A stretch of DNA of 64,000 nt, taken from NCBI GenBank assembly GCA_963771075.1, contig CAVYSE010000020.1, positions 11,385 through 75,384 of the forward strand, written 5' to 3'. The notes under the pieces are model-generated. The model saw only the letters and a list, made by a program, of their open reading frames with translations. It was not told where the DNA came from and searched no databases. Position 1 is the stretch's first letter; the number at the start of each line of letters is the position of its first letter. Source of the DNA: a candidate division FCPU426 bacterium. GTDB lineage: Bacteria; Oederibacteriota; Muellerivitia; Muellerivitales; Muellerivitaceae. Of the stretch, positions 1-64,000 are shown in pieces. The position numbers were made by a program, and so were the translations under genes.

Positions 1-1
1 C

Positions 2-2803
2 TTGAATCATTTCTCCGATTTAAGGTTGACGGGCGGGAACGGCTGGTCGGGCACGGGGGGAAGCGTCCAGGTTTCCATCGGCGCCCTGGACCTGGCGGAC
101 TCGGGTTCGGAATTGAGCGTGCAGGGAGGTTTCGGCCCCGCAAACGGGTCCGCGGACGTCACGATCGGCGCCCTGACCGGCGCGGGGGTGCTTTCCATCT
201 CCAGCAGTGGACAGAGCGGCCTGCAAATCGCCAGCGGGGATTTTGCGGGGGTGATCGGGGGCGACTCGGGTATGGAAAAGACCGGCCCGGGTGCCCTGAC
301 CCTGACGGGCGCCTGCACCTACGCGGGCCCCACCACCCTCACCGGGGGAGTCCTCAATGTCCAGGGGGACAACAACCTGGGCGATAGCGGCCAGTTGCTA
401 TTCAACGGGGGCACCCTCCAAGCCGGGGCCGGTTTCGCCACCACCCAGACCGCATCCATCAATGCCCCCCTGGGCACCGTGGACCTGAACGGCAACTCGG
501 TCACCTGGAACGGAACAATCGGCGGAACAGGAACCCTGGCGGTGGACAACAGCGCTTTTCTTGTAAGCAACCGGCTTTATTTGAACAATCCCAATACCTA
601 TTCGGGGGGAACGAGCGTTGCCTGGTGTGAACTTTGGGTATCCAGCGATTCGGCCTTGGGCGCCAATACCGGTTCCCTGAGCCTGAATGACGCTTACCTA
701 TCGGCGACGAACAATATCGGTTTTAACGCCTCCAGGAACCTGAACCTGATTGCTTCGGGTTTCCTGGACCCCGAGGGCTTCCAACTCACCTGGAACGGCG
801 TGATCAGCGGTTCCGGAGGACTGGGAATCAATGACCTGAGCGGTTCCACGACGGGCTGGGTTCTTTTGACGAACAACAATACCTATACGGGCATTACCAG
901 TGTTTTTTCCGGTACCGGCTTGGCCCTCGCCGGCCATGGGACCCTGGGCACCGGGAACCTGATCAACGACGGCTGGGTGGATTTCAGCCAGACCAACGCC
1001 TCGGCCGTTTCAGGAACTTCCGTAACCGTGTGCGGCATCTTTGGTTATGGAAATCTTAACCTGGGACAAATCGATCTGGTGACGGGAACGAACAACTCCA
1101 ACGGCCAAATAGGCGGTGTCATCGCCGACGGCGGCATCGCCGGGGGCGTGGGGGCTTCCCTCACCAAGGTGGGTTCGGGCTCCCTGACCTTGACAGGGGC
1201 CAACACCTATAGCGGGGGTACGGTCCTGCAGGACGGCATGATCCTGGCGGAAAACCAGGCGGCGCTGGGTACGGGGAATGTGGCCGTCAACGGGGGAACC
1301 CTCTTCGTCGGCAACCTTTTTTCCCTGAATATCAGCGGCCATTACACCCAAGCGGCCGCCGGCACCCTGCAATTGGCCTTGGGACCCTTGGGCCAGGACG
1401 ATACGCTCCGGGTTTCGGGCGCGGCCAGCTTGAACGGCACACTGTCCCTCGCCCCGGCCAGCGGTTTTACGGCCCAACCCGGGAATAGCTTCTTGCCGGT
1501 CACGGCGACTGGCGGGGTGGACGGGCGATTCACCAGCCTGGATAGCGATATCGGAGGCATCCGGTTTTATCCCCTCTACCAGCCGGATGACCTGATCCTG
1601 GAATGCCTTCCCGCCTCCTTCGCCTCCGTCGGCGTGACCCCGAACCAGCAGTCGGTCGGAGGAGGGTTGGACGGCCTTTACGGCAATTCCACTTATAACA
1701 ACCTGATGCAATTCTTGGGAACCCAAACCACGGCGCAATTGACGGGCGACATGGAAAAATTGAGTCCGGAGGGGTTGACCCCCCTCTTCCGCATGGCCTT
1801 CGCCTCCGAGGAAGTGCAGGGCCAGGCCATCAACGAACGCTTGGAAGACCTCCTGGGGTTGACCAGCATCTGGGGCAACGGCTACGCCCGGTACGGGGAA
1901 GAACCCGCCTTCGCCTCGACGATGTCGGCGGGCCAGGAAGCCTCGATCGCCCGTCGGGTGAGGGACGTGAACCGCCTGGGCGGATTTGTGAGCGGGCTGG
2001 GAAATTTTGGCACCGTCACCGGAAGCGGGGATGAGGCGGGTTATAGTTACTCCACAGGAGGGGTCCAGGCGGGCGTGGACTATTGGCTGAACTGCTCGCT
2101 GGTGGCCGGGGTGCTGGTGAGCTACGACACGCAGGGCACCCGTTCAGGAACCGCAGGCTCCGTCAGCGGCAGCGGTGAGCGGGCGGGGTTGTACGGCGGG
2201 TATAAGCAGGGGGTACTGCGCGTGATGGGGGAATTGGACGGCGGCGTGAACAATTACAGCACCCAGCGCCTGACCCTGGGCCCGGGCGGGGCCAATGCCA
2301 CCGCCACGGGTTCGCCCCAGGGGGAACAACTGGACGGAGAATTGGAAGTGGCCCTGGACCTGACCGGTTCGGGCCTGATCCTGTCGCCTTTTGCCTCGGG
2401 CCAATATGGGTACGTTCAAGTGAACGCCTTCCAGGAATCGGCCAACGCGCTTGTTGGCGAATCGTTCCCGACCCAGGGGCAATCGGACTTGGAAAGCCGG
2501 GTGGGGTTGAGGGCGGGGACAAGCTGGCCCCTGGGCCTTTTTAGCCTGGCACCTTCCATCAGCGCCGCATGGGAACATTTTTTTCAGGGTAATCAGGACC
2601 AACTCACGGCGAACTTCGGCGCCCCGGGCAGCGCCTTTACCGTGGCCGGCCCCGCGACAGGCACCGACGACATGGACCTGGCCGCCGAGTTGGAAGCCCA
2701 GGTCTCCCGGCAGGTCACCTTCTTCGCCCAGTTCGAGGGCAAGGTGGGATTGGCGAATGTCGATTCGAAGGACATAACCGGCGGGGTGAATTGGGGTTTC
2801 TAA
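2..2803 (+). CDS. Classical (type Va) autotransporter, 5' partial. Passenger with beta-helix-like Gly/Asn/Thr-rich repeats plus C-terminal autotransporter beta-barrel.
   Basis: The ORF runs off the window start. It contains repetitive GGxL/NGG passenger motifs. The C-terminal ~270 aa have alternating hydrophobic residues and end in GVNWGF, an aromatic terminal residue typical of autotransporter barrels. It is clearly paralogous to the C-terminal half of the next gene (e.g. MEKLSPEGLTPLF...AINERLEDLLGLTS shared). Confidence 0.85.
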   Translation: MNHFSDLRLTGGNGWSGTGGSVQVSIGALDLADSGSELSVQGGFGPANGSADVTIGALTGAGVLSISSSGQSGLQIASGDFAGVIGGDSGMEKTGPGALTLTGACTYAGPTTLTGGVLNVQGDNNLGDSGQLLFNGGTLQAGAGFATTQTASINAPLGTVDLNGNSVTWNGTIGGTGTLAVDNSAFLVSNRLYLNNPNTYSGGTSVAWCELWVSSDSALGANTGSLSLNDAYLSATNNIGFNASRNLNLIASGFLDPEGFQLTWNGVISGSGGLGINDLSGSTTGWVLLTNNNTYTGITSVFSGTGLALAGHGTLGTGNLINDGWVDFSQTNASAVSGTSVTVCGIFGYGNLNLGQIDLVTGTNNSNGQIGGVIADGGIAGGVGASLTKVGSGSLTLTGANTYSGGTVLQDGMILAENQAALGTGNVAVNGGTLFVGNLFSLNISGHYTQAAAGTLQLALGPLGQDDTLRVSGAASLNGTLSLAPASGFTAQPGNSFLPVTATGGVDGRFTSLDSDIGGIRFYPLYQPDDLILECLPASFASVGVTPNQQSVGGGLDGLYGNSTYNNLMQFLGTQTTAQLTGDMEKLSPEGLTPLFRMAFASEEVQGQAINERLEDLLGLTSIWGNGYARYGEEPAFASTMSAGQEASIARRVRDVNRLGGFVSGLGNFGTVTGSGDEAGYSYSTGGVQAGVDYWLNCSLVAGVLVSYDTQGTRSGTAGSVSGSGERAGLYGGYKQGVLRVMGELDGGVNNYSTQRLTLGPGGANATATGSPQGEQLDGELEVALDLTGSGLILSPFASGQYGYVQVNAFQESANALVGESFPTQGQSDLESRVGLRAGTSWPLGLFSLAPSISAAWEHFFQGNQDQLTANFGAPGSAFTVAGPATGTDDMDLAAELEAQVSRQVTFFAQFEGKVGLANVDSKDITGGVNWGF

Positions 2804-3189
2804 CCGCGCTGACTCAAACCGTTCTTAGGACCACCTGGGCCGGTGGATGGGGTAGGTGGGTAAAATAGGTACCACGAACTCAGCCCCTGCGGCTCCATTC
2901 AGAAGCTGAAAAAAACTTTGCTCTTCATCGCGATCTTCGCGGAAATCGTTTGAGGCAAGTTACCGGTAATAGATAAAAACAGGGCAGTTGTCAAATCGAT
3001 AATATTTGTATTCATCCATAATTGTAAGAATCTTCCCTTATTTCCGTTCAATTCGAGGTAAGATTTGAAAGCTGTTCCTTTCGCCCCCCTTCAGGGCAAC
3101 CGGTGCCCCGGTTGCCGAATGGGGATTCATTCAAAAAACCAAAATTCAAACAATCCAAATCACTTAATCTCCACGAAAAGGGAAGAACT

Positions 3190-6100
3190 ATGAAAAACCT
3201 CTTTGGGATACCAGCGTTGAAAATCTCCGCGTTTGCGGTCGCGGCTCTTGGGTTCATCCTGGGTCCAGGGTTGGGTTGGACCCAATCGAATTACCAGATC
3301 ACTGACGCCAGCGACCTGGCCGCGGCCATCCCGGCCATCAACTCGGGCGCCGTTTCCTCCACCCTGACCTTCCAGGATTCCTTGATCAACCTTTCCACCC
3401 TGTCGGGCCCCCTGAGCGTGATCGGGTACGACGTCAACATCCAGGCCGCTCCGGCGGGCAACTATTTGAGCGTCTATAACGCCACTTTCGGGGCCACGGC
3501 CAGCCTCAACTCCACGGCCTTGGTGGCGGTCAGCGCCTCCAACCTGGTGAACTTATCCGGCGGCGGATATTTCGGGACGGACGGGTCGGGAAACGGCCTG
3601 GCGGGAAACGCGGACTCCCTGGGCGCGGGAAGCCTCGCCTTGTCCCCGGGAGCTTCGCTCAACCTGCAGGGTGGCAACGGCGATAGCGGAACGGGCACGG
3701 GCGTGGGCGGCGCCTCGGGGAGTTCCACCCTCTCGGTGGCCTCCATGCTTTCGATGGATTCCAGCTCGGTCGCGGTCGCGGGCGCGGGGGGCGGCTCGGG
3801 AAATGGGACCTTGGGTAACACGGAAGGTTCGGGCGGCGACGCCCTCGTGACCCTGGGGCCCCTCAGCGAAACCTCGGCCAGTTACCTGGGGAGTTCAACC
3901 GGAAATCTTTCCACCTTCACCCTCACGGGCGGCAATGGCGGCGGGGACAGCGCCCAGGGTAACGGGGGCAATGGGGGCGCGGCTTCCCTGAGCCTTTCCG
4001 GCCCGGCATCGGTGGATACAAGCACCGTGATTCTTACGGGAGGCAATGGCGGGTCGGTCAACGGATCGGCTATTGACGCCAACCTAGGCAACGGTGGCCA
4101 GGGCGGCGCGGCGGGCCTGATCCTGTCCGGTGGATTGTCCCTTCGGTCCGGCAGTGCCATCGTGACGGGCGGTAAGGGGGAAGCACCCAAAGTGGCGCGA
4201 ATATCGGGGGCGTTATCGGCGGCGCGGGCGGCGCGGGCGGCGATGCCGTTGTTTCCATCGGATCGGATGTGTCCCTCAGCGCGGCGAGCGGGGCCTCCAC
4301 CCTCGGGATCGCCGGAGGGAAGGGCGGCAACAACGTGAGTGAGGATTGGGGGGCCGGAGGCACGGGCGGCAGCGCTGTGCTATCGGTGGCGGGGATGGTT
4401 TCGGTGGATTCCAGCGCCATCCAGGTATCCGGCGGGTCGGCCGGCCAGGGAAACAACCAGACGGGATCGGCGGGAAGCCAGGGTGGGAACGCGACCGCGT
4501 CCCTGACCTCCTTGGTCATGACCTCCAACAGTTTCGCCGCTAATTCCGCTATCGGCACCCGGTCCAGTTTCTCGCTTGCCGGTGGGAATGGAGCGGTGGA
4601 ATTCGGCGATGGCAACGGGGGCAACGGGGGGCAGGCTCTCCTGACGCTTACCGGATCGGGCTCGGTGGATTCCAGCGACCTGGAAGTGGCGGGGGGCGGG
4701 GGCGGGTCTTACGACGGCTATGACAAATTGGGGGGCCCGGGGACCGGCGGCATTGCCGGTAACGGTGGGGATGGAACGGTTTCAGCAAGCTTGGGACTCA
4801 CCCTGACCGCGGCGAACCAATCCGCCACCTTGAGGGTGTCGGGCGGCGGGGGCGGAACCGGAAGCGAGGCGGGTAACGCGGTTCCGGGGGTGGGCGGTTC
4901 GGGGGGCACAGGGAGCCTGGAAGCCGGGCCGGTATCGATCGATTCCAGCACCCTCCAGGTCCTGGGCGGGGTGGGCGGCGCGGGGAACGGCCAAAGCGGC
5001 GTGACAGAAGGCATGGGCGGGGATTCGAACGCCATGGTCCAGGGGTCCCTGGTCCTGACCTCAAACCAGTATTTCACCCATTCCGGGGTCGGGGCTTCCT
5101 CCAATTTGATCCTGGGCGGGGGTTCCGGGGGAAGTGACCTGAACCTGGGCCAGGGGGGGACGGCGGTTCGGCGGCCCTGACGGTTTCGGGCGGTGTATCG
5201 TTGGATTCCAGCAACGTGACGGTCTCGGGCGGTTTGGGCGGCACGGCGGTAAATGGCAATGGCGGCAACGGCGGTGGGGCCTCGGTTTCCCTCGCGTCAG
5301 GCTTGTCCCTCACGGCGGGATATGGCGCCTCCAACCTCGATGTGCTCGGAGCCAATGGCGGAACGAACAACGGCACCGCCGCAGGCGTGGGCGGGTCGGG
5401 TGGCTCGGCGGAACTGTGGGTTTCGGGCCCAGTCTCGGCGGATTCCAGCTCGATCAACCTTTCCGGCGGTAATGGCGCTTATGGCGTGGGCTCAACCCAA
5501 GGCCCGGGGGGTGATGCATCCATGAACGTTGGATCATTGGTAGTCACTTCCAACCAATATTTCGGGGGCCTCGGCAGGGGAGTTCAATCGGGAATCACGG
5601 TCACTGGCGGCGAGGGCGGTTTTACAAATCAGGGCAACGCGGGCGCCGGGGGAGGCGAATTTCACCTCGTCCAGGGCGGTGTCGGTGGATTCGGGGCTCG
5701 TCCAAATCACCGGCGGGGCCGGAGGCAGCTCCACGAACGGAGCGGGGGGCCAAGGCGGCGGCAGCTCCATGACGGTTGGGACCGATTTGAATTTGACCGG
5801 GACCCACCAGGGTTCGGTCTTGACCCTATTGGGTGGGGCTGGAGGCAACGGGGCCGATGGCGGCGGTACGACCTTGACGGTCGGGGGCAACCTCTTATCG
5901 GATTCCAGCGTCGGAATGATCACCGGTGGCGCGGGCGGCAATGCGGCCAGCGGGAACGGCGGCAATGGGGGCAACGCGGCGGTCCTCGCCGGTGGGAATT
6001 TAAACCTGACTTCAACCATTAGCGATGACACTTTCACATTGGCGGGTGGGAAGGGGGGGCAGTCGAATGCCTCCGGCGTGGGGGGGATGGGCGGCAACGC

Positions 6101-9100
6101 GCTGCTGTCGGTGAATGGCGCGGTCAATGTAAACGCCGGGTCGTTGGAAGTCGCGGGGGGCGCGGGTAATTCGGACTATGGTTCCGCTGGTTCCATGGAC
6201 GGATCAGGCGGGAACGCGACCGCCCTACTGACCAATATGACCTTGACCTCGGATAATTATTTCGGTGGGCCCAACGTGGGTTCCCAAGCCAGTTTCACCC
6301 TCGCGGGGGGACAGGGCGGAAGTGACCTCAACCTGGGCAACGGGGGCGAAGGAGGCTCCTCGGCCTTGACGGTTTCGGGATGCGGTCTCGTTGGATTCGA
6401 GCGAATTGGCCCTTTCCGGCGGGGATGGCGGCGGCACCACTAACGGTACGGGCGGCACCGGTGGTAGCGCGACGGCCTCCTTTGGATCGATCTTGACCCT
6501 GACCGCCGCCCACGGCGATACCACTTTTACGGTGGCCGGTGGGGCGGGTGGCCAGTCGAATGGTTCCGGAACGGGCGGAACGGGCGGCGACGCGCTCTTG
6601 TCGGTCAATGGGGCTTTATCGATCGATTCCGCCAATGTGACCGTGGCAGGGGGGATTGGCAATGTCGGCGTTGGTTCCACCGGGTCCATGAACGGCGCGG
6701 GCGGAAACTCAGGTGCCGCTATGTCGGGCCTGTTTATGACCTCGAATAGTTATTTTGGGGGCCCGAGCGCTGGGTCCCAGGCCAGTTATGTCCTCGCGGG
6801 GGGAAACGGGGGGAGTGACACGGGCTTGGGCAACGGGGGCAAAGGGGGCTCGGCGGCCTTGACCCTCTTGGGCGGAGTTCAGGCGGATTCCAGCCTGGTT
6901 CAAATAACAGGAGGCAGCGGTGGAAGTTCCAGCGCAGGCGTGGCGGGCCAGGGTGGCGACAGTTCCTTGACCACCGGAACGGGTATCAGCCTGTCTGGAA
7001 CCTACCAGAGTTCGGTTTTGGATATCGCGGGAGGGTCGGGCGGCAATGGGGCCGATGGCGGTTCGGCGGCCTTGACGGTCGGGACGGCGATCACGGCCCA
7101 TTCCAGTTTCGTGACGGTTTCGGGAGGGTCGGGTGGCAATATCGCCAGCGGAAACGGGGGAAAAGGGGGCGACGCGACGGCGGTCCTCGGCACCTCTTTA
7201 GACATGGTCGCGGACAACAGCGATACCGGGTTCTCGGTGCTCGGTGGGAAGGGCGGCCAGACCAACGGATCAGGGGTGGGCGGGGCGGGCGGTGAGGCGG
7301 TTTTGACGGTCGCTTCCTCGGTGTCGGCGGATACCAGCCAGGTGAACATCCTGGGCGGCAACGCCAACTCGGGTTACGGTTCGAGCGGCGTTACCGAAAT
7401 GGCGGGCGGCGACGCGAACGCGTCCCTGGGTTCCATGAACCTGACCTCCAACCTTTATTACGGAAATCCCGGGGCCTATACCGGACCGGCCGCCCTAAAC
7501 CTGACGGGTGGGAATGGCGGTTATGACAGCAACGCGGGCAACGGCGGCCAGGGCGGTTCGGCATCCCTGACCGTTTCCGGGGGGTTCTCCATTGATTCCA
7601 GCCAGGTCGGTTTAAGGGGAGGCGTGGGCGGTAACGTGTCCAGCGGAACCGGGGGGCAGGGGGGAAACGCGTGGGTTTCCATCGGCACTGACTTGACCCT
7701 GGGTTCAACCTACGGGAGTTCGGGCATGAACCTGTACGGAGGGGGCGGCGGGAGCAGTTCCTCCGGGGTCGGGGGGGCGGGCGGCGACGCGACACTCCTG
7801 GTTTCGGGCGCCTTCTCGGGAAGCAATATCAACGTATTGGCGGGTAACGGCTCCAACGGTGGCAACGGCGGCAACGCCATTTTTGACGCGAATTCCGCGG
7901 CCTTGAACGGTAGCGCCACCCTGACCCTCCAGGCGGGGAATGGGGGCTCCGCCGGCAATGCGGGGGTCACCCTTGGTTCCCTCGACCTGGTGGACGCGGG
8001 TACCTTCATGAGCGTGCAGGCGGGAACGGGCACGTCCAACGGCGCGGCGAACGTCCAAATCGGATCGCTCGCGGGAGCAGGGGGACTTTTCGTCAACAGC
8101 GCGGGCAACAGCAGTTTGCAGGTTTCCAGCGGCGATTTCACCGGCGTCATTTCCGGAAATACGGGGCTGGACAAGACCGGCGCCGGGGCCCTGACCCTGA
8201 CGGCCGACAACACCTATTCGCAGGCCACTACCCTGGATGGGGGCGTCCTTCAATTCGGGGCTGACGCCAACCTGGGCGCCAGCGGCCAGCTGGTTTTCAA
8301 CGGGGGAACCCTGCAGGCGGGCAACGATCTCATCACCAACGAGACGGCGACGCTGGCATCTACGGCGGGAACCATTGACCTGAACGGCAACGCCGTGACT
8401 TGGAACGGAGTGATCGGCGGGCCGGGGTCCCTCAACGTGATCTCCTCGGCGGCGGGTTCGGGCCTCCTGACCCTTTCCAACACGAATACCTATGCGGGGG
8501 CCACATCCATCGTGAATACCGCGGTGGGTGTTTTTGGGGATTCCAACCTGGGGACGGGCGGGATTGTGCTTAATGGCGGCACCCTGGCGGCTTTGGACAA
8601 CCTGACCCTTTCCCATTCCATCACCCTTCTCGCGAACGGCGGGACCGTGGAGGATGACGCGAATAACATTACTTTGAGCGGAATCATCAGCGGTTCCGGC
8701 GGATTGAACCTTGAGGGCACCCCTTTTCACGGGGTTCAAGTTCTTAGCTTGACCGGGGCCAACACCTATTCGGGCGGGACAACCATCGGAGCCTTGTATT
8801 TACAGATCCAAAGTGGAGCCGACTTGGGGACGGGGACCGTTGTGTTCAATGGAGGGATATTACAGGCGGGCGCCAGTTTCGCCGCCAATCAAGACATCGC
8901 ACTTAATAACGGGTCGCGTGAGATTGATCTCAACGGCAACTCGGTCACCTGGAACGGCGTTATTAGCGGGAATGGGGAATTGGAGGTAGGGGATTCCTCT
9001 GGAAGTGGAAATGGGGTTTTGCGGCTGACCAATTCCAATACCTATACGAATGGGACTTTAGTGAATGGGGCTAATCTTTGGGTTTCCAGCGACGCCAACC

Positions 9101-11265
9101 TGGGCGCGGCCTCTGGCACCCTCAACCTGAGCGACGGCCAACTTTCGGCCTCCGACAACATCAATTTCAACGCCTCGAGAAACTTGGACCTGACCGGAAG
9201 CGGCGGCTTGTTGGATACCGAAGGCAACCAGATTACCTGGAACGGTGTCATTAGCGGCTCGGGAAACTTTGAGATCGGGGATGGCAGCCATTCCAGCACG
9301 GGGGCGGTGACCCTGACCAATGCCAATACCTATACCGGTTCCACCGTGGTCGATTTGGGCACCAGTCTGGTCCTCTCCGGCAATGGGACCTTGGGCGAGG
9401 GTATGCTGGGAGCTAATGGAACCGTCGATTTCAGCCTGACTAACGCCTCGGCCGTGGCGGGCACGCCCGTAACGGTTTCCTCCATCATCGGGAACGGCAA
9501 CCTCTACCTGGGCCGGATCGACCTGGTGACGGGGACCGATAACGCCAACGTGGAATTCGACGGGGTTATTTCCGACGGCGGGGCCGCAGGCGCGGGCGTC
9601 ACAGGCGCCTCGCTGACCAAGGTGGGTTCCGGGGCCTTGACCCTGACGGGCGAAAACACCTATAGCGGCGGCACGGTCCTTCAAAGCGGAACTCTCGTGG
9701 CGGGAAATAGCCAAGTGTTCGGCACTGGCGATGTGGCCCTCAACGGGGGTACCCTTCAGATCAGCGGGCCCCGGTCCCTGAACGTGGGGGGCAATTACAC
9801 CCAATCGGCCGGGGCGACCCTGGCCCTGGGCTTAGGCCCCATCGCGACTTCTTGGGACACCCTGGTGGTCGGGGGCACCGCCCACCTGGGCGGAACCCTG
9901 GAAGTGGTTTCCTACGGGGGGTTCGCCATTCACGACAACGAGACCTTCACCATCGTGGAGGCGGCCGGCGTGACCGGAACCTTCGGGAGCGTACAGGATT
10001 CCGTGCCCGGAGACGCGGTGTCGGTGGCCTACAACCCCACCGACGTGATCCTTTGCACACTGGCCAACGCGCCTTCATTCCATTCGTTGGGCACGACTTC
10101 CAACCAAAAACAGGTCGGCTCGGCCTTGGATAACCTGGCCACGGGTTCGGGTTCATCCGCCCTGATCACCTTCCTGAACAGCCAGTCCAATTCCGCCCTC
10201 CCGGGCGAAATGGAAAAATTGAGCCCGGCGGGATTAACTCCCCTTTTCCAGATGGGATACGCCTCGGCGGAAGTGCGGGGGCAGGCCATCAACGCGAGGC
10301 TGGAGGACCTCTTGGGTCTCACCAGCGTCTACGGCAACGGCCTGGCGAGGATGGGCGGAAGCCCGATGTTCGCCTCGACCCTGCCGGCGCGGGAGGAAGC
10401 GGGGATCGCCCGGCATGTTTCCGAGGACAACCGCCTGGGCGGGTTCCTGACCGGGCTGGGCGATTTCGGCACCGTCTCGGGCGATGGCAACGCTCCCGGT
10501 TACAGCTTTTCCACGGGAGGAGTGCAGGCGGGCATCGACTATTGGTTCGACCGCTCCCTGGTGGCCGGTCTTCTCTTCGGCTATGACCAGTCGGGAACCG
10601 GCACGGGAAGCACCGCCAGCGTCAGCGGCAGCGGGGAAATGGGAGGCCTCTACGCCGGATGGAAGGCGGATGAGCTTCGGATTTTGGCCCAGGTGACCGG
10701 CGGGCTGGACAACTACAGTACCCAGCGCGAGACGCTGGGCATGGGCGGGGTCAACGCCGTCGCCACGGGTTCGCCCCAGGGGGAACAACTGGGCGGGGAA
10801 CTGAAGGTGGCCTTGGACCTGACCGACGCCGGCCTGATCCTCTCTCCCTTCGCCTCGGGCCAGTATGGCTACGTGCAGGTGAACGCCTTCCAGGAAGCGG
10901 GAGGCGGGGTGCTGGCGCCCGAGTCCTTCCCGAACCAGGGGCAATCCTCCCTGTCGAGCCAATTGGGCCTCAAGATGGGGACGAGCTGGTACCTGGGAGA
11001 CTTCAGCCTGGCGCCCTCCATCAGCGCCGCCTGGGAACATTTCTTCCAGGGCGACCTGGACCAGATAACGGCTAATTTCGGGACCTCGGGTTCATCCTTC
11101 ATGGTGAGCGGACCCGCCACCGGGGCCGACGACGCCCTCTTGGGCGCCGGCTTGGAAGCACAGTTCTCCCGGCAAGTCACCTTTTTCGCCCAGTTCCAGG
11201 GCAGGGTGGGCATGACGAACGTGGATTCGAAGAATATTTCGGGCGGGGTGAACCTGGCTTTTTAA
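3190..11265 (+). pseudogene. Giant (~2690 aa if intact) classical autotransporter with Gly-rich (GGNGG / VDSS) repeat passenger and C-terminal autotransporter barrel. It is disrupted by four single-base frameshifts. Track ORFs 3103..4338, 4269..5180, 5201..6022, 5679..6443 and 6391..11265 are segments of one gene.
   Basis: ATG at 3190 after an AAGGGA ribosome-binding site, followed by a signal peptide MKNLFGIPALKISAFAVAALGFILG. The five successive ORFs in frames 1,0,2,0,1 all carry the same repeat family (LTVSGGVSLDSS..., GGNGGSDLNLGNGG...). Restoring one G in the G5 run at 4176-4180, one G in the G7 run at 5153-5159, one base near 5680, and removing one base near 6379-6386 makes one continuous frame. 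The C-terminus ends GGVNLAF with an autotransporter barrel homologous to ORF 2..2803. Confidence 0.8.
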
Positions 11266-11331
11266 GCGCCAGGTTGGGATGGGATCTTCTTGAGATCGGA
11301 AACAGTTGGAATATACACGGGATAGGCGGTC

Positions 11332-12015
11332 ATGAAGGGAAAACGGAAAAAAAAGCCGAAGGGTAAAGGAATCAACTGGAAGAGGGGATGGCCCCTTCTT
11401 TTGGCTTTTGGGGCGGGCCTTTTGGCTGGCGGCGGCCTGATCGCCCTCTTGGAACACGCCTGGGCCCCTCCCCCCCTACCCTCCGAAACCGAGAAGATCG
11501 AGTCCACGGACGTCAAACAATTGTTAAGCCAGGCGGTTGAGGCTTTTCACCTCAAAAATGACCCCCGCAAGACCTTGCGGCTGTTCCAAAAGATATTGAC
11601 GATCGACCCGAACAATTATGACGCGAACCTCTATTGCGGCACCCTCTACGCCCAACAGATCGATCCGCCCGATTTCGGCGCGGCCATTTACCACACGAAC
11701 CGGGCGTTGAAAGTCAAAAAGGACTACATCATCCTCATGGCTTATGGCGGCCTGTTGTGGCAAGACCAGGACTGGGCCGAGGCGGAAACGGTTTTCAGGG
11801 ATTGCGTGAATGAAAAACCGGGGGATTATTACGCATGGTGGTCCCTGGCCTTCATGCTGGAACAAGAGGGAAAATACGCCGAGGCCTTGGCGGATTACAC
11901 CCAGTCCGAAACGCTGACGAAGGATGCCGCGGTAGTGGCCCGGATCGAAGCCCAGCGGATGTCCTTGATGAAAAAGATGGGGGCTGTCAAAAAGCTGAAG
12001 GGGGAGCGGGGTTGA
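11332..12015 (+). CDS. Membrane-anchored TPR-repeat protein
   Basis: Lys-rich N-terminus followed by a single hydrophobic helix (WPLLLAFGAGLLAGGGLIALL). TPR-like helical repeats (LRLFQKILTIDPNNYDANLYCGTLYAQQ...). Confidence 0.6.
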   Translation: MKGKRKKKPKGKGINWKRGWPLLLAFGAGLLAGGGLIALLEHAWAPPPLPSETEKIESTDVKQLLSQAVEAFHLKNDPRKTLRLFQKILTIDPNNYDANLYCGTLYAQQIDPPDFGAAIYHTNRALKVKKDYIILMAYGGLLWQDQDWAEAETVFRDCVNEKPGDYYAWWSLAFMLEQEGKYAEALADYTQSETLTKDAAVVARIEAQRMSLMKKMGAVKKLKGERG

Positions 12016-12081
12016 AAGATGGTTTCCTGCAGTTGGGTAACCCGCAGTGGGGCGGGTCTGCGGGGAGCGACGACCGGAGGA

Positions 12082-13272
12082 TTATTTCAATTCGGGGTGT
12101 TCGGTGGTCAGCCTTTGCAGGTTGGAGATGGCCTTTTCGTTGTTGGGGTCTAATTTCAGGGTTTCCACCCAGTTTTTCTTCGCCCCGGCCCAATCATTGG
12201 TACGGTAACAATTGAAACCCAGGTTATAAAATTGATCGGCTTGGGCAACGTTGTCGTTGCCGGACGCGGGTGTTTGGATATTATCCAGTTGTTTTTTCCA
12301 ATCGGATAATTGGGGGTTATCGGGGTCCAGGGTTTTGAGACGGTCAAACGCGGTTTTTGCCTTGGATGCGTTTTTGGCCTTCAGGGCGGATTCAAACTTT
12401 TCCAAGGCGAGTTTCCGGTTGATTTTATCTAGGGAAGAAGTCCAATCCGTTTGATCCGGTTTTAAAACCAGGGCTTTCTTATAAAGGCTCTGGGCTTTGG
12501 CCAAGTCCCCCGAACGCTCAGCCTTTTTTGCCCGTGCGGCTAAATCGTTCGCGGAATCCCCGTTTTGTGATCCCTCTTCTTGACCATTGGAGGGTGTGGC
12601 CGCCGTACTTGCCTGGGATTTCGCTGTTTTATTTTCACCGCCGGCCTGGACCAATTGCCGGAAAGCTTGAACTTGGGGTTGGGCGGGATCCAAATCGACG
12701 GCTTTATTCAAGTAATTTAACGCGGATGCGCGATCGCCATTTGTATAGGCTTGAACCGCTTGGTTGTATAGGCTTTTGACCACACCATTAAAGGAATGGT
12801 CGGGGTTTTCCTGGAAGTCGGGAATGAAAGAATCGGATATTCCATTCGATTCCTTTTTTTCCATTTGGGGAAGAAGGTTCACGACCACCGGTACCTGGTC
12901 CTGGTCGACCTTGACCAGGAGGGTCAAGCGATACCCGTTCTTGAACCCCCTATTTATTTCGGCCGTGAAGCTTTTTTGGTTGGTCAATCCGCCCTTTTGG
13001 ACAACCTCGTTGGTAGTGGCATTTCTCAGGATCCAACCGCATAAAGCCGCATCACTTGAGACCATTAGATTAAATCCGTCTTGGTGGTCACGGACCGTCG
13101 TGTCCAGGTGTGCCCAAACCGCGTCCTGGTGGAACTTGTAGGTCGTGGACATGTTTTGAATGGCGAGAGGCGACGCGGAGGGCGTGGGGTTGGGGGAGGC
13201 ATCGTCGCATTGGCACGGCAAGGGGTTAAATGAAAATAGAAGGGCGCAAAGGTAAAGGAGCCGGAGGGTCAA
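12082..13272 (-). CDS. Secreted or lipoprotein TPR-repeat protein
   Basis: N-terminal signal peptide with Cys (LLFSFNPLPCQC). C-terminal TPR-like repeats. The start overlaps the upstream outer-membrane-protein gene stop by 4 bp (ATGA), which suggests translational coupling. Confidence 0.65.
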   Translation of the reverse strand: MTLRLLYLCALLFSFNPLPCQCDDASPNPTPSASPLAIQNMSTTYKFHQDAVWAHLDTTVRDHQDGFNLMVSSDAALCGWILRNATTNEVVQKGGLTNQKSFTAEINRGFKNGYRLTLLVKVDQDQVPVVVNLLPQMEKKESNGISDSFIPDFQENPDHSFNGVVKSLYNQAVQAYTNGDRASALNYLNKAVDLDPAQPQVQAFRQLVQAGGENKTAKSQASTAATPSNGQEEGSQNGDSANDLAARAKKAERSGDLAKAQSLYKKALVLKPDQTDWTSSLDKINRKLALEKFESALKAKNASKAKTAFDRLKTLDPDNPQLSDWKKQLDNIQTPASGNDNVAQADQFYNLGFNCYRTNDWAGAKKNWVETLKLDPNNEKAISNLQRLTTEHPELK

Positions 13273-14477
13273 AACTCCACCCCGGTGCGAATCAGGAAAG
13301 CGACTTGGTTATAGGACGCTGAGCGCAACCCGGTCCCTGGACCGTTAGTTTCATTCCCGGGCCCAAAGGAACCATTGAAGGGAAGGGCGAGGGCGGAGGG
13401 CGCGAGCCTGTCTAAAGTAAAGTCGTTTTGGTTGTTGGTGGCGTGGATTTCCAGGAATAGCACTTTGAGCCGCATTCGAAGTTTGGCGTATACGGAAACT
13501 TGCGGCTTTTGGGCAAGGGAGGGAATGAAGTTATTGCCGCCCGTAAAGGCATCGTCGAGGGAGTTGCCCATGGGGATTTGCGCTTCCAGGACGAATTGAT
13601 CAATGGACAAGGCTCCCCAGGTCCCGAGTTGTTCTTCTTGTAAACCTAACGCGAGGGCGCTGGTATCACTGAAGTGGGAAGTGTTTTGAACCCCGTATTC
13701 GGCGGTCAAGTCCGTGTTTTGATGCATATCGAGGTCGGCCGAAAGGGAGGCGGAAGGGCCTCCGTTGAATGAGGAATAATCGAAGAAATCGGTGGCGGTA
13801 CCGCCCACATTCGCTTTTAAGGTCAAGTCCAAGTCGTTGGAATCGATCCGGCACCGAAGCTGGCCCAGGCTATAGGCCTGGGTGGTATCTTCCTGCACCT
13901 GTTGGGCAGAGAAAAGGCTTGGGGTATAGAAGAAGCTTAGCGCCAAGGGCGACGAACCCTGGCCCTGGGTGTTTTTTGAATCTCCAAAGCCGAAAAATAG
14001 CGAGATCGGTATCGTCGCCCAAACCCCGTCCACGCGGTGGATGCCCATGATGGGATAGGCTCCAAAAAAAGCGTTGTTGGTCAAGGTTTGAAAGAGGTCA
14101 AAACGGCCCACCGAAACCTGGAACGAGGGGTCCAGGTAAGAGATTTTCGCCAATCGAAGGTCGACTTCGGAGGCTGAATCGGAAGTTGAAAGGCTTTTCC
14201 TAAAGCGGATCAAGCCATCTGCTGATACGGAATTCTCGTCCAATGAACGCTTGGCGGAAAGGTCGAACATGGAAAAGGCTTGGCCTTGCAGATCGGCGTC
14301 CTGCTGGAAATCCGCTTGGAGAAGAAATTTGATTTCGCGGGAGCTTTCACTGACTGGGGGCGGGGCCACCCATTTATTTTCTTGTCCCGTTTCTAAAAAC
14401 GAATTTTGGGAAAACGTTTCTTCGGCCAGCAGGAGAGTTGGAAGACAGAATAATATAAAGAAAGTTCTGATTTTCAT
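13269..14477 (-). CDS. Outer-membrane beta-barrel protein (family unassigned)
   Basis: Signal peptide MKIRTFFILFCLPTLLLA. Amphipathic alternating beta-strand pattern throughout. C-terminal residue Phe (..RTGVEF), typical of an outer-membrane-protein barrel. Confidence 0.6.
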   Translation of the reverse strand: MKIRTFFILFCLPTLLLAEETFSQNSFLETGQENKWVAPPPVSESSREIKFLLQADFQQDADLQGQAFSMFDLSAKRSLDENSVSADGLIRFRKSLSTSDSASEVDLRLAKISYLDPSFQVSVGRFDLFQTLTNNAFFGAYPIMGIHRVDGVWATIPISLFFGFGDSKNTQGQGSSPLALSFFYTPSLFSAQQVQEDTTQAYSLGQLRCRIDSNDLDLTLKANVGGTATDFFDYSSFNGGPSASLSADLDMHQNTDLTAEYGVQNTSHFSDTSALALGLQEEQLGTWGALSIDQFVLEAQIPMGNSLDDAFTGGNNFIPSLAQKPQVSVYAKLRMRLKVLFLEIHATNNQNDFTLDRLAPSALALPFNGSFGPGNETNGPGTGLRSASYNQVAFLIRTGVEF

Positions 14478-14593
14478 TTGACACCTGATATGACTAAAAA
14501 ATGTTGCTATTTTTTTGTTTAAAAAAATGCTGTTTTATTGTACATTTTTTAAAGTTGTTGGAAACAAAATTTTTACAATATTTGGGGCGGGAT

Positions 14594-15712
14594 ATGAAGA
14601 AGTGGCGGGTGGTTGAAACTACGGCGTTCCTAATTGCCGTTTTGGCTTTGCTTTGGGGAGGGCAAGGCGGCTGCAAGAAAAGCAATTCACCTTTTGGCGT
14701 CAACGCGCCCCAGGGGTTGGATGTGCCTACGCCTACTCCGACACCTATTTCGGGCGCCATAGAAGTTTTTGTTCAGGATAATTTTGTTGCCATGCAGGGT
14801 GTCACCGTATTTATCATCAACCCTTCGGGTGTAACCTTTGGCCCGTCTTTAACCCAACCTACTGTTGGGATGGCCCCTATTAATCCTCCTAATGTTCAGC
14901 CCGGCGTTTGGACTGCTTTTTTACCAACCCAGGGGGTTAGTTTTATGGTTGGTTTAAATAATAACCTGGAACCATATCAGCGTTATTATTACAACTCTAC
15001 TCAGACATTTAATGTTTCGCCTTCTGGTCAAGGATCGGTTTCTTTTCTTTCAACAGGGAATAACAGTGTTTCTTTGTCACCGGTTTCTCAGATTTATCCT
15101 TATGCCTATCCTTACGACATACCTTTAACAGCGACTTATATTAATAATGGAAATATTAATGTTCCCGTTTCAGTGAGTTGCGCTGGTTTGCCGGTAGGAA
15201 TGAATAGTTCGCCAACTAGTTTTATTTTAGGTGAAGGAGTAACAGTTCAACCGATTAATATTGTTAAAACTGCTTGTTATTCTTCTGATTTGCCCTTCTC
15301 TGTTAATGTTGTTGATTTTATGAACAGGTCGGTTTCTTCTTCTGCTACGACTCTATATCACGATTATTCTGTTCCTGTTTCCATTTACTACTACTACAAC
15401 CCAGGCGGCGGCTGTTCATCTTATGACCCCTGTACCGGTGCTGGCGCCTGTTATTGTTATAACTTTGGGATTCAACCCTCGAATGATTGTGGGGTTACGT
15501 GGACTTATTCGATGGATACAGGTTGTGGTAATTCCGGTAAAGGGACAATAACCTCAGGATCAAGCGGGGAAGTATCCTATTGTCTTAAATCTGGGTGGTT
15601 TGTCTGTTTCACCATTACCGAACCCTTTTCCTCAACTTCTTTTCAAGCGTGTGGAACTCTCAATAGTACGGGGTCAATCACTAATTTGATGGTCACTAAT
15701 TACACGAATTAG
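14594..15712 (+). CDS. Lipoprotein with Cys-rich C-terminal region (unknown function); first gene of the low-GC island
   Basis: ATG at 14594 gives MKKWRVVETTAFLIAVLALLWGGQGGC (lipobox-like). The track ORF starts earlier at an unlikely alternative start. Markedly lower GC than flanks. C-terminal CYCYNFGIQPSNDCGVTW...GCGNSGKG cysteine cluster. Confidence 0.6.
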   Translation: MKKWRVVETTAFLIAVLALLWGGQGGCKKSNSPFGVNAPQGLDVPTPTPTPISGAIEVFVQDNFVAMQGVTVFIINPSGVTFGPSLTQPTVGMAPINPPNVQPGVWTAFLPTQGVSFMVGLNNNLEPYQRYYYNSTQTFNVSPSGQGSVSFLSTGNNSVSLSPVSQIYPYAYPYDIPLTATYINNGNINVPVSVSCAGLPVGMNSSPTSFILGEGVTVQPINIVKTACYSSDLPFSVNVVDFMNRSVSSSATTLYHDYSVPVSIYYYYNPGGGCSSYDPCTGAGACYCYNFGIQPSNDCGVTWTYSMDTGCGNSGKGTITSGSSGEVSYCLKSGWFVCFTITEPFSSTSFQACGTLNSTGSITNLMVTNYTN

Positions 15713-15725
15713 AAAGGAAACTTTT

Positions 15726-16477
15726 ATGTTTTCTGCTCGTTTGGTTTTGTTGGTTTTGATTATTGGAGTTTTACCTGCTTGTACTGGTAAAACAGGACCT
15801 GCTGGTCCTAATGGTTCAAACGGCACATCGGCGCCGAATACATTTGAGGCCATGTTCCAAAACGGTGTTTTCCCTTCGACTTCCTATACAGGTGAACTTG
15901 ACACTTGGGTGAACGGTGGTGCGCCAGGGCAAACGAAATCGCTTCGCCTTATCTTGAACTTAATACAGGTTCGGCCTATTCAGATTATTCAAGAATCTTG
16001 ATACGTTTTAATGTTTCTACGCTTCCGTTAAACGCTTCAATTGTTTCTGCTGAATTGTTACTTACAACGGAAACCCAAACAACTGTTAGTTCAAGCCCTA
16101 TTACCATTGGTTTGCATAATTTAGCAAATGATACCTTTTCGGCCTGTAATTGGCTATTTAATGCTAATTGGGGAGGGTGGAGCGGTAGTCAGAGTTGGAA
16201 TTTATGTACAGGGGATACCACTCCGCAACAGGAGGGATATATAAACCCAACCACGATCAGCACCGTTGTTTTCACATCCGCCAACAATTCCAAATCCCAA
16301 GTATTCAAGTGGAGCATCGACCCGACCATTGTTCAGGCCTGGGTGGCGGGTACTTACAACAACGGGTTAATTCTTAAGTCAGAGGGTGAGTTTGGCGAAC
16401 CGACTTCGGCGGTGGATTTCTACCCCTACACGGATACAACGGGCAAAGCGGCGCAACTCATTGTTGAATATCAATAA
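15726..16477 (+). CDS. Lipoprotein with collagen-like GPAGPNG stretch and DNRLRE-like domain. Frameshifted, joining ORFs 15726..16001 and 15905..16477.
   Basis: Lipoprotein signal (VLPAC). DTWVNGGAPGQ...YLELNTGSAYSDYSRILIRFNVSTLPLNASIVSAELLLT resembles the DNRLRE secreted-protein domain. The frame changes 0 to 2 near 15925-15935 at an A3 run, consistent with one missing A. Confidence 0.5.
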
Positions 16478-16492
16478 ACTAAAAGGTTAAAA

Positions 16493-16951
16493 ATGAAAAA
16501 ATTACTCAGCCTCATTCTCTTGGTGATGTTCCTGATGCCAATCGTTTCGCATGCGGAATCGTCCATTCGAGTGTTGGTAACTATTCGTGATGACAGCGAT
16601 TCGGCGAGTCAGTTTAAAAGTTTGATTATGGAACGGTTAACCGACATGAAAGATATTAGTGTCATGAATGACCCGAAAACCCAGACCGAAGATATGGAAC
16701 TGAAAATGGTATTGCTGGAACAGAAGAATGACAATGGCGATATCATCGGGTTCACCCTATCGATCGATACTTACAAAAACTGCAAATTTAACATACTGGA
16801 AATCATGACCGCCGATAATATCGACCGTTTAGGAAACATGGTTCTGGATTATTTGAAGACCAAAATATTTAAACCCTACCTGGATAATAAATTGTGGATT
16901 GACCCGAGTTTGAAGCCGAAACCCGCTGATGATAACGATATCAACCCTTGA
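16493..16951 (+). CDS. Small secreted protein, unknown function (low-GC island)
   Basis: Signal peptide MKKLLSLILLVMFLMPIVSHA. Charged, low-GC coding region. No recognisable domain. Confidence 0.6.
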   Translation: MKKLLSLILLVMFLMPIVSHAESSIRVLVTIRDDSDSASQFKSLIMERLTDMKDISVMNDPKTQTEDMELKMVLLEQKNDNGDIIGFTLSIDTYKNCKFNILEIMTADNIDRLGNMVLDYLKTKIFKPYLDNKLWIDPSLKPKPADDNDINP

Positions 16952-16978
16952 TTTTTAATAAACAGGCAGGAGGATCAA

Positions 16979-17428
16979 ATGCTTTTTGACCTATTCAAGA
17001 AAAAAGAAGAAATCGGCAATCAAGTCGAAATCGACGGTTTTTTTAAAAGCCTCGGCGATTCAACGAGCCCCCAAAGGTTCGATAAGGCGGCGGAAGCCTT
17101 CCGCGCATCCCTTCAAGTTGTCCTGAAAGAATCGGCGGACAACGCCCGGGAAGTCGTCATTGATTTCATGAATTTTCTCAGTGACGACGGCTTAATCCAG
17201 AACTCTGATACCCCCGCTTGGGAAGTGCCCTATGGATGCCGGGTAGAAGGTTTCAAACGCTTGATGGCCAAAGATTGGGCCGGTCTCTCAAAGAAGTTCA
17301 GCGAACCCGGTGCGGTGCAAAAGGTCCTTTCGGATAGCCTGGAACAGGACTTCCCATTATCCAAACAGGCCCAGGCTTTTTTTGGCCTCAAGAAAGACCG
17401 GGACCCTTTGGATTCATTTCCGGGCTAA
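16979..17428 (+). CDS. Hypothetical cytoplasmic protein (low-GC island)
   Basis: No signal peptide. GGAGG-like ribosome-binding site (caggaggatcaaATG). Same strand and tight spacing with the three upstream genes. Confidence 0.55.
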   Translation: MLFDLFKKKEEIGNQVEIDGFFKSLGDSTSPQRFDKAAEAFRASLQVVLKESADNAREVVIDFMNFLSDDGLIQNSDTPAWEVPYGCRVEGFKRLMAKDWAGLSKKFSEPGAVQKVLSDSLEQDFPLSKQAQAFFGLKKDRDPLDSFPG

Positions 17429-17443
17429 GCGGCCCGAAGCCCC

Positions 17444-18619
17444 TCAACGGACCAGCAGGACCTTCTTCATTTTGTGGTCGAGCGGTTCCACCAAATAAAT
17501 CAGGTAAATCCCGCTGGCGCAGGGGTTGTTGGCGTAGTTGGTGCCGTTCCAGGGGGGGCCGGCATAGGTGATGGGCTGGTTCGCGGTTTGATTGGGTACG
17601 AGTGCCTTGATGAATTCACCGGCGGTGTTGTAGATCTTCAACGAATAAGGCCCGGGGAACTGGGAATAGCCCACGAAAATTGAAAGCGGCCCCTGCGCGG
17701 GTCTGAAAACATTCTGGCTGACATAAAAGTTGTCCTCATAAGGTATGGTCGCCGTCGGGGTCAAGGTGACGGTCGGCGACAAGGTGATGGTGGGCGTCAG
17801 GGTGACCGTCGGCGTGATCGTGATGGTGGGAGTTGAAGTGGGGGTTAGGGTTTGGGTGGGGGATGGGGTGGTTGTTGGGGTGAGTGTCGAGGTGGGGCTA
17901 TCGGTGGCAGTCCAGCTGGCCGTCGGTGTCACCGTAAAGGTCGGGGTGGGGGTTGGGGTCAAGGTTTGGGTCGGTGTGATGGTGGGTGTGATGCAGGGGG
18001 GGACATAGACCAATTCATAATTGGCCCCCGTCGATCCGACTTCCCCATCCGTCGCCGCGAAGTCCAGCAGGTTCGTCCCCCCGATGTTCAAGTCCGCCGC
18101 CGGCACATTGACGGGGGTATTGAGCGAACCGGGGCCTGTCACACAACCTCCCGCCCAAGCCGATCCGCAGGTAGTGATCTCATTCCCGTTGAGGGTGACC
18201 GCCGCGAAATCATCCGCCTGGTAATAGAAGATAAACGACCCCGTACTCATCCAGGAGGGGATGGTGAAGGTCTGGTAGATGTGGTAAGTCCAAGGCGCGG
18301 TCGGTTCGGGTGAATCCGCGGAGTTGTCGAAGCTGATCCAGTTAGAACCGGGATAGGGGGGCGGCTCCGGGTTATCCGTGACGACCACCGCTGGCATGGG
18401 GCTGGGAAAGACGGTGCCCGACGAATAGATATAATCCGCCCCGTTGCCGCTGTAGAAAACCAGCTGGGACGAACAGGAGGGGACCTGCGTTTCGGTTGGA
18501 AAGGGAGTCGCCGTAAAAGTGGGGATTTGGGCTTGGGAAGGCAATGCCGTTAGGCTCAGGAGACCCAGGGCCAGGCAAGTGCCAAAGAATAGGTGTTTTT
18601 TCCTAATACCTGAAGCCAA
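17444..18619 (-). CDS. Secreted protein with long Pro/Thr linker and T9SS-type C-terminal sorting domain
   Basis: Signal peptide. ~80 aa of TPT/TLTPT linker. C-terminus YSLKIYNTAGEFIKAL...WNGTNYANNPCASGIYLIYL...KMKKVLLVR matches the Por_Secre_tail pattern (IYD.G..V...WDG....G..VASGVYFY...KKMLLLK). Confidence 0.75.
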   Translation of the reverse strand: MASGIRKKHLFFGTCLALGLLSLTALPSQAQIPTFTATPFPTETQVPSCSSQLVFYSGNGADYIYSSGTVFPSPMPAVVVTDNPEPPPYPGSNWISFDNSADSPEPTAPWTYHIYQTFTIPSWMSTGSFIFYYQADDFAAVTLNGNEITTCGSAWAGGCVTGPGSLNTPVNVPAADLNIGGTNLLDFAATDGEVGSTGANYELVYVPPCITPTITPTQTLTPTPTPTFTVTPTASWTATDSPTSTLTPTTTPSPTQTLTPTSTPTITITPTVTLTPTITLSPTVTLTPTATIPYEDNFYVSQNVFRPAQGPLSIFVGYSQFPGPYSLKIYNTAGEFIKALVPNQTANQPITYAGPPWNGTNYANNPCASGIYLIYLVEPLDHKMKKVLLVR

Positions 18620-18789
18620 GATTCATACTCCTCGCCAAGATGGCGATATTTTACCAGAACCTGTGCCTTTCAATCGCAAGTTCGAAGGGTGTCATGTTGT
18701 AAGCCAAGTAGTTTAACTGAAATACTTTTGTTTTTTACGCGTGTTAATAAGAGAAGTTAGGCTTTTAGGGTGGGCGCCCTGGTAAAAGG

Positions 18790-19440
18790 CTAATTGATCC
18801 GGTTGATGAAATTCATGACAGCGGCCTCGCTCACGAAGCCCGTCATCTGGGTGGCGGGCCCATTGTCTGGATATTGGACCACCAAGGTGGGGAAGCCGGT
18901 CACGTGGTATTTGGCCTGCAGGTCGGCGACCTCCGGCGGGTTCTGGCCCTGTTCCTGTTTCGCGTCCCACACCGCCACCGGCACATAATTTTCGTTGATC
19001 TTCGAGGCGTCCTGGGTGTTCTCGAAAACATTCTCCCTCATGCGTTTGCAGTAACCGCACCAATGGGCCGTAAAGGCGTAGAGGATCGGTTTCCGGCTCT
19101 GTTGGGACAAAGCCTGCCCCTGGGCGGGTTGTTGCCAGTCAATCGTGCCGCTTCCTAAGGAGCTTCCTCCAAAGGCCTTGGAAATCAAACATAATGGGAA
19201 CATTTGTCCGTGGTAACAGGCGGCCAGTATGTCGGTGAAAAGAAAACCCGACAGGCCCAGTGCCAAAAGAACCCTGCCAGCTTTCTTTTTGAACTCCGGG
19301 ATGCCCCAAATTATCGAGAAGCAGGCCGGGAGCAAACCCACTAGCGGTATTAGGGAAGCGGCTCCCACGGCGAAATGCCATTTTCCGATGGGGTTTCGGG
19401 GCGCTTGGTTACTTTTCCTGCGAACTTTGCGAGGTGTCAT
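18790..19440 (-). CDS. Membrane-anchored thioredoxin-fold protein (thiol:disulfide oxidoreductase-like)
   Basis: Two N-terminal hydrophobic segments followed by a WCGYCK active-site motif (thioredoxin CxxC) and a thioredoxin-like C-terminal fold signature (GFPTLVV). Confidence 0.75.
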   Translation of the reverse strand: MTPRKVRRKSNQAPRNPIGKWHFAVGAASLIPLVGLLPACFSIIWGIPEFKKKAGRVLLALGLSGFLFTDILAACYHGQMFPLCLISKAFGGSSLGSGTIDWQQPAQGQALSQQSRKPILYAFTAHWCGYCKRMRENVFENTQDASKINENYVPVAVWDAKQEQGQNPPEVADLQAKYHVTGFPTLVVQYPDNGPATQMTGFVSEAAVMNFINRIN

Positions 19441-19671
19441 GGGCGTATTTTACGTGGAATTAGTTCGGGGACCAGCCCCCTCAAGAAAATATAAAGAGAA
19501 CCCCTCGGCCTTGACCGCGAAGCCAAGGATCACTTTGGAACTGCCCCCCCAAGTTCTATGACAAAACACTTGTTTTCCAGCGTCCCCCTCCCGAAAAACG
19601 ATTTAGGAACGCCGATCAAAGTTTTGACATGGGCCATTTCTTGGCGAGTAGCCCTTCCGAAGGATGGCCGA

Positions 19672-19956
19672 TATGGTGGTAAAAGGTTACCAGGAACATG
19701 TTCCAATCCATTCCGCCTTGGGTGTCATGGATCGTCGCGGCTGAGAATTAAAATCAATCGGACGAATTATTTTGAAATTTACATTCCCGCCTCCGCAAGC
19801 TTGATAGTATCATTCATCAGGTTTAACGCCCCTTTTTGAAATTGAGGGGAAAGAAAAATAAAAAAATTAGGGGAGCCGCCATGAAGCATCAAGGGTGGAC
19901 TTTATTTCTCGTGTTGGTATTAGGCCAAGCCTTGGTCCTGTCCCACCTGGCCTGCG
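19672..19956 (+). repeat. Copy A of a duplicated ~285 bp leader plus signal-peptide segment (pairs with 22066..22345)
   Basis: Direct comparison: ...AAAGGTTACCAGGAACAT...GGGTGTCATGGATCGTCGCGGCTGA[G/A]AATTAAAATCAATCGG...TTGAAATTTACATTCCCGCCTC...TTGATAGTATCATTCAT...TTGAAATTGAGGGGA...ATGAAGCATCAAGGGTGGACTTTATTTCTCGTG... Confidence 0.8.
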
Positions 19957-21974
19957 GGAACGGCAATACCCCCACCAGCGCCCCCGCACCCGTGACGGTC
20001 GTTCAACTGGTGACGGCCACACCCACCCCCACAACTTCAGGCACTGCCCTATTCACGGCTACCTCCACAAAAACGATCACTTTAAGCCCCACCGTCACCA
20101 ATTCCCTTACGATTACCTTCACGCCCACCATCACGGGAACCTTCACCCAAACGAACACTCCCACGGTAACGAATACCCCCACCGCGACCTCGACTCCCAT
20201 GATCCTGTCGGTGGCAACCGTCCTCGGCACACCCGCGGACTCGACGCAGGCCCCCGGGGCGCAGAATGTGCCCATGATGCAGTTCAGCGTTAACAATCCC
20301 GGACCTGCCCCGGTGACCCTTTACGGATTTATTTTTCAATCCGTGGATTCAAGCAATGGGTCGCAAATATCGGGGGTCGCCCTTTTGAATTCCCAGGGAA
20401 CCCTGTTGGATAGCCGGGATTACAATTCGGGCTATGTGACGTTGGGAGGCGCTCCGCTAACGATCCTCGCAGGCGGTTCGGCTACTTTTGTGACGAATTA
20501 TAATTTTCAGGCGACGGCGGCGACCGGGGAATACAGCATGTCCCTGATGGGCATCAAGGGCCGGGATGACACCGGGCAGCTGGTCCAGGTCACAGGGGTT
20601 CCCGTGAGGGGCGCCCTGATCACGGTCGCGCAGTCGACCTTGGTCCCGACCAATAGCCCGACCAATAGCTTCACCTTCACTCCAACCTATACGGGAACCA
20701 TCACCCCGACGATCACCATGACCCCTCCCTTTACGGCGACTCCCACCCCGACTTCGACCCCCTACCTTTTGTCGGTGGCGACCCTCGCGGGTACGCCCTC
20801 GGCTTCGTTACAGATTCCCGGGGTGCAGAACGTGGCGGTGATGCAGTTGAGTGTGAACAACGCTGGATCAGCCCCAGTTACCTTATACGGATTGGTATTA
20901 CAGGCGGTCGATTCCACCTATGGGTCACAGATCGAGGCGGTGGATCTTTTAAACGCCCAAGGCGCCTTATTGGATAGCAAGCCGTTTGGCAATTCGGGTT
21001 ATGTGACCTTGGGAGGCGCACCCCTGACAGTGCCGGGGTCTGGCGCGGTGACCTTCGGGGTGAATTATGACTTTCAGGCGTCGGCCGGGAATGGAACCTA
21101 CACGGTGGGTTTGACGGGTTTGCGGGGAGTCGATGACACCGGCCAACCGGTACAGGTATCGGGGATTCCGGTGACGGGCGCGGCCATCTCGATCGCCCAA
21201 CCAACGGTGACTCAAACGGTCACCCCGACCAGCAGTCCCACCATCACCTTTACGCCCGCCAATACCTCCACGCCTTCTTGTCCAAGTGGGGAGTACAATT
21301 GCGGGGGCCAGTGCGTCAATTTTCAAACCGACAACAATAATTGCGGGGCCTGTGGGTTTGCCTGCGCCGCTGGACAAGTTTGTTCGGGCGGTTCTTGCCA
21401 ATTAAGCTGTGAGACCGGCGAGACGAATTGTTCCGGGCAGTGCGTCAACCTTCAAACGAGCGACCAAAACTGCGGGACCTGTGGACATGCCTGCGCCGCT
21501 GGACAAGTATGTTCGGGTGGTACTTGCGCCATTAGTTGTCAAAGTGGCTTAACGAATTGTTCGGGGGAGTGCACCAACCTGCAAACCGACAACAGCAACT
21601 GCGGAGCCTGCGCTCACCCATGCGCGGCCGGGCAAATATGTTCGGGCGGTTCTTGCCAATTAAGTTGCGAGAACGGAGAAACCGCTTGTTCCGGGCAGTG
21701 CGTCAACCTTCAAACGAGCAACCAAAACTGCGGGGCGTGTGGGGTTGCCTGCGCCTCTGGACAAGTATGTTCGAGCGGGAAATGCACAATTACCTGTCCT
21801 TCGGGCGAAACCGCATGCCCTTCTTCTAGCCCGACCGGTTGTTTCAATCTCTCCAATGATGTCAACAACTGCGGGTCGTGCGGGCATGTGTGCGCTCCCG
21901 GCCTGGATTGTGTTGGCAGTAGTTGCGTCAATACGGTGCCAACCGTAACACCGACCCCGACCGCCACGCCCTGA
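19881..21974 (+). CDS. Lipoprotein: two copies of a ~170 aa domain, Pro/Thr linkers, then seven tandem ~30 aa cysteine-rich repeats (C..G.T.C.G.C.NLQTD..NCG.CG..CA.GQ.CS.G.C)
   Basis: ATG at 19881 after an AGGGGAG ribosome-binding site. MKHQGWTLFLVLVLGQALVLSHLACG lipobox. Internal duplication (LSVATVLGTPADSTQAPGAQNVPMMQFSVNNPG... twice). Seven CxxC-type repeats at 21290-21960. Confidence 0.8.
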   Translation: MKHQGWTLFLVLVLGQALVLSHLACGNGNTPTSAPAPVTVVQLVTATPTPTTSGTALFTATSTKTITLSPTVTNSLTITFTPTITGTFTQTNTPTVTNTPTATSTPMILSVATVLGTPADSTQAPGAQNVPMMQFSVNNPGPAPVTLYGFIFQSVDSSNGSQISGVALLNSQGTLLDSRDYNSGYVTLGGAPLTILAGGSATFVTNYNFQATAATGEYSMSLMGIKGRDDTGQLVQVTGVPVRGALITVAQSTLVPTNSPTNSFTFTPTYTGTITPTITMTPPFTATPTPTSTPYLLSVATLAGTPSASLQIPGVQNVAVMQLSVNNAGSAPVTLYGLVLQAVDSTYGSQIEAVDLLNAQGALLDSKPFGNSGYVTLGGAPLTVPGSGAVTFGVNYDFQASAGNGTYTVGLTGLRGVDDTGQPVQVSGIPVTGAAISIAQPTVTQTVTPTSSPTITFTPANTSTPSCPSGEYNCGGQCVNFQTDNNNCGACGFACAAGQVCSGGSCQLSCETGETNCSGQCVNLQTSDQNCGTCGHACAAGQVCSGGTCAISCQSGLTNCSGECTNLQTDNSNCGACAHPCAAGQICSGGSCQLSCENGETACSGQCVNLQTSNQNCGACGVACASGQVCSSGKCTITCPSGETACPSSSPTGCFNLSNDVNNCGSCGHVCAPGLDCVGSSCVNTVPTVTPTPTATP

Positions 21975-21997
21975 CGGGAACTACGTCCAGAGTAAGC

Positions 21998-22018
21998 CCT
22001 CCCCCGACGGGGGAGGGA
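21998..22018 (+). terminator. Perfect 9 bp GC hairpin (CCCTCCCCC-gac-GGGGGAGGG) 24 nt after the lipoprotein stop; possible terminator lacking a U-tract
   Basis: Read directly from the sequence. No T-run follows, so intrinsic-terminator function is uncertain. Confidence 0.3.
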
Positions 22019-22065
22019 AGTGCCGGTTATCCAATCATCCACCGGTGTGAGACGGCTAAAACCAT

Positions 22066-22345
22066 GGTGGAAAAAGGTTACCAGGAACATATCCAAATCC
22101 TTTACGCCTTGGGTGTCATGGATCGTCGCGGCTGAAAATTAAAATCAATCGGTGAATTAATTTGAAATTTACATTCCCGCCTCTACAAGATTGATAGTAT
22201 CATTCATGAAGTTCGACGCCCCCTTTTTGAAATTGAGGGGAATGTAAATAAAAAATTAGGGGAGCCGCGATGAAGCATCAAGGGTGGACTTTATTTCTCG
22301 TGTTGGTATTAGGCCAAGCCTTGGTCCTGTCCCACCTGGCCTGCG
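22066..22345 (+). repeat. Copy B of the duplicated leader plus signal-peptide segment
   Basis: See copy A. It contains a plausible extended -10 promoter element, TTGATAGTAT. Confidence 0.8.
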
Positions 22346-23907
22346 GGGGCGGAAACAACAACCCGACGACTCCTGGCGGCAATAATAACGGGTCCAACCC
22401 AACCTCAACCTTTACCACGACCGCCCAAGCGACCAACACCCAGACTTCCAGCCCTACCTTCACGAAAACCCTTGTCAATTCGCCCAGCCCCACCTTGACC
22501 CTCACGAACACCCCGACCAACTCGCCCACGGGCACTCCCACTGTTACCTCCACCCCGACCTTGACGGGAACCATCACGAACACGCCAGTCTTCACCGCTA
22601 CCGGCACCATCACCGGCACGCCGACCTCCAGCTCGACTGAAACGGCCACCGATGTTCCTAGCGGCACCCCCACAACCACGTCCACTACCACGTCCACCCC
22701 CATCATGACCGGAACCCTCACCTTTACCGCGACCGCTGACCCTTCCGATACGCCTACCGCCAGTGGGACCCCAACCGCGACCTTAACCCAAACGGATACA
22801 CCCACGGACTTGCCCACAAGCACGCCGACCGACCTGCCCTCCGCCACGCCCACCCAAACCTCGACCTCGACGGTGGGAATTGGTTCCGCTTGCTCGTACG
22901 ACAGTGACTGCGCCACCGGGGATTATTGCTCGGGCGTGACCTGCGCGGCGAAATTGAACCAAGGCAATGTTTGCTCGGCGGCCGATCAATGTATAACCGG
23001 TAATTGTGTGGATGGTTATTGTTGTAATACCGCTTGCGGAAGTGGTGTTTGTTCGGCGGTCCTAAAGGGCGGAGGATCGAATGGGGTTTGTGGTTGTATA
23101 GCGATTGGCCTTCCATACCCCTTGAGTCCCAATCAATGCTGTACCAGTTACGGGGCAGGCGGGGTTTGCCAAAACGCGCCAACACTCACGCCCACCGTTA
23201 CCCCGACCTCCACGCCGTCCGCGACCCCCACCTCCACACCCACCGCCAGCCCCACCGTTACCTTAACCGGCACTTTCACTCCCACGCCTGGGTCGAACGG
23301 TGTGACCTGGACTTTCTCGGATTGCGGGTCGGGCAGTTCCGGCCCCACGGACGGATGGATTCAGGCCTCCCCGACATCCCCTTCAACTTTGGTTTCCATT
23401 CAAACCATCACGGGTTTGGGTAGTGGGCTTGTTGGTTCAAGCACTTGCGGATTGGCTTTCTATCTCCCCGGAGGCGCCATGTCGAATGGTATGTGTAGCT
23501 GGCAGTCAACGGGGACGGACATCGAGACAGTTTCGGCCTACGCTAACTTATCTGTACCCATCAACTGGACCCAAAACGGGTTAACCACGATATCCCTTCA
23601 ATTTACCTATAATGGTTATGGAGCCGGTATCCAACCGATCATCGTGGCGGGTTCCGGTCCGACGACTTACAGTGGAACCGTCGTTAATGACAACCAAAGT
23701 TCACCCAGTTGGTTGACGGCCATCTTTAGTCCATCCTTCAACGGTTCTGATGGAACCCAAGTTTTGGCGGCCGGTTTAGTTGTGAACGAAATGGCTCCAC
23801 CCCTCTCCATGCCCAATCCACATCCCCCCCCCGCTACTATTTGCGCGCCGTCCGGTGAAGAATTGGGCCCTGAAACCATATACGTTGATAACATTGAATT
23901 TTATTGA
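22270..23907 (+). CDS. Paralogous lipoprotein: identical signal peptide, Pro/Thr/Ser-rich region, Cys-rich module, C-terminal beta-rich domain
   Basis: The first ~25 codons and ~200 bp of upstream leader are near-identical to gene 19881..21974. Cys-rich GSACSYDSDCATGDYCSGVTCA...CCNTACGSGVC region. Confidence 0.8.
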   Translation: MKHQGWTLFLVLVLGQALVLSHLACGGGNNNPTTPGGNNNGSNPTSTFTTTAQATNTQTSSPTFTKTLVNSPSPTLTLTNTPTNSPTGTPTVTSTPTLTGTITNTPVFTATGTITGTPTSSSTETATDVPSGTPTTTSTTTSTPIMTGTLTFTATADPSDTPTASGTPTATLTQTDTPTDLPTSTPTDLPSATPTQTSTSTVGIGSACSYDSDCATGDYCSGVTCAAKLNQGNVCSAADQCITGNCVDGYCCNTACGSGVCSAVLKGGGSNGVCGCIAIGLPYPLSPNQCCTSYGAGGVCQNAPTLTPTVTPTSTPSATPTSTPTASPTVTLTGTFTPTPGSNGVTWTFSDCGSGSSGPTDGWIQASPTSPSTLVSIQTITGLGSGLVGSSTCGLAFYLPGGAMSNGMCSWQSTGTDIETVSAYANLSVPINWTQNGLTTISLQFTYNGYGAGIQPIIVAGSGPTTYSGTVVNDNQSSPSWLTAIFSPSFNGSDGTQVLAAGLVVNEMAPPLSMPNPHPPPATICAPSGEELGPETIYVDNIEFY

Positions 23908-24584
23908 TCAGCTTCACTAAAGCGCGATCCCTGAAAGGATTTGACCTATCAAGCGGTATCGTTCAATCCCCGGGTTCCCGTTAATTGTGTCGGCAATATT
24001 TTCACATGCCTGCGGTACCAGTGAAAAAAGGGGCAAAACCCCTTTTTCCATCCTGCTACCTCACCCTGAGGCGGCGTGACAAATAACCGGGCCGGAAAAA
24101 ATTTCAGGTTTTGAATTTCTGCTTTCTGCCAAATCACGCCTTCCCATGGCTTCTTTACCAAACACCGACCCACTAGGAGAAACATTTGTTGGCGGCCGAG
24201 ACCAATGAAAATTAAAATCAATCGTACGAAGCCCATCATCTGGGTGGTGTCCACCCAATTGGCCAAAGCCACCCTGTGGGACTCAGTTATCAAATTTAAG
24301 GGTTTTTTGAAGATTTTGGTAAATCAACTCTTTTGCCGTTTGATTTCTTCCCCATCGGAAAGTTCGCTTTCCCTCCTGTCCGGCTTCAGGCCGGTCCCAG
24401 GGCCTAAAGCGGCCAGATGAGGGACGGCATTCTCAGAAATACCCCTAATTCCCTTATTTGAATTCGTGGCTTGGTCACGAATTACCCTCCTTCGGGGCCT
24501 ACAGCGCCTAATCGTACGGCAGAACTCTTCGAAATCCCTTCATTTTGTGTGACCGTAATACGGGCTCGTAAGGCCATCGCTTCG

Positions 24585-24692
24585 AGGTATGGGAGGGGTA
24601 ATAGCCGAAGCGCCCGCCCAACCTTTTCCGAGGCAGACCCTTACCGGTCCGTAATGCGTCTTTGGGTCAGTATCGGGTTGGCGCTTTGCATT
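24585..24692. repeat. Diverged direct repeat copy 1 (~110 bp). Conserved core CGGTNNGTAATGCGTCTTTGGGTCAG[T/G]ATCGGGTTGGC.
   Basis: Aligned by eye to 25155..25258. The core 38-mer is near-identical. Flanks are similar but diverged. Confidence 0.6.
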
Positions 24693-24907
24693 GGAATATG
24701 CACAATCCGACTGCCCGAGTCCTCATAAAAGAAAATCCTCAAAAAACCCTTAAAAATGGCATTCGCCCGGCGAATGCGAAAAATAAGGGTTTTTCGCGTG
24801 GATGGTTTGGGTACTAATAGACCCTTTAAAATAAGGGATTTGCTTGTCCGAGGATCGGACAAGTGGAAATAAGGGAATTGGCCATCTCCTGGGAAAAGCC
24901 AGGGCTC

Positions 24908-24946
24908 GTTGCCAATTAACGTCAGGGCCTGACGTTAATTGGCAAC
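24908..24946. repeat. Perfect 39 bp palindrome: GTTGCCAATTAACGTCAGG-G-CCTGACGTTAATTGGCAAC (19 bp arms, 1 nt centre)
   Basis: Verified base by base. Candidate dimeric DNA-binding-protein site or RNA hairpin. Confidence 0.9.
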
Positions 24947-25154
24947 AAGAATCACCCCACATCTAAAACAAGGGAGTTCTAATTCGGAGTATCCGATTTA
25001 TAAAATAAGGGTTTTTTGAAAACCGAGGGAAGCCTTTTGGCATTGGCCGACCTTTGGGACTAAACCGGCCAAATGGGATAAAGCCAAATCAGAAATACTC
25101 AAATTTCCCTTATTTTTAGTGTTCGTAATACGAACAATCAAATCCCTAGCTTCA

Positions 25155-25258
25155 TGGTTGAGGAGGAGCAGAAGACGATGCGCCCGGGTTACCTTCTCCC
25201 GGTCAAACCCTAATCGGTTTGTAATGCGTCTTTGGGTCAGGATCGGGTTGGCCCGGAT
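25155..25258. repeat. Diverged direct repeat copy 2
   Basis: See copy 1. Confidence 0.6.
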
Positions 25259-26040
25259 CAGGGTTTCGATGGCCTGGTAGTTTGCGAACCAGCCCTTATC
25301 ACAAACGCCATGGTCAATCGGGGTTTATCAGGACTCCATCGTCAGGGGCTTGGTCGGATCGGGTTGAACTATCGCGGGGTAACAAAGGGCCCGGGCTGGA
25401 TCTTTTGTTCACGAAAATGAAAAAGCCCGAACAATTTTGCCCAGGCTTATTTCAACTAAACAATAAAACTAATTACTTCTTTTTCTTCTTGGCGGGTTTC
25501 TTCTTCGTGGCCACAGTGGACCTCCTTAAGTTTTAAAATCATATTGATATTAACATACTTTACCGAGAATTTTATATTTTTAATTTCAAAAAAAGAAATG
25601 TACTTCAACCGCATTTTATATTTTTTCGAAAGCAGTCGGAATGTGCGCAGAACTTGGAACAGGAATTCTTTAGAGCTTATATCCTCGGGGGCGTTAAATA
25701 GTCACGGAGTTTGCGATTAGCCACGACGGGCCATGTAGCTAAGCGCAAGCGCATGCTACAGGGCGGGGAACCACATTGGACATCTCCCAAAACGCTTTTG
25801 AACAATGTTTTCTAATAAAATCTTCCGCCCTGTAATACCTCTTCATAATTCATTGATAAAACCAGCCTAAATACCATTCTTTTGGATTTGTCAAAATCTC
25901 TTAGTGGTGTAATCATTGTTTTTACAGGCTTTTTTGTTGAATCCCTAACTGATTGAAAATAACGTAATTTTTTTGGAATAAACGGTTTCCCTCCGTCCTT
26001 TAATAGGTAGAGGAGGGGTTAGGTTAATGGAGGTATCCAT

Positions 26041-26619
26041 TTGGATGACCGGGCCTTGGTTCAAGGGCTCTTAAGTAAGGAGGGGTCTTCCGAGCGGTTC
26101 TTCTTCCATACCTACCGTCCCAAACTTTACCGCATCGCGACCTTCATCCTGGGATACAACGACCCCGAGGTGGAGGACGTGGTTCAGGAAACTTTCCTGG
26201 CCGCGCTCCAGGACCTCCCCAAATTCAAGTTCCACTGCGATTTTTTCCGCTGGTTGCGCCGCATCTGCGTTTACCGGTGTTACGAACGCATCCGCCGGAG
26301 GAAACGCCAGGCCGTCAGCGCCCACGAGGAGCTGGAAAATCTAACCCACCGGGCCGCAGTGGAAAAGGAAGATTCGAGGGCCAGGGAAGTGGAAGAACAC
26401 GATCTTTTGAAAGTTCTCCGGGAAGAGATCGCAGGTTTGGGGAAAAAGTGCCGGGAAATTCTCGAGCTGCGGGACCGGCGTGGAAAAAATTACGCGGAGT
26501 TATCCAAACTCCTGAAAGTTCCCATCGGCACCGTGATGTCCCGCCTGGCCCGGTGCAAGGAAACACTGAAGGAACGGGTGTTCAGGGCGGCCCGAAAAAG
26601 GGGGCTCCTCGATGGATAA
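26041..26619 (+). CDS. ECF-type RNA polymerase sigma-70 family factor
   Basis: TTG start 8 nt after GGAGG. Sigma-70 region 2 (..YRIATFILGYNDPEVEDVVQETFLAA..) and region 4 helix-turn-helix (..YAELSKLLKVPIGTVMSRLARCKETL..). It overlaps the downstream anti-sigma gene by 8 bp. Confidence 0.85.
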   Translation: MDDRALVQGLLSKEGSSERFFFHTYRPKLYRIATFILGYNDPEVEDVVQETFLAALQDLPKFKFHCDFFRWLRRICVYRCYERIRRRKRQAVSAHEELENLTHRAAVEKEDSRAREVEEHDLLKVLREEIAGLGKKCREILELRDRRGKNYAELSKLLKVPIGTVMSRLARCKETLKERVFRAARKRGLLDG

Positions 26620-27268
26620 ACTGATCGAGAAATTTTTCAAGTCCGAACTGACCGAGGCCGAGGAAAAGGCCCTGGCACGGAGCCTGGAAAAATCCGAGGA
26701 GGTCGCTGGGCAGTTCTCGGATAGGGCTGAGCGGGCCTATTTATCCTACGGCCTGCCCCAACCCCGAGTGCCGGGTCCCTGGACGCATTTCGTCCATTCG
26801 GCCTGGGGGAAGCTGATGCCCCTGGTTTTGGCGGTTGGCGGAATCACGGTCATATATCTAGGCACGAAGCCGGTGGTCGAACAGACACCCCCGGCGGTCA
26901 TCTCGGGCGGGGTGGAGGGGACTATGCATACACCGACGATACCGAAAGTGAAAGCACGGGTGGTCCGGCCCTCGTCCCCGGTGAAATGGCTGGGAGCGCC
27001 TCCAAGAGAGGAACTGGATACCGATTACCACCACTTGAGGGTGGTCGTGAACCAGGAGGGTGACGGAATCGTCACAGTCAGGGTTTTGGGGCCGGAGGGA
27101 AACGAGGTTCGGCGGCTTTATGACGGGCCGCTGGAAGAGGGTTGGTGGGCCTTCATTTGGGACGGCATATTAGAAAACGGTCATCCGGCCTCGCCGGGGG
27201 TTTACCGCATCGAGGTGGGAAGCGCATCCGGTATCAAAAGCCAGGAAGTTGCGGTTAATACGAAATAA
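26612..27268 (+). CDS. Anti-sigma factor: single transmembrane helix plus periplasmic FlgD-Ig / T9SS-tail-like beta-sandwich domain
   Basis: Translationally coupled to the sigma factor. Cytoplasmic N-terminal helix, transmembrane segment LMPLVLAVGGITVIYL. C-terminal ..VTVRVLGPEGNEVRRLYDG...WAFIWDGILENGHPASPGVYRIEV.. resembles FlgD-Ig-like domains. Confidence 0.7.
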   Translation: MDKLIEKFFKSELTEAEEKALARSLEKSEEVAGQFSDRAERAYLSYGLPQPRVPGPWTHFVHSAWGKLMPLVLAVGGITVIYLGTKPVVEQTPPAVISGGVEGTMHTPTIPKVKARVVRPSSPVKWLGAPPREELDTDYHHLRVVVNQEGDGIVTVRVLGPEGNEVRRLYDGPLEEGWWAFIWDGILENGHPASPGVYRIEVGSASGIKSQEVAVNTK

Positions 27269-27349
27269 AATGCTGTTGGATGGGGCCGGGAGGTGAACCC
27301 GGTCGGGGAGCCATCCTTTTATCGGTTCAAAAGATTGAGGGAGGCTGGT

Positions 27350-30300
27350 ATGAAGTTTAATCCAATGGGCGGGAATGGCTCCACTATAACCCCGGAGGAA
27401 TCATTTTTGGGTCGTAAATCCTAAGGATCCCTAGGCGTATTCTGGGCATTCCTTTTAGTCGCCGGAGGGTGGTTGTTGAGCCCGGGCGCCATCGCCCAAA
27501 CAAATACTCCGACCCTGACCGTGACGATGACTTCGACCCCGGCTCCCGTCACGGTGGAACTGACGCCGGATGTAGCGCTCTCTAACGCCACCCAAGCCCC
27601 GGGAGCGGCCAATGTCCCGGTCAGCGAGCCCTTTATTATCAACTTGTATGGACAGCAGCCCGTCACTTGGACCGCATTGACCGTGACCGCATCAGGGACG
27701 GGAAACACTGCCGGTATTACCAGTCTTCAGGTTTATCTGGACAACGATTACAGCGGCACCGTCGATGCGGGGGACACTCTCCTGGGTGCGGGCACTTTCA
27801 GCGGTTCGACCGCCACTATCCCCCTGAGCTACATTCTTTCCCCCGACGGTTTTGGTTCGTTCCTGGTTGTCGCCAATTTCTCCTCGAGCGCCGTTACTGG
27901 CACCTACGCTTTCAACATCACGGGAATGACTGGATCCTCCAATCTGCCCGTGGCCTTTACCGGTTTACCCTTCGCGGGAGTCACCATCACGATCCCCGGC
28001 CCCACGCCCACCGTGACCAATACCAGAACCATTTCCTCCACGCCGACCTCCACCCTTACTTCGACTATCACCTTGACAGCGACCGTCACCAACACCCCTT
28101 CTGGTACCTGGTATGCCACCCCCTGGACCAACACCCCCATCCCCCCAAATTCCTATACGCCAACCCCTATATTCACTTATACCCCCACGCCGGGATGGTT
28201 CAACGTGGCGTTAGGGCCCAATTCACCGACTTTTAACAATCCCTTATTGGTGGGTACCAGTAATCTCCCGGTGATCCAAGTTGTGTTGAGGAATGATAGC
28301 GGCTATTCCGCCACACTCACTGGATTGACCTTTACGGATACGGGCTCGGGCACTCCCTCTTCCGGTATTGACAGCTTCCAGCTTTATAACGACCTCAACG
28401 GAAACGGAATCGTGGACAATGGGGAACCCTTGTTGGGCGCCGCGAGTTTTACCGGTTCGACCGCCACCTTCAGTTTCACCCAGAACCTGGCGGCCGCCAC
28501 TGGAAGTGTGACCTTGCTGGCTGTCGCCGAATTCGCGTCAACGGGAAGTACGGGAACCTATACCTTCAGCGTCACGGGAGGCTCCGGATTCAACGGTTTG
28601 GGCGGCCCGGAGGGTTTCAGCAACCTTCCAGCCACCGGTGCGCCTATCACTATCACCTACCCCACGCCCACCCTGACTTCAACCAACAGCTACACACCCA
28701 CCGCTACCACCTCGGCCACCCCCAGCCCGACGAGCACCCCGACCAACTTGGGAGGCTTTACCTCCACGCCCACTCCCTGCGTCCCCGTTCTCCAATCCAG
28801 CTATACCTTCGACACGGGAACCGAGTGTTGGAGAACTTGGGGCGGGCCGGTAGGTTCTGTCCTACAGTGGGATTCAGTAGATGGCCATACCAATCCCGGT
28901 TCCTTGGAGGCCATCCTGCCCTATACGTCCGGCAGTGTCAGCCAGGCCCTGATTTTCCTGGACTTGTCCTCCGCGCCCCCGTGACCATTCCGGCGGGAAG
29001 CACCCTCAGTTTCTGGTATAAGGCCTCCACCTCGGTGGGAAACCTGCAAGTTTTCGATGCGAGCGTCACCCAGGGAAGCGGTGGACCCGTTTCCTACGTG
29101 TGGAACGATGGCAGCTGGCAATCCAGCCTGGCCACTTCCTGGACCCCGGTGACCTTTACCATGAACCCGGCGGGCCCCAACGCGGTGGAGGAGTTCGGGT
29201 TGCAAGTGCCGGCTGCGGCTGGCTCCATCACATCGCCGGTGACGGTTTGGGTCGACGATGTGACGATCAACCTGGCCGGATCGTTCACGGCCACACCGAC
29301 CGTTGGATCTACCTCGTCCAGTTGCTATCTTTTTGCGACCCAATGGGGAGGTTACGGCACTGGGGACGGTACATTTAGCGAAACCACGGGCGTGGCGGTG
29401 GCTCCTTCCGGAAACGTTTATGTGGTGGACGCCGAGAACTACCTCATCCAGGAATTCACATCGAGCGGGTCTTTCTTGACCCAATGGGGAGGATCGGGTA
29501 CCGGGTACGGGAAATTTGCCTTTCCCTGGGGGGTGGCGGTGGCCTCCTCTGGAAACGTTTATGTGACGGATATTGAAGACAACCTGATCCAGGAATTCAC
29601 CTCGAACGGGACCTTCTTGACCCAATGGGGAGGCTCGGGAAACGGGTATGGGTTCTTCACGGCTCCCTATGGCGTAGCCGTGGCCCCCTCGGGAAACGTA
29701 TATGTGGCGGATACCGAGAACAACCTCATCCAGGAATTCACCTCGAGCGGGTCTTTCTTGGCCCAATGGGGAGGCGCAGGATCCGGAAACGGATTTTTCG
29801 ACTATTCCTTGGGGGTGGCGGTGGCTCCCTCGGGAAACGTTTATGTGGCGGATTTCGGGAACAACCTCATCCAGGAGTTCACATCCGGCGGGTCCTTCGT
29901 GACCCAATGGGGAGGTAACGGCACAGGGAACGGGAAGTTTGCCTATCCCTATGGCGTGGCGGTGGCCCTCTCAGGAAACGTATATGTGGCGGATACCGAG
30001 AACAACATCATCCAGGAATTCACATCGAACGGGTCTTTCTTGACCCAATGGGGAGGCTTAGGAGCCGGAAACGGGTTATTCGACTATCCCTTGGGTGTGG
30101 CAGTGGCACCTTCGGGAAATGTATATGTGGCGGATTATGGGAACGATCTTGTCCAGGAGTTCACCTCCTGCCTTTCCCCCACGCCCACGAGCAGCCCGAC
30201 GGCCACCGTCTCTCCCACGCCTACCAGCACCAATCTAGGGGGCCTGACCTCCACCGTGACGAAGACCCCCACGACCACGGTCACCGCGACCATCACGTCC

Positions 30301-32796
30301 ACGCCGGTCTCTTGCTCCCCCGCGCTTCTTTCTTCTTATGTTTTCGATACCGGCACCCAATGCTGGACCGCTTGGGGTTCCGTCACGGCCACCGTTTCGC
30401 AGGACACGACGAACTATTACGCAGGGGGCGGCTCCCTAAAGGTCGTATTGCCCTTCACCAGCAATATCCAACAGGAACAGATCGGCATCCAGTTCCCAGG
30501 CTCGGGCGTCGCCATCCCCGCCGGGAGCACCATCAGCATGGAGGTCATGGCCTCCAACAATGGGAACGCCCTGCAATTGTTTGACCAGAGCGGCGCGAAC
30601 GCGGTTAGTTGGGACGCCGGAGGCTGGGTGAACGCGGGAGGCTATGCCGCCGGAACCTGGTTCCCGGTCTCCTACATGGTCAACCCGGGAGCACCCACAT
30701 CCGTCGTCCAATTCGGTTTGGAGGTTCCCGCGGGTTCGGGATCGAGCTACGCCAACGGACTTCCGGTCACGGTCTGGATCGACAACGTGACCATCACCCC
30801 ACCCGTTTATTGCCCGGTCACGATGGTCGACGCTTTCGCGACTGAGGGCTCGGTCAACCTCTGGGGTGGGACCTGGACGACGATCGGTTCCGCGGACACG
30901 ATTGGCGTGACCTACGACGGCCCCGGGACCAATGGGGATCCCTATTCAGCGGGTGTGACGGGAACCCTGGCCACGGGCGGCTGGGCCAATTGGTACACGT
31001 TCCTTTACGCCACCGACACGGTCTTCGACGCGGCGGCCAACGGCCTCCAGGGCATCCAGTTTTGGATGAAGGGGGACGGCGGCACCTACCGCATGGTGGT
31101 CTTTTCCCAAGCGGTGACGGACAACGACTATTACGGTGTGAATGTCACTCCTCCCAACGACGGCAACTGGCATTTTTACCCCGTGCCCTTTTCCTCCATG
31201 GTGACCGTGGGATGGGGAACCCAGACGGGCTTGCCGAGCCACTTCGGGGCCACCGACCTTTTGGGCCTCCAATTTGAGACCGTGACCGCGCCGTCCACCT
31301 TCGCATTCTCCGTGGATCAGATCGCATTTTATTGTTCCACCACGGCCGTCCCCACCCCGACCTTGACGGTTTCAGCCACGGCTACGAAGAGTCCCACCCC
31401 CACCGTGACGCCCACTCCCACAAGCACCAACCTGGCAGGTTACACCTCCACTGTCACGAAGACCCAGACAGTCACGGCTACATCCACGATGACCCTAACG
31501 CCCACCGTCACCTTGTCTCCCACGGTGACCTTGTCACCCACCGTGACCTTGTCGGTCACTCCCACGAACACCAACCTGGGGGGCCTGACCTCCACCGTGA
31601 CCCTCACCCCGACCACCACCCCCACCTCCGTGGTGGTGGCCGTCAGCTCGGGTTCCACCGGCGCCGTCAATGTCTCGCCCGGAACCAGCAACGTGCCGGC
31701 CCTGCAGGGCAACTTGATCAACCTCGGCACTGCGCCGGTCACCCTTACCAACCTGACCTTGACCGACTTCGGCACGGGAAACCCCGGGAATATCGTTACC
31801 CTCTACGCGGTGATCAACGGGTCCTACGTGAGCCCCATCTCGGCCTTTGCCGGAACCACGGCTACGATCAATTTGAACAACTACGTCCTGAATGGTTCCG
31901 CGAATCAAACCCTGCAGATCATGGTGAGTTTCTCCGACAGCGCGTTGGGAACCTACCAATTGTCGATCGGCTATTTTAACGGGATCAGCGGCAATAACGG
32001 CCAACCGGCTTCCTTCACGGGATTCCCGGTGGAGGGTTATATGGTGAATTGCGAACCGCCCACCTCGACTTTCACATCGACCCCGACGGCTTCCGCGACG
32101 GCCACCCCGACGGCGACCCTTACGGCCACTTGGAGTGCTACCGTCGTCCCCACGGGAACCATTACGGTGACACCCTCGACCTCGCCGACCGTGACCCGTA
32201 CGCCCACCATCACCTCCACCGGCACCTTCACGGCCACCCCGACCTCCACCTACTCGGCGACCCGGACCCCGACATGGACCTTCACCTAGCCCCACCCCTA
32301 CGTCCACAGCGACTTTCACGGCCACTTCTACCCCCACACCACAAACACCTCTACGATGACCCCCACGCCCACCTTCTCCGGCACCTGGACGGTCACGTCC
32401 ACCCCCACGACCACGAGTTCCCTGACGGTCACCGTCACTCCGACGATCACCGCCACGCCAACAGCGACCTCCACCGAGGTACCCCTGGTGGCCGGGTCTT
32501 CCCTGAAAGTATTGCCTCCACAAGGGGGCGCTTATGTGGCCCCGGACCCGGTCTCGGGGAATACCGCGATGTTGGCCTATTGGATGGCCTCCTCCGGAAC
32601 GGCCCATATCCGTATTTTCAACGTCGTCGGCCAGTTAACGGCAAGGCAGGATGAAGAGAAGGCGGCGGGGGCTCAATCCAGCCTGTTGAACCTGGGCGGA
32701 TACGCCGCGGGCGTGTACCTGTACAAGATCGACATGAACTACGACTCGGGCGGGACGGACTCCGTGCCGGTATCGAAGTTTTTGGTGGTGCGCTAA
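27350..32796 (+). pseudogene. ~1,800 aa secreted protein: signal peptide, Ig-like/beta domains, six-bladed NHL-repeat propeller, CBM-like modules, Pro/Thr linkers, T9SS-type C-terminal domain. Interrupted by an in-frame TAA (27422) and three frameshifts. Track ORFs 27473..28984, 28825..32289 and 32356..32796 are segments.
   Basis: ATG at 27350 with GGAGG 8 nt upstream. MKFNPMGGNGSTITPEESFLGRKS-TAA-GSLGVFWAFLLVAGGWLLSPGAIAQ is a signal peptide with an in-frame stop. A C5 run at 28970-28974 is one C short. There is a compensating +1/-1 pair in the Pro/Thr linker at about 32285 and 32340. Six NHL repeats (GNVYV.D.ENNLIQEFTS.GSFLTQWGG.G.GNG.F). The C-terminus IRIFNVVGQL...GGYAAGVYLYKIDM...KFLVVR is a T9SS C-terminal domain. 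Confidence 0.75.
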
Positions 32797-32819
32797 TGAG
32801 GCCGCAGGGAGGTAAGTCC

Positions 32820-34211
32820 ATGAAAACCACGGCTTATCAGCTCCTGGGGTGGGCACTGCTCCTGGCGTTCGCTTGGGCGGCGGCAGACAGGTGCGGAGCC
32901 CAGGCCCTTTCCACCGCGTCCATCCAGAACCCTTTTGAAAGCTCCGAGGCCTCGGCCCGCTCCATGGGGATGGGCGGCGCCTTCGTGGGGGTGGCGGACG
33001 ATTCCTCGGCTCTATTCTTCAATCCCGCCGGATTAGGAAACCTGAGGGGGATCGACCTGGCGGTCGACCACCAGATTGGTTTGGCTGGCATTACCGAGGA
33101 CCTCTTGATTCTGGGACTCCCCCTGGGCCAGGGCTATGGCCTGGGCATCAGCGGCCAATTCGTGAATTACGGCAGTTTCGACGGCAGGACTGCCGATGGA
33201 ACCCCAACGGCCAGCCCCACCGCCTACCAGGCGGGTTTCGCCCTGGGAGGGGGAATGGAACTCGTCCCGGGTTTTTTCATGGGGGCGGGCCTCCAGGGAA
33301 CCGTTCAACAGTTGTCTTTGAGTAGCTACACCCTGTTCAATGGAAACGCGGGATTGTTATATGTCATTCCAGGCGGTTGGCGATTGGGGGCCTCATACGG
33401 CGGATGGGGAACGGCGGCGGTGAACGCGAACGCCCCCGCGATCCTTCGGGCCGGGGTTTCGAAACTTTTTTCGGGAAAGGGGCCTTTCTCTCTTCTGGCG
33501 GCGGCTTCTTACGATTACGAGTCCCAATTCGGCAGTGACGCCCTCGTGGGCCTGGAGGGTGCCTACCGGAAGAACTTTTTCGTGCGTGTGGGTTTCCAGG
33601 GGAACCTGCAAGATAGCGGCATAAACGGGTTCCAGGGCCTCACGGCGGGTGCCGGCCTGGCATTCGCGGACTTCAGCCTGGATTACGCTTTCGAGCCCTT
33701 CGGCGACGTTGGTACCACCAACCGGGTGAGCCTGGCCTACCGCTTTGGGACCGAACCCACTCCGGCGGCTCCTGTCTCCAAGATTCCCACAACCCGGCCG
33801 GTCATCCAGACGACAGCCCCCAACCCAGGCCAGCCCCAGCCGGTCCAAAGCAACCCGGCAGGAACAGGCCAGTCCTTGACCGTTCAGTTTGACCTGGTTT
33901 CCCAGGACATGGCCAAAGCCCAGACCTTGGAACAGGAGGGCCGCTCGAAGGACGCGGTGAGAGCTTATCTTGCGGTCATCAAGGACGATCCCCAGAACGC
34001 CAAGGCTTGGTGGCGTTTGGGCAATCTCTACTACCATATGAACTACAAAGCCTACGCGGTCCAGTGTTTTGAAACCGTCCTCAAGTTGAAGCCTGATATC
34101 AAAACCCTGGCGGATTGGCTGGAAAAATACAAGGCCTCCCCGGAAAACCCGGCTTCAAACGCCTCTGGGGTGCAAACCCCGGTTATTCCCTCGACCCCCG
34201 GGCCCCAATAA
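32820..34211 (+). CDS. PorV/FadL-like outer-membrane beta-barrel fused to a C-terminal TPR module
   Basis: ATG at 32820 after GGGAGG. Signal peptide. SMGMGGAFVGVADDSSALFFNPAGLG is the N-terminal signature shared by FadL/PorV-type outer-membrane channels. C-terminal AKAWWRLGNLYYHMNYKAYAVQCFETVLKLKPD is TPR. Confidence 0.65.
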   Translation: MKTTAYQLLGWALLLAFAWAAADRCGAQALSTASIQNPFESSEASARSMGMGGAFVGVADDSSALFFNPAGLGNLRGIDLAVDHQIGLAGITEDLLILGLPLGQGYGLGISGQFVNYGSFDGRTADGTPTASPTAYQAGFALGGGMELVPGFFMGAGLQGTVQQLSLSSYTLFNGNAGLLYVIPGGWRLGASYGGWGTAAVNANAPAILRAGVSKLFSGKGPFSLLAAASYDYESQFGSDALVGLEGAYRKNFFVRVGFQGNLQDSGINGFQGLTAGAGLAFADFSLDYAFEPFGDVGTTNRVSLAYRFGTEPTPAAPVSKIPTTRPVIQTTAPNPGQPQPVQSNPAGTGQSLTVQFDLVSQDMAKAQTLEQEGRSKDAVRAYLAVIKDDPQNAKAWWRLGNLYYHMNYKAYAVQCFETVLKLKPDIKTLADWLEKYKASPENPASNASGVQTPVIPSTPGPQ

Positions 34212-34501
34212 TTGGGCCTTTCAGCAGGGAGCTAGTCGAGGCTCGACCCGTTTTTGGATGAAATGATGTTCAAATTGATCGTCTGACCAATGCTTTATAC
34301 TTGTCGAGTGCGTGTGGGTGGCAGCTTCATTTGGGAGGCGATTGATCAAAAAGTTGGTATGAATAACGGTCCTCTTCAACTCCATCCTCTTGCGGATACC
34401 CCACTTTCCCGGACCCCTTTTCAGCAAATCCACCGAAACCAGTTTAGGCCACAGTTGTCCGGCCACCGGCTGTCAGCAATTATTTAGAAAAAGGAGCGAT
34501 T

Positions 34502-36886
34502 ATGGAAACGATGAGAAGGGTTATAAAGATGGCCGGTTTTTTAGCCTTTATTTTTGGAGGCTTGGGAATCGGTTCGGGGCTATGGGCACAATATTCGAAT
34601 GAGGATGGGAGCGGCGATTTATGGACGGGAACGGGCTCCTCCGCCTCCGGGAATTGGAGCACCGCCACCGGTGAGTACAGCACCGCCACTGGGACAAGCA
34701 GCTCGGCATACGGACAGGCTGCCACGGCCAGCGGGCTGAGCAGCATCGCCATCGGGAATCTGAGTAATGCCGGAGCGAGTTGGACTACCGCCGTTGGATC
34801 GGAAAGCAACGCCGCCGGACTGGGCAGCTCGGCCTACGGGGATGCCGCCACCGCCACAGGAACTAGCAGCACCGCCCTCGGCAATAACAGCACTGCCAGC
34901 GGGAATTGGAGCACGGCCACCGGAGAGGGCAGCAACGCTGGGGGAACTTCCAGCGCTGCTTACGGGCAATCCGCCACCGCCACCGGATCGGGTAGCATAG
35001 CCATCGGGAATCAGAGCAACGCCAGCGGGAATTGGAGCACGGCTACCGGAGAAGACAGCAACGCCCTCGGGATTTCCAGCTCCGCTTACGGGCAAGCCGC
35101 CACGGCCAGCGGGAATTGGAGTACCGCCGTTGGGAATTTAAGCTCCGCCAGCGCGACTGACAGCACCGCCCTCGGCAATAACAGCACCGCCAGTGGAAAC
35201 TGGACCACCGCCGTGGGCGAAAACAGCAGCGCCAGCGGGGTTGCCAGCTCTGCTTATGGGCAAGCCGCCACTGCCAGCGGGCTGAGCAGCATCGCTATCG
35301 GGAATCAGAGCAATGCCGAAGGAAACTGGAGTGTCGTTGTCGGCTCGGACAGCAGCGCCACCGGGACTTCCAGCGCCGCCTATGGTCAATCCGCCACCGC
35401 CACCGGATCGGAAAGCATTGCTATCGGGAACAAGAGTAACGCCACTGGGAACTGGAGCGCCTCCGTGGGTGGAGACAGTACCGCTAGCGGAACTTCCAGC
35501 GACGCTTTCGGGCAGGGTGCCACGGCGAGTGGGAACTGGAGCACCGCCATCGGGAATTTAAGCTCTGCCAGCGCCACCGACGCTACCGCCATCGGAAATT
35601 CCAGCACAGCCAGCGGAAACTGGAGCACAGCCACCGGCCAGGGCAGCATGGCCAGCGGGGCGAACAGCACTGCGATTGGGGTAGGGAGTTCAGCCTCAAA
35701 TTATGGAAGCTCAGCTTTTGGAGCTGGCGCCACCGCCACGGGATCCTACGGCACCGCCACAGGATATGAAAGTAATGCGGTTCAAGCGGGCGATACCGCC
35801 TATGGTGTCAGCGCCATCGCTAGCGGATATTTAAGCACGGCCACGGGTTTTGCAAGCAATGCCAGCGGTTGGGAAAGTACCGCTACTGGAGTAGCCTGCA
35901 CGGTCATTGGGGATTACAGCACCGCCACGGGGTCTTTCAGTACCGCAAGCGGGACTAATTGCACCGCGAACGGATACGGAAGTAGCGCGAGTATTTATAA
36001 CAGCACCGCCACGGGATATGAAAGCATGGCATCAAATTCCTTCAGCACCGCATATGGGGCGGAAGCCATAGCCAGCGGTGAGAACAGCACTGCCACTGGA
36101 TTTTTAAGCACCGCCAGTAATACATACAGCACGGCTACAGGATGTAACAGCAATGCGAGTGGGTTGAATAGTACTGCCGCCGGTTTTAGCAGTAACGCCA
36201 GAGGTAGCAACAGTACCGCTACTGGCTCTTACAGCCAGGCCACCACAACGAATAGTTCGGCTTATGGCGTCAGCGCAATCGCAAGCGGTATCAACAGTAC
36301 TGCAACAGGAACAAACAGCACCGCCGTCAACCAAGGGGACACGGCTTACGGTGGATTCGCCACCGCAAACGGTTCTTTTAGCACATCCCTGGGGGAATAC
36401 AGCGCCTCCACGGGCGTCAATAGCACCGCAGTGGGGTCCGGAAGTATCGCCAGCGGAAATAACAGCACGGCCATCGGGGCTAATAGCGTGGCGAGCGCGA
36501 ACAATAGCGTCGCCTTGGGGACGGGGTCCTTGGCGAACCAACAAAATATCGTCTCGGTCGGAAACGCCAACACCGGTTTGACCCGCCGCATCACCAACGT
36601 GGCGCCTGGAGTAGCCAGCACCGACGCGGCCAACGTGGGGCAGTTGACCAGTTCCGCCCAGACGGCCGGGGTCATGGTGGGGGCGGCCGCCAACGCTTCC
36701 ATGGGATTGATGGGGCTTCCAGGCGCGACTCGGGTGGCCCTGGGCACGAGCGTCATGGGCAACCAGGTGGGGATGGGCCTGGCCGTACAAAGGAGCTTTG
36801 ATAGTTGGGCCGCCTCCCTGAGTACCTCCACCGATGGAAATCTTGATTACATGCAGGTAGGCGGCTCGGTCGGTATCAGCTTTTAA
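34502..36886 (+). CDS. YadA-like trimeric autotransporter adhesin (type Vc)
   Basis: Signal peptide. More than 40 head repeats of the S.A.G..S.A.G type (NSTASGNWSTATGEGSNAGG...). Neck/stalk motif NVAPGVASTDAANVGQL. C-terminal membrane anchor ending ...VGGSVGISF. Confidence 0.85.
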   Translation: METMRRVIKMAGFLAFIFGGLGIGSGLWAQYSNEDGSGDLWTGTGSSASGNWSTATGEYSTATGTSSSAYGQAATASGLSSIAIGNLSNAGASWTTAVGSESNAAGLGSSAYGDAATATGTSSTALGNNSTASGNWSTATGEGSNAGGTSSAAYGQSATATGSGSIAIGNQSNASGNWSTATGEDSNALGISSSAYGQAATASGNWSTAVGNLSSASATDSTALGNNSTASGNWTTAVGENSSASGVASSAYGQAATASGLSSIAIGNQSNAEGNWSVVVGSDSSATGTSSAAYGQSATATGSESIAIGNKSNATGNWSASVGGDSTASGTSSDAFGQGATASGNWSTAIGNLSSASATDATAIGNSSTASGNWSTATGQGSMASGANSTAIGVGSSASNYGSSAFGAGATATGSYGTATGYESNAVQAGDTAYGVSAIASGYLSTATGFASNASGWESTATGVACTVIGDYSTATGSFSTASGTNCTANGYGSSASIYNSTATGYESMASNSFSTAYGAEAIASGENSTATGFLSTASNTYSTATGCNSNASGLNSTAAGFSSNARGSNSTATGSYSQATTTNSSAYGVSAIASGINSTATGTNSTAVNQGDTAYGGFATANGSFSTSLGEYSASTGVNSTAVGSGSIASGNNSTAIGANSVASANNSVALGTGSLANQQNIVSVGNANTGLTRRITNVAPGVASTDAANVGQLTSSAQTAGVMVGAAANASMGLMGLPGATRVALGTSVMGNQVGMGLAVQRSFDSWAASLSTSTDGNLDYMQVGGSVGISF

Positions 36887-36999
36887 ATTGCGGTTTTATG
36901 ATCTAAATTTTTCTCCAAGACCCCCGGTTGACCCGCCGGGTGCCTTGGACGAATAGGCCTGTGAAATGCGGTAATAGATTTAGGGAGAGAAACCAAACC

Positions 37000-37668
37000 A
37001 TGAAAAAGATATCTACTGATGGCTTTCTAAGATGGGTTTTGCCGACCGTGCTATTCATCGGCACCCCCTGTTTACTGGGGGCTCAACCCGCCGTCGATTT
37101 CAGCAACATGGACAAGGGTTTGAGGGCCGAAAAGGCCGGGGATTATCCCCAGGCCCTGAAATGGTACCGGATGGTTGCCGATGAGGGAGCCTCCGCCGAA
37201 TGCAACATCGGCACGATGTACGCCCAAGGGTATGGGGTGACCCGAAATTACCAGGAAGCCATGAGGTGGTTTCTCATGGCCGCAGGGCAAGGGAACGCGT
37301 CGGCCCAGTGCAATATCGGAGTGATGTTCGAAAAGGGGCGTGGTGTGACGGTGGACAACCAAAAAGCCATTGATTGGTACCAAAAGGCCGCCGCCCAGGG
37401 AAACGCCCTGGCGGAGTTCAATATTGGAAATTTATACGAATCGCGGGGCAGGCCCCAGGATTACCCGGAGGCCCTGAAGTGGTACCAGAAGGCCGCCGCC
37501 CAGGGCTTTCCTCCGGCGGAATGCGGCATGGGGTCGCTGTTCGCCAAGGGCCGGGGCGTGACCCAGGATTATAAGGAGGCCTTGGAGTGGTACCAGAAAG
37601 CCGCCGCGCAAGGCTACGAGCCAGCCCAAAAGGTGATCGAAGAAATCAAAAAAATAATGGCTAAGTGA
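37000..37668 (+). CDS. Sel1-repeat (SLR) protein with signal peptide
   Basis: ATG at 37000 after AGGGAGAG. Six repeats of the ..A..WY.KAA.QG.A.A...G.MY..G.GV..D...A..W form. Confidence 0.85.
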   Translation: MKKISTDGFLRWVLPTVLFIGTPCLLGAQPAVDFSNMDKGLRAEKAGDYPQALKWYRMVADEGASAECNIGTMYAQGYGVTRNYQEAMRWFLMAAGQGNASAQCNIGVMFEKGRGVTVDNQKAIDWYQKAAAQGNALAEFNIGNLYESRGRPQDYPEALKWYQKAAAQGFPPAECGMGSLFAKGRGVTQDYKEALEWYQKAAAQGYEPAQKVIEEIKKIMAK

Positions 37669-37887
37669 ATAATTTTCTATTTTCCAAGACGGGGAGCCAT
37701 CTATAAATCTGGGAGAAAAATGGAGGTCGACTATAAGTCATAAAAATCTTATGCTCCTTGTTGCTGGATATTTTCTTGCTCTAGCCACCTTTCTCCATGC
37801 CGGAGTCGTCTCCTTGACAGAGACGGAAGTCTTGCGGCTCAAGGCCCTGGTAAAGTCCATCCCGTAAGCCATTAGAAGGAGTCCAAA

Positions 37888-38259
37888 ATGCCGGACGCAA
37901 ATATTTATATGGAAAGGCGGGTTGCCCCGAGGATTAAGGTCAATGTCCCTGTTAAGTACCGTTTTCTTGAGGACGAAAAGGAAATAAAAACCGTATTGGA
38001 GCATCGGGAAAGGGAAAAAAGCGCTCTTGCCATGGATATCAGCCTGGGTGGAATGCAAATTACCACGGACCAGGCGATTGAAGAAGGGGACGTTCTGGAA
38101 TTTGAAATCATATTGCCGGATCTTTCCGAAAGCTTGTCTGCTATTGCCCGAGTGGTTTGGGCGAATGAGAACACCGGGGGTATTCATTTTTTAAAGTTAA
38201 GCGAAGAGGATTTTTTGGTGCTAAAAGTTTACGTACATAAGGCCACCATGAATCAGTAG
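37888..38259 (+). CDS. PilZ-domain protein (putative c-di-GMP receptor)
   Basis: RxxxR (RVAPRIK) and D-x-S-x-G-G (DISLGGMQI) signature motifs with the correct spacing. Confidence 0.75.
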   Translation: MPDANIYMERRVAPRIKVNVPVKYRFLEDEKEIKTVLEHREREKSALAMDISLGGMQITTDQAIEEGDVLEFEIILPDLSESLSAIARVVWANENTGGIHFLKLSEEDFLVLKVYVHKATMNQ

Positions 38260-38371
38260 CATTATTCAAAAGGACGATGGCGTTGGTATCCACGAAGGGG
38301 AACTGGATTAGACAAGTCTTCCCGATGAGAGAGGCACAAGCCCACAGTTGTATGTCCGATAAGGGGCAAAC

Positions 38372-40303
38372 ATGAAAATAACTTTGCCAGCGGCAGTTGT
38401 TTGTTTCCTCCTCCTCGGCTTCGCAAACCCAGTTGGCGCCCAAGTCCCGGCCAATTACAGCCTGGTTTGGAGCGACGAGTTTTCCGGCCCTCCGGGTAGT
38501 TCCCCCAACCCCGCTAACTGGGCTTATCAAACCGGCGCGACCGGATTCGGGAACAACGATCTTCAAAATTACACCGCCGACCCGGCAAACTCGCAGATTG
38601 TGGCCGACCCCAACGCCACGGACGGCAGCGCCCTGGCCATCATCGCCCTGGACCCGGGCGGCAACAACGGCCAGCTGGGCGATTACACCTCGGCGATGAT
38701 CCAAAGCCTCGGCCTGCAGAGTTTCCAATACGGCTATGTGGAGGCACGCATCCAAATGCCCACCGCGCCGGGCATGCATCCCACCTTTTGGATGATGGGC
38801 ACCGACTACCCAACCATCGGCTGGCCCAAGTGCGGCGAGCTGGACATCATGGAAAACAACGGCCAACCCGCCAACCAATCCCTCAATTTCGGTTCCATCC
38901 ACGGCCCGAACTATACTGGCGCCGAATACGGGACCACCTACACGCTTCCGGCCGGACAGCAGTTCCAAAACGCCTACCACACCTTCTCCATCCTTTGGCA
39001 GCAGGATCAGATCGCCTATGGGGTGGATGGCAACACCTACGAAACCTTCACGCCCTCGAACATCGGGGGCAATAGCTGGGTCTTCAACAACCCCTTCTAC
39101 TTTCTTTTGAGCCTGGAAATCGGGGGAAGTTGGCCCGGTCCGCCCACCGCCTCCACCTCTTTTCCCCAGACCTTCCTGGTGGATTACGTGCGGATTTATC
39201 AGCCCGATACCCCCACTCCGACGGGAGTCTGGTTGACTTCCACCCCCACCCTCACTCCCTCGCAGACTTCCAGCCCAACACCCACATTCACCCCGGGTGG
39301 GGTGGATTGTCCGGCCACGATGATCGACGACTTTGAGAACCAGGCCCTCAACGGTGTGCCCCCGGCCCGCCCCAACCTCTGGGGAGGCGCCTGGCAAACC
39401 TATTTTTCTTCCGCCACCATCGGCGTTACCTACAACGGTCCGGGGGCAGACGGCACCAACTATTCGGCGGGGATCACCGGAACCATAACTGCAAACAACG
39501 GTTATGCGGGCTGGCAGACGAAACTTTTTTCAAATTCGGCACCATTCAACGCGCCCGCCAACGGGCTCGACCGGATCCAATTTTGGTTCAGGGGGGACGG
39601 TAATGTTTACCGGGCCAACCTCTTGAACGCGGCCGTGACCGACGGCGATGCATATGGGGTGGATTTCCTTCCCCCCACGGGTGTTTGGACCTTTTACCAG
39701 GTTCCGTTCAACACCATGGCCCGGCAGGGGTTCGGTACCCAAACGGGCTTGCCCCTGCACCCCTCGGGGGCCGACTCGAAGGGGGTGGGTTTCCAGGTCG
39801 TCCAAACCCCCGCAGCTTTCGCCTACTCGGTGGACCAGGTCGCCTTTGCCTGTGATCTCCCGACCGCGACGCCTTATCTTAGCCCGACGGTCACCAACAC
39901 CCCCACGGCCAGCCTCACACCCACTATCACCCTGACGCCTACGATAACTTCCACCCCTACCATCACCTTGACCCCCACCGTCACGGGCACCCCCACGCCT
40001 ACGGCGGTGATTACTACCCAGTCCATCGGAGTGCCCTATCCAAACCCCGCAAAGGGTTTACCAGGGGTGAACTTCAATGTTCAGTCGCCAGAGGCCGCCA
40101 CCGTGGCCTGGGATGTCTTCACGACGGCCTTCAGGAAAATAGGTGGTGGAACTCAATCCATCACCGCTAGCGGCACAGTGACTTGGAACTTGAACGATAA
40201 CCAGGGCAATCCGGTGTCCAACGGCCTTTATTACGTCCGGGTGAAGGTCAATGACGGGTCGTCAACCATGACGAAGATTTTGAAGGTTCTGGTTATCCGG
40301 TAA
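38372..40303 (+). CDS. Secreted GH16 beta-glucanase (laminarinase-like), Pro/Thr linker, CBM-like module, T9SS C-terminal domain
   Basis: Catalytic motif GELDIMEN preceded by HPTFWMMG. A CBM-like ~170 aa module shared with the NHL protein (..RIQFWFRGDGNVYRANLL..YSVDQVAFAC). C-terminus VPYPNPAKGL...SNGLYYVRVKV...KILKVLVIR is a T9SS C-terminal domain. Confidence 0.85.
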   Translation: MKITLPAAVVCFLLLGFANPVGAQVPANYSLVWSDEFSGPPGSSPNPANWAYQTGATGFGNNDLQNYTADPANSQIVADPNATDGSALAIIALDPGGNNGQLGDYTSAMIQSLGLQSFQYGYVEARIQMPTAPGMHPTFWMMGTDYPTIGWPKCGELDIMENNGQPANQSLNFGSIHGPNYTGAEYGTTYTLPAGQQFQNAYHTFSILWQQDQIAYGVDGNTYETFTPSNIGGNSWVFNNPFYFLLSLEIGGSWPGPPTASTSFPQTFLVDYVRIYQPDTPTPTGVWLTSTPTLTPSQTSSPTPTFTPGGVDCPATMIDDFENQALNGVPPARPNLWGGAWQTYFSSATIGVTYNGPGADGTNYSAGITGTITANNGYAGWQTKLFSNSAPFNAPANGLDRIQFWFRGDGNVYRANLLNAAVTDGDAYGVDFLPPTGVWTFYQVPFNTMARQGFGTQTGLPLHPSGADSKGVGFQVVQTPAAFAYSVDQVAFACDLPTATPYLSPTVTNTPTASLTPTITLTPTITSTPTITLTPTVTGTPTPTAVITTQSIGVPYPNPAKGLPGVNFNVQSPEAATVAWDVFTTAFRKIGGGTQSITASGTVTWNLNDNQGNPVSNGLYYVRVKVNDGSSTMTKILKVLVIR

Positions 40304-40576
40304 CGGGAAACTCTTGTCAAATCCCATAGAATCTGGTCGTTAGATGAGTCAAGCACCCCGAAAATTGTCCAGGTCAGAAATCCGAATTGGACAGAATGAT
40401 CTTTTGAGATATAGCTTTCAGGTTAGTTAAAAGGAACTAAAAATCATTTTGGCGAAACCGAGCCGCAAGCGTTGTTTGATGTCAAAGCCATTCGTGGTCG
40501 GGGCTCTTCAAGACCTCTTTGGGCAAGCTGGTTCCCGGTTTTTTTAAAATAGGATTTCCGGGGGAACCGCACCAGC

Positions 40577-41815
40577 TCAATACCGCCGCTGGGGTTTGGG
40601 ATCCGGCTTACGGTTCAAGAGATCCTCGATGTAGGACACGAGTTCCTGGGTTTCCATCGCGGCGACTTGATCCGGTGATTTCAAGGGCGGGGTTGGCTCT
40701 GCCGGCGCGGCTGGTTCCGCTGGGGGTGCCGGCTCCAGCGTTATTGGGGGCGGCGGGGTTTCGGCGATCGGGACGGGTTCCGGGTTCTCAACGGGCGCTA
40801 ATGGCTCCACCGGGGGAATCGGTTCCACTGCCTTCACCGAAGAGAGTGTTGATTCCGCCTCCGACATTTTTCCTAATTCTTCGAGGCTTGGCAGGGAAGG
40901 CATGAGTAAAAGGGGTTGCTGTGTTTCCGGAAGGGCCACCGCCGGGTCGGGGCCAGACCGCTGGAAATCCGCTATTTTCTCTTTGACCGGTGGTTCGGCC
41001 TGATTGACCGCCCCTTGGGGAACGGGCGGGTTGCCCGGGAAGATAGGCTCCTTGACCGGGATCTTTACCAGATTGGGAGATTCCGAGGAGATCGGCTCGA
41101 TGGGTGGTTTGGGAGCAAGGGAAATGGGCGCTTCCTGGGCGGTGGGCAGGTCTTTGGGTGCAGGTTTCGTCTTCATAGCCTCGGCGCTCATTGCCCGAAC
41201 AGCCTTGGGAGGGTGTTGGTCGACCGGCAATTGGACATGAAAGGGGGCCAAAAGGGAGTAAAAGTAATATAGAAAGCTCTGGTATTGCCGGGTGGCGAAT
41301 TGAACCAGGGCATCCTGAAGCGGTAGGTTGTCGCCCTTGCCCAGCCGGGTCAGCAGGTCCTTGACCGAACGGAAATAGGCCCCCGCGTCCTGGTACTTGA
41401 CGTCCTTCCAGAGAAATTGAAGTGATTCGGCGATGGCCATAATCTCCTGGCACATGCCCATCCGCTCGGTCCCGTCCTGGAAACGGATCCATCCCTGCTC
41501 GCGGAGGTTCTCCATGACGTAATCTTCCAAGATATCCAGGCGGTCCTCCGGGTCCACCATCCGGTCGAACGATTCCTCCTTCATCGTACGGATCAGGTTG
41601 CCCAAGCTGAGGCCCAATATCTGCTTGAGCAGAACCTGCTTGGGGATATTCCTCGTGTTCGCACGACTAAACTCGTCCAGGCTTTCCCGCATGCCCGAGA
41701 CACGGATGAGGTTCTTGGCGATCTTCAAGCTGGCGCCGTCAAAAAAGATATACATTTCGTTCCTGGTTCGGATGGGAGGATCGTGGGGTAAGGCCATCCC
41801 TGACTTCCCTGACAT
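40577..41815 (-). CDS. Hypothetical protein: ~200 aa N-terminal globular domain plus long Pro-rich (PxPxEP) C-terminal region
   Basis: Long ORF with plausible codon usage. The true start is uncertain among several internal Met codons. No recognisable catalytic motif. Confidence 0.5.
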   Translation of the reverse strand: MSGKSGMALPHDPPIRTRNEMYIFFDGASLKIAKNLIRVSGMRESLDEFSRANTRNIPKQVLLKQILGLSLGNLIRTMKEESFDRMVDPEDRLDILEDYVMENLREQGWIRFQDGTERMGMCQEIMAIAESLQFLWKDVKYQDAGAYFRSVKDLLTRLGKGDNLPLQDALVQFATRQYQSFLYYFYSLLAPFHVQLPVDQHPPKAVRAMSAEAMKTKPAPKDLPTAQEAPISLAPKPPIEPISSESPNLVKIPVKEPIFPGNPPVPQGAVNQAEPPVKEKIADFQRSGPDPAVALPETQQPLLLMPSLPSLEELGKMSEAESTLSSVKAVEPIPPVEPLAPVENPEPVPIAETPPPPITLEPAPPAEPAAPAEPTPPLKSPDQVAAMETQELVSYIEDLLNRKPDPKPQRRY

Positions 41816-41917
41816 TCTACCGCCTGGGACCGCGCGATAAAGTCATTCCATGGGGATTTCGCCCCCGGTCGCAATCTCTTTATACTCTTGGTATTAACTT
41901 TATGGAAATGAGTGCCG

Positions 41918-43858
41918 ATGCAAGAACCCTCCCAATCCCACCCCCCCGCTCGATCCCGGATCCTCTGGCGCCTGGTCCTATTCCTTTGCTTGATCCTGGT
42001 GGCCATTCTGGGCGCCCGCAAGATCTCGGCCCATGACATGGGGTTCCATCTCAAGGGAGGGGAATGGATCGCCCAACACCGGCAGGTGCCGCAGGTGGAT
42101 ACCTATACCTACAGCGCGCAAGGCAACCCCTATATCGATTCCCATTGGCTTTACCAACTCGCCCTTTATGGGCTTTACCAGGCCGGGGGTTATGACGCCC
42201 TGACCCTGGCCCATGTCGTCCTCTTGTTTTGCGGTTTTCTTTTACTGGCTCTTCGGTGCCGTAAACCCCGGGCCCCCGACTGGTTGAACCCCGCCCTCCT
42301 CACCCTGGCGGCCTTCATTATGGAAAGGAGGTTCGTGGAGAGGCCGGAGATCGTTTCCTGGCTTTTCCTGGGCGCCACCCTGTGGGTTTTAGAAACCTAT
42401 TCTTCAAAACGGAAACCGATCCTATGGCTTTTGCCGCTCCTTCAGCTGGTATGGGTCGATATCGAGGGGCTTTTCGTGCTGGGTTGGATCGCCATGGGAG
42501 CCTACTGGTTGGGTTCCTGGCGGGAGGAAAAAAAACCCGATCCCCGGCTGACTATCTTTTCAGGGTTGGCCATCGCGGCCGATTTCCTGAATCCCTATTT
42601 CATAAGGGGAGTCGCCTATCCTTTTTCCTTCATATCCAAGATGCAAGGCGACATCTACAACCAAACCGTCACGGAACTTCGGTCTCTTCCCGATTTTCTT
42701 TCTCCTTCGGTCCTTTCAGGCGATTCTAAAAGCTTCGCCTATTTCTACTGCCTCTACCTGGTAGCCTATCTCTTGGTCACGGCCTTGACCCTCAAAAGGC
42801 GCAAGTGGACCGAACTACTGGTCGCCGTTGCATTTGGTTATCTCTCCATCAAGGCTGTTCGAAACATTCCCCTGGGCCTGATCGCCACGCTTCCTTCCGC
42901 GACGGCGGGGTTGTCGGACCTGATCGAAAAGATTAAGGGCGGGTGGACCGGCCCAGCCATGGGGACCGATCGGGCCTGGGGGGCCGACCGGGCCTGGAGG
43001 GGCTGGCTACAATATGGCCTTCCCGTCCTTTTCGCCCTGGGGTTAACGGCCTGGGGAGCGAGGGTGGCCACCAGCGCCTATTACCTCGCGGACCTGAGGC
43101 CCGAACGTTTCGGCCTGGGATTGGACCCGGATATGCTGCCCATGGAGGCGGCCCAATATATGGCCCGGGAGCGGTTGGACGGGAAGATCCTGAACTCCCC
43201 CAATTTTGGGGGATGGCTGGAATGGGGGGGGAGTCCGCCCCTATACATGGACGGGCGGTGGGAGGTGATGGGGGATGACCTTTATCGGCGTTACCTGGAC
43301 ATGACCTTCACCCAGGGAAGGAGTTGGGGGGGATTAAGCGCCGAATTGATCCGAACGGGGGCGGACATCGTGATCTTCGAGCCCAGGGTCGAGGGGTCCT
43401 GGGCCGAACAACTCAGTTCCTTATCCGACTGGCGGCTGGTTTACCTGGACGGTTGCAGCGCCCTTTATTTAAAGAAGGGGTACCGGGACGATATTCCGGA
43501 TTTTTCCTGGGACGGGATGGTCACATCCCTCGGCCTGAGGCCCCTGGCCGAAGGGGACCTGGAGGAAAGCCTGGGTCGCATGGGCCATTCACGAGTTTCC
43601 TACTGGTTGGACGGGTTTATCCATCCCCGGGCTTTTCCCTGGGGGATCTTTAACCGCCGGATACTGCTGACCCATTATTCGCAGGGCCAGGCCGCTTTAA
43701 GCCTGGACCTGGAATTGGCACGCCAAAGCGGAGGGTTTTACGAACCCTTCCTCGGTTGGCTGGCCCAGGATTGCCTCAAACAAGGAAACCGGGAGGGGGC
43801 CCGCCGAGTCTACGCGCGAATCATGGAGTTAAGATCAGGGGATCAACCCGGCCGGTAG
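41918..43858 (+). CDS. Polytopic inner-membrane protein, possibly a GT-C-fold glycosyltransferase-like enzyme (low confidence)
   Basis: At least 10 predicted transmembrane helices in the first 330 aa, then a ~300 aa soluble domain. Start ATG 41918, with an alternative GTG at 41912. Confidence 0.55.
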   Translation: MQEPSQSHPPARSRILWRLVLFLCLILVAILGARKISAHDMGFHLKGGEWIAQHRQVPQVDTYTYSAQGNPYIDSHWLYQLALYGLYQAGGYDALTLAHVVLLFCGFLLLALRCRKPRAPDWLNPALLTLAAFIMERRFVERPEIVSWLFLGATLWVLETYSSKRKPILWLLPLLQLVWVDIEGLFVLGWIAMGAYWLGSWREEKKPDPRLTIFSGLAIAADFLNPYFIRGVAYPFSFISKMQGDIYNQTVTELRSLPDFLSPSVLSGDSKSFAYFYCLYLVAYLLVTALTLKRRKWTELLVAVAFGYLSIKAVRNIPLGLIATLPSATAGLSDLIEKIKGGWTGPAMGTDRAWGADRAWRGWLQYGLPVLFALGLTAWGARVATSAYYLADLRPERFGLGLDPDMLPMEAAQYMARERLDGKILNSPNFGGWLEWGGSPPLYMDGRWEVMGDDLYRRYLDMTFTQGRSWGGLSAELIRTGADIVIFEPRVEGSWAEQLSSLSDWRLVYLDGCSALYLKKGYRDDIPDFSWDGMVTSLGLRPLAEGDLEESLGRMGHSRVSYWLDGFIHPRAFPWGIFNRRILLTHYSQGQAALSLDLELARQSGGFYEPFLGWLAQDCLKQGNREGARRVYARIMELRSGDQPGR

Positions 43859-43946
43859 GGTGAATAGCCGGTAAAAGAAAGGGTACCGTAGGAAAACTAA
43901 AAACCCGCTAGAATGTGGCTTCCAATCCATCCCCTGGAGTGAACCC

Positions 43947-44300
43947 ATGCCCGAATTTAAAAAAGCCTATGTCACCCTCATGGTGAACGACCTGGACAAG
44001 TCGGTTGACTTTTATAACGGAACCCTCGGCATGTACGAGGACCTGCGGTTCGGCGACAGCTGGTCCGAAATGACCACGAAGGGCCTCACCCTCGGGTTGC
44101 ATCCCAAGCGGCCGGGGACCCATCCCTCCCCCCATGAAAATCACATTTCCATCGGGTTCGAGGTGGCGGACCTGAAAAAAGCCGCCAGGGAACTGGAAGA
44201 GAAGGGAGTGGCCCTCCATTACCAGGAAAACGACGTGAATTTTTTGGCCTTTTTCAAGGACCCGGATGGAACCCCGCTTTATCTTGTGCAGGTCCGATAG
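43947..44300 (+). CDS. VOC-family (glyoxalase/bleomycin-resistance fold) protein
   Basis: ~117 aa paired beta-alpha-beta-beta-beta module with metal-ligand-like His/Glu positions (HISIGFEV...E). Confidence 0.7.
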   Translation: MPEFKKAYVTLMVNDLDKSVDFYNGTLGMYEDLRFGDSWSEMTTKGLTLGLHPKRPGTHPSPHENHISIGFEVADLKKAARELEEKGVALHYQENDVNFLAFFKDPDGTPLYLVQVR

Positions 44301-44306
44301 GCGGCT

Positions 44307-46364
44307 TTGGTCTTGAAACCCATTGGAACTGTCCCACGGGCATTGACCTTGGCGCGATTTAACACCTGGTGGAAAGAGCTTTCGGAGGAGGAAGCGGAAG
44401 AACGCCGGTTATTGGAGCCGGACCGGGTTTTCCTCATTTCGGCCCTCATGTCGCTGGATATCGCCATCAATGCCTTTTACCTGGTGTGGCGGGTTCGGAA
44501 CCAACAGAGCGACCCCTATTACAATCTGCTGCCGGGCGGATTAACCCTTCTTCTATTGGGCTTGCTCCGGTGGAAGCCGGACCACTACCGGTGGATTGCC
44601 CGTTTCTGCCTCCTCCAAGTTTTCCTGTTTATCATTGCCGGGCCCGATATCTGGAACCCCGGCTATCTGGCCCCCACGATGGTGTTCCTGCCCCTTCTCC
44701 CTTTCTTATCCCTGATGCTGGACGGCCCCCGCGCGGGCCTGGTGATGATGGCCCTGGAAAGCCTATTTTTCTTGTTTTACCTCCACCAGGTGCCAGGCCT
44801 TGCGCCCCGAGACGGACAGATGCGGTTCAACCTCTTGTTGAACATCCTGGGATATTTTTGGGTGGGCTGGGCCGCCTGGCGCCAGTTCCAGCGGCTGAAT
44901 GGAATCCAAAAGGAAAATGCCTCGGTCCTGAGGGAACTCAATGACGAATGCGAGCGCAGCTTGAAAAATGTTTTCGAGAAACTGGAGACCCATGTGAGGC
45001 AGATGGGCCTTCTCCTGAATGGGGAGGGGCCGGTGGACCCAACCCTCCTGACCGACCCTGTCGCGTCCATCCATGGGCTTTTGAGGGGATTCGGGCAAAA
45101 CCCCGGTCCCGGTGAGGAAAAGGAATCCATCCCGGGCGGCCTTGAGCAGTTGGGGGAAGCGCGCCTGAGGGTCGCTAAAATTCTGGCGGCCGCGATTTTG
45201 ATCCTTCAGAGCTTTTCGGTTTTTAGGATCCTGTATTCCCATCCGCCCTTGAGGTTCTATCCGTTCCTGGCGCCGTACCTATTATTGGTTTTCGTGGCCT
45301 TCGTTTTGTTAAGGCAAACCCGCTGGGAAAAACGGTTGGCTTGGCTGCTGGTGATGACCGTCATCGCCATTTTTTTCACGGGATGTCTTTACTGGGGATA
45401 CGGTGAACCGGCGCCGGGCCTCGTCTCCCTGCCCGCCATCCTCATGTTCTCGTCCTTGCTGGAATTAGAGGGCTTTTGGCTCCGGGGAACGGCGATGACG
45501 TTTTGCCTGGCGGGTCTCGGTTTTTATAGCCTTACCCCCGCTCCCTTGCCATCCCCCCAACTCAAGTTGTTGGTCTCGCTGATGTTGATGTTGCTGGTGG
45601 CCTTGGCCTCGGGCTGGGTCTTTTGGCGCCTACGCCGCAGGCTTCTCATGCTTTTGGAGGATCAAAATGAAAGATATCGGGTTTCGCTGAGGGTCCGGCG
45701 GCGGCTCCTGGGCACCCTCCGGCACGATATTATCAACCCCCTTTCGGCCATCAACCTGTTTTTGTCCGTCAACCCACGAACTCCCGATTGGGCGCAGATC
45801 CGCGCGCTCACGGCCCGAATGGCGAATATCCTTCGCAACAGCCGGGACCTGCTCGAGACCGGTCCCCAATCGACCGCCGCCCACCTGGGACGGCTGGATT
45901 GGAATTTGCTGGTGGTACGGGTTCGGGAGGTGTTTGGGGGTTGGCTGGGGCAAAAGGGACTGACCCTGGAGGTCCAAGGGGATACGTCAACGAATTTCGC
46001 CTGCCATCCGGAAGTTTTGTGCGACTCGGTGCTGGCCAATCTGGTCTCCAACGCCATCAAATTCTCACCGCGGGGAGCCAAGATCGAATTGACCTGCGGG
46101 GTGGCGGGAACCCAGGTGTGGATCCGGGTGGCGGACCGCGGGCCGGGCATACCCGGAGCCTTGTTGGACGAATTCCGCAAAGGACACCGCCTGCCCTCGG
46201 GCAAGGGAAGCGAGGGGGAAAAGGGCACCGGGTTGGGCCTGCTCTTGGCCCACGATTACGCCCGCTTCATGGGGGGAGAGTTGGAATTGGGACCCCGGGA
46301 GGGCGGGGGCACCGAGGCTACCTTGCGATTAAGGAAATACAATCCGTTACCCGCCGAAAATTAG
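44307..46364 (+). CDS. Sensor histidine kinase with two polytopic membrane modules (the start may be TTG at 44349)
   Basis: H-box LGTLRHDIINPLSAI. HATPase_c motifs (N-box LVSNAIKFS, G-boxes DRGPGI, GTGLGL). An N-terminal 230 aa membrane module is homologous to ORF 46520..47218. Confidence 0.85.
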   Translation: MVLKPIGTVPRALTLARFNTWWKELSEEEAEERRLLEPDRVFLISALMSLDIAINAFYLVWRVRNQQSDPYYNLLPGGLTLLLLGLLRWKPDHYRWIARFCLLQVFLFIIAGPDIWNPGYLAPTMVFLPLLPFLSLMLDGPRAGLVMMALESLFFLFYLHQVPGLAPRDGQMRFNLLLNILGYFWVGWAAWRQFQRLNGIQKENASVLRELNDECERSLKNVFEKLETHVRQMGLLLNGEGPVDPTLLTDPVASIHGLLRGFGQNPGPGEEKESIPGGLEQLGEARLRVAKILAAAILILQSFSVFRILYSHPPLRFYPFLAPYLLLVFVAFVLLRQTRWEKRLAWLLVMTVIAIFFTGCLYWGYGEPAPGLVSLPAILMFSSLLELEGFWLRGTAMTFCLAGLGFYSLTPAPLPSPQLKLLVSLMLMLLVALASGWVFWRLRRRLLMLLEDQNERYRVSLRVRRRLLGTLRHDIINPLSAINLFLSVNPRTPDWAQIRALTARMANILRNSRDLLETGPQSTAAHLGRLDWNLLVVRVREVFGGWLGQKGLTLEVQGDTSTNFACHPEVLCDSVLANLVSNAIKFSPRGAKIELTCGVAGTQVWIRVADRGPGIPGALLDEFRKGHRLPSGKGSEGEKGTGLGLLLAHDYARFMGGELELGPREGGGTEATLRLRKYNPLPAEN

Positions 46365-46519
46365 ACCTTGCCTTTATCCTGCCGAATAGAACCCTTTTTC
46401 CGGGTAGTTGCATTCTTCAATTGGGATGCCTGTTAAATGGGGTAAGATAATGAACGCCGCAAATAACGGCGTGTCACGGCGATTCCGCCCCATGCCGGGA
46501 ATGCCAGGGGAGCAGGGTT

Positions 46520-48525
46520 TTGAACCTATTTACGGCTTGGTGGAAAAATCTGGGGGAGGGCGAAGAGCTCAACCTCGAAATCCTGGAAGGGGAGCGTTTT
46601 AATTTCGTCTCCGCCTTTTTGATCTCGGATGTTTTGATCAACGGCATTTACGTCTTCTGGCGGGTTTATAACCGCCTTCCTTACGCCTGGTTCCCCCTTG
46701 TGGCGGGCCTGGCCACCCTGGCCCTCTGGGCTTGGCTCCAATGGAAACCCTACCACCGGACCTGGGTGATCCGGCTTTCACTCGTTGAGATATTGCTGTT
46801 CATCGTGACCGAACCCGGTTTTTGGGACCCCGGTTATTTCCCGCCCACCATGGTTTTTTTGCCGTTGCTGCCCTTTCTCGCCCTCCTTCTGGATGGCCCC
46901 CGAACGGGCCTTTGGATCATGCTCTTAGAATGCGTCGTTTTTTTCCTGTACGTTGATACCGTCCCCACCCTCGACATTCGTGAAAGCCAAATGCGCCTGA
47001 ATTTTTTCCTGATGCTCGTTGGTTTTTTTTGGCTGGGCTGGCTGGCCTGGCGCCAGTTCAACCGGCTGACCGCCCTCCAGAGGGAGAACGCCGGGATTTT
47101 AAAAACCCTTAACGAGGAAAGCGGCCGGAACCTGAAAAATGTCTTTGAGGTCCTGGAGGAGCGGGTGGAGGGGTTGGACCTGCTGCTGGGGGGGAGAGCA
47201 TCCCGCCCCTTTCCCTGATCGCGGGAAGAATCCGGGACATGACGGAGGTGTTAACCGGGTTTAAACGGCAATCCCCAGGCATTTACGAAAATCGGCCCAT
47301 TCCCGCCCGGACGGATCTACTGGAGACAACCCGCCTCATCATCGTGAGGGTCTTCACCGATCTTTTGTTGGTCATGTTGGTGATCGCCATTATTCACAAT
47401 TTGATGGCCTATCACCGGCCGTGGCGTACCCTCATTTGTTTTTTCATACCCCTGGGTCTCTTCTTTCTTTTCCGGTGCTTCCTGGTCCGGCGCGTTCATT
47501 GGAACGATTCCCTCTCCTGGATTTTCCTGATTCTCTTTTACGCCAATTTCATTTCGGGTTATTTTTATTGGGGTTGGCTCGTCCCGGCGCCCGCGGTCAT
47601 TTGCCTTCCCGCGGTGATCCTCACGGCCACCCTCTTGGAGGTGTCGGGGGGGTGGTTGAGCGCCGTCGGGGTGGGCCTCTGCTGGCTGGTCTACCTGGTT
47701 TATTACTTCTCGCCCGCTCCCCGGACTCTGCTCGAGACCAAGCTCCTTTTAACCCTGATGTTGTTGACGCCGGTCGTCCTGGCCGCAGGCTGGGCCTTTT
47801 GGCGCCTGAGGGGAAAACTGACCCGGGAACTGGAGACCCAAAACGAGAATTACCGGCGGTCGCTGAATGTCCGGAGGCGCCTTCTGGGCACCCTGCTTCA
47901 CGACCTCGCCAACCCCCTCACCGCCTTGCAACTCCATTTGACCCTTCAATCGACCTCGGCGGATGTGAGCCAGGTCCGCGACCTCAACCGGCGCATGCTG
48001 AACATCCTCAAGAACAGCCGCGACCTGTTGGACTCGGAAGACCAGGCCTCGCCCAACCGGCTGGGCCACATGGGTTGGGGCACCTTGGTGGAGAGGATCC
48101 GGCAGGTTTTTGGGGGGCGGCTGGAACAAAAGGGGATGACACTGAGGCTCCAGGGCGACCCTGACTTGAGGTTCATCTGCCTCCCCGATGTGCTTTGCGA
48201 TTCGGTAATGGCCAACCTGGTCTCCAACGCCTTGAAGTTTTCCAACCGGGGCGGAACCATCGAGATCACCTGCGCGGCCGCCGGAGCCCAGGTCCGAATT
48301 CGGGTGGCCGACCGGGGGCCGGGAATACCCGAGGGGCAATTGGATGATTTCCGCAAGGGCCGCCATTTGAAATCGGGCACCGGCAGCGAGGGTGAGCAGG
48401 GTACGGGCTTAGGGCTGCTCCTGGCCCGCGATTACACGCGATTCATGGGAGGGGAACTGGATTTAGGCGTCCGGGAAGGCGGTGGCACGGAGGCGAACCT
48501 GCGCTTAAGGAAATACGACCCCTAG
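46520..48525 (+). CDS. Paralogous sensor histidine kinase. Frameshifted, joining ORFs 46520..47218 and 47239..48525.
   Basis: Same architecture as 44307..46364. Frame 2 changes to frame 1 inside a G7 run at 47187-47193. Adding one G gives ...LDLLLGGESIPPLSL..., with ESIP aligning to the ESIP of the first kinase. H-box LGTLLHDLANPLTAL and an intact HATPase follow. Confidence 0.8.
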
Positions 48526-48771
48526 ATCATCGAGTTAAGGTACGGCGCTTTTGGCTTAAGACTCCTGATAAACCGAGGGGGCTGTTCGATCGTAGGCCGA
48601 TCCCATTGTTCGGTGGTTTGGCTTTGGATGCGATTTTTCCGCTTCCGCATTTACCGCACCGCGAATCCCTGGCCAGCGAGGCATCCCACCCGGCCATCCG
48701 GCTCCCTGAAGGAGAGGCTATAAGGGATTTCGCCAAGCTTGAACGGCCGTTCATCCGTTATCGGTTTGCCG

Positions 48772-50073
48772 CTAATGATCCTTCGGCACCGACAGGGCTA
48801 AGAGGCCCGCGAACAGCAGGGTCAAGGCCAAGGCCAACATGCCGTATTCGAAACGCTGGGTCGCCTCCTTGATATAACCGATGATATTGGGCCCCACGAA
48901 GCCGCCCAGGTTTCCCACCGAGTTGATCAGGGCCAAGCCTCCCGCGGCGGAACGCCCGCTCAAGAAGCCCGCCGGCAAACTCCAGAAGGGTCCCAGGGTG
49001 CTCCAGATGCCGGTGGCGGCCGCGCAAAGCGCGAAGAAAGCCAGAAGGGGATGGCCCGCTTGGAAGGCCGCTCCCAACCCCAGGGCCGCTGACGCCCCAA
49101 AAGCGCATAGGGCCAGATGCCATCTTCTTTCACCGGTTGCGTCCGAGCTACGGGCGACCCACACCATCCCGATGGAGGCGCAAAGGTAGGGCAGGGCGGA
49201 TATCAGGGCCACCGTTGCGTTGCCAAGCCCGGAAAAGTTCTTCACGATCTGGGGAAGCCAGAAAGCCACTCCGTAAAAACCGATGACGATGGAAAAATAA
49301 AGCCCGCAAAGCCTCCAGACCCTGGGATGAGTCAGGGTTTCCCACAGCGAATAGGGATGCCTGGTCTCAATCTCTTTTTTCTCTTTCTCCATCATTTCCT
49401 GAAGCAGGGTCCTTTCCTCCGCCGTAAGCCACGGGGCCTTTTCCGGGTTGTCGGCCAGGTAAAAGTAGGTCGTGAAACCCAGCAACAAGGAGGGGACGCC
49501 TTCCAAAAGAAAGAGCCATTGCCAACCCATCAGGGACCCGATTCCCCGCATTTGGAGAAGCGCCGCCGAAAGGGGCCCGCCGACGACTCCGGCTAAGGAT
49601 GTGGAAGTCAAAAAAAGGGCGAAGGTTCTTGCCCTTTCCCGGGCGGGAATCCAATAGGTGAGGTACAGCAGGATGCCGGGAAAGAAGCCCGCTTCGGCGA
49701 TCCCCAAAAGCAGGCGAAGGGCGTAGAAACTGGCGGGAGTTTTGACGAACATCATGCAGGAGGAAACCAGGCCCCAGGTGACCATGATGCGGGTGATCCA
49801 GACCCGGGCACCCAGCCTTTGCATCATCAGGTTGCTGGGGATCTCAAAGAGGACATAACCGATGAAAAAGATGCCGGCCCCCAGGCTGTAGGCGGTATCG
49901 CTGAATTGAAGGTCGGATTTCATTTCCAGGGCCGCGAAGCTGATGTTGAACCGGTCCAGGTAATTGAGGATGTAGCAAAGAAAAAGATAGGGGATCAGGC
50001 GCCAGGAAACCTTGGCGACGACGTGTTTTTCCAGGTCCATGGCCGCTCCCCGTGAAAATGGATGCGCCGACAT
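48772..50073 (-). CDS. MFS transporter (anion:cation symporter-like family)
   Basis: 12 transmembrane segments. MFS signature region ..LNYLDRFNISFAA..GAGIFFIGYVLFEIPSNLMMQRLGAR.. Probable start at MSAHPF (50073) or MDLEKH (50040), not the track start. Confidence 0.8.
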   Translation of the reverse strand: MSAHPFSRGAAMDLEKHVVAKVSWRLIPYLFLCYILNYLDRFNISFAALEMKSDLQFSDTAYSLGAGIFFIGYVLFEIPSNLMMQRLGARVWITRIMVTWGLVSSCMMFVKTPASFYALRLLLGIAEAGFFPGILLYLTYWIPARERARTFALFLTSTSLAGVVGGPLSAALLQMRGIGSLMGWQWLFLLEGVPSLLLGFTTYFYLADNPEKAPWLTAEERTLLQEMMEKEKKEIETRHPYSLWETLTHPRVWRLCGLYFSIVIGFYGVAFWLPQIVKNFSGLGNATVALISALPYLCASIGMVWVARSSDATGERRWHLALCAFGASAALGLGAAFQAGHPLLAFFALCAAATGIWSTLGPFWSLPAGFLSGRSAAGGLALINSVGNLGGFVGPNIIGYIKEATQRFEYGMLALALTLLFAGLLALSVPKDH

Positions 50074-50170
50074 TGTAGCCTCGGGTTGATCGGGTTGGTA
50101 TCCTAGCCTGGAAATCGGAAAGGGTTCCACGCAATTGGAGAATGAATTCCCATCGGGCGTTCGGAAGAAT

Positions 50171-51313
50171 ATGGCGGGCCTTTTGATCCTGACCCTTTTG
50201 GCGGGTTTGGGCGAAAGGCTGGGCGAGCGCTTTTTTCCCATTTATCTTTTGGCCCTGGGCGGCGGCGTTTACGCGGTCGGCCTGCTGGGGTTCTTCCAAA
50301 ACCTGCTTTCGGCCTTCGCTTCCTATCCGGCGGGCTGGATGGCGGACAAGTGGGGCGGTAGGAAAACACTCCTTTTTTTCACCCTCCTCGCCTCGGCGGG
50401 TTATACCTTGGCCGCCTTCGCCAACCAATGGTTCCTGGCGGTACTGGGTTCTGTCCTTTTTCTTTCCTGGTCCGCCGTTTCCACCCCCGCTGTCCTGGGC
50501 GTAGTCTCAAAGGTACTTCCTTCGAAGAAAAGGACCCTGGGCGTCGCCCTGCATTCCCTGGTACGCCGGGTGCCCATGGCTCTTGGTCCCGTCATCGCGG
50601 GTTTGTTGATGGCGGCTTATGGCGAAAAAACGGGGCTTCGCCTGTCTTTTTTAATGGCGCTGGTTTGCTGCGGGGCAGGCGGGCTTTTCCTATGGCTTTT
50701 ATTGAAGTCGGATGACCCCCAAGAGGAAAAGGCGGTGGGTAACCCCAAAAGTCTTTTCAAGATGATGGACCCCCGCCTGAAGAACCTTCTTTTATCCGAT
50801 ATCCTGATCCGTTTTTGCGAGCAGATTCCCTATCCCTTCGTGGTGATCTGGTGCCTGAAAACAATCGCCCATCCCCTTTCGGCCCCTCAATTCGGGGCCT
50901 TGACGGCCATCGAGATGGCCACAGCCTTCCTGATCTACCTGCCCATTGCCCGATTGGCCGACCAGGCGGGGAAGAGGCCTTTTGTCCTGGTAACCTTCGT
51001 GTTTTTTTCGGCTTTCCCCCTCTTCCTTTACTACAGCCAGTCCTTGGGATGGCTGGTGGCGGCTTTCGTGTTGAGGGGCTTCAAGGAATTCGGGGAACCG
51101 GCGCGCAAAGCTTTGATCTTGGACCTCTCCCCCTCGGACCAGAAATCGGGAATGTTCGGGTTTTATTACTTGATGAGGGATTCGGTGGTCTCCCTGGCCT
51201 CCCTGGGCGGGGCCTTCTTGTGGAACATCGGCCCTCAATACAACCTCTTCGTCGCCTTTGGGTTCGGGCTTTTAGGTACCCTTTGGTTCGTAATGAAGGG
51301 ACGGGATGTTTGA
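50171..51313 (+). CDS. MFS transporter, divergently transcribed from the previous gene
   Basis: ATG at 50171 (MAGLLILTLLAGL...). 12 hydrophobic segments. MFS loop 2-3 motif (ADKWGGRKTLLF). Confidence 0.75.
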   Translation: MAGLLILTLLAGLGERLGERFFPIYLLALGGGVYAVGLLGFFQNLLSAFASYPAGWMADKWGGRKTLLFFTLLASAGYTLAAFANQWFLAVLGSVLFLSWSAVSTPAVLGVVSKVLPSKKRTLGVALHSLVRRVPMALGPVIAGLLMAAYGEKTGLRLSFLMALVCCGAGGLFLWLLLKSDDPQEEKAVGNPKSLFKMMDPRLKNLLLSDILIRFCEQIPYPFVVIWCLKTIAHPLSAPQFGALTAIEMATAFLIYLPIARLADQAGKRPFVLVTFVFFSAFPLFLYYSQSLGWLVAAFVLRGFKEFGEPARKALILDLSPSDQKSGMFGFYYLMRDSVVSLASLGGAFLWNIGPQYNLFVAFGFGLLGTLWFVMKGRDV

Positions 51314-51409
51314 GAGGATTGATTGGGGCGCTGAAAGGGGACCAGGAGCTATGGGATGAAGACCCTGGACGATTTGTTCACAACCCATTTTGGAAAAGAG
51401 TGAGGCTAA

Positions 51410-52273
51410 ATGAAAGAAGTTTGGACAACCCACAAGGCGATTCAATGGGCGGTACCGCTTTTAAAACAAAGGCAAGTTTGGAATCCCCGGTTTAGCGCGA
51501 TCAGCTTGGTCGCTCTAGGATTGGGGGTCGACCCCATTCATCTCCATCTGCAATTCAACCGGCGATTGAAACCGGTCGAACTGAAACGAATCCGGGGATA
51601 TATCCGTCGGCGGATGGGCAATGAACCCCTGGAATATATCCTCGGGGAGACGCATTTTTTCGGGTTTCCCTTCAAGGTAACACCGGCGGTGCTAAGGCCC
51701 CGGCCTGAAACCGGTCGGCTGGTGGAATTGGCACTGGATTACCTGGCGACCCTCCCAGAGGAAAAACGCAAGGTCCTGGATTTGGGAACCGGATGCGGTT
51801 GTATCGCGGTTTCCGTCGCCCGATATATTCCCTGCAAGGTTTGGGCGGTGGATATATCGGGGAAGGCATTGGCGGTCGCAAAAGAGAATGCCGATAAGTT
51901 GGGTGTCGGGAAGGCCGTTCAATGGCGGAAGGGAAGCTGGTTTTCGGCCTTGAAAAATACGGATCCGGCGCAATTTCAGGTCATCCTCTGTAATCCGCCT
52001 TATATCGCCGGCTTTGATAAAAAGATTTTGAATAGGGAAATTACTTCGTATGAGCCGACGGTAGCCGTCTTTGGGGGCATATCGGGCTTGAAACCCTACC
52101 AGGAAATAGCACGGGGGTTCGAAAAATGGCTGTCCCCTGGAGGAAAAGCCTTCTTGGAACTGGAGCCCATTCGGGCGGGGAAGATCAGGTCATTATTTAA
52201 GAATCAAGCCCGTAAAAGCTCATTTGGCATGGATGATTACGGGGTGAAACGGGTTTTGGTTTTGGAAAATTAG
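51410..52273 (+). CDS. prmC: Release-factor glutamine N5-methyltransferase PrmC/HemK
   Basis: SAM-binding motif LDLGTGCGCIAVSVA and catalytic NPPY (ILCNPPYIAG). Confidence 0.85.
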   Translation: MKEVWTTHKAIQWAVPLLKQRQVWNPRFSAISLVALGLGVDPIHLHLQFNRRLKPVELKRIRGYIRRRMGNEPLEYILGETHFFGFPFKVTPAVLRPRPETGRLVELALDYLATLPEEKRKVLDLGTGCGCIAVSVARYIPCKVWAVDISGKALAVAKENADKLGVGKAVQWRKGSWFSALKNTDPAQFQVILCNPPYIAGFDKKILNREITSYEPTVAVFGGISGLKPYQEIARGFEKWLSPGGKAFLELEPIRAGKIRSLFKNQARKSSFGMDDYGVKRVLVLEN

Positions 52274-52320
52274 ATTTCGGATGTTGAGGTTACCATCATT
52301 CGTTTAGAGAACAGTTATTT

Positions 52321-52566
52321 TCAAGAAGGAACGAAAACCTCGAGGGGAACCCTCTTGTCGACCTTTCCGTTCTTGCAACGGTAGGTGATCTCCTTGGTGG
52401 CTGGGTCGTAATCCAACAATGTGACGATTTTGAGTTCGGTCTTTTCCGCCACACTGACCGAGCCCGATAGACCCCTTAAAGGAACCTGTTGATCCTTGGC
52501 GTATTTCACGACAACCTTTTTACCTAACCGGCACACGACCAGCTCGACGGGGATTAATTTTTCCAT
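52321..52566 (-). CDS. Small hypothetical protein (81 aa)
   Basis: ORF only. Downstream of, and probably co-transcribed with, the HPr gene on the minus strand. Confidence 0.4.
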   Translation of the reverse strand: MEKLIPVELVVCRLGKKVVVKYAKDQQVPLRGLSGSVSVAEKTELKIVTLLDYDPATKEITYRCKNGKVDKRVPLEVFVPS

Positions 52567-52698
52567 TTTGTTCTTTTCCTCGCTTTCCTTGGCGTTACCC
52601 GCCCCAAAAACACCCGACGAACTATCCTGCGGTCCTGGCTATATCCAAAGCTTGATAAAAGGAAAAACAAATGAAATAGAACGAATGTTTTATATCGG

Positions 52699-52971
52699 CT
52701 AATCCCTTTCCCCGAATTTATTCAAAAATAAGGCCTGGATCGCCATGGAGGCCTCCGAGGCGTCATCCCCCTCAAAGACGAGCGTCAGTTCTTGCCCATA
52801 GCCGGCGGCAAGGGTCATCAAATTGATCAGGCTCTTGGCGTTCAGGCTTCCGCTGTTCCTTCGAATCAAGATGCGGCATTTGTATTGGGAGGTCGCCTTG
52901 ACGAACGTAGCGGCGGCGCGGATATGAAGACCGAGGCGGTTTAAGACTTTGACAGTTTTGGTGATTTCCAC
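52699..52971 (-). CDS. ptsH: HPr-family phosphocarrier protein
   Basis: NRLGLHIRAAATFVK (GLHxRPA-like active-site His region) and ..SLNAKSLINLMTLAAGYGQELTLVFEGDD.., matching the HPr fold signature. Confidence 0.8.
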   Translation of the reverse strand: MEITKTVKVLNRLGLHIRAAATFVKATSQYKCRILIRRNSGSLNAKSLINLMTLAAGYGQELTLVFEGDDASEASMAIQALFLNKFGERD

Positions 52972-53359
52972 GGCGTACCCTCGTTAGAAATGTTTTTGGA
53001 ATAACGGATTGGATAATATTTTGAAAGAAGGTCCTGGCGAGAACAACCGCCAGGAAAGCGAATCGACGGATCAATTATAAATCCATAAGAAGAACCGCCA
53101 GAAAAAATATTTTTGAACCTGCCATTTTAGTTGCAGTTTTTCCGCAACTTTTTTGGCGCGGCTATTTGTGGTGGAAAATACTTTTTCGTGCCACAGGAGC
53201 TGGGGTTGAATAGGACGAACGGGAGTTAAGGTTTGGCACAACTTATGTTGTGACGAATTAGTAATCATGCAAAGAGCTGTATCTGCAGTGCGTGTGGATT
53301 TATCGAGTTGTTCCGTGAGGATGGGAAGTCTTTTCGGCCATCCGCCTACCTTGGATTCC

Positions 53360-53553
53360 AATAAAATTACAAATCCAGCGCTCTCACCAACGACCGGGTG
53401 ATTGGGTTCAACGCGAATGACGCTACGGTCACGGTTTACACCTCGGCTTATAGCACGACGATCAGCGATCTCGAGGAAAGGGATGTGAATTCGTTGAACC
53501 ATCTCTATGTAGTCAATTTGGGGAACAACCGGATCGTGAAATACACGCTCTAG
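53360..53553 (+). pseudogene. Orphan NHL-repeat remnant (…DVNSLNHLYVVNLGNNRIVKYTL*) without a start codon
   Basis: An open frame follows a TAA at ~53357. It matches the NHL consensus (YVaD.gNnRI.kf). An upstream out-of-frame segment (MQRAVSAVRVDLSS...) may be a further decayed part. Confidence 0.3.
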
Positions 53554-53636
53554 ATTGTTTCGACCGGGCACGATAAACCGAACTGACGCTTTAAAAACCT
53601 AGTATTCAACCATATGAAAATTTTATTTGGTGGGGC

Positions 53637-53668
53637 TTGACATTTATTTGGGAAGGGGAGTAATGTTC
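53637..53668 (+). promoter_or_regulatory. Candidate sigma-70 promoter: TTGACA, 18 nt spacer, TAATGT
   Basis: CTTGACATTTATTTGGGAAGGGGAGTAATGTTCC lies immediately upstream of RNA-element copy 1. Confidence 0.4.
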
Positions 53669-53679
53669 CAACATCAAAC

Positions 53680-53812
53680 GCGAGGCTTTAAGGTCCAACT
53701 TGCCCCGGCGTTTCCCGAAAGGGAAGAACAGGGTGCTAAAGCGGTTAAGAGTTTAAGAGATTCTATCTAAACCCGATCCGCCCAAAGTGGACCGGGTTTT
53801 TTGTTTTACACC
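53680..53812 (+). ncRNA. Copy 1 of a tandem triplicated structured RNA-like element (conserved core plus intrinsic terminator)
   Basis: GCGAGGCTTTA...AACTTGCCCCGGCG-[TTCCC-GAAA-GGGAA hairpin]-ACAGGGTGCTAAAGCGGT...then a hairpin CCCGATCC/GGACCGGG followed by TTTTTTGTTTT. Confidence 0.5.
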
Positions 53813-53888
53813 GAAAAACCCTTTAAAAACTAAGTTTTGCCCCACTGGTTCCTTGAACTGCGGGGAAGGCAAACATTGTTTGCCACCG

Positions 53889-54030
53889 GCGAGGCTTTAT
53901 TAACCTACTTGCCCCGGCCGGCTTTCGTTGGATGTTTCAACGGAGGGAACAGGGACTAAAGCGGTGGAAGATTATTGGAACAACCATAATCCCAAACCGC
54001 TGAAGCAAACGGTCTGGGATTTTTTTATTC
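53889..54030 (+). ncRNA. Copy 2 of the element
   Basis: GCGAGGCTTTA...ACTTGCCCCGGCCGG-[CGTTG...CAACG hairpin]-ACAGGGACTAAAGCGGT...then a hairpin CCCAAACCG/CGGTCTGGG followed by ATTTTTTTATT. Confidence 0.5.
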
Positions 54031-54220
54031 CTAGAAGTTTCGATGTGGGGAGGATTGAGCAGTAAAAAGTTCAATTTTGTACGGCGGGATTTAACAGGCG
54101 GTGAAAAAGCCTTCAACCGGCTTTTTCTTTCTAGTGTGCGGGTCGCAGGCGACCCGTCCTAGCCCCTGGCTTTTACGGAACGTTACCAATCGCGGTTTTG
54201 GATGGTAACCCCCTGAAAGC

Positions 54221-54340
54221 ACCAACTTGCCCCGGCCGGATTCGTTCCAGCTTTTGGAATGGACAAACAGGGAGCTAAAGCGGTATCGCGATGAAGACTT
54301 TTTCATCCCGGCCCGCTTAAGCAGTGGGGCCGGGTTTATG
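54221..54340 (+). ncRNA. Copy 3 of the element, 60 nt upstream of the porin gene. Its terminator has a weak U-tract, which would suit a regulated leader.
   Basis: AACTTGCCCCGGCCGG-[TTCCA-GCTTT-TGGAA hairpin]-ACAGGGAGCTAAAGCGGT...then a hairpin CCCGGCCC/GGGCCGGG followed by TTTATGG. The core GGCCGG is complementary to CCGGCC in the terminator 5' arm, a possible antiterminator pairing. Confidence 0.5.
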
Positions 54341-54399
54341 GCCCCGGGTGAACTGGACACCTTAAAAACCCATTAAATTTTTTAAAAAAGGGGCTAAAA

Positions 54400-55881
54400 A
54401 TGAAAAAGTTATTCGCTTATTGGTTGGTATTACTGGCGGGTTTATTCCTGACGACCGCCAGGGTTGGCGCGCAGGAACCATCTTCGGTTGGGAATTCGAA
54501 GCAGGATGCTCCTTCGACGGATACCCCGGCGGCGGTCTCGGCTTCGGATATCGAAGCCCTGAACAACCGGCTCAACGCCCTGGAAAAGGGATCGGTCGTG
54601 TTGTCCACCGAGCATAATTACCTCGATATTGGCACCCAAAAGGGCGATATCGTCTTTAAGATCGGCGCGGTAGTGCAGGGGGATTACCGGTCCTATTTCT
54701 ACCCGGCTTCCAGTTATGACGACAACCTGCCGATTGGGGCTGCGGGCGGCGGTGTCACGAATTTTGAGGAGGGGGCGACGGCGGCTTCGGTCAACAAATC
54801 CAGCAGTACCTTCCTGGACCGCAAGGTCCGGTTGGACCTGGTTGCCCTCTTTGACCAGACTGTGGGTTTGCGATACCAGGCCGAATTTGGCGCCACGGGT
54901 TACGCCATCCAGGACGCCTACGCCTTCGTAAAGGCGGACCCGGCTTTCCAATTCCAACTGGGAAAGTTCAAGGTGCCTATCGGCCTGGAACGCCTGCAAA
55001 ACGACACGGATACTCTTTTTGCCGAGCGCGCCCTGCCCACCGACCTGGTCCCCAACCGTGACCTGGGCGGCCTTATCGGCGGGTCGGTTCATAATTACGC
55101 CCTCTACGCGGTGGCCTTGACCAACGGGACGCCCGACAATTACACGCCCAACAACGCCGACGACCAAAGCCTGACCGGCGGTAAGGAATTATCGGGAAGG
55201 GTTTTCCTGACGCCTTTCCAACCCACCGATTCCTTTCTCAAGAACCTTGGGGTTGGAATCTCGGGGTCCTGGGCCTGGAACGTGAGTTGGAACAGCAACG
55301 CCTATCCCAATTATTTCGTCACCTCCCTGGGCCAACAGCAATTCTTCGCCTATCGGACGGGCGTTTCCCCCCAGGGCGATTTTTACCACCTATCCCCCCA
55401 GGGCTACTTTTATAACGGTCCCTTCGGATTGTTGGGAGAGTATGTCCAGTCCACCCAGAACGTCGGGACCTCCGCCAAGACTTCCGTGAGCCTCAATAAC
55501 CAGGCCTTCCTGTTGCAGGCTTCATGGGTTATTGGCGGGAGGGCTTCCTACCAAGGCGCGGTCGCGGATAATGACTTGGATCTTTCCAAGGGCCGTTGGG
55601 GTGCTTTGGAGGTGGGCTTTCGGGTGCACCAATTGACCATCGACCCGAATGCCTTTAGCGCCACGGAAGCCTCGGATGTGGCGGCCACCAATTCGGCCCA
55701 GCAGGCCACGGCTTACGGCGCGGGTTTGAACTGGATTTTCGACCCCCATTTCAAGCTGGTCTTCGATTGGGAGGAAACGGATTTCGTGGAAGGGACCCAG
55801 GTGACACCGAACATTACCGGCACCGTTACGACCCTGCATCCCGAGGATGTTTTCACCATCCGGGCCCAGGCCAACATTTAA
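54400..55881 (+). CDS. OprO/OprP-family anion-selective porin
   Basis: Signal peptide [25 protein letters not shown]. ~470 aa beta-barrel with the Porin_O_P family layout. First gene of the sulfate-uptake cluster. Confidence 0.75.
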
Positions 55882-55898
55882 ATAATAAGGAGAAAAAC

Positions 55899-56927
55899 AT
55901 GAAAAAAATAAATCTTAGTCTCGGATTGCTGATGGGTCTTACCGCCGCTTCCTGGGTTTATGCCCAGGAGGCCCCAGTCGGGAAAACGGGGGGCGCGGTT
56001 AGGATTCTCAACGTGTCCTACGACCCTACGAGGGAATTTTACGCGGATTACGACAAGGTTTTCGCCGGCTACTGGAAAAAGAAAACGGGGCAGGATGTGA
56101 CCGTGGACCTTTCCAACGGGGGATCGGGCAAGCAGGCCCGGGCCATTATTGACGGCCTGGAAGCCGATGTGGCGACTTTGGGGCTTTCGGGCGATATCGA
56201 CGCCATCGCGGCCAAAGCCCAGCTGCTTCCCGACGATTGGGAAAGCCGGTTGCCCGACCATAGCGCCCCCTATACCTCCACCATTGTTCTTTTGGTGCGC
56301 AAGGGGAACCCCAAGGCCATTAAGGATTGGGACGACCTGGTGAAACCCGGGGTGGCCGTGATCACTCCGAACCCGAAAACTTCCGGCGGCGGCCGATGGA
56401 ACTTTCTGGCCGCCTGGGGATGGGCTCTTTCCAAATATGGAACGGAGGATAAAGCCAGGGAATTTGTAGGCAAGATCTACAAGAATGTCCCGGTGTTGGA
56501 TTCAGGCGCGCGGGGTTCCACCACCACTTTTGCTGAAAGGGGCCTGGGAGACGTTTTGATCGCTTGGGAAAACGAGGCCTACCTGGCCGTCAACCAGTTG
56601 GGGAAGGACCAATTCGAGATTGTTTATCCATCCTCCAGCATTTTGGCCGAACCTTCAGTGGCCTGGGTGGACAAGAACGCCGCGAAACACGGTACGACCG
56701 AGGTGGCGGAGGCCTACCTGAAATATCTCTACAACCCCGTGGGGCAGGACGTCATAGCCCGCAACTACTACCGGCCCCGGTCTAAAAAGGTCGAGGAGAA
56801 ATACCGCAGCCAGTTTCCCGTGATCAAGCTCTTTACCGTCAACAAGGTGTTCGGTGGTTGGAAAAAAGCCCAGCCCGCCTATTTCAACGACGGCGGGGTC
56901 TTTGACCAAATCTACCAACCTAAATGA
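55899..56927 (+). CDS. sbp: Sulfate/thiosulfate ABC transporter periplasmic binding protein
   Basis: ATG at 55899 after AAGGAG. Signal peptide. Strong Sbp/CysP family similarity (e.g. ..WENEAYLA..). Confidence 0.85.
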
Positions 56928-57017
56928 ACCAGTTGGCAGTCCACAGTTCGCAGTTCGCAGTCAAGCGGGTAACACCCTATTCCCCATGGAGTCTTTATCG
57001 AAGGGGTTATTTTCGGG

Positions 57018-57048
57018 AAGCCGGTTCATTGGGGGCCGGCTTTTCCCC
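57018..57048 (+). terminator. Hairpin AAGCCGG-(11 nt)-CCGGCTT followed by TTTCCCC; possible attenuator between sbp and the HPr-like gene
   Basis: Read from the sequence. 7 bp stem with a short, imperfect U-tract. Confidence 0.3.
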
Positions 57049-57070
57049 AAACCAAAAAGGGTTGGAATCC

Positions 57071-57349
57071 ATGGCCATCATCGAATCCATACCGGTATTA
57101 AACCGCTTAGGGCTTCATCTGCGGGCTGGGGCCGAATTGGTCAGGACTTGTTCCCGGTTCCAATGCCAGGTGAGGGTGGGGCATGGCGGAAGGTCGGCCA
57201 ACGCGAAAAGCCTGATCCAACTCTTAACCCTCGGCGCCCTTTATGGTACGGTACTGGAGTTTTCGGCCCAGGGCGAGGACGCACCGGAGGCCATCAGGGC
57301 GATCCAAAAGTTATTGAAATCTTGGGAGGAGTTGGAAATTGACGAATAA
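57071..57349 (+). CDS. HPr-like phosphocarrier-family protein embedded in the sulfate transporter operon
   Basis: MAIIESIPVLNRLGLHLRAGAELV...GRSANAKSLIQLLTLGALYGTVLEFSAQGEDAPEAIRAIQKLL aligns along its whole length to canonical HPr (GLHTRPA...GKSASAKSLFKLQTLGL..G..V.ISAEGEDE). Confidence 0.75.
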   Translation: MAIIESIPVLNRLGLHLRAGAELVRTCSRFQCQVRVGHGGRSANAKSLIQLLTLGALYGTVLEFSAQGEDAPEAIRAIQKLLKSWEELEIDE

Positions 57350-57658
57350 CAAATCATCTTTCACCACCAAACACTTCGGCCCGCAACCGAAGTGTCGATG
57401 ACCAAGGCACCAAGAACAACAAAGCCAATTAGATTAGGAACAACCGAAACAAAGGAATTGGGTTAGAACCGATAACAAAACTAAGATGTAATATTAACCA
57501 CTAAGGCTCAAAGACACCAAGTAAAGCAAAAGGTTTGGATTTACTTCGTTTTTCTTCTGCCAATCTAACGAAGTTCTTGGTGCCTTGGTGTCTTGGTGGT
57601 GAAAAAGAGAGTTAAGTGACTTGGCGTCTTGGTGGTGAAAAATTTTAGGTGGTATTAA

Positions 57659-58486
57659 ATGAATTCTAAATCTCCTGGTGTACTCCCGGGGTTCCGTCTC
57701 TCCATGGGCTACACCCTTTTTTACCTGGGCCTCATTGTTTTGATCCCCCTGGGGGCGATGGTATTAAAAACCACCCAGCTCACCTGGGTACAGTTCCTGG
57801 CGACGGTCCTGAGTCCCCGCGTACTGGCTTCTTTTCGGCTGACTTTCGGGTGTTCCATCATTGGGGCGGCCATCAATTCGGTTTTCGGGGCCGTCGTGGC
57901 CTGGGTCCTGGTCCGCTATACCTTTCCCGGGAAACGGCTTTTCGACGCCCTAGTGGACCTTCCTTTCGCCTTGCCCACGGCCGTGGCCGGCATCACCCTG
58001 ACAGAACTCTATTCCCCCCAAGGTTGGATCGGCCGTTGGCTGATTCCCCTGGGTATCAAGGTGGCCTATACCCCCCTGGGTGTGGCGGTGGCCTTGACCT
58101 TTATAGGCCTTCCTTTCGTGGTCCGGACCCTTCAACCGGTCCTTGAGACGATGGATAAGGATATGGAGGAAGCGGCGGTCAGTTTAGGGGCGAACCGCTT
58201 TACGATCATTACCAAGGTGATTTTGCCCAGTCTCGTACCTGCCTGGATCACCGGGTTTTCCCTCGCATTCGCCAGGGCGGTGGGGGAGTACGGTTCGGTC
58301 GTGTTTATCTCGGGAAACATGCCCATGAAGACCGAAATTACGCCCTTACTTATCATCTCAAAACTGGAACAATACGATTACGCCGGGGCCACGGCCCTGG
58401 GGGTGGTGATGCTGGTGATTTCATTTGCCATGCTGTTGACGGTGAATTGGCTTCAGGCCAAAACAGGCAAGCATCGAATCCATTAA
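57659..58486 (+). CDS. cysT: Sulfate ABC transporter permease CysT
   Basis: Six transmembrane segments with an ABC transmembrane type-1 EAA-like loop. Adjacent to cysW and cysA. Confidence 0.85.
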   Translation: MNSKSPGVLPGFRLSMGYTLFYLGLIVLIPLGAMVLKTTQLTWVQFLATVLSPRVLASFRLTFGCSIIGAAINSVFGAVVAWVLVRYTFPGKRLFDALVDLPFALPTAVAGITLTELYSPQGWIGRWLIPLGIKVAYTPLGVAVALTFIGLPFVVRTLQPVLETMDKDMEEAAVSLGANRFTIITKVILPSLVPAWITGFSLAFARAVGEYGSVVFISGNMPMKTEITPLLIISKLEQYDYAGATALGVVMLVISFAMLLTVNWLQAKTGKHRIH

Positions 58487-58569
58487 CATTAAAAGAGGAA
58501 GATTTGACTCGAGAAACGATTATTGTTATTTCTAAAGGAAATCGCGCCTCGCTGGACCCCAATCGGGGT

Positions 58570-59418
58570 ATGACCGAGCCGGGATGGGTGAAGTTTACCC
58601 TGATCGGGATCTCCCTCCTGTTTTTAGGGCTTTTTTTGGTGATACCTTTGGCGGAAGTGTTTGTTTCGGCGCTCCAGAAGGGGATCGGCTTTTATTTCGA
58701 CGCGATCCGGGACCCGGCCGCCCTTTCGGCCTTGAGGTTGACTCTCCTCACCGCGTTTTTCTCCGTTTTTTTCAATTTGATCTTCGGGTTGGCTTCAGCC
58801 TGGGCCATCACGCGGTTCGAATTTCCCGGCAAAAACCTGCTTATCACCTTGATCGACTTGCCTTTCACCGTCTCCCCGGTCGTGTCTGGCCTGATCTACG
58901 TGCTGCTCTTCGGTTTACAAGGCTACCTTGGGCCCTGGGTCTTGTCCCACGGAATCCACATTATCTTCGCAGCGCCCGGTATCATCCTGGCCACGATTTT
59001 CGTGACCTTTCCCTTCGTGTCTAGGGAACTGATTCCCTTGATGCAGGAACTGGGCTCGGAAGAGGAACAAGCGGCTTTGGTTTTGGGTGCGAACGGATGG
59101 CAAATTTTTTGGCGGGTAACCTTGCCCAATATCCAGTGGGGCCTTCTCTATGGGGTCATTCTTTGTAACGCCAGGGCAATGGGGGAATTTGGGGCGGTAT
59201 CGGTGGTTTCGGGCCACATCCGGGGACTGACCAACACCCTGCCCTTGCATGTGGAAATTCTCTATAACGAATACAATTTTACGGCCGCTTTCGCAGTCGC
59301 TTCCTTATTGACCTTTTTGGCGCTGGTGACCCTGGTCGCCAAGGCGATCGTTGGCGCCCGCACCGTGCAAGAGAGGGAAATCCTTCCCATCTCCCATGAA
59401 AGCGAGCCTGCCCTATGA
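58570..59418 (+). CDS. cysW: Sulfate ABC transporter permease CysW
   Basis: ATG at 58570 (MTEPGWVKFTLIG...). Paralogous to CysT. The stop overlaps the cysA start (ATGA). Confidence 0.85.
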   Translation: MTEPGWVKFTLIGISLLFLGLFLVIPLAEVFVSALQKGIGFYFDAIRDPAALSALRLTLLTAFFSVFFNLIFGLASAWAITRFEFPGKNLLITLIDLPFTVSPVVSGLIYVLLFGLQGYLGPWVLSHGIHIIFAAPGIILATIFVTFPFVSRELIPLMQELGSEEEQAALVLGANGWQIFWRVTLPNIQWGLLYGVILCNARAMGEFGAVSVVSGHIRGLTNTLPLHVEILYNEYNFTAAFAVASLLTFLALVTLVAKAIVGARTVQEREILPISHESEPAL

Positions 59419-60458
59419 GTATCGAAGTCCGGGGGATCTCAAAAACCTTTAACGGTTTTCAAGCCGTGCGGGATGTCAGCCTGAAACTGGAAAGCGGGTC
59501 CCTGACCGCCCTGCTGGGCCCCTCGGGCTCGGGGAAAAGCACCCTGCTTCGCATGATCGCCGGGTTGGAAACCCCCAATTCGGGCGAGATCCACTTGACC
59601 GGCCGGGAAGCCACCTATATTTCAGCTAAGGAACGCAATGTCGGGTTTGTTTTCCAGCATTACGCCCTTTTCAAGCACATGACCATCTTCGAAAACATCG
59701 CCTTCGGTTTAAGGGTCCGTAAATATGCGGAGAAGGACATCAAGGACAGGGTTTTCGAACTCCTCAGTCTTATCCAACTACAGGGCCTGGAAAACCGGTA
59801 TCCATCCCAGCTTTCGGGAGGCCAGCGCCAAAGGGTGGCGGTCGCCCGCGCCCTTGCGCCTCGGCCGGAGGTTTTGCTATTGGACGAGCCCTTTGGGGCT
59901 TTGGACGCCAAGGTACGGGAAGAATTAAGGGAGTGGATTTTAAAGCTCCACGAGGAAACCAACGTGACGACCCTTTTCGTGACTCACGACCAAAATGAGG
60001 CGCTGGAAGTGGCGGGCCGAATTCTGATTATGAACCAGGGAAGGATTGAGCAAGATGGCACTCCGCTTGAAATCTTCGACCAGCCAGCCACCCATTTCAT
60101 CGCCCAGTTCGTGGGGGAGACCAACTATATTGACACGAAAATTAGCGAGAAGGGTTTGGCGGTGTGGGGGCCTTTCCGATTCATGGTTACCCCCTTCTTT
60201 AAATTGGGGCAGAAAGTGCGTATTTATTTTCGCCCCAATGACGTTTACATGACCGCTCAATTTGAGACCCTGCAGGTGAAGGCCAAGGTGCTTTCTATCC
60301 GTTTCAAGGGAACGATGATGGAATACAAACTCGACGTGGGGGAAGAAAAGCAAATTATCGCTCAGGTACCCAAGGGCGTGGCCTTGGCCAGCGGGTTTTC
60401 CGAGGGGGCGGAGGTATTCGCCGCCATTACCGCCTTCCACGTTTTTCCGCTGGATTAG
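59415..60458 (+). CDS. cysA: Sulfate/thiosulfate import ATP-binding protein CysA
   Basis: Walker A GPSGSGKST, ABC signature LSGGQRQRVA, Walker B LLLDEPFGALD. C-terminal TOBE-like domain. Confidence 0.9.
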   Translation: MSIEVRGISKTFNGFQAVRDVSLKLESGSLTALLGPSGSGKSTLLRMIAGLETPNSGEIHLTGREATYISAKERNVGFVFQHYALFKHMTIFENIAFGLRVRKYAEKDIKDRVFELLSLIQLQGLENRYPSQLSGGQRQRVAVARALAPRPEVLLLDEPFGALDAKVREELREWILKLHEETNVTTLFVTHDQNEALEVAGRILIMNQGRIEQDGTPLEIFDQPATHFIAQFVGETNYIDTKISEKGLAVWGPFRFMVTPFFKLGQKVRIYFRPNDVYMTAQFETLQVKAKVLSIRFKGTMMEYKLDVGEEKQIIAQVPKGVALASGFSEGAEVFAAITAFHVFPLD

Positions 60459-60591
60459 GAATTCTTGATAACCCCTCCACTGGGGGTTGTGTTAGTCCTT
60501 AAAAATGTGTAATTTCATAGGCCTTTAACGTAGAGGCTGGACTTTCCCGGGCGAAAAACCCAGGTTTAACCAAGACTATTATGGGGAGAAT

Positions 60592-61509
60592 TTGTTGAGC
60601 CAGCAGGAACCAAAATCCTTTTCGCACCTGAAACAACTTGAAGCGGAGAGCCTGTTCATCATCCGGGAAGTCGTTTCGGAATTCAAAAAACCCGTCATGC
60701 TCTATTCGGTGGGGAAAGATTCTTCCGTCATGCTTCGCCTGGCCCAAAAGGCCTTCCACCCGGGCAAGATTCCCTTTCCCCTGATGCACGTGGACACAAG
60801 CTACAAGTTCCCCGAGATGTACCAGTTCCGGGACAAATTGATCGCCGACCTGGGCGCCAAGCTTCTGGTGGAACGCAACGAGGATGCTATCTCGGCCGGT
60901 TCCAGTCCCTTCAAATACGGGGTGGATAAATGCTGCGCGCTGTTGAAGACCCAGGGACTGTTGGACGCCCTCACCAAGCACGGTTTTGACGCTGCCTTCG
61001 GCGGGGCGAGGCGGGAAGAGGAAAAATCCCGGGCGAAGGAAAGGGTTTATTCATTCCGGGATTCCTTCGGCCAGTGGGACCCCAAGAACCAGCGGCCCGA
61101 ACTTTGGGACCTCTATAACTCCAAGATCAACGAGGGGGAATCCATTAGGGTTTTCCCCCTTTCCAATTGGACTGAACTGGATATTTGGCTCTATATCGAG
61201 ATGGAAAAGATTCCCGTGGTACCCATTTACTTTACCCACGAACGAAAGATCATCAAACGCAAGCAACTCCTGATTCCTTGGGCCCCCCATATCCCCCTTT
61301 TGCCGGGAGACGAAGTGAAACAGATGAGGGTTAGGTTCCGGTCCCTGGGATGTATGTCCTGCACGGGTGCCATCGAGTCCGAAGCCTCCAGCTTGCGGGA
61401 TATCATCGAGGACCTGGTTTTGACCCGAAAGAGCGAGCGGGAAAATCGCATTATCGATCACGGCTCGGACAGTTCCATGGAGCAAAAGAAAAAAGAAGGA
61501 TACTTCTAA
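60592..61509 (+). CDS. cysD: Sulfate adenylyltransferase subunit 2 CysD
   Basis: PAPS-reductase-fold PP-loop SVGKDSSV and the CysD-specific C-terminus. TTG start. Confidence 0.9.
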
Positions 61510-61588
61510 AAGCAGTCGGCAGCCGACATCTCTAAAGACGTGAATGTGAAAAATTGTTTGTTAACGGTTAACTAAATTGGGAGTCGTA

Positions 61589-62858
61589 ATGACTATCGAC
61601 GAGAAATCGGAAATCAGCTACGCGAACATGGGCCTCCTGCGGTTTTCCACCGCGGGTTCGGTGGATGACGGCAAGTCCACCTTGATCGGGCGGCTGCTTT
61701 TTGACTCCAAAAGCGTCTTTGAGGACCAATTGGAGGCCATTCGCAAGACCACCTCCAAAAAGGGAGGGGAAGAGATCGACCTGGCTCTCATCACGGACGG
61801 CCTTGCCGCCGAACGGGAGCAGGGTATCACGATCGACGTGGCCTACCGCTATTTCGCGACTCCCAAGCGCAAGTTTATCATCGCCGACACTCCCGGCCAC
61901 GAACAATACACCCGCAACATGGTCACGGGAGCCTCCACCTCCAACCTGGCGATCATCCTGCTGGATGCCCGTAACGGGGTTATGACCCAATCGAGGCGCC
62001 ACGGTTTTATCGCAAACCTTTTGGGCATCCCCCATCTGGTGGTCGCCATCAATAAGATGGACCTAGTGGATTATTCCCAGGAGGTATTCAACCGCATCCG
62101 CGCCGAGTTCGGGGCCTTCACGAAGGAAATTGGCGCGCCCGAGCCTATGATTATTCCCATTTCCGCGCTCAAGGGCGACAATGTGGTGGAAAAGAGCGGC
62201 GCCATGCCTTGGTACCAAGGGCCCGCGCTTTTGCATTATTTGGAAACCGTGGAGATTAACCGCGACCTGAACCAGGAGGATTTCCGCTTCGCGGTGCAGA
62301 CCGTGATCCGGCCCAACCTGGATTACCGGGGTTTCGCTGGCCGGATCGGCTCGGGCCGAATTCGCCGGGGGGATCGGGTGGTCGTTCTGCCCTCGGGGAT
62401 CGAGACATCCGTCAGGGCTATCGACACTTTTGAGGGGGAAATCGAGGAAGCTTTCGCGCCCCTTTGCGTGACCCTGCGCTTGAAAGACGAGGTGGATTTG
62501 TCCCGAGGGGACATGCTCGTCCGCCCCGACAACCGGCCCCAAAGCGGGCCCCTCTTTACCGCCGATCTCTGCTGGATGGTGCAAGAGCCCTTGAACCTCA
62601 GGAAAAAGTATTCCCTCAAGCACACCACCCAGACTGTGAAAGCCATGGTGGTGGACATCGAGTATCGGACCAACATCAACACATTGGATAAGGAGAAAAG
62701 TGGATGAACTTGGGATGAACGATATCGCCCGGGTCAAGGTCCAATCGCTCAAACCCCTCTATTTTGACCCTTACAAGAAGAACCGCAACACGGGCAATTT
62801 CATTCTGATCGATGAGCTGTCTAATAACACGGTGGCGGCAGGCATGATCGTCGGGTGA
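61589..62858 (+). CDS. cysN: Sulfate adenylyltransferase subunit 1 CysN (GTPase), frameshifted near 62697
   Basis: G1 [10 protein letters not shown]3 DTPGHEQY, G4 NKMD. Frame 2 changes to frame 0 at an A4 run (gagAAAAgtgg). Removing one A yields ..[42 protein letters not shown], the canonical CysN C-terminus. Confidence 0.85.
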
Positions 62859-63069
62859 AAACGAGCATCCCCTTTTAACAACCTGAAGATCACAAAGTTA
62901 AATTTGATGTTTTATTGAGGATTTTAATGACGTGCTTTATGTTCTTTGTATTCTTTGTGGTGGAAGTTTGGGGTTTTGTTAGAGACTCTAAATCCTATTG
63001 CGCATTTTTCATGGTTTATGGTTAAAATCTACCCTTCACAGCTGATCTTCCGTAAGTAAATGAGGAAAC

Positions 63070-64000
63070 ATGCCTACTGCGCTCATCATTCACGGACATT
63101 TTTACCAACCCCCCCGGGAAAACCCCTGGACGGGGGTCATCGATGACCAACCCAGCGCCCAGCCTTTTTCCAATTGGAATGACCGGGTCTATTATGAGTG
63201 CTACCGCCCCAACGCTTTCGCCCGGGTTTTCGACCTGCGAAGCAACCGCATTGAGAACATCACCAATAATTACGAGTTCCTCAGCTTCAACATGGGCCCC
63301 ACACTTCTCTCCTGGATGGAGGTTTACCATCCCGGTACCTACCGAAAGATCCTATTGGCCGACCAAGAAAGCCAAAAGCACAACAACGGCCATGGCAACG
63401 CCATCGCCCAAGGTTATAACCATGCCATCCTTCCACTCTGCAATGACGCCGACCGGGTTACCCAGGTCAAGTGGGGGATCGCGGACTTCAAATATCGGTT
63501 CGTCCGAGACCCGGAGTCACTCTGGTGCCCCGAGACCGCCTGCGACGACGCGACCCTGTCGGTATTGATCGACGAAGGCCTGAAGTACGTCATCCTCTCG
63601 CCCATTCAGGCCCAGCGCGTTCGTCCACTTTCCGGGGGCGAGTGGCAGGACGTTTCCAACAGCTCGATTGATCCCAGCCTGGCCTATCGTTATTTTCACC
63701 GGGACGGATCGCGTCGTTCGATCGACATTTTCTTTTATGACATGAACATCGCCAAGTCCATCGCCTTCGAAGGCGCGCTCATCAGCTCCCAAGCCCTGCT
63801 TGAAAGAATCGGTCGCGCAGGCCGAGGCGAGGGACGGGTCATCCAGGCTGCCACCGACGGGGAATCCTATGGCCACCACACCAAATTCGGGGACCGCAGC
63901 CTGGCCTATGCCCTTGAAGTCGAGGCCGCGAACCACGATTACTGGGTCACCAATTATGGGGCTTTCCTGGACAAGAATCCGCCCTCCCAGGAAGTGGAGA
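63070..64000 (+). CDS. Glycoside hydrolase family 57 protein (alpha-glucan branching enzyme / amylase-like), 3' partial
   Basis: I translated the frame manually and it stays open to the window end. N-terminal IIHGHFYQPPREN (GH57 HQP motif) and ATDGESYGHH (GH57 catalytic-region motif). It is not listed in the ORF track, presumably because it has no stop within the window. Confidence 0.7.
   Translation, partial: MPTALIIHGHFYQPPRENPWTGVIDDQPSAQPFSNWNDRVYYECYRPNAFARVFDLRSNRIENITNNYEFLSFNMGPTLLSWMEVYHPGTYRKILLADQESQKHNNGHGNAIAQGYNHAILPLCNDADRVTQVKWGIADFKYRFVRDPESLWCPETACDDATLSVLIDEGLKYVILSPIQAQRVRPLSGGEWQDVSNSSIDPSLAYRYFHRDGSRRSIDIFFYDMNIAKSIAFEGALISSQALLERIGRAGRGEGRVIQAATDGESYGHHTKFGDRSLAYALEVEAANHDYWVTNYGAFLDKNPPSQEVE

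Follow-up and report, generated by a model that had tools for sequence, protein, structure and literature searches.

A fast-evolving lipoprotein gene pair adjoining a porin-like barrel and its TPR partner: a probable outer-membrane module of candidate division FCPU426

Introduction

A stretch of about 3 kb in a genome of candidate division FCPU426 is much poorer in G and C than the genes around it, and the question that it raises is whether such DNA was acquired from elsewhere or belongs to the lineage that carries it. The stretch lies in contig CAVYSE010000020.1 (assembly GCA_963771075.1), of which 64,000 nucleotides, positions 11,385 to 75,384 of the forward strand, were analyzed; this whole piece is called the window here, and all coordinates refer to it. 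In a preliminary description its four co-directional genes, g1 to g4, had been read as a 3-kb low-GC island, acquired horizontally as a surface-modification or toxin-immunity-like cassette. A sharp low-GC block alone is no evidence of foreign origin. Composition, the individual genes, within-species variation and gene neighbourhood across the phylum are considered below.

Composition of the low-GC stretch

GC falls to 0.37-0.46 over about 14,300-17,000, the mean of the window being 0.564. When the compositional check proposed in the preliminary description was carried out over the 64 kb (GC, tetranucleotides and GC3), the 1-kb segment of lowest GC (0.401) was found to begin at 14,401 and the two 3-kb segments most deviant in tetranucleotides at 14,001 and 14,501; the region of 14.3-17.0 kb is at once the GC minimum and the tetranucleotide-distance maximum of the window. 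Within it the departure is uneven. Codon composition is atypical in g1 and g2 only, where GC3 is 0.35-0.43 (0.375 in g1) versus 0.59-0.73 in the flanks. The AT-richness of g3 is due to its amino-acid content (GC3 0.54, GC2 0.26), and g4, with GC 0.50 and GC3 0.57, is composed like its neighbours. The four-gene island thus holds as a drop in GC but not as a block of unusual codons. GC is heterogeneous here: the window has two further low-GC stretches, one at 24.1-26.5 kb and one at 52.1-54.5 kb.

As had been described, g1 to g4 all lie on the same strand, with gaps of 13-27 nt. The AT-rich region said to begin at 14480 is a divergent spacer of 116 bp and GC 0.26 (14478..14593), located between g1 and the gene of an outer-membrane barrel and 100% identical in a second haplotype of the species (L008). 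It presumably holds a bidirectional promoter; scans for sigma-70 promoters and terminators gave nothing usefully better than shuffled sequences. The genes neighbouring the low-GC stretch code for a TPR protein, the barrel, a PT-rich protein and a thioredoxin-like protein. A catalytic domain was found in none of the four genes in Pfam, NCBIfam, PADLOC or PHROGs, in agreement with the preliminary description; nothing speaks for its toxin-immunity-like cassette, as the same four resources gave no match to a toxin, immunity or defence family.

The two lipoproteins

The product of g1 (14594..15712, plus strand) is a lipoprotein-like protein of 372 amino acids with 12 cysteines. Its start at 14594 is backed by the alignment of homologues, the mechanical ORF start being 14501. 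After the lipid-anchor residue, Cys27, the chain continues as a conserved tether (CKKTDSPFGVYAPxGLDVPTxTPTP) that leads to three beta-sandwich, Ig-like domains. In alignment A3 the N-terminus is conserved and Cys27 is near-invariant, with Gly or Ser at position -1 and variable residues at -3 and -2. The most conserved part of the protein comes directly after the lipid anchor, and the last roughly 250 amino acids are hypervariable. The AF2 model (pLDDT 75) is all-beta, and its Foldseek matches among PDB and viral structures are generic tandem Ig-like, BACON, FN3 or PapD-like folds with TM scores of 0.2-0.3, so that no specific family can be named for g1; a PDB sequence search returned nothing usable. 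Homologues are rare, only 6 being found among 5.8 billion proteins searched, and a profile search with a 16-sequence g1 alignment added one further protein among the matches listed. The reading frame is intact in all 15 g1 homologues.

The adjoining gene, g2 (15726..16477, plus strand), codes after repair for a lipoprotein of 250 amino acids. The lipobox (LPAC), five collagen-like Gly-X-Y triplets (GKTGPAGPNGSNGTS) and a DNRLRE/CBM96-type beta-sandwich domain (46.2 bits, E 5e-12, for the fragment in the window) bear out its earlier description as a collagen-like DNRLRE lipoprotein, but not as a single uninterrupted gene: the frame shifts by -1 at about 15929-15933, which breaks the gene into ORFs 15726-16001 and 15905-16477. 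With an intact orthologue as the tblastn query the switch of frame was placed between 15923 and 15935, and the break amounts to the loss of one base from a run of GGG or AAA. The repaired protein matches the DNRLRE profile NF033679 continuously over profile positions 2-150 (53.9 bits; curated cut-off 34 bits). All ten orthologues are intact and exceed the same cut-off (best E 5.8e-17), a canonical lipobox, L-x-[GA]-C, is present in 10/10 g2 sequences, and Pfam CBM96 is matched by only one orthologue in ten. The frameshift of 1 nt may be an assembly indel, or g2 may be non-functional in the strain of the window. Programmed -1 frameshifting was ruled out, as 15925-15935 contains no X XXY YYZ slippery heptamer, and so was classical phase variation, the runs at the break being just 3 nt long. 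No solved sequence relative of g2 was found in the PDB. Judged by sequence, both g1 and g2 qualify as bacterial lipoproteins, each with a signal peptide that ends at a conserved cysteine, and lipidation is predicted for both. The alginate-binding CBM96 is a relative of DNRLRE (PMC9971899), and carbohydrate binding is known for the CBM96 founder and for a chondroitinase module (PMC9971899, PMC12611786). For BamH, a lipoprotein of the Flavobacterium BAM complex, the nearest homologue in structure is a module that binds chondroitin sulfate and carries the annotation of a DNRLRE-domain protein (PMC12611786).

The two downstream genes

The third gene, g3 (16493..16951, plus strand), codes for a small secreted acidic protein of 152 amino acids with a signal peptide cleaved after SHA. 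Only 2 true relatives were found among 1.84 billion representatives, both on contigs of about 1 kb, too short for gene context; a third match, P0075, was discarded as a low-complexity cadherin-like repeat protein, and a PDB sequence search gave nothing usable. The gene is 98.7-100% identical across 4 conspecific contigs and absent from the locus of every relative; it is essentially an orphan and lies outside the conserved module discussed below. The product of g4 (16979..17428, plus strand) is a small cytoplasmic protein of 149 amino acids without signal peptide, and it is conserved. A 57% identical orthologue occupies the same relative position in L009, the nearest relative carrying the g1-g2 pair, downstream of g2 in the same orientation and between BaxI and Peptidase_M48 genes. 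Compared with L003, five nucleotide differences within g4 leave the protein 100% identical. No match to g4 was found in Pfam, NCBIfam or the PDB, and a metagenome scan for it found nothing. The characters first assigned to g1, g3 and g4 (Cys-rich lipoprotein, secreted and acidic, cytoplasmic) were all recovered. The comparison with related genomes that had been called for gave a divided answer: g1 and g2 recur with the barrel across FCPU426, and g4 recurs in L009, but g3 does not occur at the relatives' loci. The species-restricted g3 and the conserved g4 are probably co-transcribed passengers.

The barrel and its TPR partner

Across the spacer, on the minus strand, lies the gene of an outer-membrane beta-barrel protein (13269..14477) of 402 amino acids, with a signal peptide and the C-terminal motif GVEF, of which the terminal Phe is conserved. 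Its AF2 model, of moderate confidence (pLDDT 68), has 16 strands, and the best Foldseek matches are the porins OmpC, OmpF and OprB with TM scores of 0.42-0.49, which are generic for beta-barrels. No Pfam or NCBIfam family was matched at E <= 0.1, and no sequence relative was found in the PDB; the 64 homologues all come from uncultured bacteria. The next gene on the minus strand (12082..13272) codes for a protein of 396 amino acids in which an N-terminal beta-rich domain follows the signal peptide and precedes the TPR repeats (Pfam TPR_2, E 5e-16). Signal peptides of SPI type form the N-termini of these TPR proteins, and no lipobox is conserved among them. An overlap of 4 nt between the start codon of the TPR gene and the stop of the barrel gene suggests that the two are translationally coupled. 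A TPR homologue directly follows the barrel gene in L007, L009, L011, L013, L015, L016, L018-L024, L028, L031, L034 and L035; in L026 and L027 it lies divergently upstream. The layout of TPR protein plus barrel prompted the idea of a pair for exopolysaccharide export, like AlgK/AlgE or PgaA, which was ruled out since neither synthase nor glycosyltransferase genes are conserved alongside the module.

Linkage across the phylum

In a barrel-seeded scan with one genome per species, 13 loci contained the main body of the barrel. A g1 gene adjoins it in nine (L017-L025), in six of them together with g2, and the TPR gene adjoins it in 12/12 loci whose contig reaches past the barrel. An independent g2-seeded scan of metagenomes found g1 and/or the barrel adjoining in 7/7 informative loci. 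The genes occur in two orders, the divergent one of the window and a co-directional g1-g2-barrel-TPR order (L007, L024, L035); the linkage survives rearrangement, and a functional tie is therefore favoured. It is frequent rather than obligatory, since 4 of the 13 species loci (L015, L016, L026, L027) hold the barrel-TPR pair with no g1 or g2 within 10 kb, and L005 holds a g1-g2 pair without barrel. Conservation differs along the group: among relatives identity is 28-44% for g1, 42-64% for g2 and 52-79% for the barrel. The compositional pattern recurs as well, the GC3 of g1 being below that of the barrel in 13/13 loci, with a mean difference of 0.16. Conserved synteny across the phylum was what the preliminary description itself had named as speaking against an acquired island, and the synteny of g1 and g2 with the barrel and TPR genes, together with the constantly low GC3 of g1, largely refutes that reading.

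An exchangeable cassette within the lipoprotein genes

The most variable DNA is a hypervariable AT-rich cassette of 1.3 kb (14940..16230), which starts about one third of the way into g1, crosses the spacer between the genes and ends about two thirds of the way into g2. In a conspecific haplotype it is replaced by an allele only roughly 40-60% identical. Sliding identity of the window to L008 and L001 is 100% over 13417-14785, falls steeply at ~14,940 and returns to 95-100% beyond ~16,240. Both conspecific alleles have a GC of 0.41-0.42, and a third g2 allele is found in L001 copy 2. The variable part of g1 is 53% identical to the allele of another species versus 41% to the conspecific allele. 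Horizontal exchange is thus supported in a narrow sense, as a 1.3-kb cassette that differs between conspecific haplotypes with identical flanks, and not as the gain of a four-gene, 3-kb block.

Discussion

Since g1 and g2 adjoin a porin-like barrel and a TPR partner across FCPU426, these latter two and the lipoprotein pair together look like one undescribed cell-surface module. We consider it probable, at roughly 0.6, that g1 and g2 make up the rapidly evolving half of an outer-membrane module of four genes, specific to FCPU426, with the barrel and TPR genes as the other half and the lipoproteins exposed at the surface and diversified by exchange of the cassette. The functional unit accordingly reaches beyond the 3-kb stretch, to 12082-14477 on the minus strand. 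The earlier idea of a cell-envelope or surface locus is supported.

The module could work as follows. Both g1 and g2 would be exported, lipidated at their conserved cysteines and delivered to the outer membrane, where the porin-like barrel and the periplasmic TPR protein would serve as their dock or as their route to the cell surface. There g1 would display its three Ig-like domains on the Pro/Thr tether, and g2 would carry, at the end of a short stalk of collagen-like sequence, its DNRLRE/CBM96-type domain, which probably binds glycans. Diversification of these parts would result from their exposure, for instance to phages, predators or changing polysaccharide ligands, and diversifying selection of this kind would act on whole 14,940-16,230 alleles exchanged through recombination in the conserved flanks. 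AT-richness would then be a stable trait of the allele pool and no sign of recent foreign origin. If this is true, FCPU426 has a phylum-specific outer-membrane module built from families without annotation (the barrel, g1 and the N-terminal domain of the TPR partner), a candidate route of lipoproteins to the surface in a diderm outside Proteobacteria, Bacteroidota and spirochaetes, and a clear natural case of antigenic diversity by cassette in an uncultured lineage of soil and peat, in which the cassette diversity would point to strong biotic selection, by phage or predator, on FCPU426 cells.

A more specific mechanism is conceivable, in which the pair is a split, two-gene translocon like Slam (type XI-like): the TPR protein would take the lipoproteins over in the periplasm, the barrel would flip them outward, and g1 and g2 would be dedicated substrates. 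The logic of a TPR module and a barrel encoded beside lipoprotein genes is shared with Slam (PMC5449769). The overlap of the barrel and TPR genes would fit it, and the strongly conserved tether after the lipid anchor of g1 could be the recognition element. The TPR protein has weak matches to TPR_Slam (E 0.011), but these reach 16.6 bits where the cut-off is 35.2, and TPR_Slam stands among 16 TPR families that the protein matches. The barrel shows no DUF560 match and is modelled with 16 strands instead of 14, the TPR part is a separate protein and not fused to the barrel, and the g1 model consists of beta-sandwiches and not of the 8-strand barrel typical of Slam substrates. To our knowledge, moreover, Slam occurs only in Proteobacteria. 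We regard this mechanism as rather unlikely; the same doubt attaches to its fullest form, a previously undescribed FCPU426 analogue of Slam made of two proteins, in which the stand-alone 16-strand barrel, acting with a TPR chaperone as a distinct periplasmic protein, would export or dock a pair of dedicated lipoproteins, and the exposed parts of these would form a swappable 1.3-kb cassette that passes between strains and species.

Low GC and rapid divergence of g1 and g2 could instead reflect weak constraint or low expression, the two proteins being periplasm-facing accessory lipoproteins of the porin with a structural or regulatory role. Most lipoproteins of diderm bacteria do face the periplasm, the GC3 of the barrel gene is high, as in a well-expressed gene, while that of g1 and g2 is not, and both the frameshift in the g2 of the window and the degraded look of L001 copy 2 would agree with relaxed constraint. 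Neutral decay, however, would not be expected to leave alleles that are distinct, far diverged, sharply bounded and conserved at the ends, which is the pattern of recombining surface antigens, nor intact frames in 10/10 g2 orthologues and the 15 homologues of g1; the carbohydrate-binding-type domain, the Pro/Thr tether and the many cysteines also fit an extracellular role better. This explanation seems to us quite improbable.

Very improbable is the recent gain of the four genes from a low-GC donor: the extreme composition, the sparseness of the g1 family in databases, the strain differences in the cassette and the IS1595 transposases and PIN/PhdYeFM pair near the g1-g2 genes of L005 would suit it, but synteny with barrel and TPR genes is kept across the phylum, low g1 GC3 recurs at every locus, both conspecific alleles are equally AT-rich, g4 is conserved and composed like its neighbours, toxin, immunity and defence families are missing from g1 to g4, and no tRNA in the window, no integrase and no meaningful flanking or att-like repeats were found.

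Comparison with known systems

The outer-membrane module proposed here resembles several known systems in part. With Slam/DUF560 and its proteobacterial substrates (TbpB, HpuA, fHbp) it has in common a TPR module and an outer-membrane barrel beside lipoprotein genes, which adjoin in 9/13 barrel-seeded and 7/7 g2-seeded loci, and the combination of variable lipoproteins with a conserved barrel. It differs in that barrel and TPR are two proteins, with 16 predicted strands and no DUF560, that the lipoproteins have Ig-like and DNRLRE folds in place of a TbpB-like handle and 8-strand barrel, and that the phylum is another. The BAM complex of Bacteroidota with BamH (PMC12611786) likewise has a lipoprotein, closest in structure to a DNRLRE-annotated carbohydrate-binding module, that is bound to an outer-membrane barrel complex; the resemblance is architectural only, as the barrel of FCPU426 has no POTRA/Omp85 signature or BAM family match.

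SusC/SusD of Bacteroidota, with their SusE/F-like lipoproteins, also combine a barrel, a helical-repeat partner and fast-evolving lipoproteins of beta-sandwich or CBM type encoded together, with the capture of glycans for a channel as a plausible shared logic. Unlike them, the module has no TonB-dependent receptor, plug or SusD family match in Pfam, its barrel is porin-sized, its TPR protein lacks a conserved lipobox and no glycoside hydrolases belong to the conserved block. Most known DNRLRE/CBM96 proteins (NF033679, PF24517) are large enzymes of several domains or proteins of S-layer type; by the DNRLRE cut-off g2 and its 10 orthologues all belong with them, but g2 carries a single domain, lipid-anchored via 5-7 collagen-like triplets.

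AT-rich allelic loci of surface antigens, such as tbpB or O-antigen clusters, are maintained by recombination in conserved flanks. The cassette differs from them in covering parts of two adjoining genes, and not one gene or a whole biosynthetic cluster, and in its host, an uncultured soil and peat phylum. It is like them in its sharp identity breakpoints, its deeply diverged alleles within the species, alleles shared across species and a GC below that of the surrounding genome.

Base composition and gene content of the low-GC block

The drop in GC content claimed in the preliminary description is borne out. GC is 37-46% at about 14,300-17,000 against a window mean of 56.4%, and of all 1-kb windows the one starting at 14,401 has the lowest GC (40.1%). 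In tetranucleotide usage, the 3-kb windows beginning at 14,001 and 14,501 deviate most. Other low-GC stretches of the window lie at 24.1-26.5 kb and 52.1-54.5 kb. When analyzed gene by gene, silent-site composition is atypical only in the first two of the four forward-strand genes (g1 to g4), with GC3 of 0.375 in g1 and 0.35-0.43 in g2 versus 0.59-0.73 in the flanking genes. The AT-richness of g3 (GC2 0.26, GC3 0.54) is due to its amino-acid content, and the composition of g4 is ordinary (GC 0.50, GC3 0.57). The spacer 14478-14593 has a GC of 26%.

The lipoprotein-like g1 (14594-15712) has no family match in Pfam, NCBIfam, PADLOC or PHROGs, and only six homologues among 5.8 billion proteins. 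In the alignment with homologues from related loci, Cys27 is near-invariant and preceded by G or S; the best-conserved stretch, CKKT(D/N)SPFGVYAPxGLDVPTxTPTP, comes next, and the remaining body is poorly conserved. In the AF2 model (pLDDT 75) the protein consists entirely of beta structure, arranged in three sandwich domains for which Foldseek returned generic tandem Ig-like matches only. The product of g2 (15726-16477) carries a canonical lipobox (LPAC), five Gly-X-Y triplets and a DNRLRE domain, a build shared by 10/10 orthologues, all matching NF033679. While the ORF positions initially called were correct, the DNRLRE gene is not a single ORF but two, 15726-16001 and 15905-16477. With an intact orthologue as tblastn query the frame changes between 15923 and 15935, and restoring one A or G yields a protein of 250 aa that matches DNRLRE without interruption (53.9 bits). 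The break is probably an assembly indel, since the assembly contains further frame breaks (the Gly-rich autotransporter gene at 3103-11265 changes frame four times), MAGs of the lineage bear Flye-style contig names, and the single difference from the short-read contig L002 over 3.27 kb, C7 in the window and C6 in L002 at 19544, is consistent with homopolymer-length uncertainty of the source assembly. The g2 gene encodes a true DNRLRE-domain protein of unusual form, minimal and lipid-anchored.

The orphan secreted gene g3 (16493-16951) encodes a cleavable signal peptide, has only two genuine relatives among 1.84 billion representatives, and lacks a counterpart in every relative's locus. For the conserved cytoplasmic gene g4 (16979-17428) neither signal peptide nor family was found; it is a real gene under constraint, because none of the five nucleotide differences that separate it from a conspecific contig alters the protein. 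A g4 orthologue (57% identical) lies on the same strand 3' of g2 in L009, the nearest relative carrying the g1-g2 pair. There, a same-strand gene run (4089-8747, gaps of 12-25 nt) comprises g2, a 123-aa gene, a BaxI-family gene, the g4 orthologue, a Peptidase_M48 gene (562 aa, lipoprotein-like N-terminus) and a 163-aa gene, an order suggestive of some connection with envelope-protein quality control.

Linkage to barrel and TPR genes across FCPU426

Upstream of g1 and divergent from it, on the reverse strand, lie the barrel gene (13269-14477; 402 aa, signal peptide, C-terminal GVEF) and, overlapping it by 4 nt, a gene for a TPR protein (12082-13272; 396 aa). The barrel has no family match, and its 64 homologues all come from uncultured bacteria. 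Its AF2 model (pLDDT 68) has 16 strands, with the OmpC, OmpF and OprB porins as best fold matches (TM 0.42-0.49). The barrel scan covered one genome per species and identified the lineage as candidate division FCPU426, represented by MAGs from soil, bog and groundwater; the main body of the barrel is carried by 13 species loci, and in 12 of them the contig reaches past it. In all 12 the TPR gene adjoins the barrel; it follows the barrel in ten loci, whereas in L026 and L027 it lies divergently upstream. The g1 gene is adjacent to the barrel in 9/13 loci, accompanied by g2 in six of these nine, and in the g2-seeded scan g1 and/or the barrel adjoins g2 in each of seven informative loci. The layout is divergent (TPR and barrel against g1 and g2) in the window, L009, L013, L032, L034 and L036, and co-directional (g1, g2, barrel, TPR) in L007, L024 and L035; L031 and L033 keep g2 and barrel in the co-directional order on contigs cut upstream of g2. 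The persistence of the linkage through changes in gene order is the chief reason to think that the four products act together. As exceptions, L015, L016, L026 and L027 have barrel and TPR genes with neither g1 nor g2 within 10 kb, and the 14-kb locus L005 has g1-g2 (10001-11860) with no barrel or TPR gene. There, a patatin-like gene lies on one side of the pair and PIN/PhdYeFM toxin-antitoxin genes on the other, and IS1595 transposases occur 7-10 kb upstream, which suggests that g1-g2 is able to relocate.

A toxin-immunity role, raised in the preliminary description, is unsupported, as g1-g4 match no toxin, immunity or defence families in PADLOC, Pfam, NCBIfam or PHROGs. The horizontal acquisition that it also raised is refuted in the form of a recently imported four-gene island. 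Conserved synteny across the phylum, named there as part of what would speak against acquisition, was looked for and seen in the barrel/TPR linkage; in 13/13 loci the GC3 of g1 falls below that of the barrel gene next to it (mean gap 0.16), and these genes are therefore persistently AT-rich throughout the phylum. Neither tRNA, integrase nor flanking repeats were found at the locus.

Allelic divergence and proposed cassette exchange

Identity to the window genes is 52-79% for the barrel and, at those loci, 28-44% for g1 and 42-64% for g2. A second conspecific haplotype, obtained by joining contigs L008 and L001 (overlap 99.9%), is 100% identical to the window from the barrel gene through the spacer and into g1 as far as its first 190 nt; identity falls to 40-60% at about 14,940 and recovers to 95-100% past about 16,240. 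GC is 41-42% in both conspecific alleles of this variable segment. The variable part of the window g1 is 53% identical to that of P0003 from another species (L039), whose conserved N-part reaches only 60%, and only 41% identical to the conspecific allele, whose N-part reaches 96%. Because variable g1 is closer to the other-species allele than to the conspecific one, the alleles predate the species or pass between them.

L001 carries two g1-g2 cassettes in tandem, the second g2 copy having several frame breaks and representing a third allele of the g2 core. At the junction (L001 1468-1520) window 16493-16534 is joined to 15370; here the codons of the g3 signal peptide and the 3' part of g1 share the microhomology TGTTCCTG.T.TCCA. 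In this single noisy long-read contig the tandem may have arisen by true duplication or by misassembly of mixed strains.

Surroundings of the locus

The entire 12-24 kb region is given over to surface proteins. Three neighbouring genes (17444-18619, 19836-21974 and 22270-23907) have products with very long linkers rich in Pro and Thr, and two of these products share an identical initial 24-residue signal and lipobox sequence (MKHQGWTLFLVLVLGQALVLSHLAC). The upstream segment 22064-22347 appears to be repeated, as indicated by L001, which also matches it at 92%. A low-GC segment of about 2 kb (0.42-0.49; 24,000-26,040) immediately precedes an ECF-sigma-like gene at 26041. It contains no ORF of at least 115 aa and no Rfam match; present in it are two direct repeats that have diverged to about 70% identity (24389-24682 and 25045-25252), as well as several inverted repeats based on AAATAAGGGTTTTT. 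On the other side, the autotransporter gene at 3103-11265 is giant, and its 3' end encodes PATR repeats and a Pfam Autotransporter beta-domain. The frame of this Gly-rich gene switches near 4150, 5100, 5500 and 6400, with no intergenic gaps; either the gene has decayed, or indels were introduced during assembly of repetitive, GC-rich sequence. A second autotransporter (2-2803) runs off the window start.

Proposed function and comparison with known systems

In the low-GC block, the lipoprotein genes g1 and g2 form the hypervariable half of a conserved outer-membrane module that lacks annotation; the orphan secreted g3 and the conserved cytoplasmic g4 follow. The data support a phylum-specific envelope module of two lipoproteins, a porin-like barrel and a periplasmic TPR partner. 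The alleles are discrete, deeply diverged and recombining, and their anchoring ends are conserved; together with a Pro/Thr tether, many cysteines and a carbohydrate-binding-type domain, this suggests that g1 and g2 would be exposed at the cell surface. The g2 product would bind glycan, by analogy with CBM96, a relative of DNRLRE that binds alginate (PMC9971899). Slam genes adjoin those of their lipoprotein substrates (PMC5449769), and barrel complexes are known that carry lipoproteins with a DNRLRE-like fold (PMC12611786); by analogy, the barrel/TPR pair may be the dock or export route for the lipoproteins. As an idea only, g2 could trimerise through its 5-7 Gly-X-Y triplets and so match a trimeric porin. 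The function proposed here is inferred, for organisms that are uncultured.

The locus resembles Slam/DUF560 systems only in its adjoining lipoprotein genes, and differs from them in barrel family, strand number and fusion architecture. From SusCD-type loci it differs with respect to the TonB-dependent receptor and SusD. Recombining surface-antigen loci occur in pathogens, and it is these that the cassette (about 14,940-16,230) resembles in its behaviour.

Follow-up and report, generated by a model that had tools for sequence, protein, structure and literature searches.

In Borrelia burgdorferi, the erp genes (ospE/ospF/elp) share a conserved promoter/operator and lipoprotein leader peptide, and their mature parts are of independent origin (PMC10016077). 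The vsp genes of Mycoplasma bovis are clustered lipoprotein genes, each of which has about 70 bp of conserved 5' noncoding sequence and a 31-aa signal peptide, followed by variable, repetitive mature regions (PMC3365025). By analogy of layout, these two sets seem to be the closest known parallels to the locus described here. Modular secreted enzymes, such as cellulases, undergo linker-mediated domain shuffling at Thr/Pro-rich linkers. A shared front end on unrelated bodies is an already familiar route to surface-protein families, and it involves no new mechanism. The principle of module reuse has so far been documented mainly in host-associated spirochaetes and mycoplasmas. If our reading holds, uncultivated environmental bacteria also build sets of surface lipoproteins from one promoter/leader/signal-peptide module.

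Two tandem genes, A and B, carry a duplicated front end with sharp boundaries and an identical signal peptide, and their mature domains are unrelated. In the window, by which we mean the whole 64-kb stretch of DNA analyzed, blastn found this front end as a direct repeat of 295 columns with 90.8% identity (E = 3e-114) (Table 1). A repeat-family search and a pairwise alignment of both copies recovered the same coordinates. The first-pass annotation had claimed a duplicated leader and signal-peptide unit of about 285 bp, which this repeat bears out. Its left edge lies about 208 nt 5' of each ATG (19881 and 22270), and its right edge lies just past the 26th codon, at Cys-Gly. The upstream part is identical at 185 of 210 positions (88%), versus 78 of 78 in the part encoding the signal peptide (Fisher p = 5e-4). 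In the alignment of the two copies, upstream blocks of 31/31, 23/23, and 17/17 stand out against the 88% background. Full copies of the cassette within the 64 kb number two, and they are adjacent and in direct orientation.

Both junctions were recovered in independent metagenome assemblies. The ENA contig L003 extends from the thioredoxin-like gene through cassette A into the 5' end of gene A, and its cassette is identical to ours. The NCBI contig L012 starts at 22087, within cassette B, and runs through gene B and the ECF sigma gene; it is 99.7% identical to the window over this span and fully identical through the cassette. Among independent assemblies from several samples, we found no variants within the cassettes and an unchanged arrangement. 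Logan contigs end exactly at a 31-mer common to both cassettes, and such repeats account for the systematic short-read contig breaks at these loci.

Table 1. Features of the duplicated front end and its surroundings (window coordinates)
Feature	Position	Strand	Basis
Thioredoxin-like (DsbH/TlpA-type) gene, divergent from gene A, outside the repeat	18790..19440	-	Pfam Thioredoxin_2, E 1.6e-14; NCBIfam
Cassette copy A: ~208 nt upstream region, Shine-Dalgarno site, and 26-codon export signal of gene A	19673..19966	+	blastn, alignment; L003 identical
ECF-promoter-like GGAAC-N16-CGCC at the cassette 5' edge	19693..19717; copy B 22084..22108	+	Motif match and alignment; speculative
Box GCTGAGAATTAAAATCAATCGG	19740..19761; copy B 22131..22152	+	Alignment, motif search
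Candidate extended -10 element TGATAGTAT	19802..19810; copy B 22192..22200	+	Conserved in alignment; consensus resemblance only
Small conserved hairpin CCCCUUUUUGAAAUUGAGGGG	19829..19849; copy B 22219..22240	+	Folding; energy like shuffles, z -0.2 and -0.5
Shine-Dalgarno site GGGGAG, after hairpin CCCCUUUUUGAAAUUGAGGGG and an A-rich tract	19870..19875; copy B 22259..22264	+	
Signal peptide A, MKHQGWTLFLVLVLGQALVLSHLACG; Cys25, lipobox-like L-A-C, His at -3	19881..19958	+	Read from sequence
Gene A: export signal, Thr/Pro linkers, two ~150-aa domain copies, five Stig1/MXAN_6577-like Cys-rich repeats	19881..21974	+	
9-bp G+C hairpin CCCUCCCCC/GGGGGAGGG, no U-tract, between gene A stop codon and cassette B	21997..22017	+	Folding
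Cassette copy B: equivalent ~290-bp unit preceding gene B	22064..22355	+	blastn, alignment; L012 identical
Signal peptide B, identical to A	22270..22347	+	78/78 nt
Gene B: identical export signal, long Thr/Pro linker, Cys-rich module (aa ~205-300), ~210-aa C-terminal domain	22270..23907	+	
Terminator-like hairpin AAAAAGGGG-CAAAA-CCCCUUUUU, downstream of gene B	24024..24049	+	Fold z -3.5
Composite patch: 25-nt cassette-box copy (24206-24230) overlapping, via ACGAA, a 22-nt copy of the thioredoxin-like gene 3' end	24206..24247	+	

The likeness to erp is one of architecture alone: 88% upstream identity, 26 of 26 leader residues, and unrelated mature parts. In both systems, similarity ends a few residues past the Cys that is, or here may be, lipidated. 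However, erp comprises many alleles on the cp32 prophage plasmids of a host-associated spirochaete, and its operator-binding proteins have been characterized and its co-expression demonstrated. Here, there are two tandem chromosomal genes in an uncultivated environmental bacterium. We saw no prophage context and no multi-copy carriage of the cp32 kind, and ORF scans found no phage genes in the neighborhood. The locus also resembles the Mycoplasma vsp/vlp/vsa genes, in that each member has a conserved 5' noncoding region and signal peptide. However, the vsp loci contain many members, whose phase variation is driven by a site-specific recombinase encoded alongside, whereas our locus has two members, no visible recombinase or inversion sites, and a conserved upstream part about three times longer. 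Switching machinery of the vsp type was not found: the scanned ORFs held no recombinase, the orientation is direct, and the A-tracts are 6 to 7 nt long.

Gene A matched Pfam Stig1 (E = 4.8e-27) and NCBIfam NF041328 (183.7 bits, cutoff 100). A repeat search detected its internal repeats, and its ~150-aa domain has no known family. Gene B matched no Pfam family, and its ~210-aa C-terminal domain likewise has no known family. A library search returned 774 matches to gene B at E ≤ 0.001, with the top-scoring ones mostly on the Cys-rich module; P0026 was 82% identical to the gene B C terminus. Between mature A and mature B, we found only low-complexity matches in the Thr/Pro linkers and a loose resemblance of the Cys-rich parts (best BLASTP E = 1e-4). 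Similarity ends after Cys-Gly and the domain content differs, in agreement with the earlier description of the mature domains as unrelated. Gene A, gene B, and the small cassette ORFs, looked up as exact sequences, gave no record, or L003 alone. Alignments of the gene A domain in genome contigs and of the gene B C terminus in metagenome contigs gave no confirmed relative loci. Domain scans of the surrounding ORFs showed a neighborhood rich in surface proteins, with an ECF sigma/anti-sigma gene pair 2.1 kb downstream (sigma gene at 26041..26619).

A regex screen of the window found the identical 26-aa signal peptide in genes A and B only. The PROSITE PS51257 rule calls for a Lys or Arg in the first 7 residues, an uncharged hydrophobic stretch, and a Cys at positions 15 to 35. 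The shared peptide obeys the charge and length parts of this rule, with K2, an uncharged G15-L20, and Cys25. However, it departs from the lipobox pattern, [LIVMFWSTAG](2)-[LIVMFYSTAGCQ]-[AGS]-C, because it reads S-H-L-A-C and His is disallowed at -3. A relaxed regex screen matched the lipobox only when H, P, and Q were added to the pattern. Therefore, lipidation at Cys25 is not certain. The earlier label of lipoprotein genes is putative, as it derives from an atypical lipobox.

The front-end architecture recurs at L006, a second contig from the same sample, where a gene B-type domain stands behind a cassette of different sequence. The L006 repeat (2527-2834 versus 4000-4302) has 78.9% identity (E = 1e-69). 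Its layout matches that of the window, with about 198 nt of upstream sequence and a 26-codon signal peptide, MIRSFILMCSGLAALFL(I/F)SA(M/L)PFGCG, ending at Cys-Gly. The lipobox region reads M-P-F-G-C, with Pro at -3. Identity is again graded, at 76% upstream versus 94% in the coding part (p = 6e-4). Between the window and L006 cassettes we detected no homology, as local and global alignment scores equaled those of shuffles. Because of these scores, we dropped the resemblance between the 5' ends ATGGTGGAAAAAG and ATGGGAAAAAG as evidence of homology.

The C-terminal domain of the first L006 gene is 81% (nt) and 82% (aa) identical to that of gene B. This gene lacks the Cys-rich module of gene B, which fits domain-level shuffling at linkers. 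The different domain combinations of gene B and its L006 relative, together with the low-complexity Thr/Pro linkers, recall the linker-shuffled enzymes. However, the shuffled unit here includes noncoding regulatory DNA and an export signal. By sequence comparison, L006 supports a scheme in which 5' modules would be reused by local duplication and domains shuffled at linkers. Four loci of more distant relatives (L007, L009, L010, and L011) showed no shared 5' modules. The first-pass annotation had described a modular regulatory-plus-export unit copied between surface-protein genes. The two genes with unrelated mature parts and the second instance at L006 speak for this description, but there are only pairs, and no promoter was placed. 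Since each cassette has only two copies, the term family rests on pairs.

We think that the repeat is probably a duplicated 5' gene module, made up of an upstream region, a ribosome-binding site, and a 26-residue export signal, ahead of each of two tandem genes that encode unrelated mature parts. In this scenario, the 5' module would have been duplicated locally, and recombination would have taken place within the Thr/Pro-linker DNA that lies after the Cys and between all domains of these proteins. At these linkers, front ends would re-assort with passenger domains. Genes A and B would use the same signals to start transcription and translation and to export the product, each from a copy of its own. 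The A and B products are predicted to be under the same control. They would also be routed alike, through Sec, probably with lipidation at Cys25, and then displayed on a Thr/Pro stalk. If this is true, surface proteins that are co-regulated and co-exported could be predicted from shared 5' modules in genomes without genetics.

The conservation of the Shine-Dalgarno and signal-peptide part (100%) relative to the upstream part (88%) is in line with purifying selection acting on the signals for export and translation. Gene conversion may possibly have helped to keep the former part identical. Given the upstream divergence rate, zero differences at its ~20 synonymous sites has a P of ~0.08, so there is no need to invoke gene conversion or special constraint. 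A broader joint reading can be put forward, though we doubt that it holds as a whole. In it, linker DNA would be a recombination hotspot, and promoter/leader/signal-peptide front ends would be regularly re-assorted with passengers, diversifying the surface proteome. Local homogenization of cassettes would tie neighbors into co-regulated sets. The motif C-G-x-G-N-N-N-P-[TS]-[TS], which recurs at the mature N terminus across unrelated cassettes, would serve as a lineage-specific surface-sorting tether.

The same pattern would arise if a gene were simply duplicated in tandem and the 3' part then replaced. The repeat could then be a passive relic, in which one ancestral gene was duplicated in tandem and one mature part was replaced or diverged, leaving two ordinary promoters and signal peptides. 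The two adjacent, direct copies agree with such a history, and so does upstream divergence that looks like ordinary decay, 12% here and 24% in the older L006 pair. The lack of synonymous changes is only marginally unexpected, and there is no RNA family, significant structure, or enriched promoter motif. However, an architecture with identical boundaries recurs at L006, and the fully conserved upstream blocks hint at constraint. This alternative largely overlaps the duplicated-module reading and differs only by denying a functional consequence. We regard it as rather unlikely.

We also looked for signals that the cassettes could share. The motifs listed in the first pass, TTGATAGTAT, TTGAAATTTACA, TTGAAATTGAGGGGA, and GCTGA[G/A]AATTAAAATCAATCGG, all occur in both copies. 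The candidate extended -10 element sits within the fully conserved 17-nt block TTGATAGTATCATTCAT. A sigma-70 scan for a TTGACA-N16-18-TATAAT-like pair was at chance level, with 2 sites in 5.1 kb versus 2.6 expected, and no promoter could be placed from it. One pair, TTGAAA-18-AAAAAT, lies in copy B. The scan did not report TGATAGTAT because it requires a -35 hexamer. A short upstream ORF, MV[V/E]KGYQEH... (23 codons), opens exactly on the repeat boundary. We rejected it as a conserved leader peptide because 5 of 7 substitutions are nonsynonymous and we found no homologue. Downstream of gene B, none of 200 shuffles folded as well as the terminator-like hairpin.

ECF-sigma promoters have a GGAAC-like -35 and a CGT-like -10, 16 to 17 nt apart, and the same motif is usually found 5' of the sigma gene. 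GGAAC-N16-CGCC occurs at the same place in both cassettes; its flanks are conserved, its spacer is held at 16 nt, and no other stretch varies as much as this spacer. Both L006 cassettes have a similar G(T/G)AACC-N16/17-C(G/A)CT close to their 5' edge, found post hoc. With the sigma/anti-sigma pair so close, the cassettes might carry an ECF-sigma-dependent promoter read by the sigma encoded at 26041. However, the -10 part is CGCC and not the usual CGT, and the motif has low information, with 18 matches in the window that are mostly within coding sequence. No match lies 5' of the sigma gene, although an autoregulated sigma would be expected to have one there, and we found no link between the cassette and that sigma. 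The L006 neighborhood contains AraC-type regulators, not an ECF sigma. An ECF promoter of this kind is, on these grounds, quite improbable.

The vsp and erp genes likewise join a conserved 5' noncoding region and signal peptide to variable mature parts (PMC3365025, PMC10016077). The cassettes could therefore be read as a substrate for surface variation, providing homology for conversion or deletion that switches the mature protein, or A-tracts for phase variation. The dense neighborhood of surface proteins suits this idea, the 100% identity over ~100 nt could reflect gene conversion, and the A-tract is A7 in one copy and A6 in the other. However, such tracts are short for slipped-strand switching. 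Because the copies are direct, recombination between them would just delete gene A, irreversibly. Scans of ORFs around the locus turned up neither a recombinase nor an invertase, and the independent assemblies show one arrangement with variant-free cassettes. A 21-nt inverted repeat (22158-22178/22238-22258) is confined to copy B and encloses just 59 nt, and we rejected an invertible promoter on these grounds. We give a switching role little credence, below that of the ECF promoter.

The ~200-nt leader might instead regulate in cis as an RNA, for example as a riboswitch, as a thermosensor, or through a helix that sequesters the Shine-Dalgarno site, and the duplication would then have preserved this regulator. 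In both copies, folding predicts a long-range helix between the most conserved upstream block (19712-19742) and the Shine-Dalgarno/start-codon region. In an L006 hairpin, read by eye, two C-to-U changes retain pairing through G-U wobble. However, the cassette folds have z-scores of only -1.7 and -1.3, which are not significant, and 45% of arbitrary genomic windows equal or better the energy of the leader-to-start duplex. We counted zero compensatory pairs supporting the leader helix. Rfam 15 gave no match at the gathering score in the window, and none in the cassettes even at E ≤ 1. A regulatory RNA is accordingly very improbable.

An assembly artefact or a mobile-element end can be set aside almost entirely: short-read contigs do break inside the repeat, but 12% of upstream positions differ between the copies, which are therefore distinct loci, L003 and L012 effectively refute an artefact by carrying both junctions, no transposase, terminal inverted repeats, or target-site duplication is present, and the unit terminates exactly where a codon ends, past the export signal.

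Further copies of the cassette, which the first-pass annotation had left to a wider search, did not appear, with two in the window and none in the scanned public collections. An exact scan with a 26-mer from the signal-peptide start gave no matches in a genome contig collection, and neither did a 25-mer from the conserved upstream block in a metagenome contig collection. The window's own copies were likewise not returned in either scan. These negatives are weak because the source genome seems to be absent from the collections or masked in them. A 41-aa signal-peptide protein query yielded no candidates, and this result is uninformative because the L006 signal-peptide control was equally empty, even though a gene with that N terminus had been called on L006.

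A third copy of the box had been reported near 24207. The box itself is present there over 19 to 25 nt, at 24206-24230, and it is real and not due to chance. A 19-mer within it matches copy B exactly, and three matches were reached in 0 of 100 shuffles. However, it is not part of a third cassette. It is fused to a fragment of the thioredoxin-like gene, whose 3' end is copied over 22 nt (24226-24247 = 18833-18854).

Genes A and B, two tandem surface-protein genes, begin with a near-identical front end that comprises upstream DNA, a Shine-Dalgarno sequence, and an export signal. A blastn comparison aligned the two copies, cassettes A and B, over 295 columns with 90.8% identity (E 3e-114). This alignment joins as one the three abutting direct-repeat families D7-D9, spaced 2389 to 2391 nt apart, that a repeat search of the window had returned. 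A MAFFT alignment (A1) agreed, and the shared front end claimed in the first-pass annotation is thus borne out far beyond chance. The 5' edge of the repeat is abrupt, at (T/C)ATGGTGG about 208 nt 5' of each ATG, and the 3' edge lies directly past codon 26, at ...CTGGCCTGCGGG (Cys-Gly). The upstream part is identical at 185 of 210 columns, 4 gap columns counted in, versus 78 of 78 nt in the signal-peptide coding part (Fisher p 5e-4). Self-comparison of the whole window found no further copy, and a screen of all window ORFs found the signal peptide on these two genes only. The same annotation had called the mature domains unrelated, and they are: the only parts of the two proteins that align are Thr/Pro-rich linkers and, loosely, Cys-rich stretches (best E 1e-4). 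Gene A encodes two copies of an approximately 150-aa domain, unassigned to a family, and five Stig1/MXAN_6577-like Cys-rich repeats. Gene B encodes a differing Cys-rich module and an approximately 210-aa C-terminal domain without a Pfam family. We conclude that the front-end module is a genuine duplication, carried by two unrelated surface-protein genes, and that it recurs in the lineage.

An assembly artefact is ruled out as the origin of the repeat, because the source organism is present in several public metagenome assemblies that agree with the window. ENA contig L003 spans the thioredoxin-like gene and cassette A and runs 260 nt into gene A; its cassette has no differences from ours. NCBI contig L012 (GCA_052915985.1) begins inside cassette B, at window 22087, and extends over gene B and the noncoding block to the ECF sigma/anti-sigma pair; it is 99.7% identical to the window, and its 17 differences all lie outside the cassette and the third box. 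Two Logan contigs stop at window 19743, directly past a 31-nt stretch identical in both copies; a de Bruijn assembler breaks exactly so at a true repeat. Elsewhere, window and L003 are near-identical except within 600 nt of an uncharacterised gene (15800-16400), which holds 152 of their 169 differences. L003 also has an additional paralogous segment with 78% identity to window 15771-16540. Judged by this comparison, 15800-16400 is a strain-variable hotspot.

An exhaustive profile search with gene B identified the related protein P0026, 82% identical to the last 142 residues. It is encoded on L006 (ena:ERZ25039528:contig_39218), a 5.8-kb contig from the same ENA sample as L003, where two AraC-type regulator genes are followed by two tandem lipoprotein-like genes. 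The tandem genes share their own direct repeat (78.9% identity, E 1e-69), a front end of about 280 bp laid out like that of the window, with about 198 upstream nt and a G-rich Shine-Dalgarno sequence before a 26-codon signal peptide, MIRSFILMCSGLAALFL(I/F)SA(M/L)PFGCG; here too, similarity ends at Cys-Gly. The gradient is also as in the window, with 76% identity upstream and 73 of 78 in the coding part (p 6e-4). There is no detectable similarity between the L006 and window cassettes. In the first L006 gene, the C-terminal domain is of the gene-B type (81% nt, 82% aa), and gene B's Cys-rich module is absent; the second gene is unrelated to gene A. The reading frame of this second gene shifts near 5000, possibly through an assembly error or because the gene is a pseudogene. 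The gene-B-type passenger domain thus sits behind two unrelated front ends, each common to the neighbouring gene at its locus, which is the best evidence for a re-assortment of front ends and passenger domains. Four loci of more distant relatives (L007, L009, L010, and L011) had no front-end sharing; on L011, the signal peptides of two adjacent lipoprotein genes differ. The feature is therefore recurrent, not universal. A word-indexed protein search with a 45-aa query from the L006 gene called at 4196-5008 gave 0 candidates, and such negatives are unreliable for short signal-peptide-like queries.

The most plausible origin is local duplication of the front end plus linker-mediated shuffling. 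The Thr/Pro-linker DNA, located directly past the Cys and between all domains, would be the recombination site. The most plausible consequence of a common front end would be shared regulation and export. In Mycoplasma bovis, each vsp gene has its variable regions behind a conserved lipoprotein signal peptide and 70 bp of conserved 5' sequence (PMC3365025). Genes A and B resemble these and the Borrelia erp genes in architecture, but they belong to neither family: they are two tandem chromosomal copies with no prophage context and no recombinase. We regard them as a new case of a design principle already known, here in an uncultivated bacterium, and of modest interest.

In the window signal peptide, K2 is followed by a long uncharged core and then by Cys25. 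The PROSITE lipobox pattern does not allow the His found at -3, a position held by Pro in the L006 cassette; lipidation of the predicted lipobox Cys is likely. The mature N termini are similar across the unrelated cassettes (CGNGNTPTS, CGGGNNNPTTP, CGGSQNSNPTS, and CGSGNNNPSSP) and in some relatives (CGVPKNNPTSP in P0141), with the consensus C-G-x-G/S-N/Q-N-x-N-P-T/S-T/S. This similarity points to a shared tether or sorting segment, which may be lineage-specific. Divergent from the Cys-rich genes A and B is a membrane-anchored, DsbH/TlpA-type thioredoxin-like gene, whose product may help form or isomerise their many disulfides.

Upstream conservation in alignment A1 is block-wise: AAAGGTTACCAGGAACAT, the 31-nt CGCCTTGGGTGTCATGGATCGTCGCGGCTGA, the box, TTTGAAATTTACATTCCCGCCTC, TTGATAGTATCATTCAT, CCCCTTTTTGAAATTGAGGGGAA, and AAAAAATTAGGGGAGCCGC. 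Promoter candidate (a) would give a leader of about 63 nt that holds, besides the Shine-Dalgarno sequence, an A-rich tract and a small hairpin. In candidate (b), the spacer keeps its length, and its sequence is the most diverged stretch. The suggested link to the nearby ECF sigma factor is unsupported: the -10 of candidate (b) is atypical, the window contains 18 matches to its pattern, most of them within coding DNA, and no similar motif lies 5' of the ECF sigma gene. A sigma-70 scan gave no more sites than expected, and Rfam had no match for the putative leader RNA. The helix predicted to pair the 31-nt block with the start region lacked covariation, the folds of the leader were not significant, and the energy of the duplex was ordinary for this genome. 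A short ORF opening at the repeat boundary was rejected as a conserved peptide, as its substitutions are mostly amino acid changing. Downstream of gene A is a 9-bp G+C hairpin that lacks a U-tract; downstream of gene B is a canonical terminator. This would fit transcription of the genes as separate units, with read-through possible. Cassette A has a perfect 12-nt palindrome, GGAACATGTTCC, which reads GGAACATATCCA in copy B. A 21-nt inverted repeat in cassette B (86% complementary) flanks 59 nt with the -10-like element; being degraded in cassette A, the inverted repeat is probably nonfunctional.

Coordinates of the features (window numbering unless stated)
Feature	Position	Remark
Cassettes A; B	19673-19966 (+); 22064-22355 (+)	
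Genes A; B	19881..21974 (+); 22270..23907 (+)	
Box, copies A; B	19740-19761; 22131-22152	
Promoter candidate (a), extended -10-like TGATAGTAT	19802-19810	sequence resemblance
Promoter candidate (b), GGAAC-N16-CGCC	19693-19717	5' edge of cassette
12-nt palindrome	19692-19703	cassette A
21-nt inverted repeat	22158-22178/22238-22258	cassette B
Mature N-terminus stretches	19959-19990, 22348-22385	window
Mature N-terminus stretches	2803-2840, 4274-4310	L006
Mature N-terminus stretch		P0141
L006 direct repeat	2527-2834, 4000-4302	L006
Thioredoxin-like gene	18790..19440 (-)	
ECF sigma gene	26041..26619	
Block without convincing gene	23908-26040	2.1 kb
Tandem duplication in block	24389-24682, 25045-25252	diverged
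22-nt palindrome in block	24905-24949	near-perfect
Inverted repeats in block	24295-24317/24732-24754	

A third copy of the box had been reported at 24207. The match itself is real: the 19-mer TGAAAATTAAAATCAATCG at 24206-24224 equals copy B exactly, copy A differs at two of 25 nt, and three box matches were reached in 0 of 100 shuffles. Nothing else of the cassette is there. Instead, 24226-24247 (22 nt) matches the 3' end of the thioredoxin-like gene (18833-18854) at 21 of 22 positions. The two fragments overlap by ACGAA and are in reversed order, the thioredoxin-like fragment being upstream of the box at the source. We therefore read 24206-24247 as a probable small rearrangement scar or filler from two nearby sequences and do not adopt a regulatory reading; a short protein-binding motif is conceivable.

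The block around this patch has a G+C content of 42 to 49%, versus 56% overall, and Rfam found nothing above noise in it. Its tandem duplication is about 71 to 73% identical, with a 32-nt core at 97%. The neighbourhood is dense in repetitive surface-protein genes (1743-2807 versus 10202-11269; 29337-30171; 34641-35673). Two autotransporters have beta-domains that are 73% identical, and a nearby NHL-repeat protein has internal repeats of about 141 nt. A YadA-like adhesin, Sel1/TPR proteins, and FlgD_ig-type C-terminal domains are also encoded nearby.

Follow-up and report, generated by a model that had tools for sequence, protein, structure and literature searches.

ParB/Spo0J–parS and Noc–NBS are the described systems closest to the locus analysed here. 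ParB-family proteins typically use clustered palindromic sites, and both parS (16 bp) and NBS (14 bp) are dyad-symmetric DNA elements of fixed sequence. The first B. subtilis parS was reportedly found inside the coding sequence of spo0J, which provides a precedent for a site located within the gene of its own protein. Among plasmid centromeres, F sopC has 12 units 43 bp long that each contain an inverted repeat of 7 bp. Two other kinds of system bear a resemblance to the locus. Shufflons such as R64 Rci/sfx, and phase-variable hsdS loci, share with it short conserved repeats in both orientations in partial gene copies, and REP/BIME elements share small palindromic units of alternating orientation beside a conserved short motif within non-coding sequence.

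We analysed a 64-kb stretch of DNA, referred to as the window, which includes a 2.1-kb block between a lipoprotein gene and an ECF sigma gene. The initial annotation had described this block as a gene-free, low-GC region packed with a repeated motif, unrelated palindromes and diverged direct repeats, and its features proved to be far above chance. The AATAAGGG motif has eight exact copies in the whole window, six of which fall within 24451–25114 (at 24451 and 25107 on the minus strand and at 24782, 24830, 24868 and 25004 on the plus strand). All eight matches to its extended form AAWWWAAGGGWWTT (at most one mismatch) lie in 24293–25116, compared with an expectation of 1.1 for the whole window. 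The GC content of the block is 0.39–0.51 against 0.55–0.63 in the flanks, and its longest ORF is at most 114 aa. Every palindrome listed earlier is present, including the perfect 19+1+19 palindrome at 24908–24946. Palindromes with a stem of at least 7 and a loop of at most 7 nt number seven in 24201–25330, or 6.2 per kb, compared with 0.59 per kb in the window and 0.43±0.66 in shuffles. The direct repeats are real and extend further than first reported, with 24520–24682 matching 25090–25252 at 71% and 24389–24459 matching 25045–25115 at 70%; they include a 32-nt core that differs at one base. Two parts of the earlier description did not hold: significant pseudogene fragments inside the block contradict the term gene-free, and the palindromes are homologous copies of one gene-internal element rather than unrelated.

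When translated on the minus strand, both direct repeats correspond to the helix-turn-helix (HTH) region of an uncharacterised orphan ParB/Noc-like family. Segment 24219–25324 contains at least five truncated, frame-broken fragments of genes of this family, distributed over both strands. Because a word-indexed protein search with the copy B peptide identified no close intact relative, an exhaustive phmmer search was needed; against 1.84e9 representatives, the minus-strand translation of 25001–25324 gave 42 matches, 24 of them at E ≤ 1e-10 (best E 2.8e-18), which align over residues ~130–230 of proteins of 240–935 aa. A family HMM detected only fragments B, A1 and A2 in the window (i-E 5.6e-34, 1.4e-10 and 2.6e-11, respectively). 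A DNA profile also found fragments D and C and, across the 64 kb, nothing significant outside the block. The ParB_N part of the family HMM (positions 1–142) had no match anywhere in the window, and Pfam/NCBIfam searches of the raw peptides returned only sub-threshold HTH_ParB matches (E 0.054 and 0.2).

Fragment B (25046–25324, minus strand) spans HMM positions 143–235 with 108 open codons and contains the site copy h10 and m10. It is 44–55% identical to its phmmer matches (DNA profile E 3.5e-29), it lacks the N-terminal ParB_N domain and its first start codon is a TTG at 25141. Fragment A1 (24485–24685, minus strand; HMM positions 166–235; DNA profile E 2e-16) is interrupted by an in-frame TAA at 24641–24643. 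Fragment A2 (24219–24491, minus strand; HMM positions 202–289; DNA profile E 2e-23) reads VIRDQATNSNKGIRGISENAVPHLAALGPGTGLKP in a frame different from that of A1, and the overlap of the two at HMM positions 202–235 indicates a partial tandem duplication. Fragment C (24955–25060, plus strand) belongs to the ‘LFGVSELENKG’ subtype, carries two in-frame stops (SKTREF*FGVSDL*NKGFLKTEGSLLALADL) and meets fragment B in a tail-to-tail junction. Single-sequence nhmmer searches of the whole window matched this fragment to the intact loci L021 (E 7.5e-8) and L026 (E 2.5e-6), to which it is 80–82% identical over 55 aligned positions, and it matches the subtype of these two loci specifically. Fragment D (24818–24953, plus strand) is a weak match (DNA profile E 1.2e-4 over 24834–24881; single-sequence nhmmer E 2.3e-3 with L021, 3e-3 with L026 and 0.024 with L022), is frameshifted (KIRDLLVRGSDKW / NKGIGHLL...AR) and terminates in the long palindrome.

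The detectable fragments all cover one short part of the gene, the one that contains the palindromic element described below. The fragments are no more similar to one another than to genes of other organisms, and they stem from at least two subtypes, probably three. With no N-terminal domain and with stops and frame changes, the window copies do not qualify as working genes; their similarity to the family across the HTH and downstream region identifies them as its remnants.

In intact homologues, the family combines a ParB_N (CTPase-fold) domain with an HTH and has a predicted ParB/Noc/KorB fold, as in ParB/Spo0J and Noc. Several of the phmmer matches tested carry Pfam ParB_N, just one of them above the Pfam cut-off. 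A PDB profile search of the family returned Spo0J, Noc and ParB, and an AlphaFold model (pLDDT 80) matched Noc, ParB and KorB in Foldseek at E ~1e-8. Against the NCBIfam cut-offs, the family scores far below for Noc and marginally (below or at) for ParB, and we therefore regard it as a divergent family rather than as Noc or ParB proper. Intact family proteins are mutually only 37–56% identical. The family differs from the ParB–parS and Noc systems in having no ParA partner beside the intact homologues, whose gene neighbourhoods are unrelated; the window itself contains neither an intact family gene nor ParA, only the broken fragments. No PADLOC model matched the family, and neither its protein nor its DNA element was found in viral contigs.

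The intact genes in 30 metagenome loci carry a palindrome and AAATAAGGGA at the codons for LIVxNxxNSNKG. The 18 distinct intact genes compared, which come from metagenomes of peat and soil, have this palindrome in the form AATTGTnnnnA-a-TnnnnACAATT, its stem reaching 11 bp at most, followed by cAAATAAGGGAAT. The complete dual-coded element spans ~50 nt and can be written TTAATTGTnnnnA-a-TnnnnACAATT-cAAATAAGGGAATTnGGGGTATTTC. The inner bases of the dyad vary between genes yet remain complementary. Pairing is found in 95.5% of cells over the 18 distinct sites, compared with 19–45% in slid controls; 10 of the 11 pairs vary on both sides, and cells with a double change number 45 against 11.2±2.7 in shuffles, none of 500 shuffles reaching this value. 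The pairs are almost all Watson–Crick, with G–U in only 2 of 198 cells. Third-codon-position identity is 0.79 inside the element and 0.55 outside it, reaching 1.00 at several synonymous positions, and the covariation links a position that is synonymous in a Val codon to one that is non-synonymous (Asn/Asp). The intact genes thus show a dyad conserved at the nucleotide level, as expected of a parS-type site. Each intact locus carries a single site, which lies within the gene, and the flanks (up to 10 kb) have none; further copies of a locus's own palindrome were looked for and not found.

The element in the intact genes is most likely a parS-like DNA site, probably that of the encoded ParB-like dimer. 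Its dyad of 23 bp (11+1+11), with conserved outer AATTGT/ACAATT and a freely covarying core, differs from the fixed palindromes of parS and NBS, as does its asymmetric conserved flank cAAATAAGGGAATTnGGGGTATTTC. Surveys of orphan ParB-like proteins turned up in our literature search, which yielded nothing on a gene-internal covarying palindrome. This dual-coded palindromic element of the intact family is the noteworthy result of the analysis, and the window holds just its remnants. A coding-sequence palindrome is maintained by strict Watson–Crick covariation, with synonymous change suppressed, in an uncharacterised and widespread orphan ParB/Noc-like family of peat and soil. The element clearly illustrates how a protein code and a nucleic-acid code can overlap. 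It also offers a direct, testable candidate for the DNA site recognised by an orphan ParB-type protein, a kind of protein whose cognate sites are seldom known and difficult to identify.

Comparison with the intact genes accounts for the features of the block. The AATAAGGG motif is the Asn-Lys-Gly codon string of the gene-internal element, AAT-AAG-GG being the codons for this conserved tripeptide of the family. The different palindromes are diverged or subtype-specific versions of the dyad of the element, and the direct repeats are two copies of the HTH-coding region. Every motif copy is explained as a codon string of some gene fragment, and in total ~10 site or motif copies lie within 0.85 kb. 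The site copy of A2 (24447–24483, minus strand) consists of AATTCGTG-accaagc-CACGAATT followed by cAAATAAGGGAATT, with 9 of 11 stem positions paired in the family register. The site in A1 is degenerate (CCGTAaTACGG at 24553–24563 and AAATGAAGGG at 24532–24545). The site copy of D (24843–24879, plus strand; CTTGTCCGA-gga-TCGGACAAG, then tgGAAATAAGGGAATT) is similar to the L022 site CTTGTCGGAG-a-CTCCGACAAG. In the site copy of C (24964–25015, plus strand), AAAACAAGGGAG (K-T-R-E codons) precedes AATTCGGA-gta-TCCGATTT and AAAATAAGGGTTTT, a layout also seen in L026 and L021 (ATTCGGA-gta-TCCGAAT). The site copy of B (25103–25136, minus strand) reads TGTTCGTA-t-TACGAACA, then ctAAAAATAAGGGAAAT.

At 24742–24794, a site copy forms a head-to-head inverted duplication with 26-nt arms that are 81% complementary; it includes a 9-bp palindrome, GCATTCGCC-c-GGCGAATGC, at 24759–24777, which is flanked on both sides by the AAGGG motif (24739–24752 on the minus strand, 24780–24793 on the plus strand). 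The long palindrome (24905–24949) has 22-nt arms that are 95% complementary and is perfect over 24908–24946 (stem 19, loop 1). Its centre is the GGGCC within the ‘LGPG’ codons that close fragment D, and we therefore read it as a snap-back inverted duplication. A short motif piece, TTTAAGGGTTTTTTGAAGATTTT, at 24295–24317 (plus strand) has an inverted partner at 24732–24754 (minus strand; 23 nt, 96% complementary), with fragments A1 and A2 lying between the two. The string TAAGGGTTTTTTGA of this piece recurs at 25006–25019.

We consider it likely that 24219–25324 is non-functional debris of orphan ParB/Noc-like genes, comprising at least five broken fragments that carry remnants of the dual-coded element. 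The suggestion in the initial annotation of a decayed remnant of an inserted element is borne out with respect to the remnant but not to an inserted mobile element, since the fragments correspond to ParB/Noc-like chromosomal genes. The block is not a recognisable mobile element because no transposase, integrase or relaxase is encoded within ~15 kb (domain scan of ORFs from 6.4 to 41.8 kb) and blastn revealed no similarity to plasmids or phages. Judging from the geometry of the junctions only, the palindromes may promote template-switch or snap-back rearrangements. These would yield inverted and tandem partial duplications whose junctions, head-to-head or tail-to-tail, have palindromes at their centres; the rearranged pieces would now be drifting. 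The geometry of Ripley-type quasipalindrome template-switch mutagenesis is matched by the duplication at 24742–24794 with its 26-nt arms, by the 45-bp near-perfect palindrome at 24905–24949 and by the tail-to-tail C/B junction. Such mutagenesis alone leaves the conservation of the element in intact genes, among proteins as divergent as those of this family, unexplained. The findings on the family also suggest that gene-internal palindromes of this kind render their host genes rearrangement-prone.

Near-identical metagenome contigs show the block to be polymorphic. Compared with contig L001, the block has 11 differences in 2133 bp, the upstream gene 6 in 1821 bp and the downstream sequence 0 in 1382 bp; compared with contig L002, it has 22 differences in 1715 bp and the next ~1460 bp none. 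The SNP density of the block is 3–6 times that of the flanking genes, a ratio based on few positions in these two contigs. Uncompensated SNPs occur in three stems (24909, 24998 and 25125); in both L001 and L002, that at 24909 breaks the long palindrome and that at 25125 breaks a stem pair in the site copy of B. The stems in the block are shorter than those of up to 11 bp in the intact genes, and the outer AATTGT/ACAATT is mostly lost.

Two observations do not fit debris readily. All detectable fragments include the element, for which the rough chance is ~0.01 when considering the three fragments found by the unbiased protein HMM, and this could instead mean that the sites were retained for function. 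Also, stems of 7–9 bp are still perfect despite the destroyed reading frames.

Among the alternatives, the one that survives best, although we regard it as unlikely, is a functional multi-site array in the role of a centromere-like landing pad, a nucleation cluster or a decoy, to which ParB/Noc-like proteins from genes elsewhere in the genome would bind. The fragments would survive through the use of their sites in cis. The density of site and motif copies, the confinement of all extended-motif matches of the window to this block, the presence of a site in every fragment, a palindrome density ten times the window average and the origin of the sites in no fewer than two (probably three) subtypes are consistent with such an array, whereas the elevated SNP density with three uncompensated stem SNPs, the short stems without most of the conserved outer bases and the restriction of intact loci to a single gene-internal site argue against it. 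The window contains no intact family gene, and the databases yielded none as a close relative. The block resembles F sopC in being a dense cluster of short palindromes tied to a ParB-type family. Unlike sopC, its units are irregularly spaced (37–99 bp and more), lie in both orientations inside decayed coding fragments and carry uncompensated polymorphisms, with no intact parAB adjacent. On a broader version of this reading, which we consider rather improbable in its entirety, a new orphan ParB/Noc-like family would encode its own site for loading or binding in the form of the ~50-nt element. The covarying core would double as codons of a flexible post-HTH loop, site and protein would diversify together, and the block would persist as a landing pad or decoy that offers several site specificities and is built from recycled gene fragments.

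We regard as very unlikely an archive of the shufflon or silent-cassette type, in which the hairpin with AAATAAGGG would act as a recombination site and segments would be swapped into an expressed ParB-like gene by inversion or gene conversion, altering its specificity. Site copies do occur in both orientations in fragments of the same gene region, A1 and A2 are bracketed by the 23-nt inverted pair and the stem sequences vary among copies. However, no site-specific recombinase gene lies within ~15 kb, the window has no intact expression copy or constant N-terminal part, and the stops in the frames mean that the segments could not be expressed. In addition, the arrangement recurs without inversions in four other metagenome contigs, which cover the block wholly or partly at 99.3–100% identity; in L001 and L002 it is identical. 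The units of the block also differ from REP/BIME elements in being undispersed, with eight of eight extended-motif matches in one 0.82-kb stretch of the 64 kb tested, and in deriving from the coding sequence of a protein family. The many dispersed intergenic copies typical of REP/BIME or MITE elements were not found within the window, and no RAYT-type transposase turned up among the scanned genes up to ~15 kb away from the block.

Control of the downstream ECF sigma/anti-sigma operon by an array of regulator sites, as proposed in the initial annotation, is highly improbable. The block does lie upstream of the sigma gene and combines repeated motifs with palindromes, but the cluster stops ~925 bp before the sigma start codon and codon strings of gene fragments account for all of its motif copies. 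The relatives of the sigma gene at 48–51% identity (from candidate division FCPU426 and a MAG) have other genes upstream, with short upstream regions that contain neither the block nor the motif. The other proposal, a large structured non-coding RNA or tandem small RNAs, draws on the many hairpins and lack of long ORFs and can be practically dismissed: the best Rfam match at permissive thresholds had E 0.47 with every match far below its gathering score, a tRNA/tmRNA scan found none, the two repeat copies, folded as either strand, were no more stable than shuffles (z −0.1 to −1.6), the repeats translate into a protein family (E 5.6e-34) with homology to protein-coding DNA at E 1e-29 to 1e-34, and the scarcity of G–U cells in the intact-gene stems is atypical for RNA helices. 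For the window, the outcome is thus a clean-up: its field of motifs and palindromes is best treated as pseudogene debris, and neither an RNA-gene nor a regulatory-array annotation would be appropriate.

Several other types of repeat locus were considered and rejected. For a diversity-generating retroelement (DGR) template/variable repeat pair, the mismatches are of all types and accompanied by indels, and the scanned ORFs encode no reverse-transcriptase domain. The 9-mer is a codon string and there is no skew switch that would mark an oriC or iteron origin. Integron attC arrays and IS200/IS605 ends were discarded in view of the absence of the corresponding genes and the origin of the units in coding sequence, and a CRISPR array in view of irregular spacings (48, 38, 99 and 37 nt) and mixed orientations.

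The initial annotation had also noted a third copy of the GAAAATTAAAATCAATCG box of the lipoprotein leaders, and three copies are indeed present (19743, 22134 and 24207; expected 0.01). The third (24207–24224, plus strand) lies at the distal end of fragment A2 and includes a −10-like TAAAAT; it shows no homology to the upstream regions of the two lipoprotein genes beyond ~seven bases just 3′ of the box. Outside the 24219–25324 core, the rest of the 2.1 kb is ordinary intergenic sequence, with a terminator-like hairpin 3′ of the lipoprotein gene, a tiny ORF on the minus strand and an AT-rich promoter region ahead of the sigma gene.

Between the lipoprotein paralogue stop and the ECF sigma gene start (23908–26040), the core of the block (24219–25324) consists of pseudogene debris from an orphan ParB/Noc-like gene family. 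The initial annotation had listed the decayed remnant of an inserted element among its candidates, which was right in spirit and is here given this identity. Its description of the low GC content (the block falls to 0.39–0.51), of the absence of long ORFs (largest ≤114 aa) and of a long perfect palindrome (19+1+19, 24908–24946) was accurate. The motif copies it reported were also confirmed: AATAAGGG occurs eight times in the 64 kb window, six of them at 24451–25114, and all eight matches to the extended motif AAWWWAAGGGWWTT (≤1 mismatch) lie within 24293–25116, whereas 1.1 would be expected over all 64 kb. Region 24201–25330 contains seven palindromes (stem ≥7, loop ≤7), among them the 19+1+19 one, or 6.2 per kb; the window average is 0.59 per kb and shuffles give 0.43 ± 0.66. 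The direct repeats exist but are longer than described: 24520–24682 corresponds to 25090–25252, and 24389–24459 to 25045–25115, with a 32-nt core that differs by a single base between copies.

Minus-strand translation of both repeats yields a ParB-like helix-turn-helix (HTH). The translation of copy B contains NPILTQRRITNRLGFDREKVTRAHRLLLLLNHEARDLIVRITNTKNKGNLSISDLALSHLAGL, and that of copy A1 is the same but for an in-frame TAA. In Pfam the repeat peptides reached no more than a sub-threshold match to HTH_ParB, and a word-indexed protein search found no match. Exhaustive phmmer with copy B against 1.84 billion representatives returned 42 matches, 24 of them at E ≤ 1e-10 (best 2.8e-18; 44–55% identity), aligning at residues ~130–230 of proteins of 240–935 aa. 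Several of the matches tested have an N-terminal ParB_N, which exceeds the Pfam cut-off in one only. The family proteins score below threshold against the NCBIfam Noc and ParB models and match Spo0J, Noc and ParB chains in the PDB; the AlphaFold model of a family protein (pLDDT 80) resembles Noc, ParB and KorB structures (E ~1e-8). No defence-system model matched the family, and it was absent from the viral contigs searched. The intact proteins of loci L009, L010, L011, L012, L014, L016–L020, L023 and L031 carry a second, much weaker ParB_N-HTH repeat downstream of the main match (HMM positions ~100–305, E 1e-5 to 1e-11), which is without the palindrome described below, and their C-terminal regions are long and variable, with hydrophobic segments in some.

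A search of all six reading frames of the window with the family HMM found only three regions, all on the minus strand: B (25046–25324; HMM positions 143–235, E 5.6e-34), A1 (24485–24685; 166–235, E 1.4e-10) and A2 (24219–24491; 202–289, E 2.6e-11), the last in a different frame from A1. No part of the ParB_N domain was found anywhere in the window. That A2 and A1 overlap in HMM coordinates points to partial tandem duplication. Searching with a DNA profile of intact genes brought up two more fragments, both on the plus strand, D (24834–24881, E 1.2e-4) and C (24965–25050, E 8.5e-3); single-sequence searches place C in the subtype of L021 (E 7.5e-8) and L026 (E 2.5e-6), at 80–82% identity. The palindrome at 24759–24777 is the centre of a sixth unit (24742–24794), an inverted duplication arranged head to head, and a 23-nt inverted pair (24295–24317 and 24732–24754) brackets A1 and A2. 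The reading frames are broken by stops and frame changes, and the fragments are no more similar to each other than to genes of other organisms.

The interesting biology is a dual-coded, covarying palindromic element of the intact genes, of which the window keeps several worn copies. We retrieved 30 metagenome loci with family genes (peat, soil), many of them cut off by the end of a contig. The stretch that codes for LIVxNxxNSNKG in these genes forms the palindrome AATTGTnnnnA-a-TnnnnACAATT (stem up to 11 bp, loop 1 nt) followed by cAAATAAGGGAAT; AAT-AAG-GG thus represents codons of the conserved Asn-Lys-Gly. Related dyads characterise two further subtypes, ATTCGGA-gta-TCCGAAT (L021, L026) and CTTGTCGGAG-a-CTCCGACAAG (L022). 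The palindromes of the block, initially annotated as unrelated, are therefore homologous versions of one family dyad: 24981–24999 equals the L021 type, whereas 24843–24863 and 25120–25136 resemble the L022 and L014 types, respectively. In subtypes two and three the dyad is preceded by codons for K-T/I-R-D/E (AAAAYAAGGGA), and these account for the weaker second copies of the motif at 24828 and 24964.

This gene-internal element is under nucleotide-level constraint. Among the stem cells of 18 distinct sequences from intact genes, 95.5% are paired, and both sides have changed in 10 of 11 pairs; double-change cells number 45, compared with 11.2 ± 2.7 in shuffles (0/500 reach 45), and slid controls are 19–45% paired. 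The exceptions are two G-U cells and a single one-sided change. A Val position (GTT/GTC, synonymous) covaries with an Asn/Asp position (AAC/GAC, non-synonymous). Third-codon-position identity is 0.79 in the element and 0.55 elsewhere, and several third positions as far as six codons 3′ of Asn-Lys-Gly are invariant (1.00), which indicates an asymmetric element of about 50 nt. The encoded residues (194–204 of family protein P0007) form a low-confidence loop between the HTH and the next helix (pLDDT <50 at 198–206), consistent in this model with a protein segment tolerating nucleic-acid constraint. The element is present exactly once per intact locus, always within the gene; the genes next to it are unrelated and of housekeeping type, and neither ParA nor an integrase or relaxase is encoded among them. 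Near-exclusive Watson-Crick pairing favours a DNA-level role and, given the protein family, the most economical reading is a predicted parS-like cognate site. Quasipalindrome self-correction by template switching could have contributed to the perfect symmetry. In L023 (672–722), an intact gene has the motif doubled in frame (AATAAGGAAAATAAGGG, coding NKENKG) along with a one-mismatch dyad, so the element itself is capable of small tandem duplications.

The main rival to pseudogene debris is a functional multi-site array, which we retain because every fragment includes the element, but consider improbable. The evidence leans towards a non-functional block. Read in the family register, the stems are down to 7–9 of their 11 positions, with most of the conserved outer bases gone, and uncompensated SNPs at 24909, 24998 and 25125 disrupt one stem pair apiece. 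No recombinase or mobile-element genes lie within about 15 kb of the block. Of two contigs with a near-identical copy, L001 differs from the window at 11 of 2133 bp in the block, 6 of 1821 bp in the upstream gene and 0 of 1382 bp downstream; L002 differs at 22 of 1715 bp in the block and at none of the next ~1460 bp. Fourteen of these 22 differences bunch in about 90 bp (25269–25356) just upstream of fragment B, which suggests a recombination tract or hypervariable patch. More distant relatives of the sigma gene are without the block and are too distant to date it. Of the other candidates in the initial annotation, neither the array of regulator binding sites nor the structured ncRNA was supported; for an RNA, Rfam gave only chance-level matches to the block, a tRNA scan found none and folding energies of the repeats were no better than those of shuffles.

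As to how the pseudogene debris arose, palindromes sit at the centre of several junctions: an inverted repeat with 26-nt arms at 24742–24794, a 45-bp palindrome on LGPG codons, and the junction at which C and B meet tail to tail. Such an arrangement suggests that palindrome-templated template switching may have produced the rearranged junctions.

Beyond the core, 23908–24218 contains a terminator-like hairpin 3′ of the lipoprotein gene (AAAAAGGGG-caaaa-CCCCTTTTT, 24025–24047) and the third copy of an 18-nt box, correctly recorded in the initial annotation. Region 25325–26040 is AT-rich with sigma-70-like hexamers. It includes a minus-strand, Lys-rich ORF of 13 codons (GTG-ATKKKPAKKKKK-TAA, 25473–25514) with a strong Shine-Dalgarno AAGGAGG six nucleotides upstream (25521–25527), followed on the same strand by a terminator-like hairpin and T-run (AAGCCTGGGCAAAATTGTTCGGGCTT TTTCATTTTC, 25423–25448). 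The sole SNP within this ORF (25479; L001 and L002) is synonymous (AAG to AAA).

The box, GAAAATTAAAATCAATCG (19743–19760, 22134–22151 and 24207–24224), is non-coding, contains a -10-like TAAAAT and lies about 125 nt 5′ of the ATG in both lipoprotein paralogues. Because only about 25 nt (TGAAAATTAAAATCAATCGnACGAA) are common at the third copy, it resembles a stand-alone promoter or operator element rather than a duplicated leader. The paralogues (19836–21974 and 22270–23907) begin with the same 27 residues, a signal/lipobox N-terminus (MKHQGWTLFLVLVLGQALVLSHLACGG), and both have Thr/Pro-rich linkers, but diverge thereafter; the first contains five Stig1-like Cys-rich repeats (Pfam E 5.6e-27). 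Upstream of it we identified a palindrome, CAGGAACATGTTCCA (19688–19704), with a GGAAC motif (ECF -35-like), in a region also conserved upstream of the second; the neighbouring ECF sigma factor may act at this palindrome. The surroundings are rich in genes for large cell-surface or secreted proteins (6391–11265, 34502–36886 and 28825–32289), among them an autotransporter carrying PATR repeats, a trimeric adhesin of the YadA type and a protein with NHL repeats. This neighbourhood fits an envelope-stress ECF regulon.

Follow-up and report, generated by a model that had tools for sequence, protein, structure and literature searches.

A PorV-like outer-membrane barrel with a C-terminal TPR module closes a conserved unit of sigma, anti-sigma and CTD-protein genes in a candidate division FCPU426 bacterium

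We identified a gene encoding a 463-residue outer-membrane barrel with a C-terminal TPR module as the last member of a four-gene unit, in which it follows the genes for an ECF sigma factor, a putative membrane anti-sigma with a sensor resembling a T9SS-type C-terminal domain (CTD), and a large secreted CTD protein. This unit is a new context pattern, as is the broader pairing of CTD-protein genes with PorV-like barrel genes across phyla. T9SS-type CTDs and PorV-like barrels have been regarded as particular to Bacteroidota and related phyla of the FCB group (PMC11285876). The features described here lie in a 64-kb stretch of DNA, referred to below as the window (Table 1). We tentatively propose, giving it slightly less than an even chance, that the barrel docks the CTD encoded upstream, that the TPR module couples to the CTD-like anti-sigma, and that the state of the anchor is in this way reported to the sigma factor.

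Table 1. Coordinates of the features identified in the window.
Feature	Position	Strand	Basis
Secreted protein with Pro/Thr linker and CTD of the same type (...KKVLLVR)	17444..18619	-	Translation, own CTD HMM (E 2e-15)
ECF-type promoter motif GGAATA-N18-TTTAA, upstream of the sigma gene	25975..26003	+	Conserved position in related loci
ECF sigma factor	26041..26619	+	Homologues in L001-L007, subfamily HMM
Putative membrane anti-sigma	26612..27268	+	Sigma overlap, FlgD_ig, AlphaFold2, hhalign
Large secreted NHL-repeat/CIA30-like protein with T9SS type A-like CTD	27473..32796	+	Six NHL repeats, CIA30 match, TIGR04183
Barrel-TPR protein: PorV/PorQ/FadL-superfamily outer-membrane barrel and putative periplasmic TPR, 463 aa	32820..34211	+	Profiles, AlphaFold2, Foldseek
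Signal peptide, about aa 1-28 (...CGAQ/A)	32820..32903	+	Hydrophobic helix aa 2-22 in AlphaFold2 model
Plug and 14-strand beta barrel, aa 29-312	32904..33755	+	AlphaFold2, NF033709, invariant columns
Pro-rich disordered tether, aa 313-357, ending LTVQFDL	33756..33890	+	AlphaFold2, family alignment
TPR module, about 2.5 repeats, aa 358-447	33891..34160	+	TPR_2, TPR_11, AlphaFold2
Terminator-like hairpin and T-run, 24 nt past the barrel-TPR stop codon	34235..34257	+	Position
GH16 glycanase with CTD of the same type, outside the operon	38372..40303	+	Glyco_hydro_16 (72 bits)

Results

The barrel-TPR gene lies in an open reading frame at 32796..34211 (+), and its true start is most likely the ATG at 32820, preceded at a distance of 7 nt by a GGGAGG ribosome-binding site. 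The product of 32820..34211 matches the 463-amino-acid database protein P0001. Its signal-peptide region is variable and aligns across the barrel-TPR family. In a 45-sequence alignment, the plug motif N68-P69-A70-G71 shows no variation at N68, A70 and G71, and conservation of P69 is 90% or more. AlphaFold2 places the 14 barrel strands at residues 78-309, mostly with pLDDT >90, and predicts that all of the inter-strand loops are short (14 residues or fewer). The tether (residues 317-357, pLDDT <50) varies in length and sequence across the family, with L353 and F357 conserved, and is followed by five to six helices at residues 362-447 (pLDDT 95-97; mean for the whole model, 84). Residues 373-434 match TPR_2 (33.8 bits) and TPR_11 (32.8 bits), both above cutoffs, and the module bears the family signature AWWxLGNxYY...YAVQCFExVLxLxP...WLEKYK, in which W397, Y404, W433 and Y437 are invariant. 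A barrel with an even number of strands has its two termini on the periplasmic side, so the TPR module must lie in the periplasm. The model suggests a Sec-exported outer-membrane protein consisting of a compact, plugged 14-strand barrel, a flexible tether of about 45 residues and a small TPR module. The hairpin downstream of the gene is weak evidence for an operon end, as such sites are no commoner in the region than in shuffled sequence.

Profile searches relate the barrel to the PorV/PorQ family but leave it below the cutoff of every curated model. The protein aligns over residues 48-317 with nearly the full length of the PorV/PorQ model NF033709 (positions 7-326 of 326) at E 2.8e-21, with a sub-threshold score of 76.5 bits against a cutoff of 90. 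The more specific models T9SS_OM_PorV (NF033710; 22.5 bits, cutoff 250), PorQ (NF033711; 51.9 bits, cutoff 220) and PorV2 (NF052325; 43.9 bits, cutoff 325) are missed by a wide margin, and the Pfam search gave no match to Toluene_X/FadL (PF03349) at E <=0.1. The match to UPF0164 (PF03687) covers residues 54-135 only, at 14.7 bits against a gathering cutoff of 21.4. In precomputed annotations, many homologues of the barrel-TPR protein carry UPF0164 matches and a few carry weak matches to PF03349. Foldseek ranked PorV first among solved structures (8gl6_F, E 3.3e-11, TM 0.62 on the target), ahead of FadL and TodX structures at ranks 2-18, and PorV (6h3i_F, E 7.8e-16) was also the sole barrel among the matches of a sequence-profile search of the PDB.

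These results support the assignment of the protein as a PorV/PorQ/FadL-superfamily barrel with a C-terminal TPR module that is a canonical PorV by no curated model; its architecture, fold and homologies are established. The initial annotation had described a PorV/FadL-like barrel fused to TPR, a reading that is borne out both by the profile matches and by the predicted structure, in which the barrel, with PorV as its nearest relative, is joined by the disordered tether to the TPR helices. The shuttle role that it took over from PorV lacks the backing of the PorV, PorQ and PorV2 models.

The FadL/TodX-like fold and the invariant NPA plug motif raise the question of whether the protein might instead be a FadL-type importer and sensor of a hydrophobic compound or breakdown product, made by enzymes encoded nearby and signalled through the TPR to the anti-sigma in the manner of PUL or FecA systems. 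However, plug and fold are common to PorV-family proteins and do not discriminate FadL from PorV, and PorV stood above FadL in both the structure and the profile searches. Neither PF03349 nor UPF0164 was matched above cutoff, and there are no fatty-acid or hydrocarbon catabolic genes near the barrel-TPR gene. We consider an importer very unlikely, also in light of the partner proteins described below.

The fusion of barrel and TPR is widespread. We found at least 45 full-length homologues with 27-58% identity, and when the 150 best-matching representatives of clusters at 50% identity were inspected, about 101 covered both barrel and TPR; most of these representatives belong to candidate division FCPU426. 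The protein is therefore one of a populous family and not, as previously noted, uniquely extended. Chance or an annotation artefact was rejected as an explanation on the basis of family size and gene-context statistics. In other relatives of the barrel, the same C-terminal position is occupied by OmpA, CarboxypepD_reg plus OmpA, LysM, SH3, FlgD_ig or HEAT domains (P0056, P0065, P0073, P0084, P0105, P0107, P0099). Several paralogous barrel copies occur per genome, each with its own sigma and anti-sigma genes (L004, L084).

The pairing of the barrel gene with a CTD-protein gene is conserved. A CTD-ending ORF, defined as one on the same strand whose end lies within -130..+100 nt upstream of the barrel, directly precedes 60 of the 78 PorV-like barrel genes from many phyla, compared with 20 of 857 control ORFs (2.3%); for TPR-fused barrels the count is 14 of 15. 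The position of the barrel beside its CTD cargo, remarked on in the initial annotation, is thus a stable trait of the family. As this adjacency is not accidental, a lineage-specific adaptor for CTD proteins was a fair first description, apart from the uniqueness then ascribed to the fusion. The pair occurs not only in FCB phyla but also in Elusimicrobiota, Firestonebacteria, Margulisiibacteriota and FCPU426.

The proteins encoded upstream carry varied passenger domains, including NHL, DUF7948 plus SBBP, pectate lyase plus malectin, PA14 plus CBM9, PQQ propellers and an M6 protease. No full-length PorU was found among them. We considered canonical porU-porV operons and rejected them, as in nine full-length upstream proteins the match to a PorU, PorZ or M6-like model is confined to the CTD. 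In some loci the partner comprises a signal peptide and a CTD alone (111-132 aa), which indicates that the CTD itself is the conserved partner. Several partners are glycan-active (pectate lyase, GH28, CBM9), as might be expected if the barrel imported a product of their activity. However, the partners are functionally unrelated, and sometimes no more than a CTD, which argues for pairing with the CTD rather than for a shared substrate. CTD proteins also outnumber barrels in the related loci (126 versus 80), so most CTD proteins are without a private barrel.

Within the window, the CTDs of the NHL-repeat protein, the GH16 glycanase and the product of 17444..18619, together with the tail of the anti-sigma, are mutually homologous (own HMM, E 1e-15 to 3e-19). 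These tails had been read as T9SS sorting domains, that of the anti-sigma by partial similarity. Their relatedness holds, but only the NHL protein, whose CTD lies at about 32521..32793, passes TIGR04183 (26.5 bits, cutoff 23). The GH16 tail falls just under that cutoff (21.8 bits; own CTD HMM, E 3e-19), the product of 17444..18619 has no NCBIfam or other curated-family match at E 1e-3, and the anti-sigma tail matches FlgD_ig (29.6 bits, cutoff 27). Among 54 upstream tails across loci, TIGR04183 was matched in 38 and FlgD_ig in 33, and in the PDB the CTD profile matched the CTDs of PorZ and PorU best, with FlgD next. The distinction that had been drawn between T9SS tails and generic FlgD-Ig domains therefore does not discriminate here, because the domains score as both T9SS type A tails and FlgD-Ig. 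CTDs of the PorZ/PorU type are not removed on secretion (PMC11285876; group III in PMC7712824).

The barrel-TPR gene directly follows the CTD-ending ORF of the largest cargo, as had been observed, but the cargo gene is disrupted in the assembly. It is broken into 27473..28984, 28825..32289 and 32356..32796. An in-frame stop precedes the signal peptide, the frame shifts near 28.9 kb, and a TAG stands at 32287, accompanied by what are probably compensating shifts within a Pro/Thr linker. The stop codon of the cargo gene overlaps the upstream ATG at 32796.

The first two genes of the unit encode the sigma factor and the anti-sigma, whose gene overlaps the stop of the sigma gene by 8 nt. The sigma factor has homologues with 36-71% identity in L001-L007, and sigma neighbours in the related loci contain Sigma70_r2 and r4_2 domains. 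An HMM of this subfamily scored 233-314 bits on 15 sigma genes, all of which adjoin barrel(-TPR) genes, and the next best score in any other locus was 70 bits; the subfamily is restricted to the neighbourhood of these barrel genes. The promoter motif upstream of the sigma gene (family consensus GGAATA-N18-CTAAG) is found at the same position before the orthologous sigma genes of L001, L002, L003, L004 (twice), L005, L007 and L082, and occurs 12 times in 1.08 Mb of unrelated loci. No second plus-strand copy was found in the window between 25975..26003 and 34211, and we take the unit to be read from this one promoter.

The anti-sigma is predicted to have three N-terminal helices and, at residues 64-84, a transmembrane helix; a Pro-rich disordered linker then connects to a periplasmic beta-sandwich at residues 143-215. 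This sensor domain is a CTD/FlgD-Ig-type sandwich homologous to the cargo CTDs: it aligns with the cargo CTD at an hhalign probability of 98.5% (E 2.4e-15), and the AlphaFold2 model retrieves the FlgD Ig domain first in Foldseek, followed by the CTDs of PorZ, PorU, RemZ and RemA. The initial annotation had not recognised the ECF sigma factor and the anti-sigma with its CTD-like sensor as part of the module.

All 15 TPR-fused barrels with DNA context have the specific sigma gene in the same cluster (233-314 bits). Among the other approximately 75 loci, this sigma was found only in L006 and in L007, which is truncated at a contig end. In L006 the sigma gene is followed by that of a receiver-domain protein, there is no CTD-type anti-sigma and the barrel has no TPR, so that TPR and CTD-type anti-sigma are absent together in this single locus. 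The TPR-fused homologue P0049 has no sigma gene within 8 kb. A reverse search from anti-sigma homologues, which numbered at least one by single-sequence search and at least 15 by profile search (word-index-limited), led to a barrel-TPR gene and a CTD protein in three of three new loci. The conserved unit of the TPR-fused subfamily thus comprises an ECF-type promoter, sigma factor, CTD-like anti-sigma, CTD protein and barrel-TPR protein; this gene order and its conservation are established, and so is the joint presence of TPR and CTD-type anti-sigma. As in cell-surface signalling, an ECF sigma factor, an anti-sigma with a periplasmic domain and an outer-membrane protein are encoded together, with a presumably autoregulated promoter upstream of the sigma gene. 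Such logic could also suit the importer considered above. Given the presence of the sigma factor and of an anti-sigma with a CTD-like sensor, the role of the TPR module likely shifts from cargo shuttling towards signalling.

We searched for genes of the T9SS core. None (SprA/Sov, PorU, PorZ, GldK-N/PorK-N), and no other translocon, was found among the approximately 38 ORFs of the window with NCBIfam and Pfam. The large ORFs in about 1.4 Mb of related loci likewise included neither, and no related locus contains a SprA-sized ORF without a CTD. T9SS genes have been reported to be lacking from phyla other than those of the FCB group (PMC11285876), to which FCPU426 is not assigned. Literature searches returned nothing relevant on PorV in Elusimicrobia or on T9SS in candidate phyla, and the FCPU426 papers found are silent on secretion. 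At gathering score, the window contains no Rfam family.

The barrel-TPR protein might nevertheless be an ordinary T9SS accessory, with the core encoded elsewhere in the genome. The barrel would then be a PorV/PorQ paralogue for one cargo, the TPR a scaffold similar to SprE or PorE, and the sigma pair a means of co-regulation only. Both the structure search and the PDB sequence search place PorV first, the CTDs match TIGR04183 as well as the tails of PorZ and PorU, and the excess of CTD proteins over barrels means that a general export route must exist. Moreover, T9SS complexes include periplasmic TPR proteins, and SprE, a lipoprotein with TPRs, belongs to the translocon (PMC10994853). Against this stand the failed PorV, PorQ and PorV2 equivalog models, the reported restriction of T9SS to the FCB phyla and the several paralogous copies per genome with their own sigma and anti-sigma; the strict co-occurrence of TPR and CTD-type anti-sigma would also be left unexplained. 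We judge a T9SS accessory to be unlikely. Alternatively, the genes may form a self-contained module for surface display and sensing that is independent of the T9SS translocon, in which a minimal PorV-like barrel would capture the CTD of its partner and, by way of the tethered TPR, signal occupancy to an anti-sigma with a CTD-mimicking sensor. The CTD/barrel pair would then mark a means of anchoring that extends far beyond Bacteroidota and from which T9SS attachment might even be descended. We regard this as possible but rather doubtful.

Discussion

We propose that the barrel is devoted to the CTD encoded just upstream, which it would dock at the outer membrane so as to hold the CTD protein at the cell surface, by analogy with PorQ and PorZ, PorV and PorU, and PorP/SprF-like barrels with type B CTD proteins. 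The tethered TPR may reach across the periplasm and bind the CTD-like domain of the anti-sigma, or compete for it with incoming cargo CTDs. If so, occupancy of the anchor would set the activity of the sigma factor, and with it expression of the unit, in a loop resembling cell-surface signalling. We infer the binding of the CTD by the barrel, the contact between TPR and anti-sigma, the direction of regulation and the route of the cargo through the outer membrane. The scores of the barrel below every curated PorV/PorQ cutoff count against this proposal. So do the excess of CTD proteins over barrels, the lack of a T9SS core gene or other translocon in the window and related loci, the TPR-fused P0049 with no sigma gene within 8 kb, the single locus behind the co-absence of TPR and CTD-type anti-sigma, and the disrupted cargo gene of the window. 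Furthermore, PorV binds CTDs via long extracellular loops, helped by SprA (PMC10994853), whereas the loops predicted here are all short, so a PorV-like mode of CTD binding is not assured.

Another possibility is that the barrel only anchors the CTD, that the TPR is a periplasmic strut or assembly handle for peptidoglycan-associated or BAM-type partners, and that the sigma/anti-sigma pair senses something else, for example envelope stress. This would fit the relatives with OmpA, LysM, SH3 and other domains in place of the TPR, the TPR-fused P0049 that has no sigma gene nearby, and PorE of P. gingivalis, a periplasmic protein that pairs with the barrel PorP (PMC9143113). Unlike the other fusions, however, the TPR form is tied to a CTD-type anti-sigma, in 15 loci and through one co-absence, and the sensor of that anti-sigma is homologous to the very domain with which the barrel is paired. 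We therefore think it improbable that anchoring is the sole function, and continue to favour, with due caution, a barrel that docks the CTD and a TPR that signals to the anti-sigma.

The barrel-TPR protein shares with PorV and PorQ (6H3I, 8GL6 chain F) a 14-strand FadL-like barrel with an N-terminal plug and a tie to type A-like CTDs, which here consists of conserved gene adjacency. Together with PorU and PorZ, both of which are CTD proteins, PorV and PorQ make up the attachment complex (PMC11285876). The protein described here differs from them in its sub-threshold scores, its far more compact form with short loops and its TPR. Genomes also carry it in multiple copies, every one of which has its own partner and its own sigma/anti-sigma pair, and it occurs in a phylum outside FCB, with no T9SS core seen in the window or related loci.

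In the PorP/SprF-PorE system, PorE has a TPR/OmpA domain make-up. There, cognate PorP/SprF barrels, in complex with the periplasmic protein PorE, serve as surface anchors for type B CTD proteins (PMC9143113). The two systems are alike in combining a CTD protein with a dedicated outer-membrane barrel for surface anchoring, which is proposed here, and a periplasmic partner. They differ in the barrel (PorP/SprF versus PorV/FadL-like), in the CTD (type B versus type A/FlgD-Ig-like) and in the periplasmic module, which is separate there and fused here; the PorP unit is not known to include a sigma or anti-sigma.

The C-terminal TPR of a FadL-like barrel has a precedent in Treponema pallidum. TP0548, TP0859 and TP0865 (UPF0164) have been modelled as 14-strand FadL-like barrels with an NPA/NAA plug motif and a C-terminal helical extension that contains a TPR motif and is presumptively periplasmic (PMC8407342). 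These proteins differ from ours in that they are thought to import lipids or flavins, and that study describes no CTD partners or sigma/anti-sigma genes for them (PMC8407342).

In architecture, the unit invites comparison with FecA-type signalling, and may work in a similar way without being a member of that class. FecA-FecR-FecI and the ECF-sigma/anti-sigma/SusC-like units of Bacteroides encode together an outer-membrane barrel that extends into the periplasm, an anti-sigma whose sensor domain is periplasmic, and an ECF sigma factor that regulates its own expression. By analogy, the same logic may apply to the barrel-TPR unit. However, the barrel has 14 strands and is not TonB-dependent, with no Plug or TonB_dep_Rec match in Pfam; it is extended at the C-terminus by a TPR, and the sensor of the anti-sigma is a sandwich of the CTD/FlgD-Ig kind.

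The recurrence of a CTD protein with a private PorV-like barrel in many phyla, several of them outside FCB, and the presence in one lineage of an accompanying ECF sigma/anti-sigma pair, with domains seemingly made for each other, bear on several questions. If the proposed contacts are true, the unit would offer a compact genetic model of how a FadL-like barrel can recognise a CTD unaided by the 36-strand translocon. It would also represent a new kind of trans-envelope signalling, in which the sensor of an anti-sigma mimics a secretion or anchoring signal, and would give a handle on enzyme display by little-studied soil and peat polysaccharide degraders. If instead the lineage has a full T9SS, the known range of that system would be extended and a class of regulated, cargo-specific PorV paralogues would be added.

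A link between a CTD protein, PorV and an ECF sigma factor is known from P. gingivalis, where PorA, a CTD protein that binds PorV, provides input to the PorXY-SigP pathway (PMC7712824). PorA is a small CTD protein that reaches the surface without the T9SS translocon and controls an ECF sigma factor (PMC7712824). That pathway differs in that it uses a two-component route rather than an anti-sigma with a CTD-like sensor, its PorV has no TPR, and its genes do not form one operon. The mini-proteins of L083 and L085-L087, which consist of a CTD only, recall PorA and Fjoh_0547.

Architecture and family of the barrel-TPR protein

The barrel-TPR protein matches the NCBIfam PorV/PorQ family model NF033709 over the full model length (E 2.8e-21), but its 76.5 bits miss the cutoff of 90, and it falls well under the cutoffs of the NCBIfam equivalog models PorQ (51.9 bits), PorV2 (43.9 bits) and PorV (22.5 bits). 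In Pfam, residues 373-434 match TPR_2 and TPR_11 above cutoff, UPF0164 is matched only weakly and Toluene_X not at all. AlphaFold2, given an alignment of 45 sequences, predicts a barrel, a tether and a helical extension at a mean pLDDT of 84. In a Foldseek search of the PDB, PorV (8gl6_F) ranked above FadL, TodX and other porins. We consider a FadL-type importer or sensor quite improbable. The sequence profile found PorV 6h3i_F (E 7.8e-16) as the sole barrel match amid many TPR matches. Given the NCBIfam and Pfam matches and the AlphaFold2, Foldseek and PDB-profile results, the initial annotation was correct in describing a barrel plus TPR; the feature holds up, and the family to which it was assigned is broadly right.

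Features of the four-gene unit, the barrel-TPR protein and the CTD-only loci (L083 and L085-L087, among the related loci)
Feature	Location	Strand	Remarks
ECF sigma gene	26041..26619		upstream of barrel-TPR
218-aa membrane protein (putative anti-sigma)	26612..27268		between sigma and large CTD protein
Barrel-TPR ORF	32796..34211	+	likely start ATG 32820; GGGAGG at proper spacing 5'; matches database protein P0001 (463 aa)
Signal-peptide helix, then short plug region	N-terminal part of barrel-TPR		AlphaFold2
14 strands	aa 78-309 of barrel-TPR		AlphaFold2
Disordered Pro-rich stretch	aa 317-357 of barrel-TPR		AlphaFold2
Five to six helices	aa 362-447 of barrel-TPR		AlphaFold2
CTD-only mini-protein	L083 7606..8004		
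CTD-only mini-protein	L085 1453..1815		
CTD-only mini-protein	L086 5753..6088		
CTD-only mini-protein	L087 4278..4676		

The protein is not a canonical PorV, nor is it unique. A word-indexed search recovered about 50 proteins built in this way (27-58% identity), and a profile search run exhaustively over 1.84 billion cluster representatives gave about 101 full-length barrel-TPR matches among the best 150, refuting the earlier suggestion of a unique fusion. Among species-representative genomes, the fused form occurs in MAGs that bear the label candidate division FCPU426 and in a few other MAGs, and relatives with the barrel alone come from Elusimicrobiota, Firestonebacteria, Zixiibacteriota, Margulisiibacteriota, Coatesbacteria, Cloacimonadota and Bacteroidota. 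Other domains at the C-terminal, periplasmic position in barrel relatives are OmpA, CarboxypepD_reg+OmpA, TPR+FlgD_ig+OmpA, LysM, SH3, FlgD_ig and HEAT (homologues P0056, P0065, P0073, P0084, P0099, P0105 and P0107); the CarboxypepD_reg+OmpA and TPR combinations recall the domain set of P. gingivalis PorE. FCPU426, a phylum of soil, peat and hot springs that one paper ties to the ‘Goldbacteria’ cellulose degraders, lies outside the FCB group in the NCBI placement. The architecture itself has a published precedent in Treponema pallidum TP0548, TP0859 and TP0865, FadL-like barrels with a periplasmic helical TPR extension (PMC8407342).

A short conserved motif, LTVQFDL(P/V)S (aa 353-360, window 33876..33899), links the disordered tether to the first TPR helix; family members almost always have L353 and F357. 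The motif could form a strand and pair with the edge of a beta-sandwich partner.

C-terminal domains

The initial annotation had assigned T9SS-type C-terminal domains (CTDs) to four window proteins. Their tails are indeed mutually homologous, but only that of the large NHL-repeat protein passes the TIGR04183 cutoff (26.5 bits against 23). The GH16 tail falls narrowly below it (21.8 bits), the anti-sigma tail matches FlgD_ig, and the tail of the protein at 17444..18619 matches no curated model. We compared 54 CTD tails from related loci with curated models: TIGR04183 and the PorZ tail were each matched by 38, the PorU tail by 32 and FlgD_ig by 33. The solved structures nearest to the CTD profile are the PorZ and PorU CTDs, then FlgD, then T9SS substrate CTDs. 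Since the tails match both T9SS models and FlgD_ig, with PorZ/PorU and FlgD as relatives alike, the proposed choice between T9SS tail and FlgD-Ig domain cannot separate the two hypotheses; here they form one continuum.

An ordinary T9SS accessory, in a lineage whose full T9SS was not seen here, is an unlikely reading. The tails resemble T9SS models, but neither the 64-kb window nor the related loci examined contain a T9SS core gene, and T9SS genes are stated to be absent outside FCB phyla (PMC11285876); neither point is decisive.

Pairing of CTD proteins with PorV-like barrels

In 88 DNA stretches (1.38 Mb) around PorV-like barrels, 78 barrels had upstream sequence. We counted same-strand CTD-ending ORFs ending within -130..+100 nt of the barrel start, and found one directly upstream of 60 of the 78 barrels, compared with 20 of 857 control ORFs of at least 250 aa. 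The cargo stop and barrel start codons often overlap. The passenger parts are unrelated: NHL repeats (window), DUF7948+SBBP propellers, pectate lyase+malectin, PA14+CBM9, PQQ/BamB-like propellers and M6 protease. In one sub-lineage the partner, of 111-132 aa, has a CTD behind its signal peptide and no other part; these mini-protein genes overlap the barrel-TPR gene start, with sigma and anti-sigma genes downstream, and represent a minimal form of the module without a passenger domain. Because the passengers are unrelated and some partners are a CTD alone, the CTD itself is the barrel's conserved partner. Among the proteins with the passengers named above, none is a full-length PorU. Two tandem PorV-like barrel genes follow one CTD protein in five loci (L024, L035, L041, L053 and L062), among them loci of Margulisiibacteriota and Zixiibacteriota.

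The window's NHL-repeat gene (27268..32796) is interrupted by an in-frame stop between an upstream ATG and a signal-peptide-like segment near 27.4 kb, a frame shift near 28.9 kb, and a TAG at 32287 followed by apparent compensating shifts within a Pro/Thr linker. Either the gene is decaying or the low-complexity sequence was wrongly assembled.

An associated sigma/anti-sigma pair

The window encodes, in order, an ECF sigma factor, the putative anti-sigma membrane protein, the large CTD protein and the barrel-TPR protein, and orthologues of both regulators are arranged likewise in L001-L005, L007 and L081-L084. The sigma HMM scores 233-314 bits on 15 genes, all adjoining barrel(-TPR) genes, and no gene elsewhere exceeds 70 bits. 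All 15 TPR-fused barrels with DNA sequence are accompanied by this sigma, and a reverse search from anti-sigma homologues turned up 3 new loci, each combining a CTD mini-protein, barrel-TPR, sigma and anti-sigma. A fused homologue known from a gene list only has no sigma within 8 kb. In L006 (FCPU426, 1019..5453) a sigma of the same subfamily is followed by a receiver-domain protein where the CTD-type anti-sigma would stand, and then by a PQQ-like propeller, a CTD protein and a barrel that lacks the TPR. It is doubtful that the protein is an anchor with the TPR as a mere periplasmic strut and regulation independent of it.

An ECF-type promoter motif, GGAATA-N18-CTAAG, rare elsewhere, precedes the sigma genes (window variant TTTAA, at 25975), and a hairpin with a T-run, weak evidence, follows the barrel-TPR gene; taken together, they suggest a single transcription unit. 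In L002 a second motif copy (11288..11316) lies just past the barrel-TPR gene, before a 421-aa ORF (11357..12622), and thus the regulon may reach beyond the barrel gene in some genomes.

In the anti-sigma family alignment, the N-terminal helical region and the C-terminal domain are conserved; between them lie a single TM helix and a Pro-rich linker that varies. The C-terminal domain matches the cargo CTD profile at 98.5% probability, with FlgD Ig domains as its nearest PDB sequence relatives, and is modelled by AlphaFold2 as a beta-sandwich (aa 143-215, pLDDT 83-96) that superposes best on FlgD, with weaker superpositions on the PorZ, PorU, RemZ and RemA CTDs. By alignment and model, the predicted sensor is CTD-like.

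Proposed mechanism

By the established topology of outer-membrane proteins, both ends of a 14-strand barrel are periplasmic, which places the TPR in the periplasm, suspended by a tether of ~45 residues. The simplest model covering the cargo pairing, the sigma/anti-sigma link and the CTD-like sensor is that the barrel would dock its partner's CTD at the outer membrane, and that the TPR would engage the sensor, which hangs from the inner membrane by a Pro-rich linker, or arbitrate between sensor and cargo CTDs. Sigma activity would thereby be linked to anchor occupancy, in a direction that we can only infer. Known analogues of the docking step are PorQ-PorZ and PorV-PorU (PMC11285876) and PorP/SprF with type B CTDs (PMC9143113). 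P. gingivalis PorA, a small CTD protein that binds PorV, arrives at the surface without the translocon and controls SigP, is a partial precedent (PMC7712824).

Against this docking and signalling model, every curated score for the barrel is sub-threshold and CTD proteins outnumber barrels. The barrel's loops are predicted to be short, and it is long PorV loops that grip CTDs inside SprA (PMC10994853). The model also provides no cargo route across the outer membrane. The interest of the protein rests on two conserved patterns, the four-gene logic and the cross-phylum cargo-barrel pairing, and we found neither described in the literature searched.

Genomic surroundings

Just upstream of the operon, 2.1 kb of low GC (~0.45; 23907..26041) lacks a convincing ORF or an Rfam match, and contains several short inverted repeats and a duplicated element of ~230-300 nt (24389..24682 and 25045..25252, ~70% identical). 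Preceding it are genes for an MXAN_6577-like cysteine-rich protein (183.6 bits) and a second secreted protein, Pro/Thr- and Cys-rich, without a family match (19836..21974 and 22270..23907). Two large proteins (2..2803 and 6391..11265) have EprS-like C-terminal regions and autotransporter-associated beta-strand repeats (TIGR02601), which means that type V secretion is in use in this organism as well. Directly 3' of the barrel-TPR gene (34502..37668) is a protein of 794 aa that has a YadA stalk and 21 YadA-head repeats and resembles a trimeric autotransporter adhesin; a Sel1 protein with four repeats comes next. The region 54400..62707 encodes a porin O/P, a solute-binding protein, two permeases, an ABC ATPase, a PAPS reductase-type protein and a GTPase of the EF-Tu/CysN kind, and looks like a sulfate-assimilation cluster.
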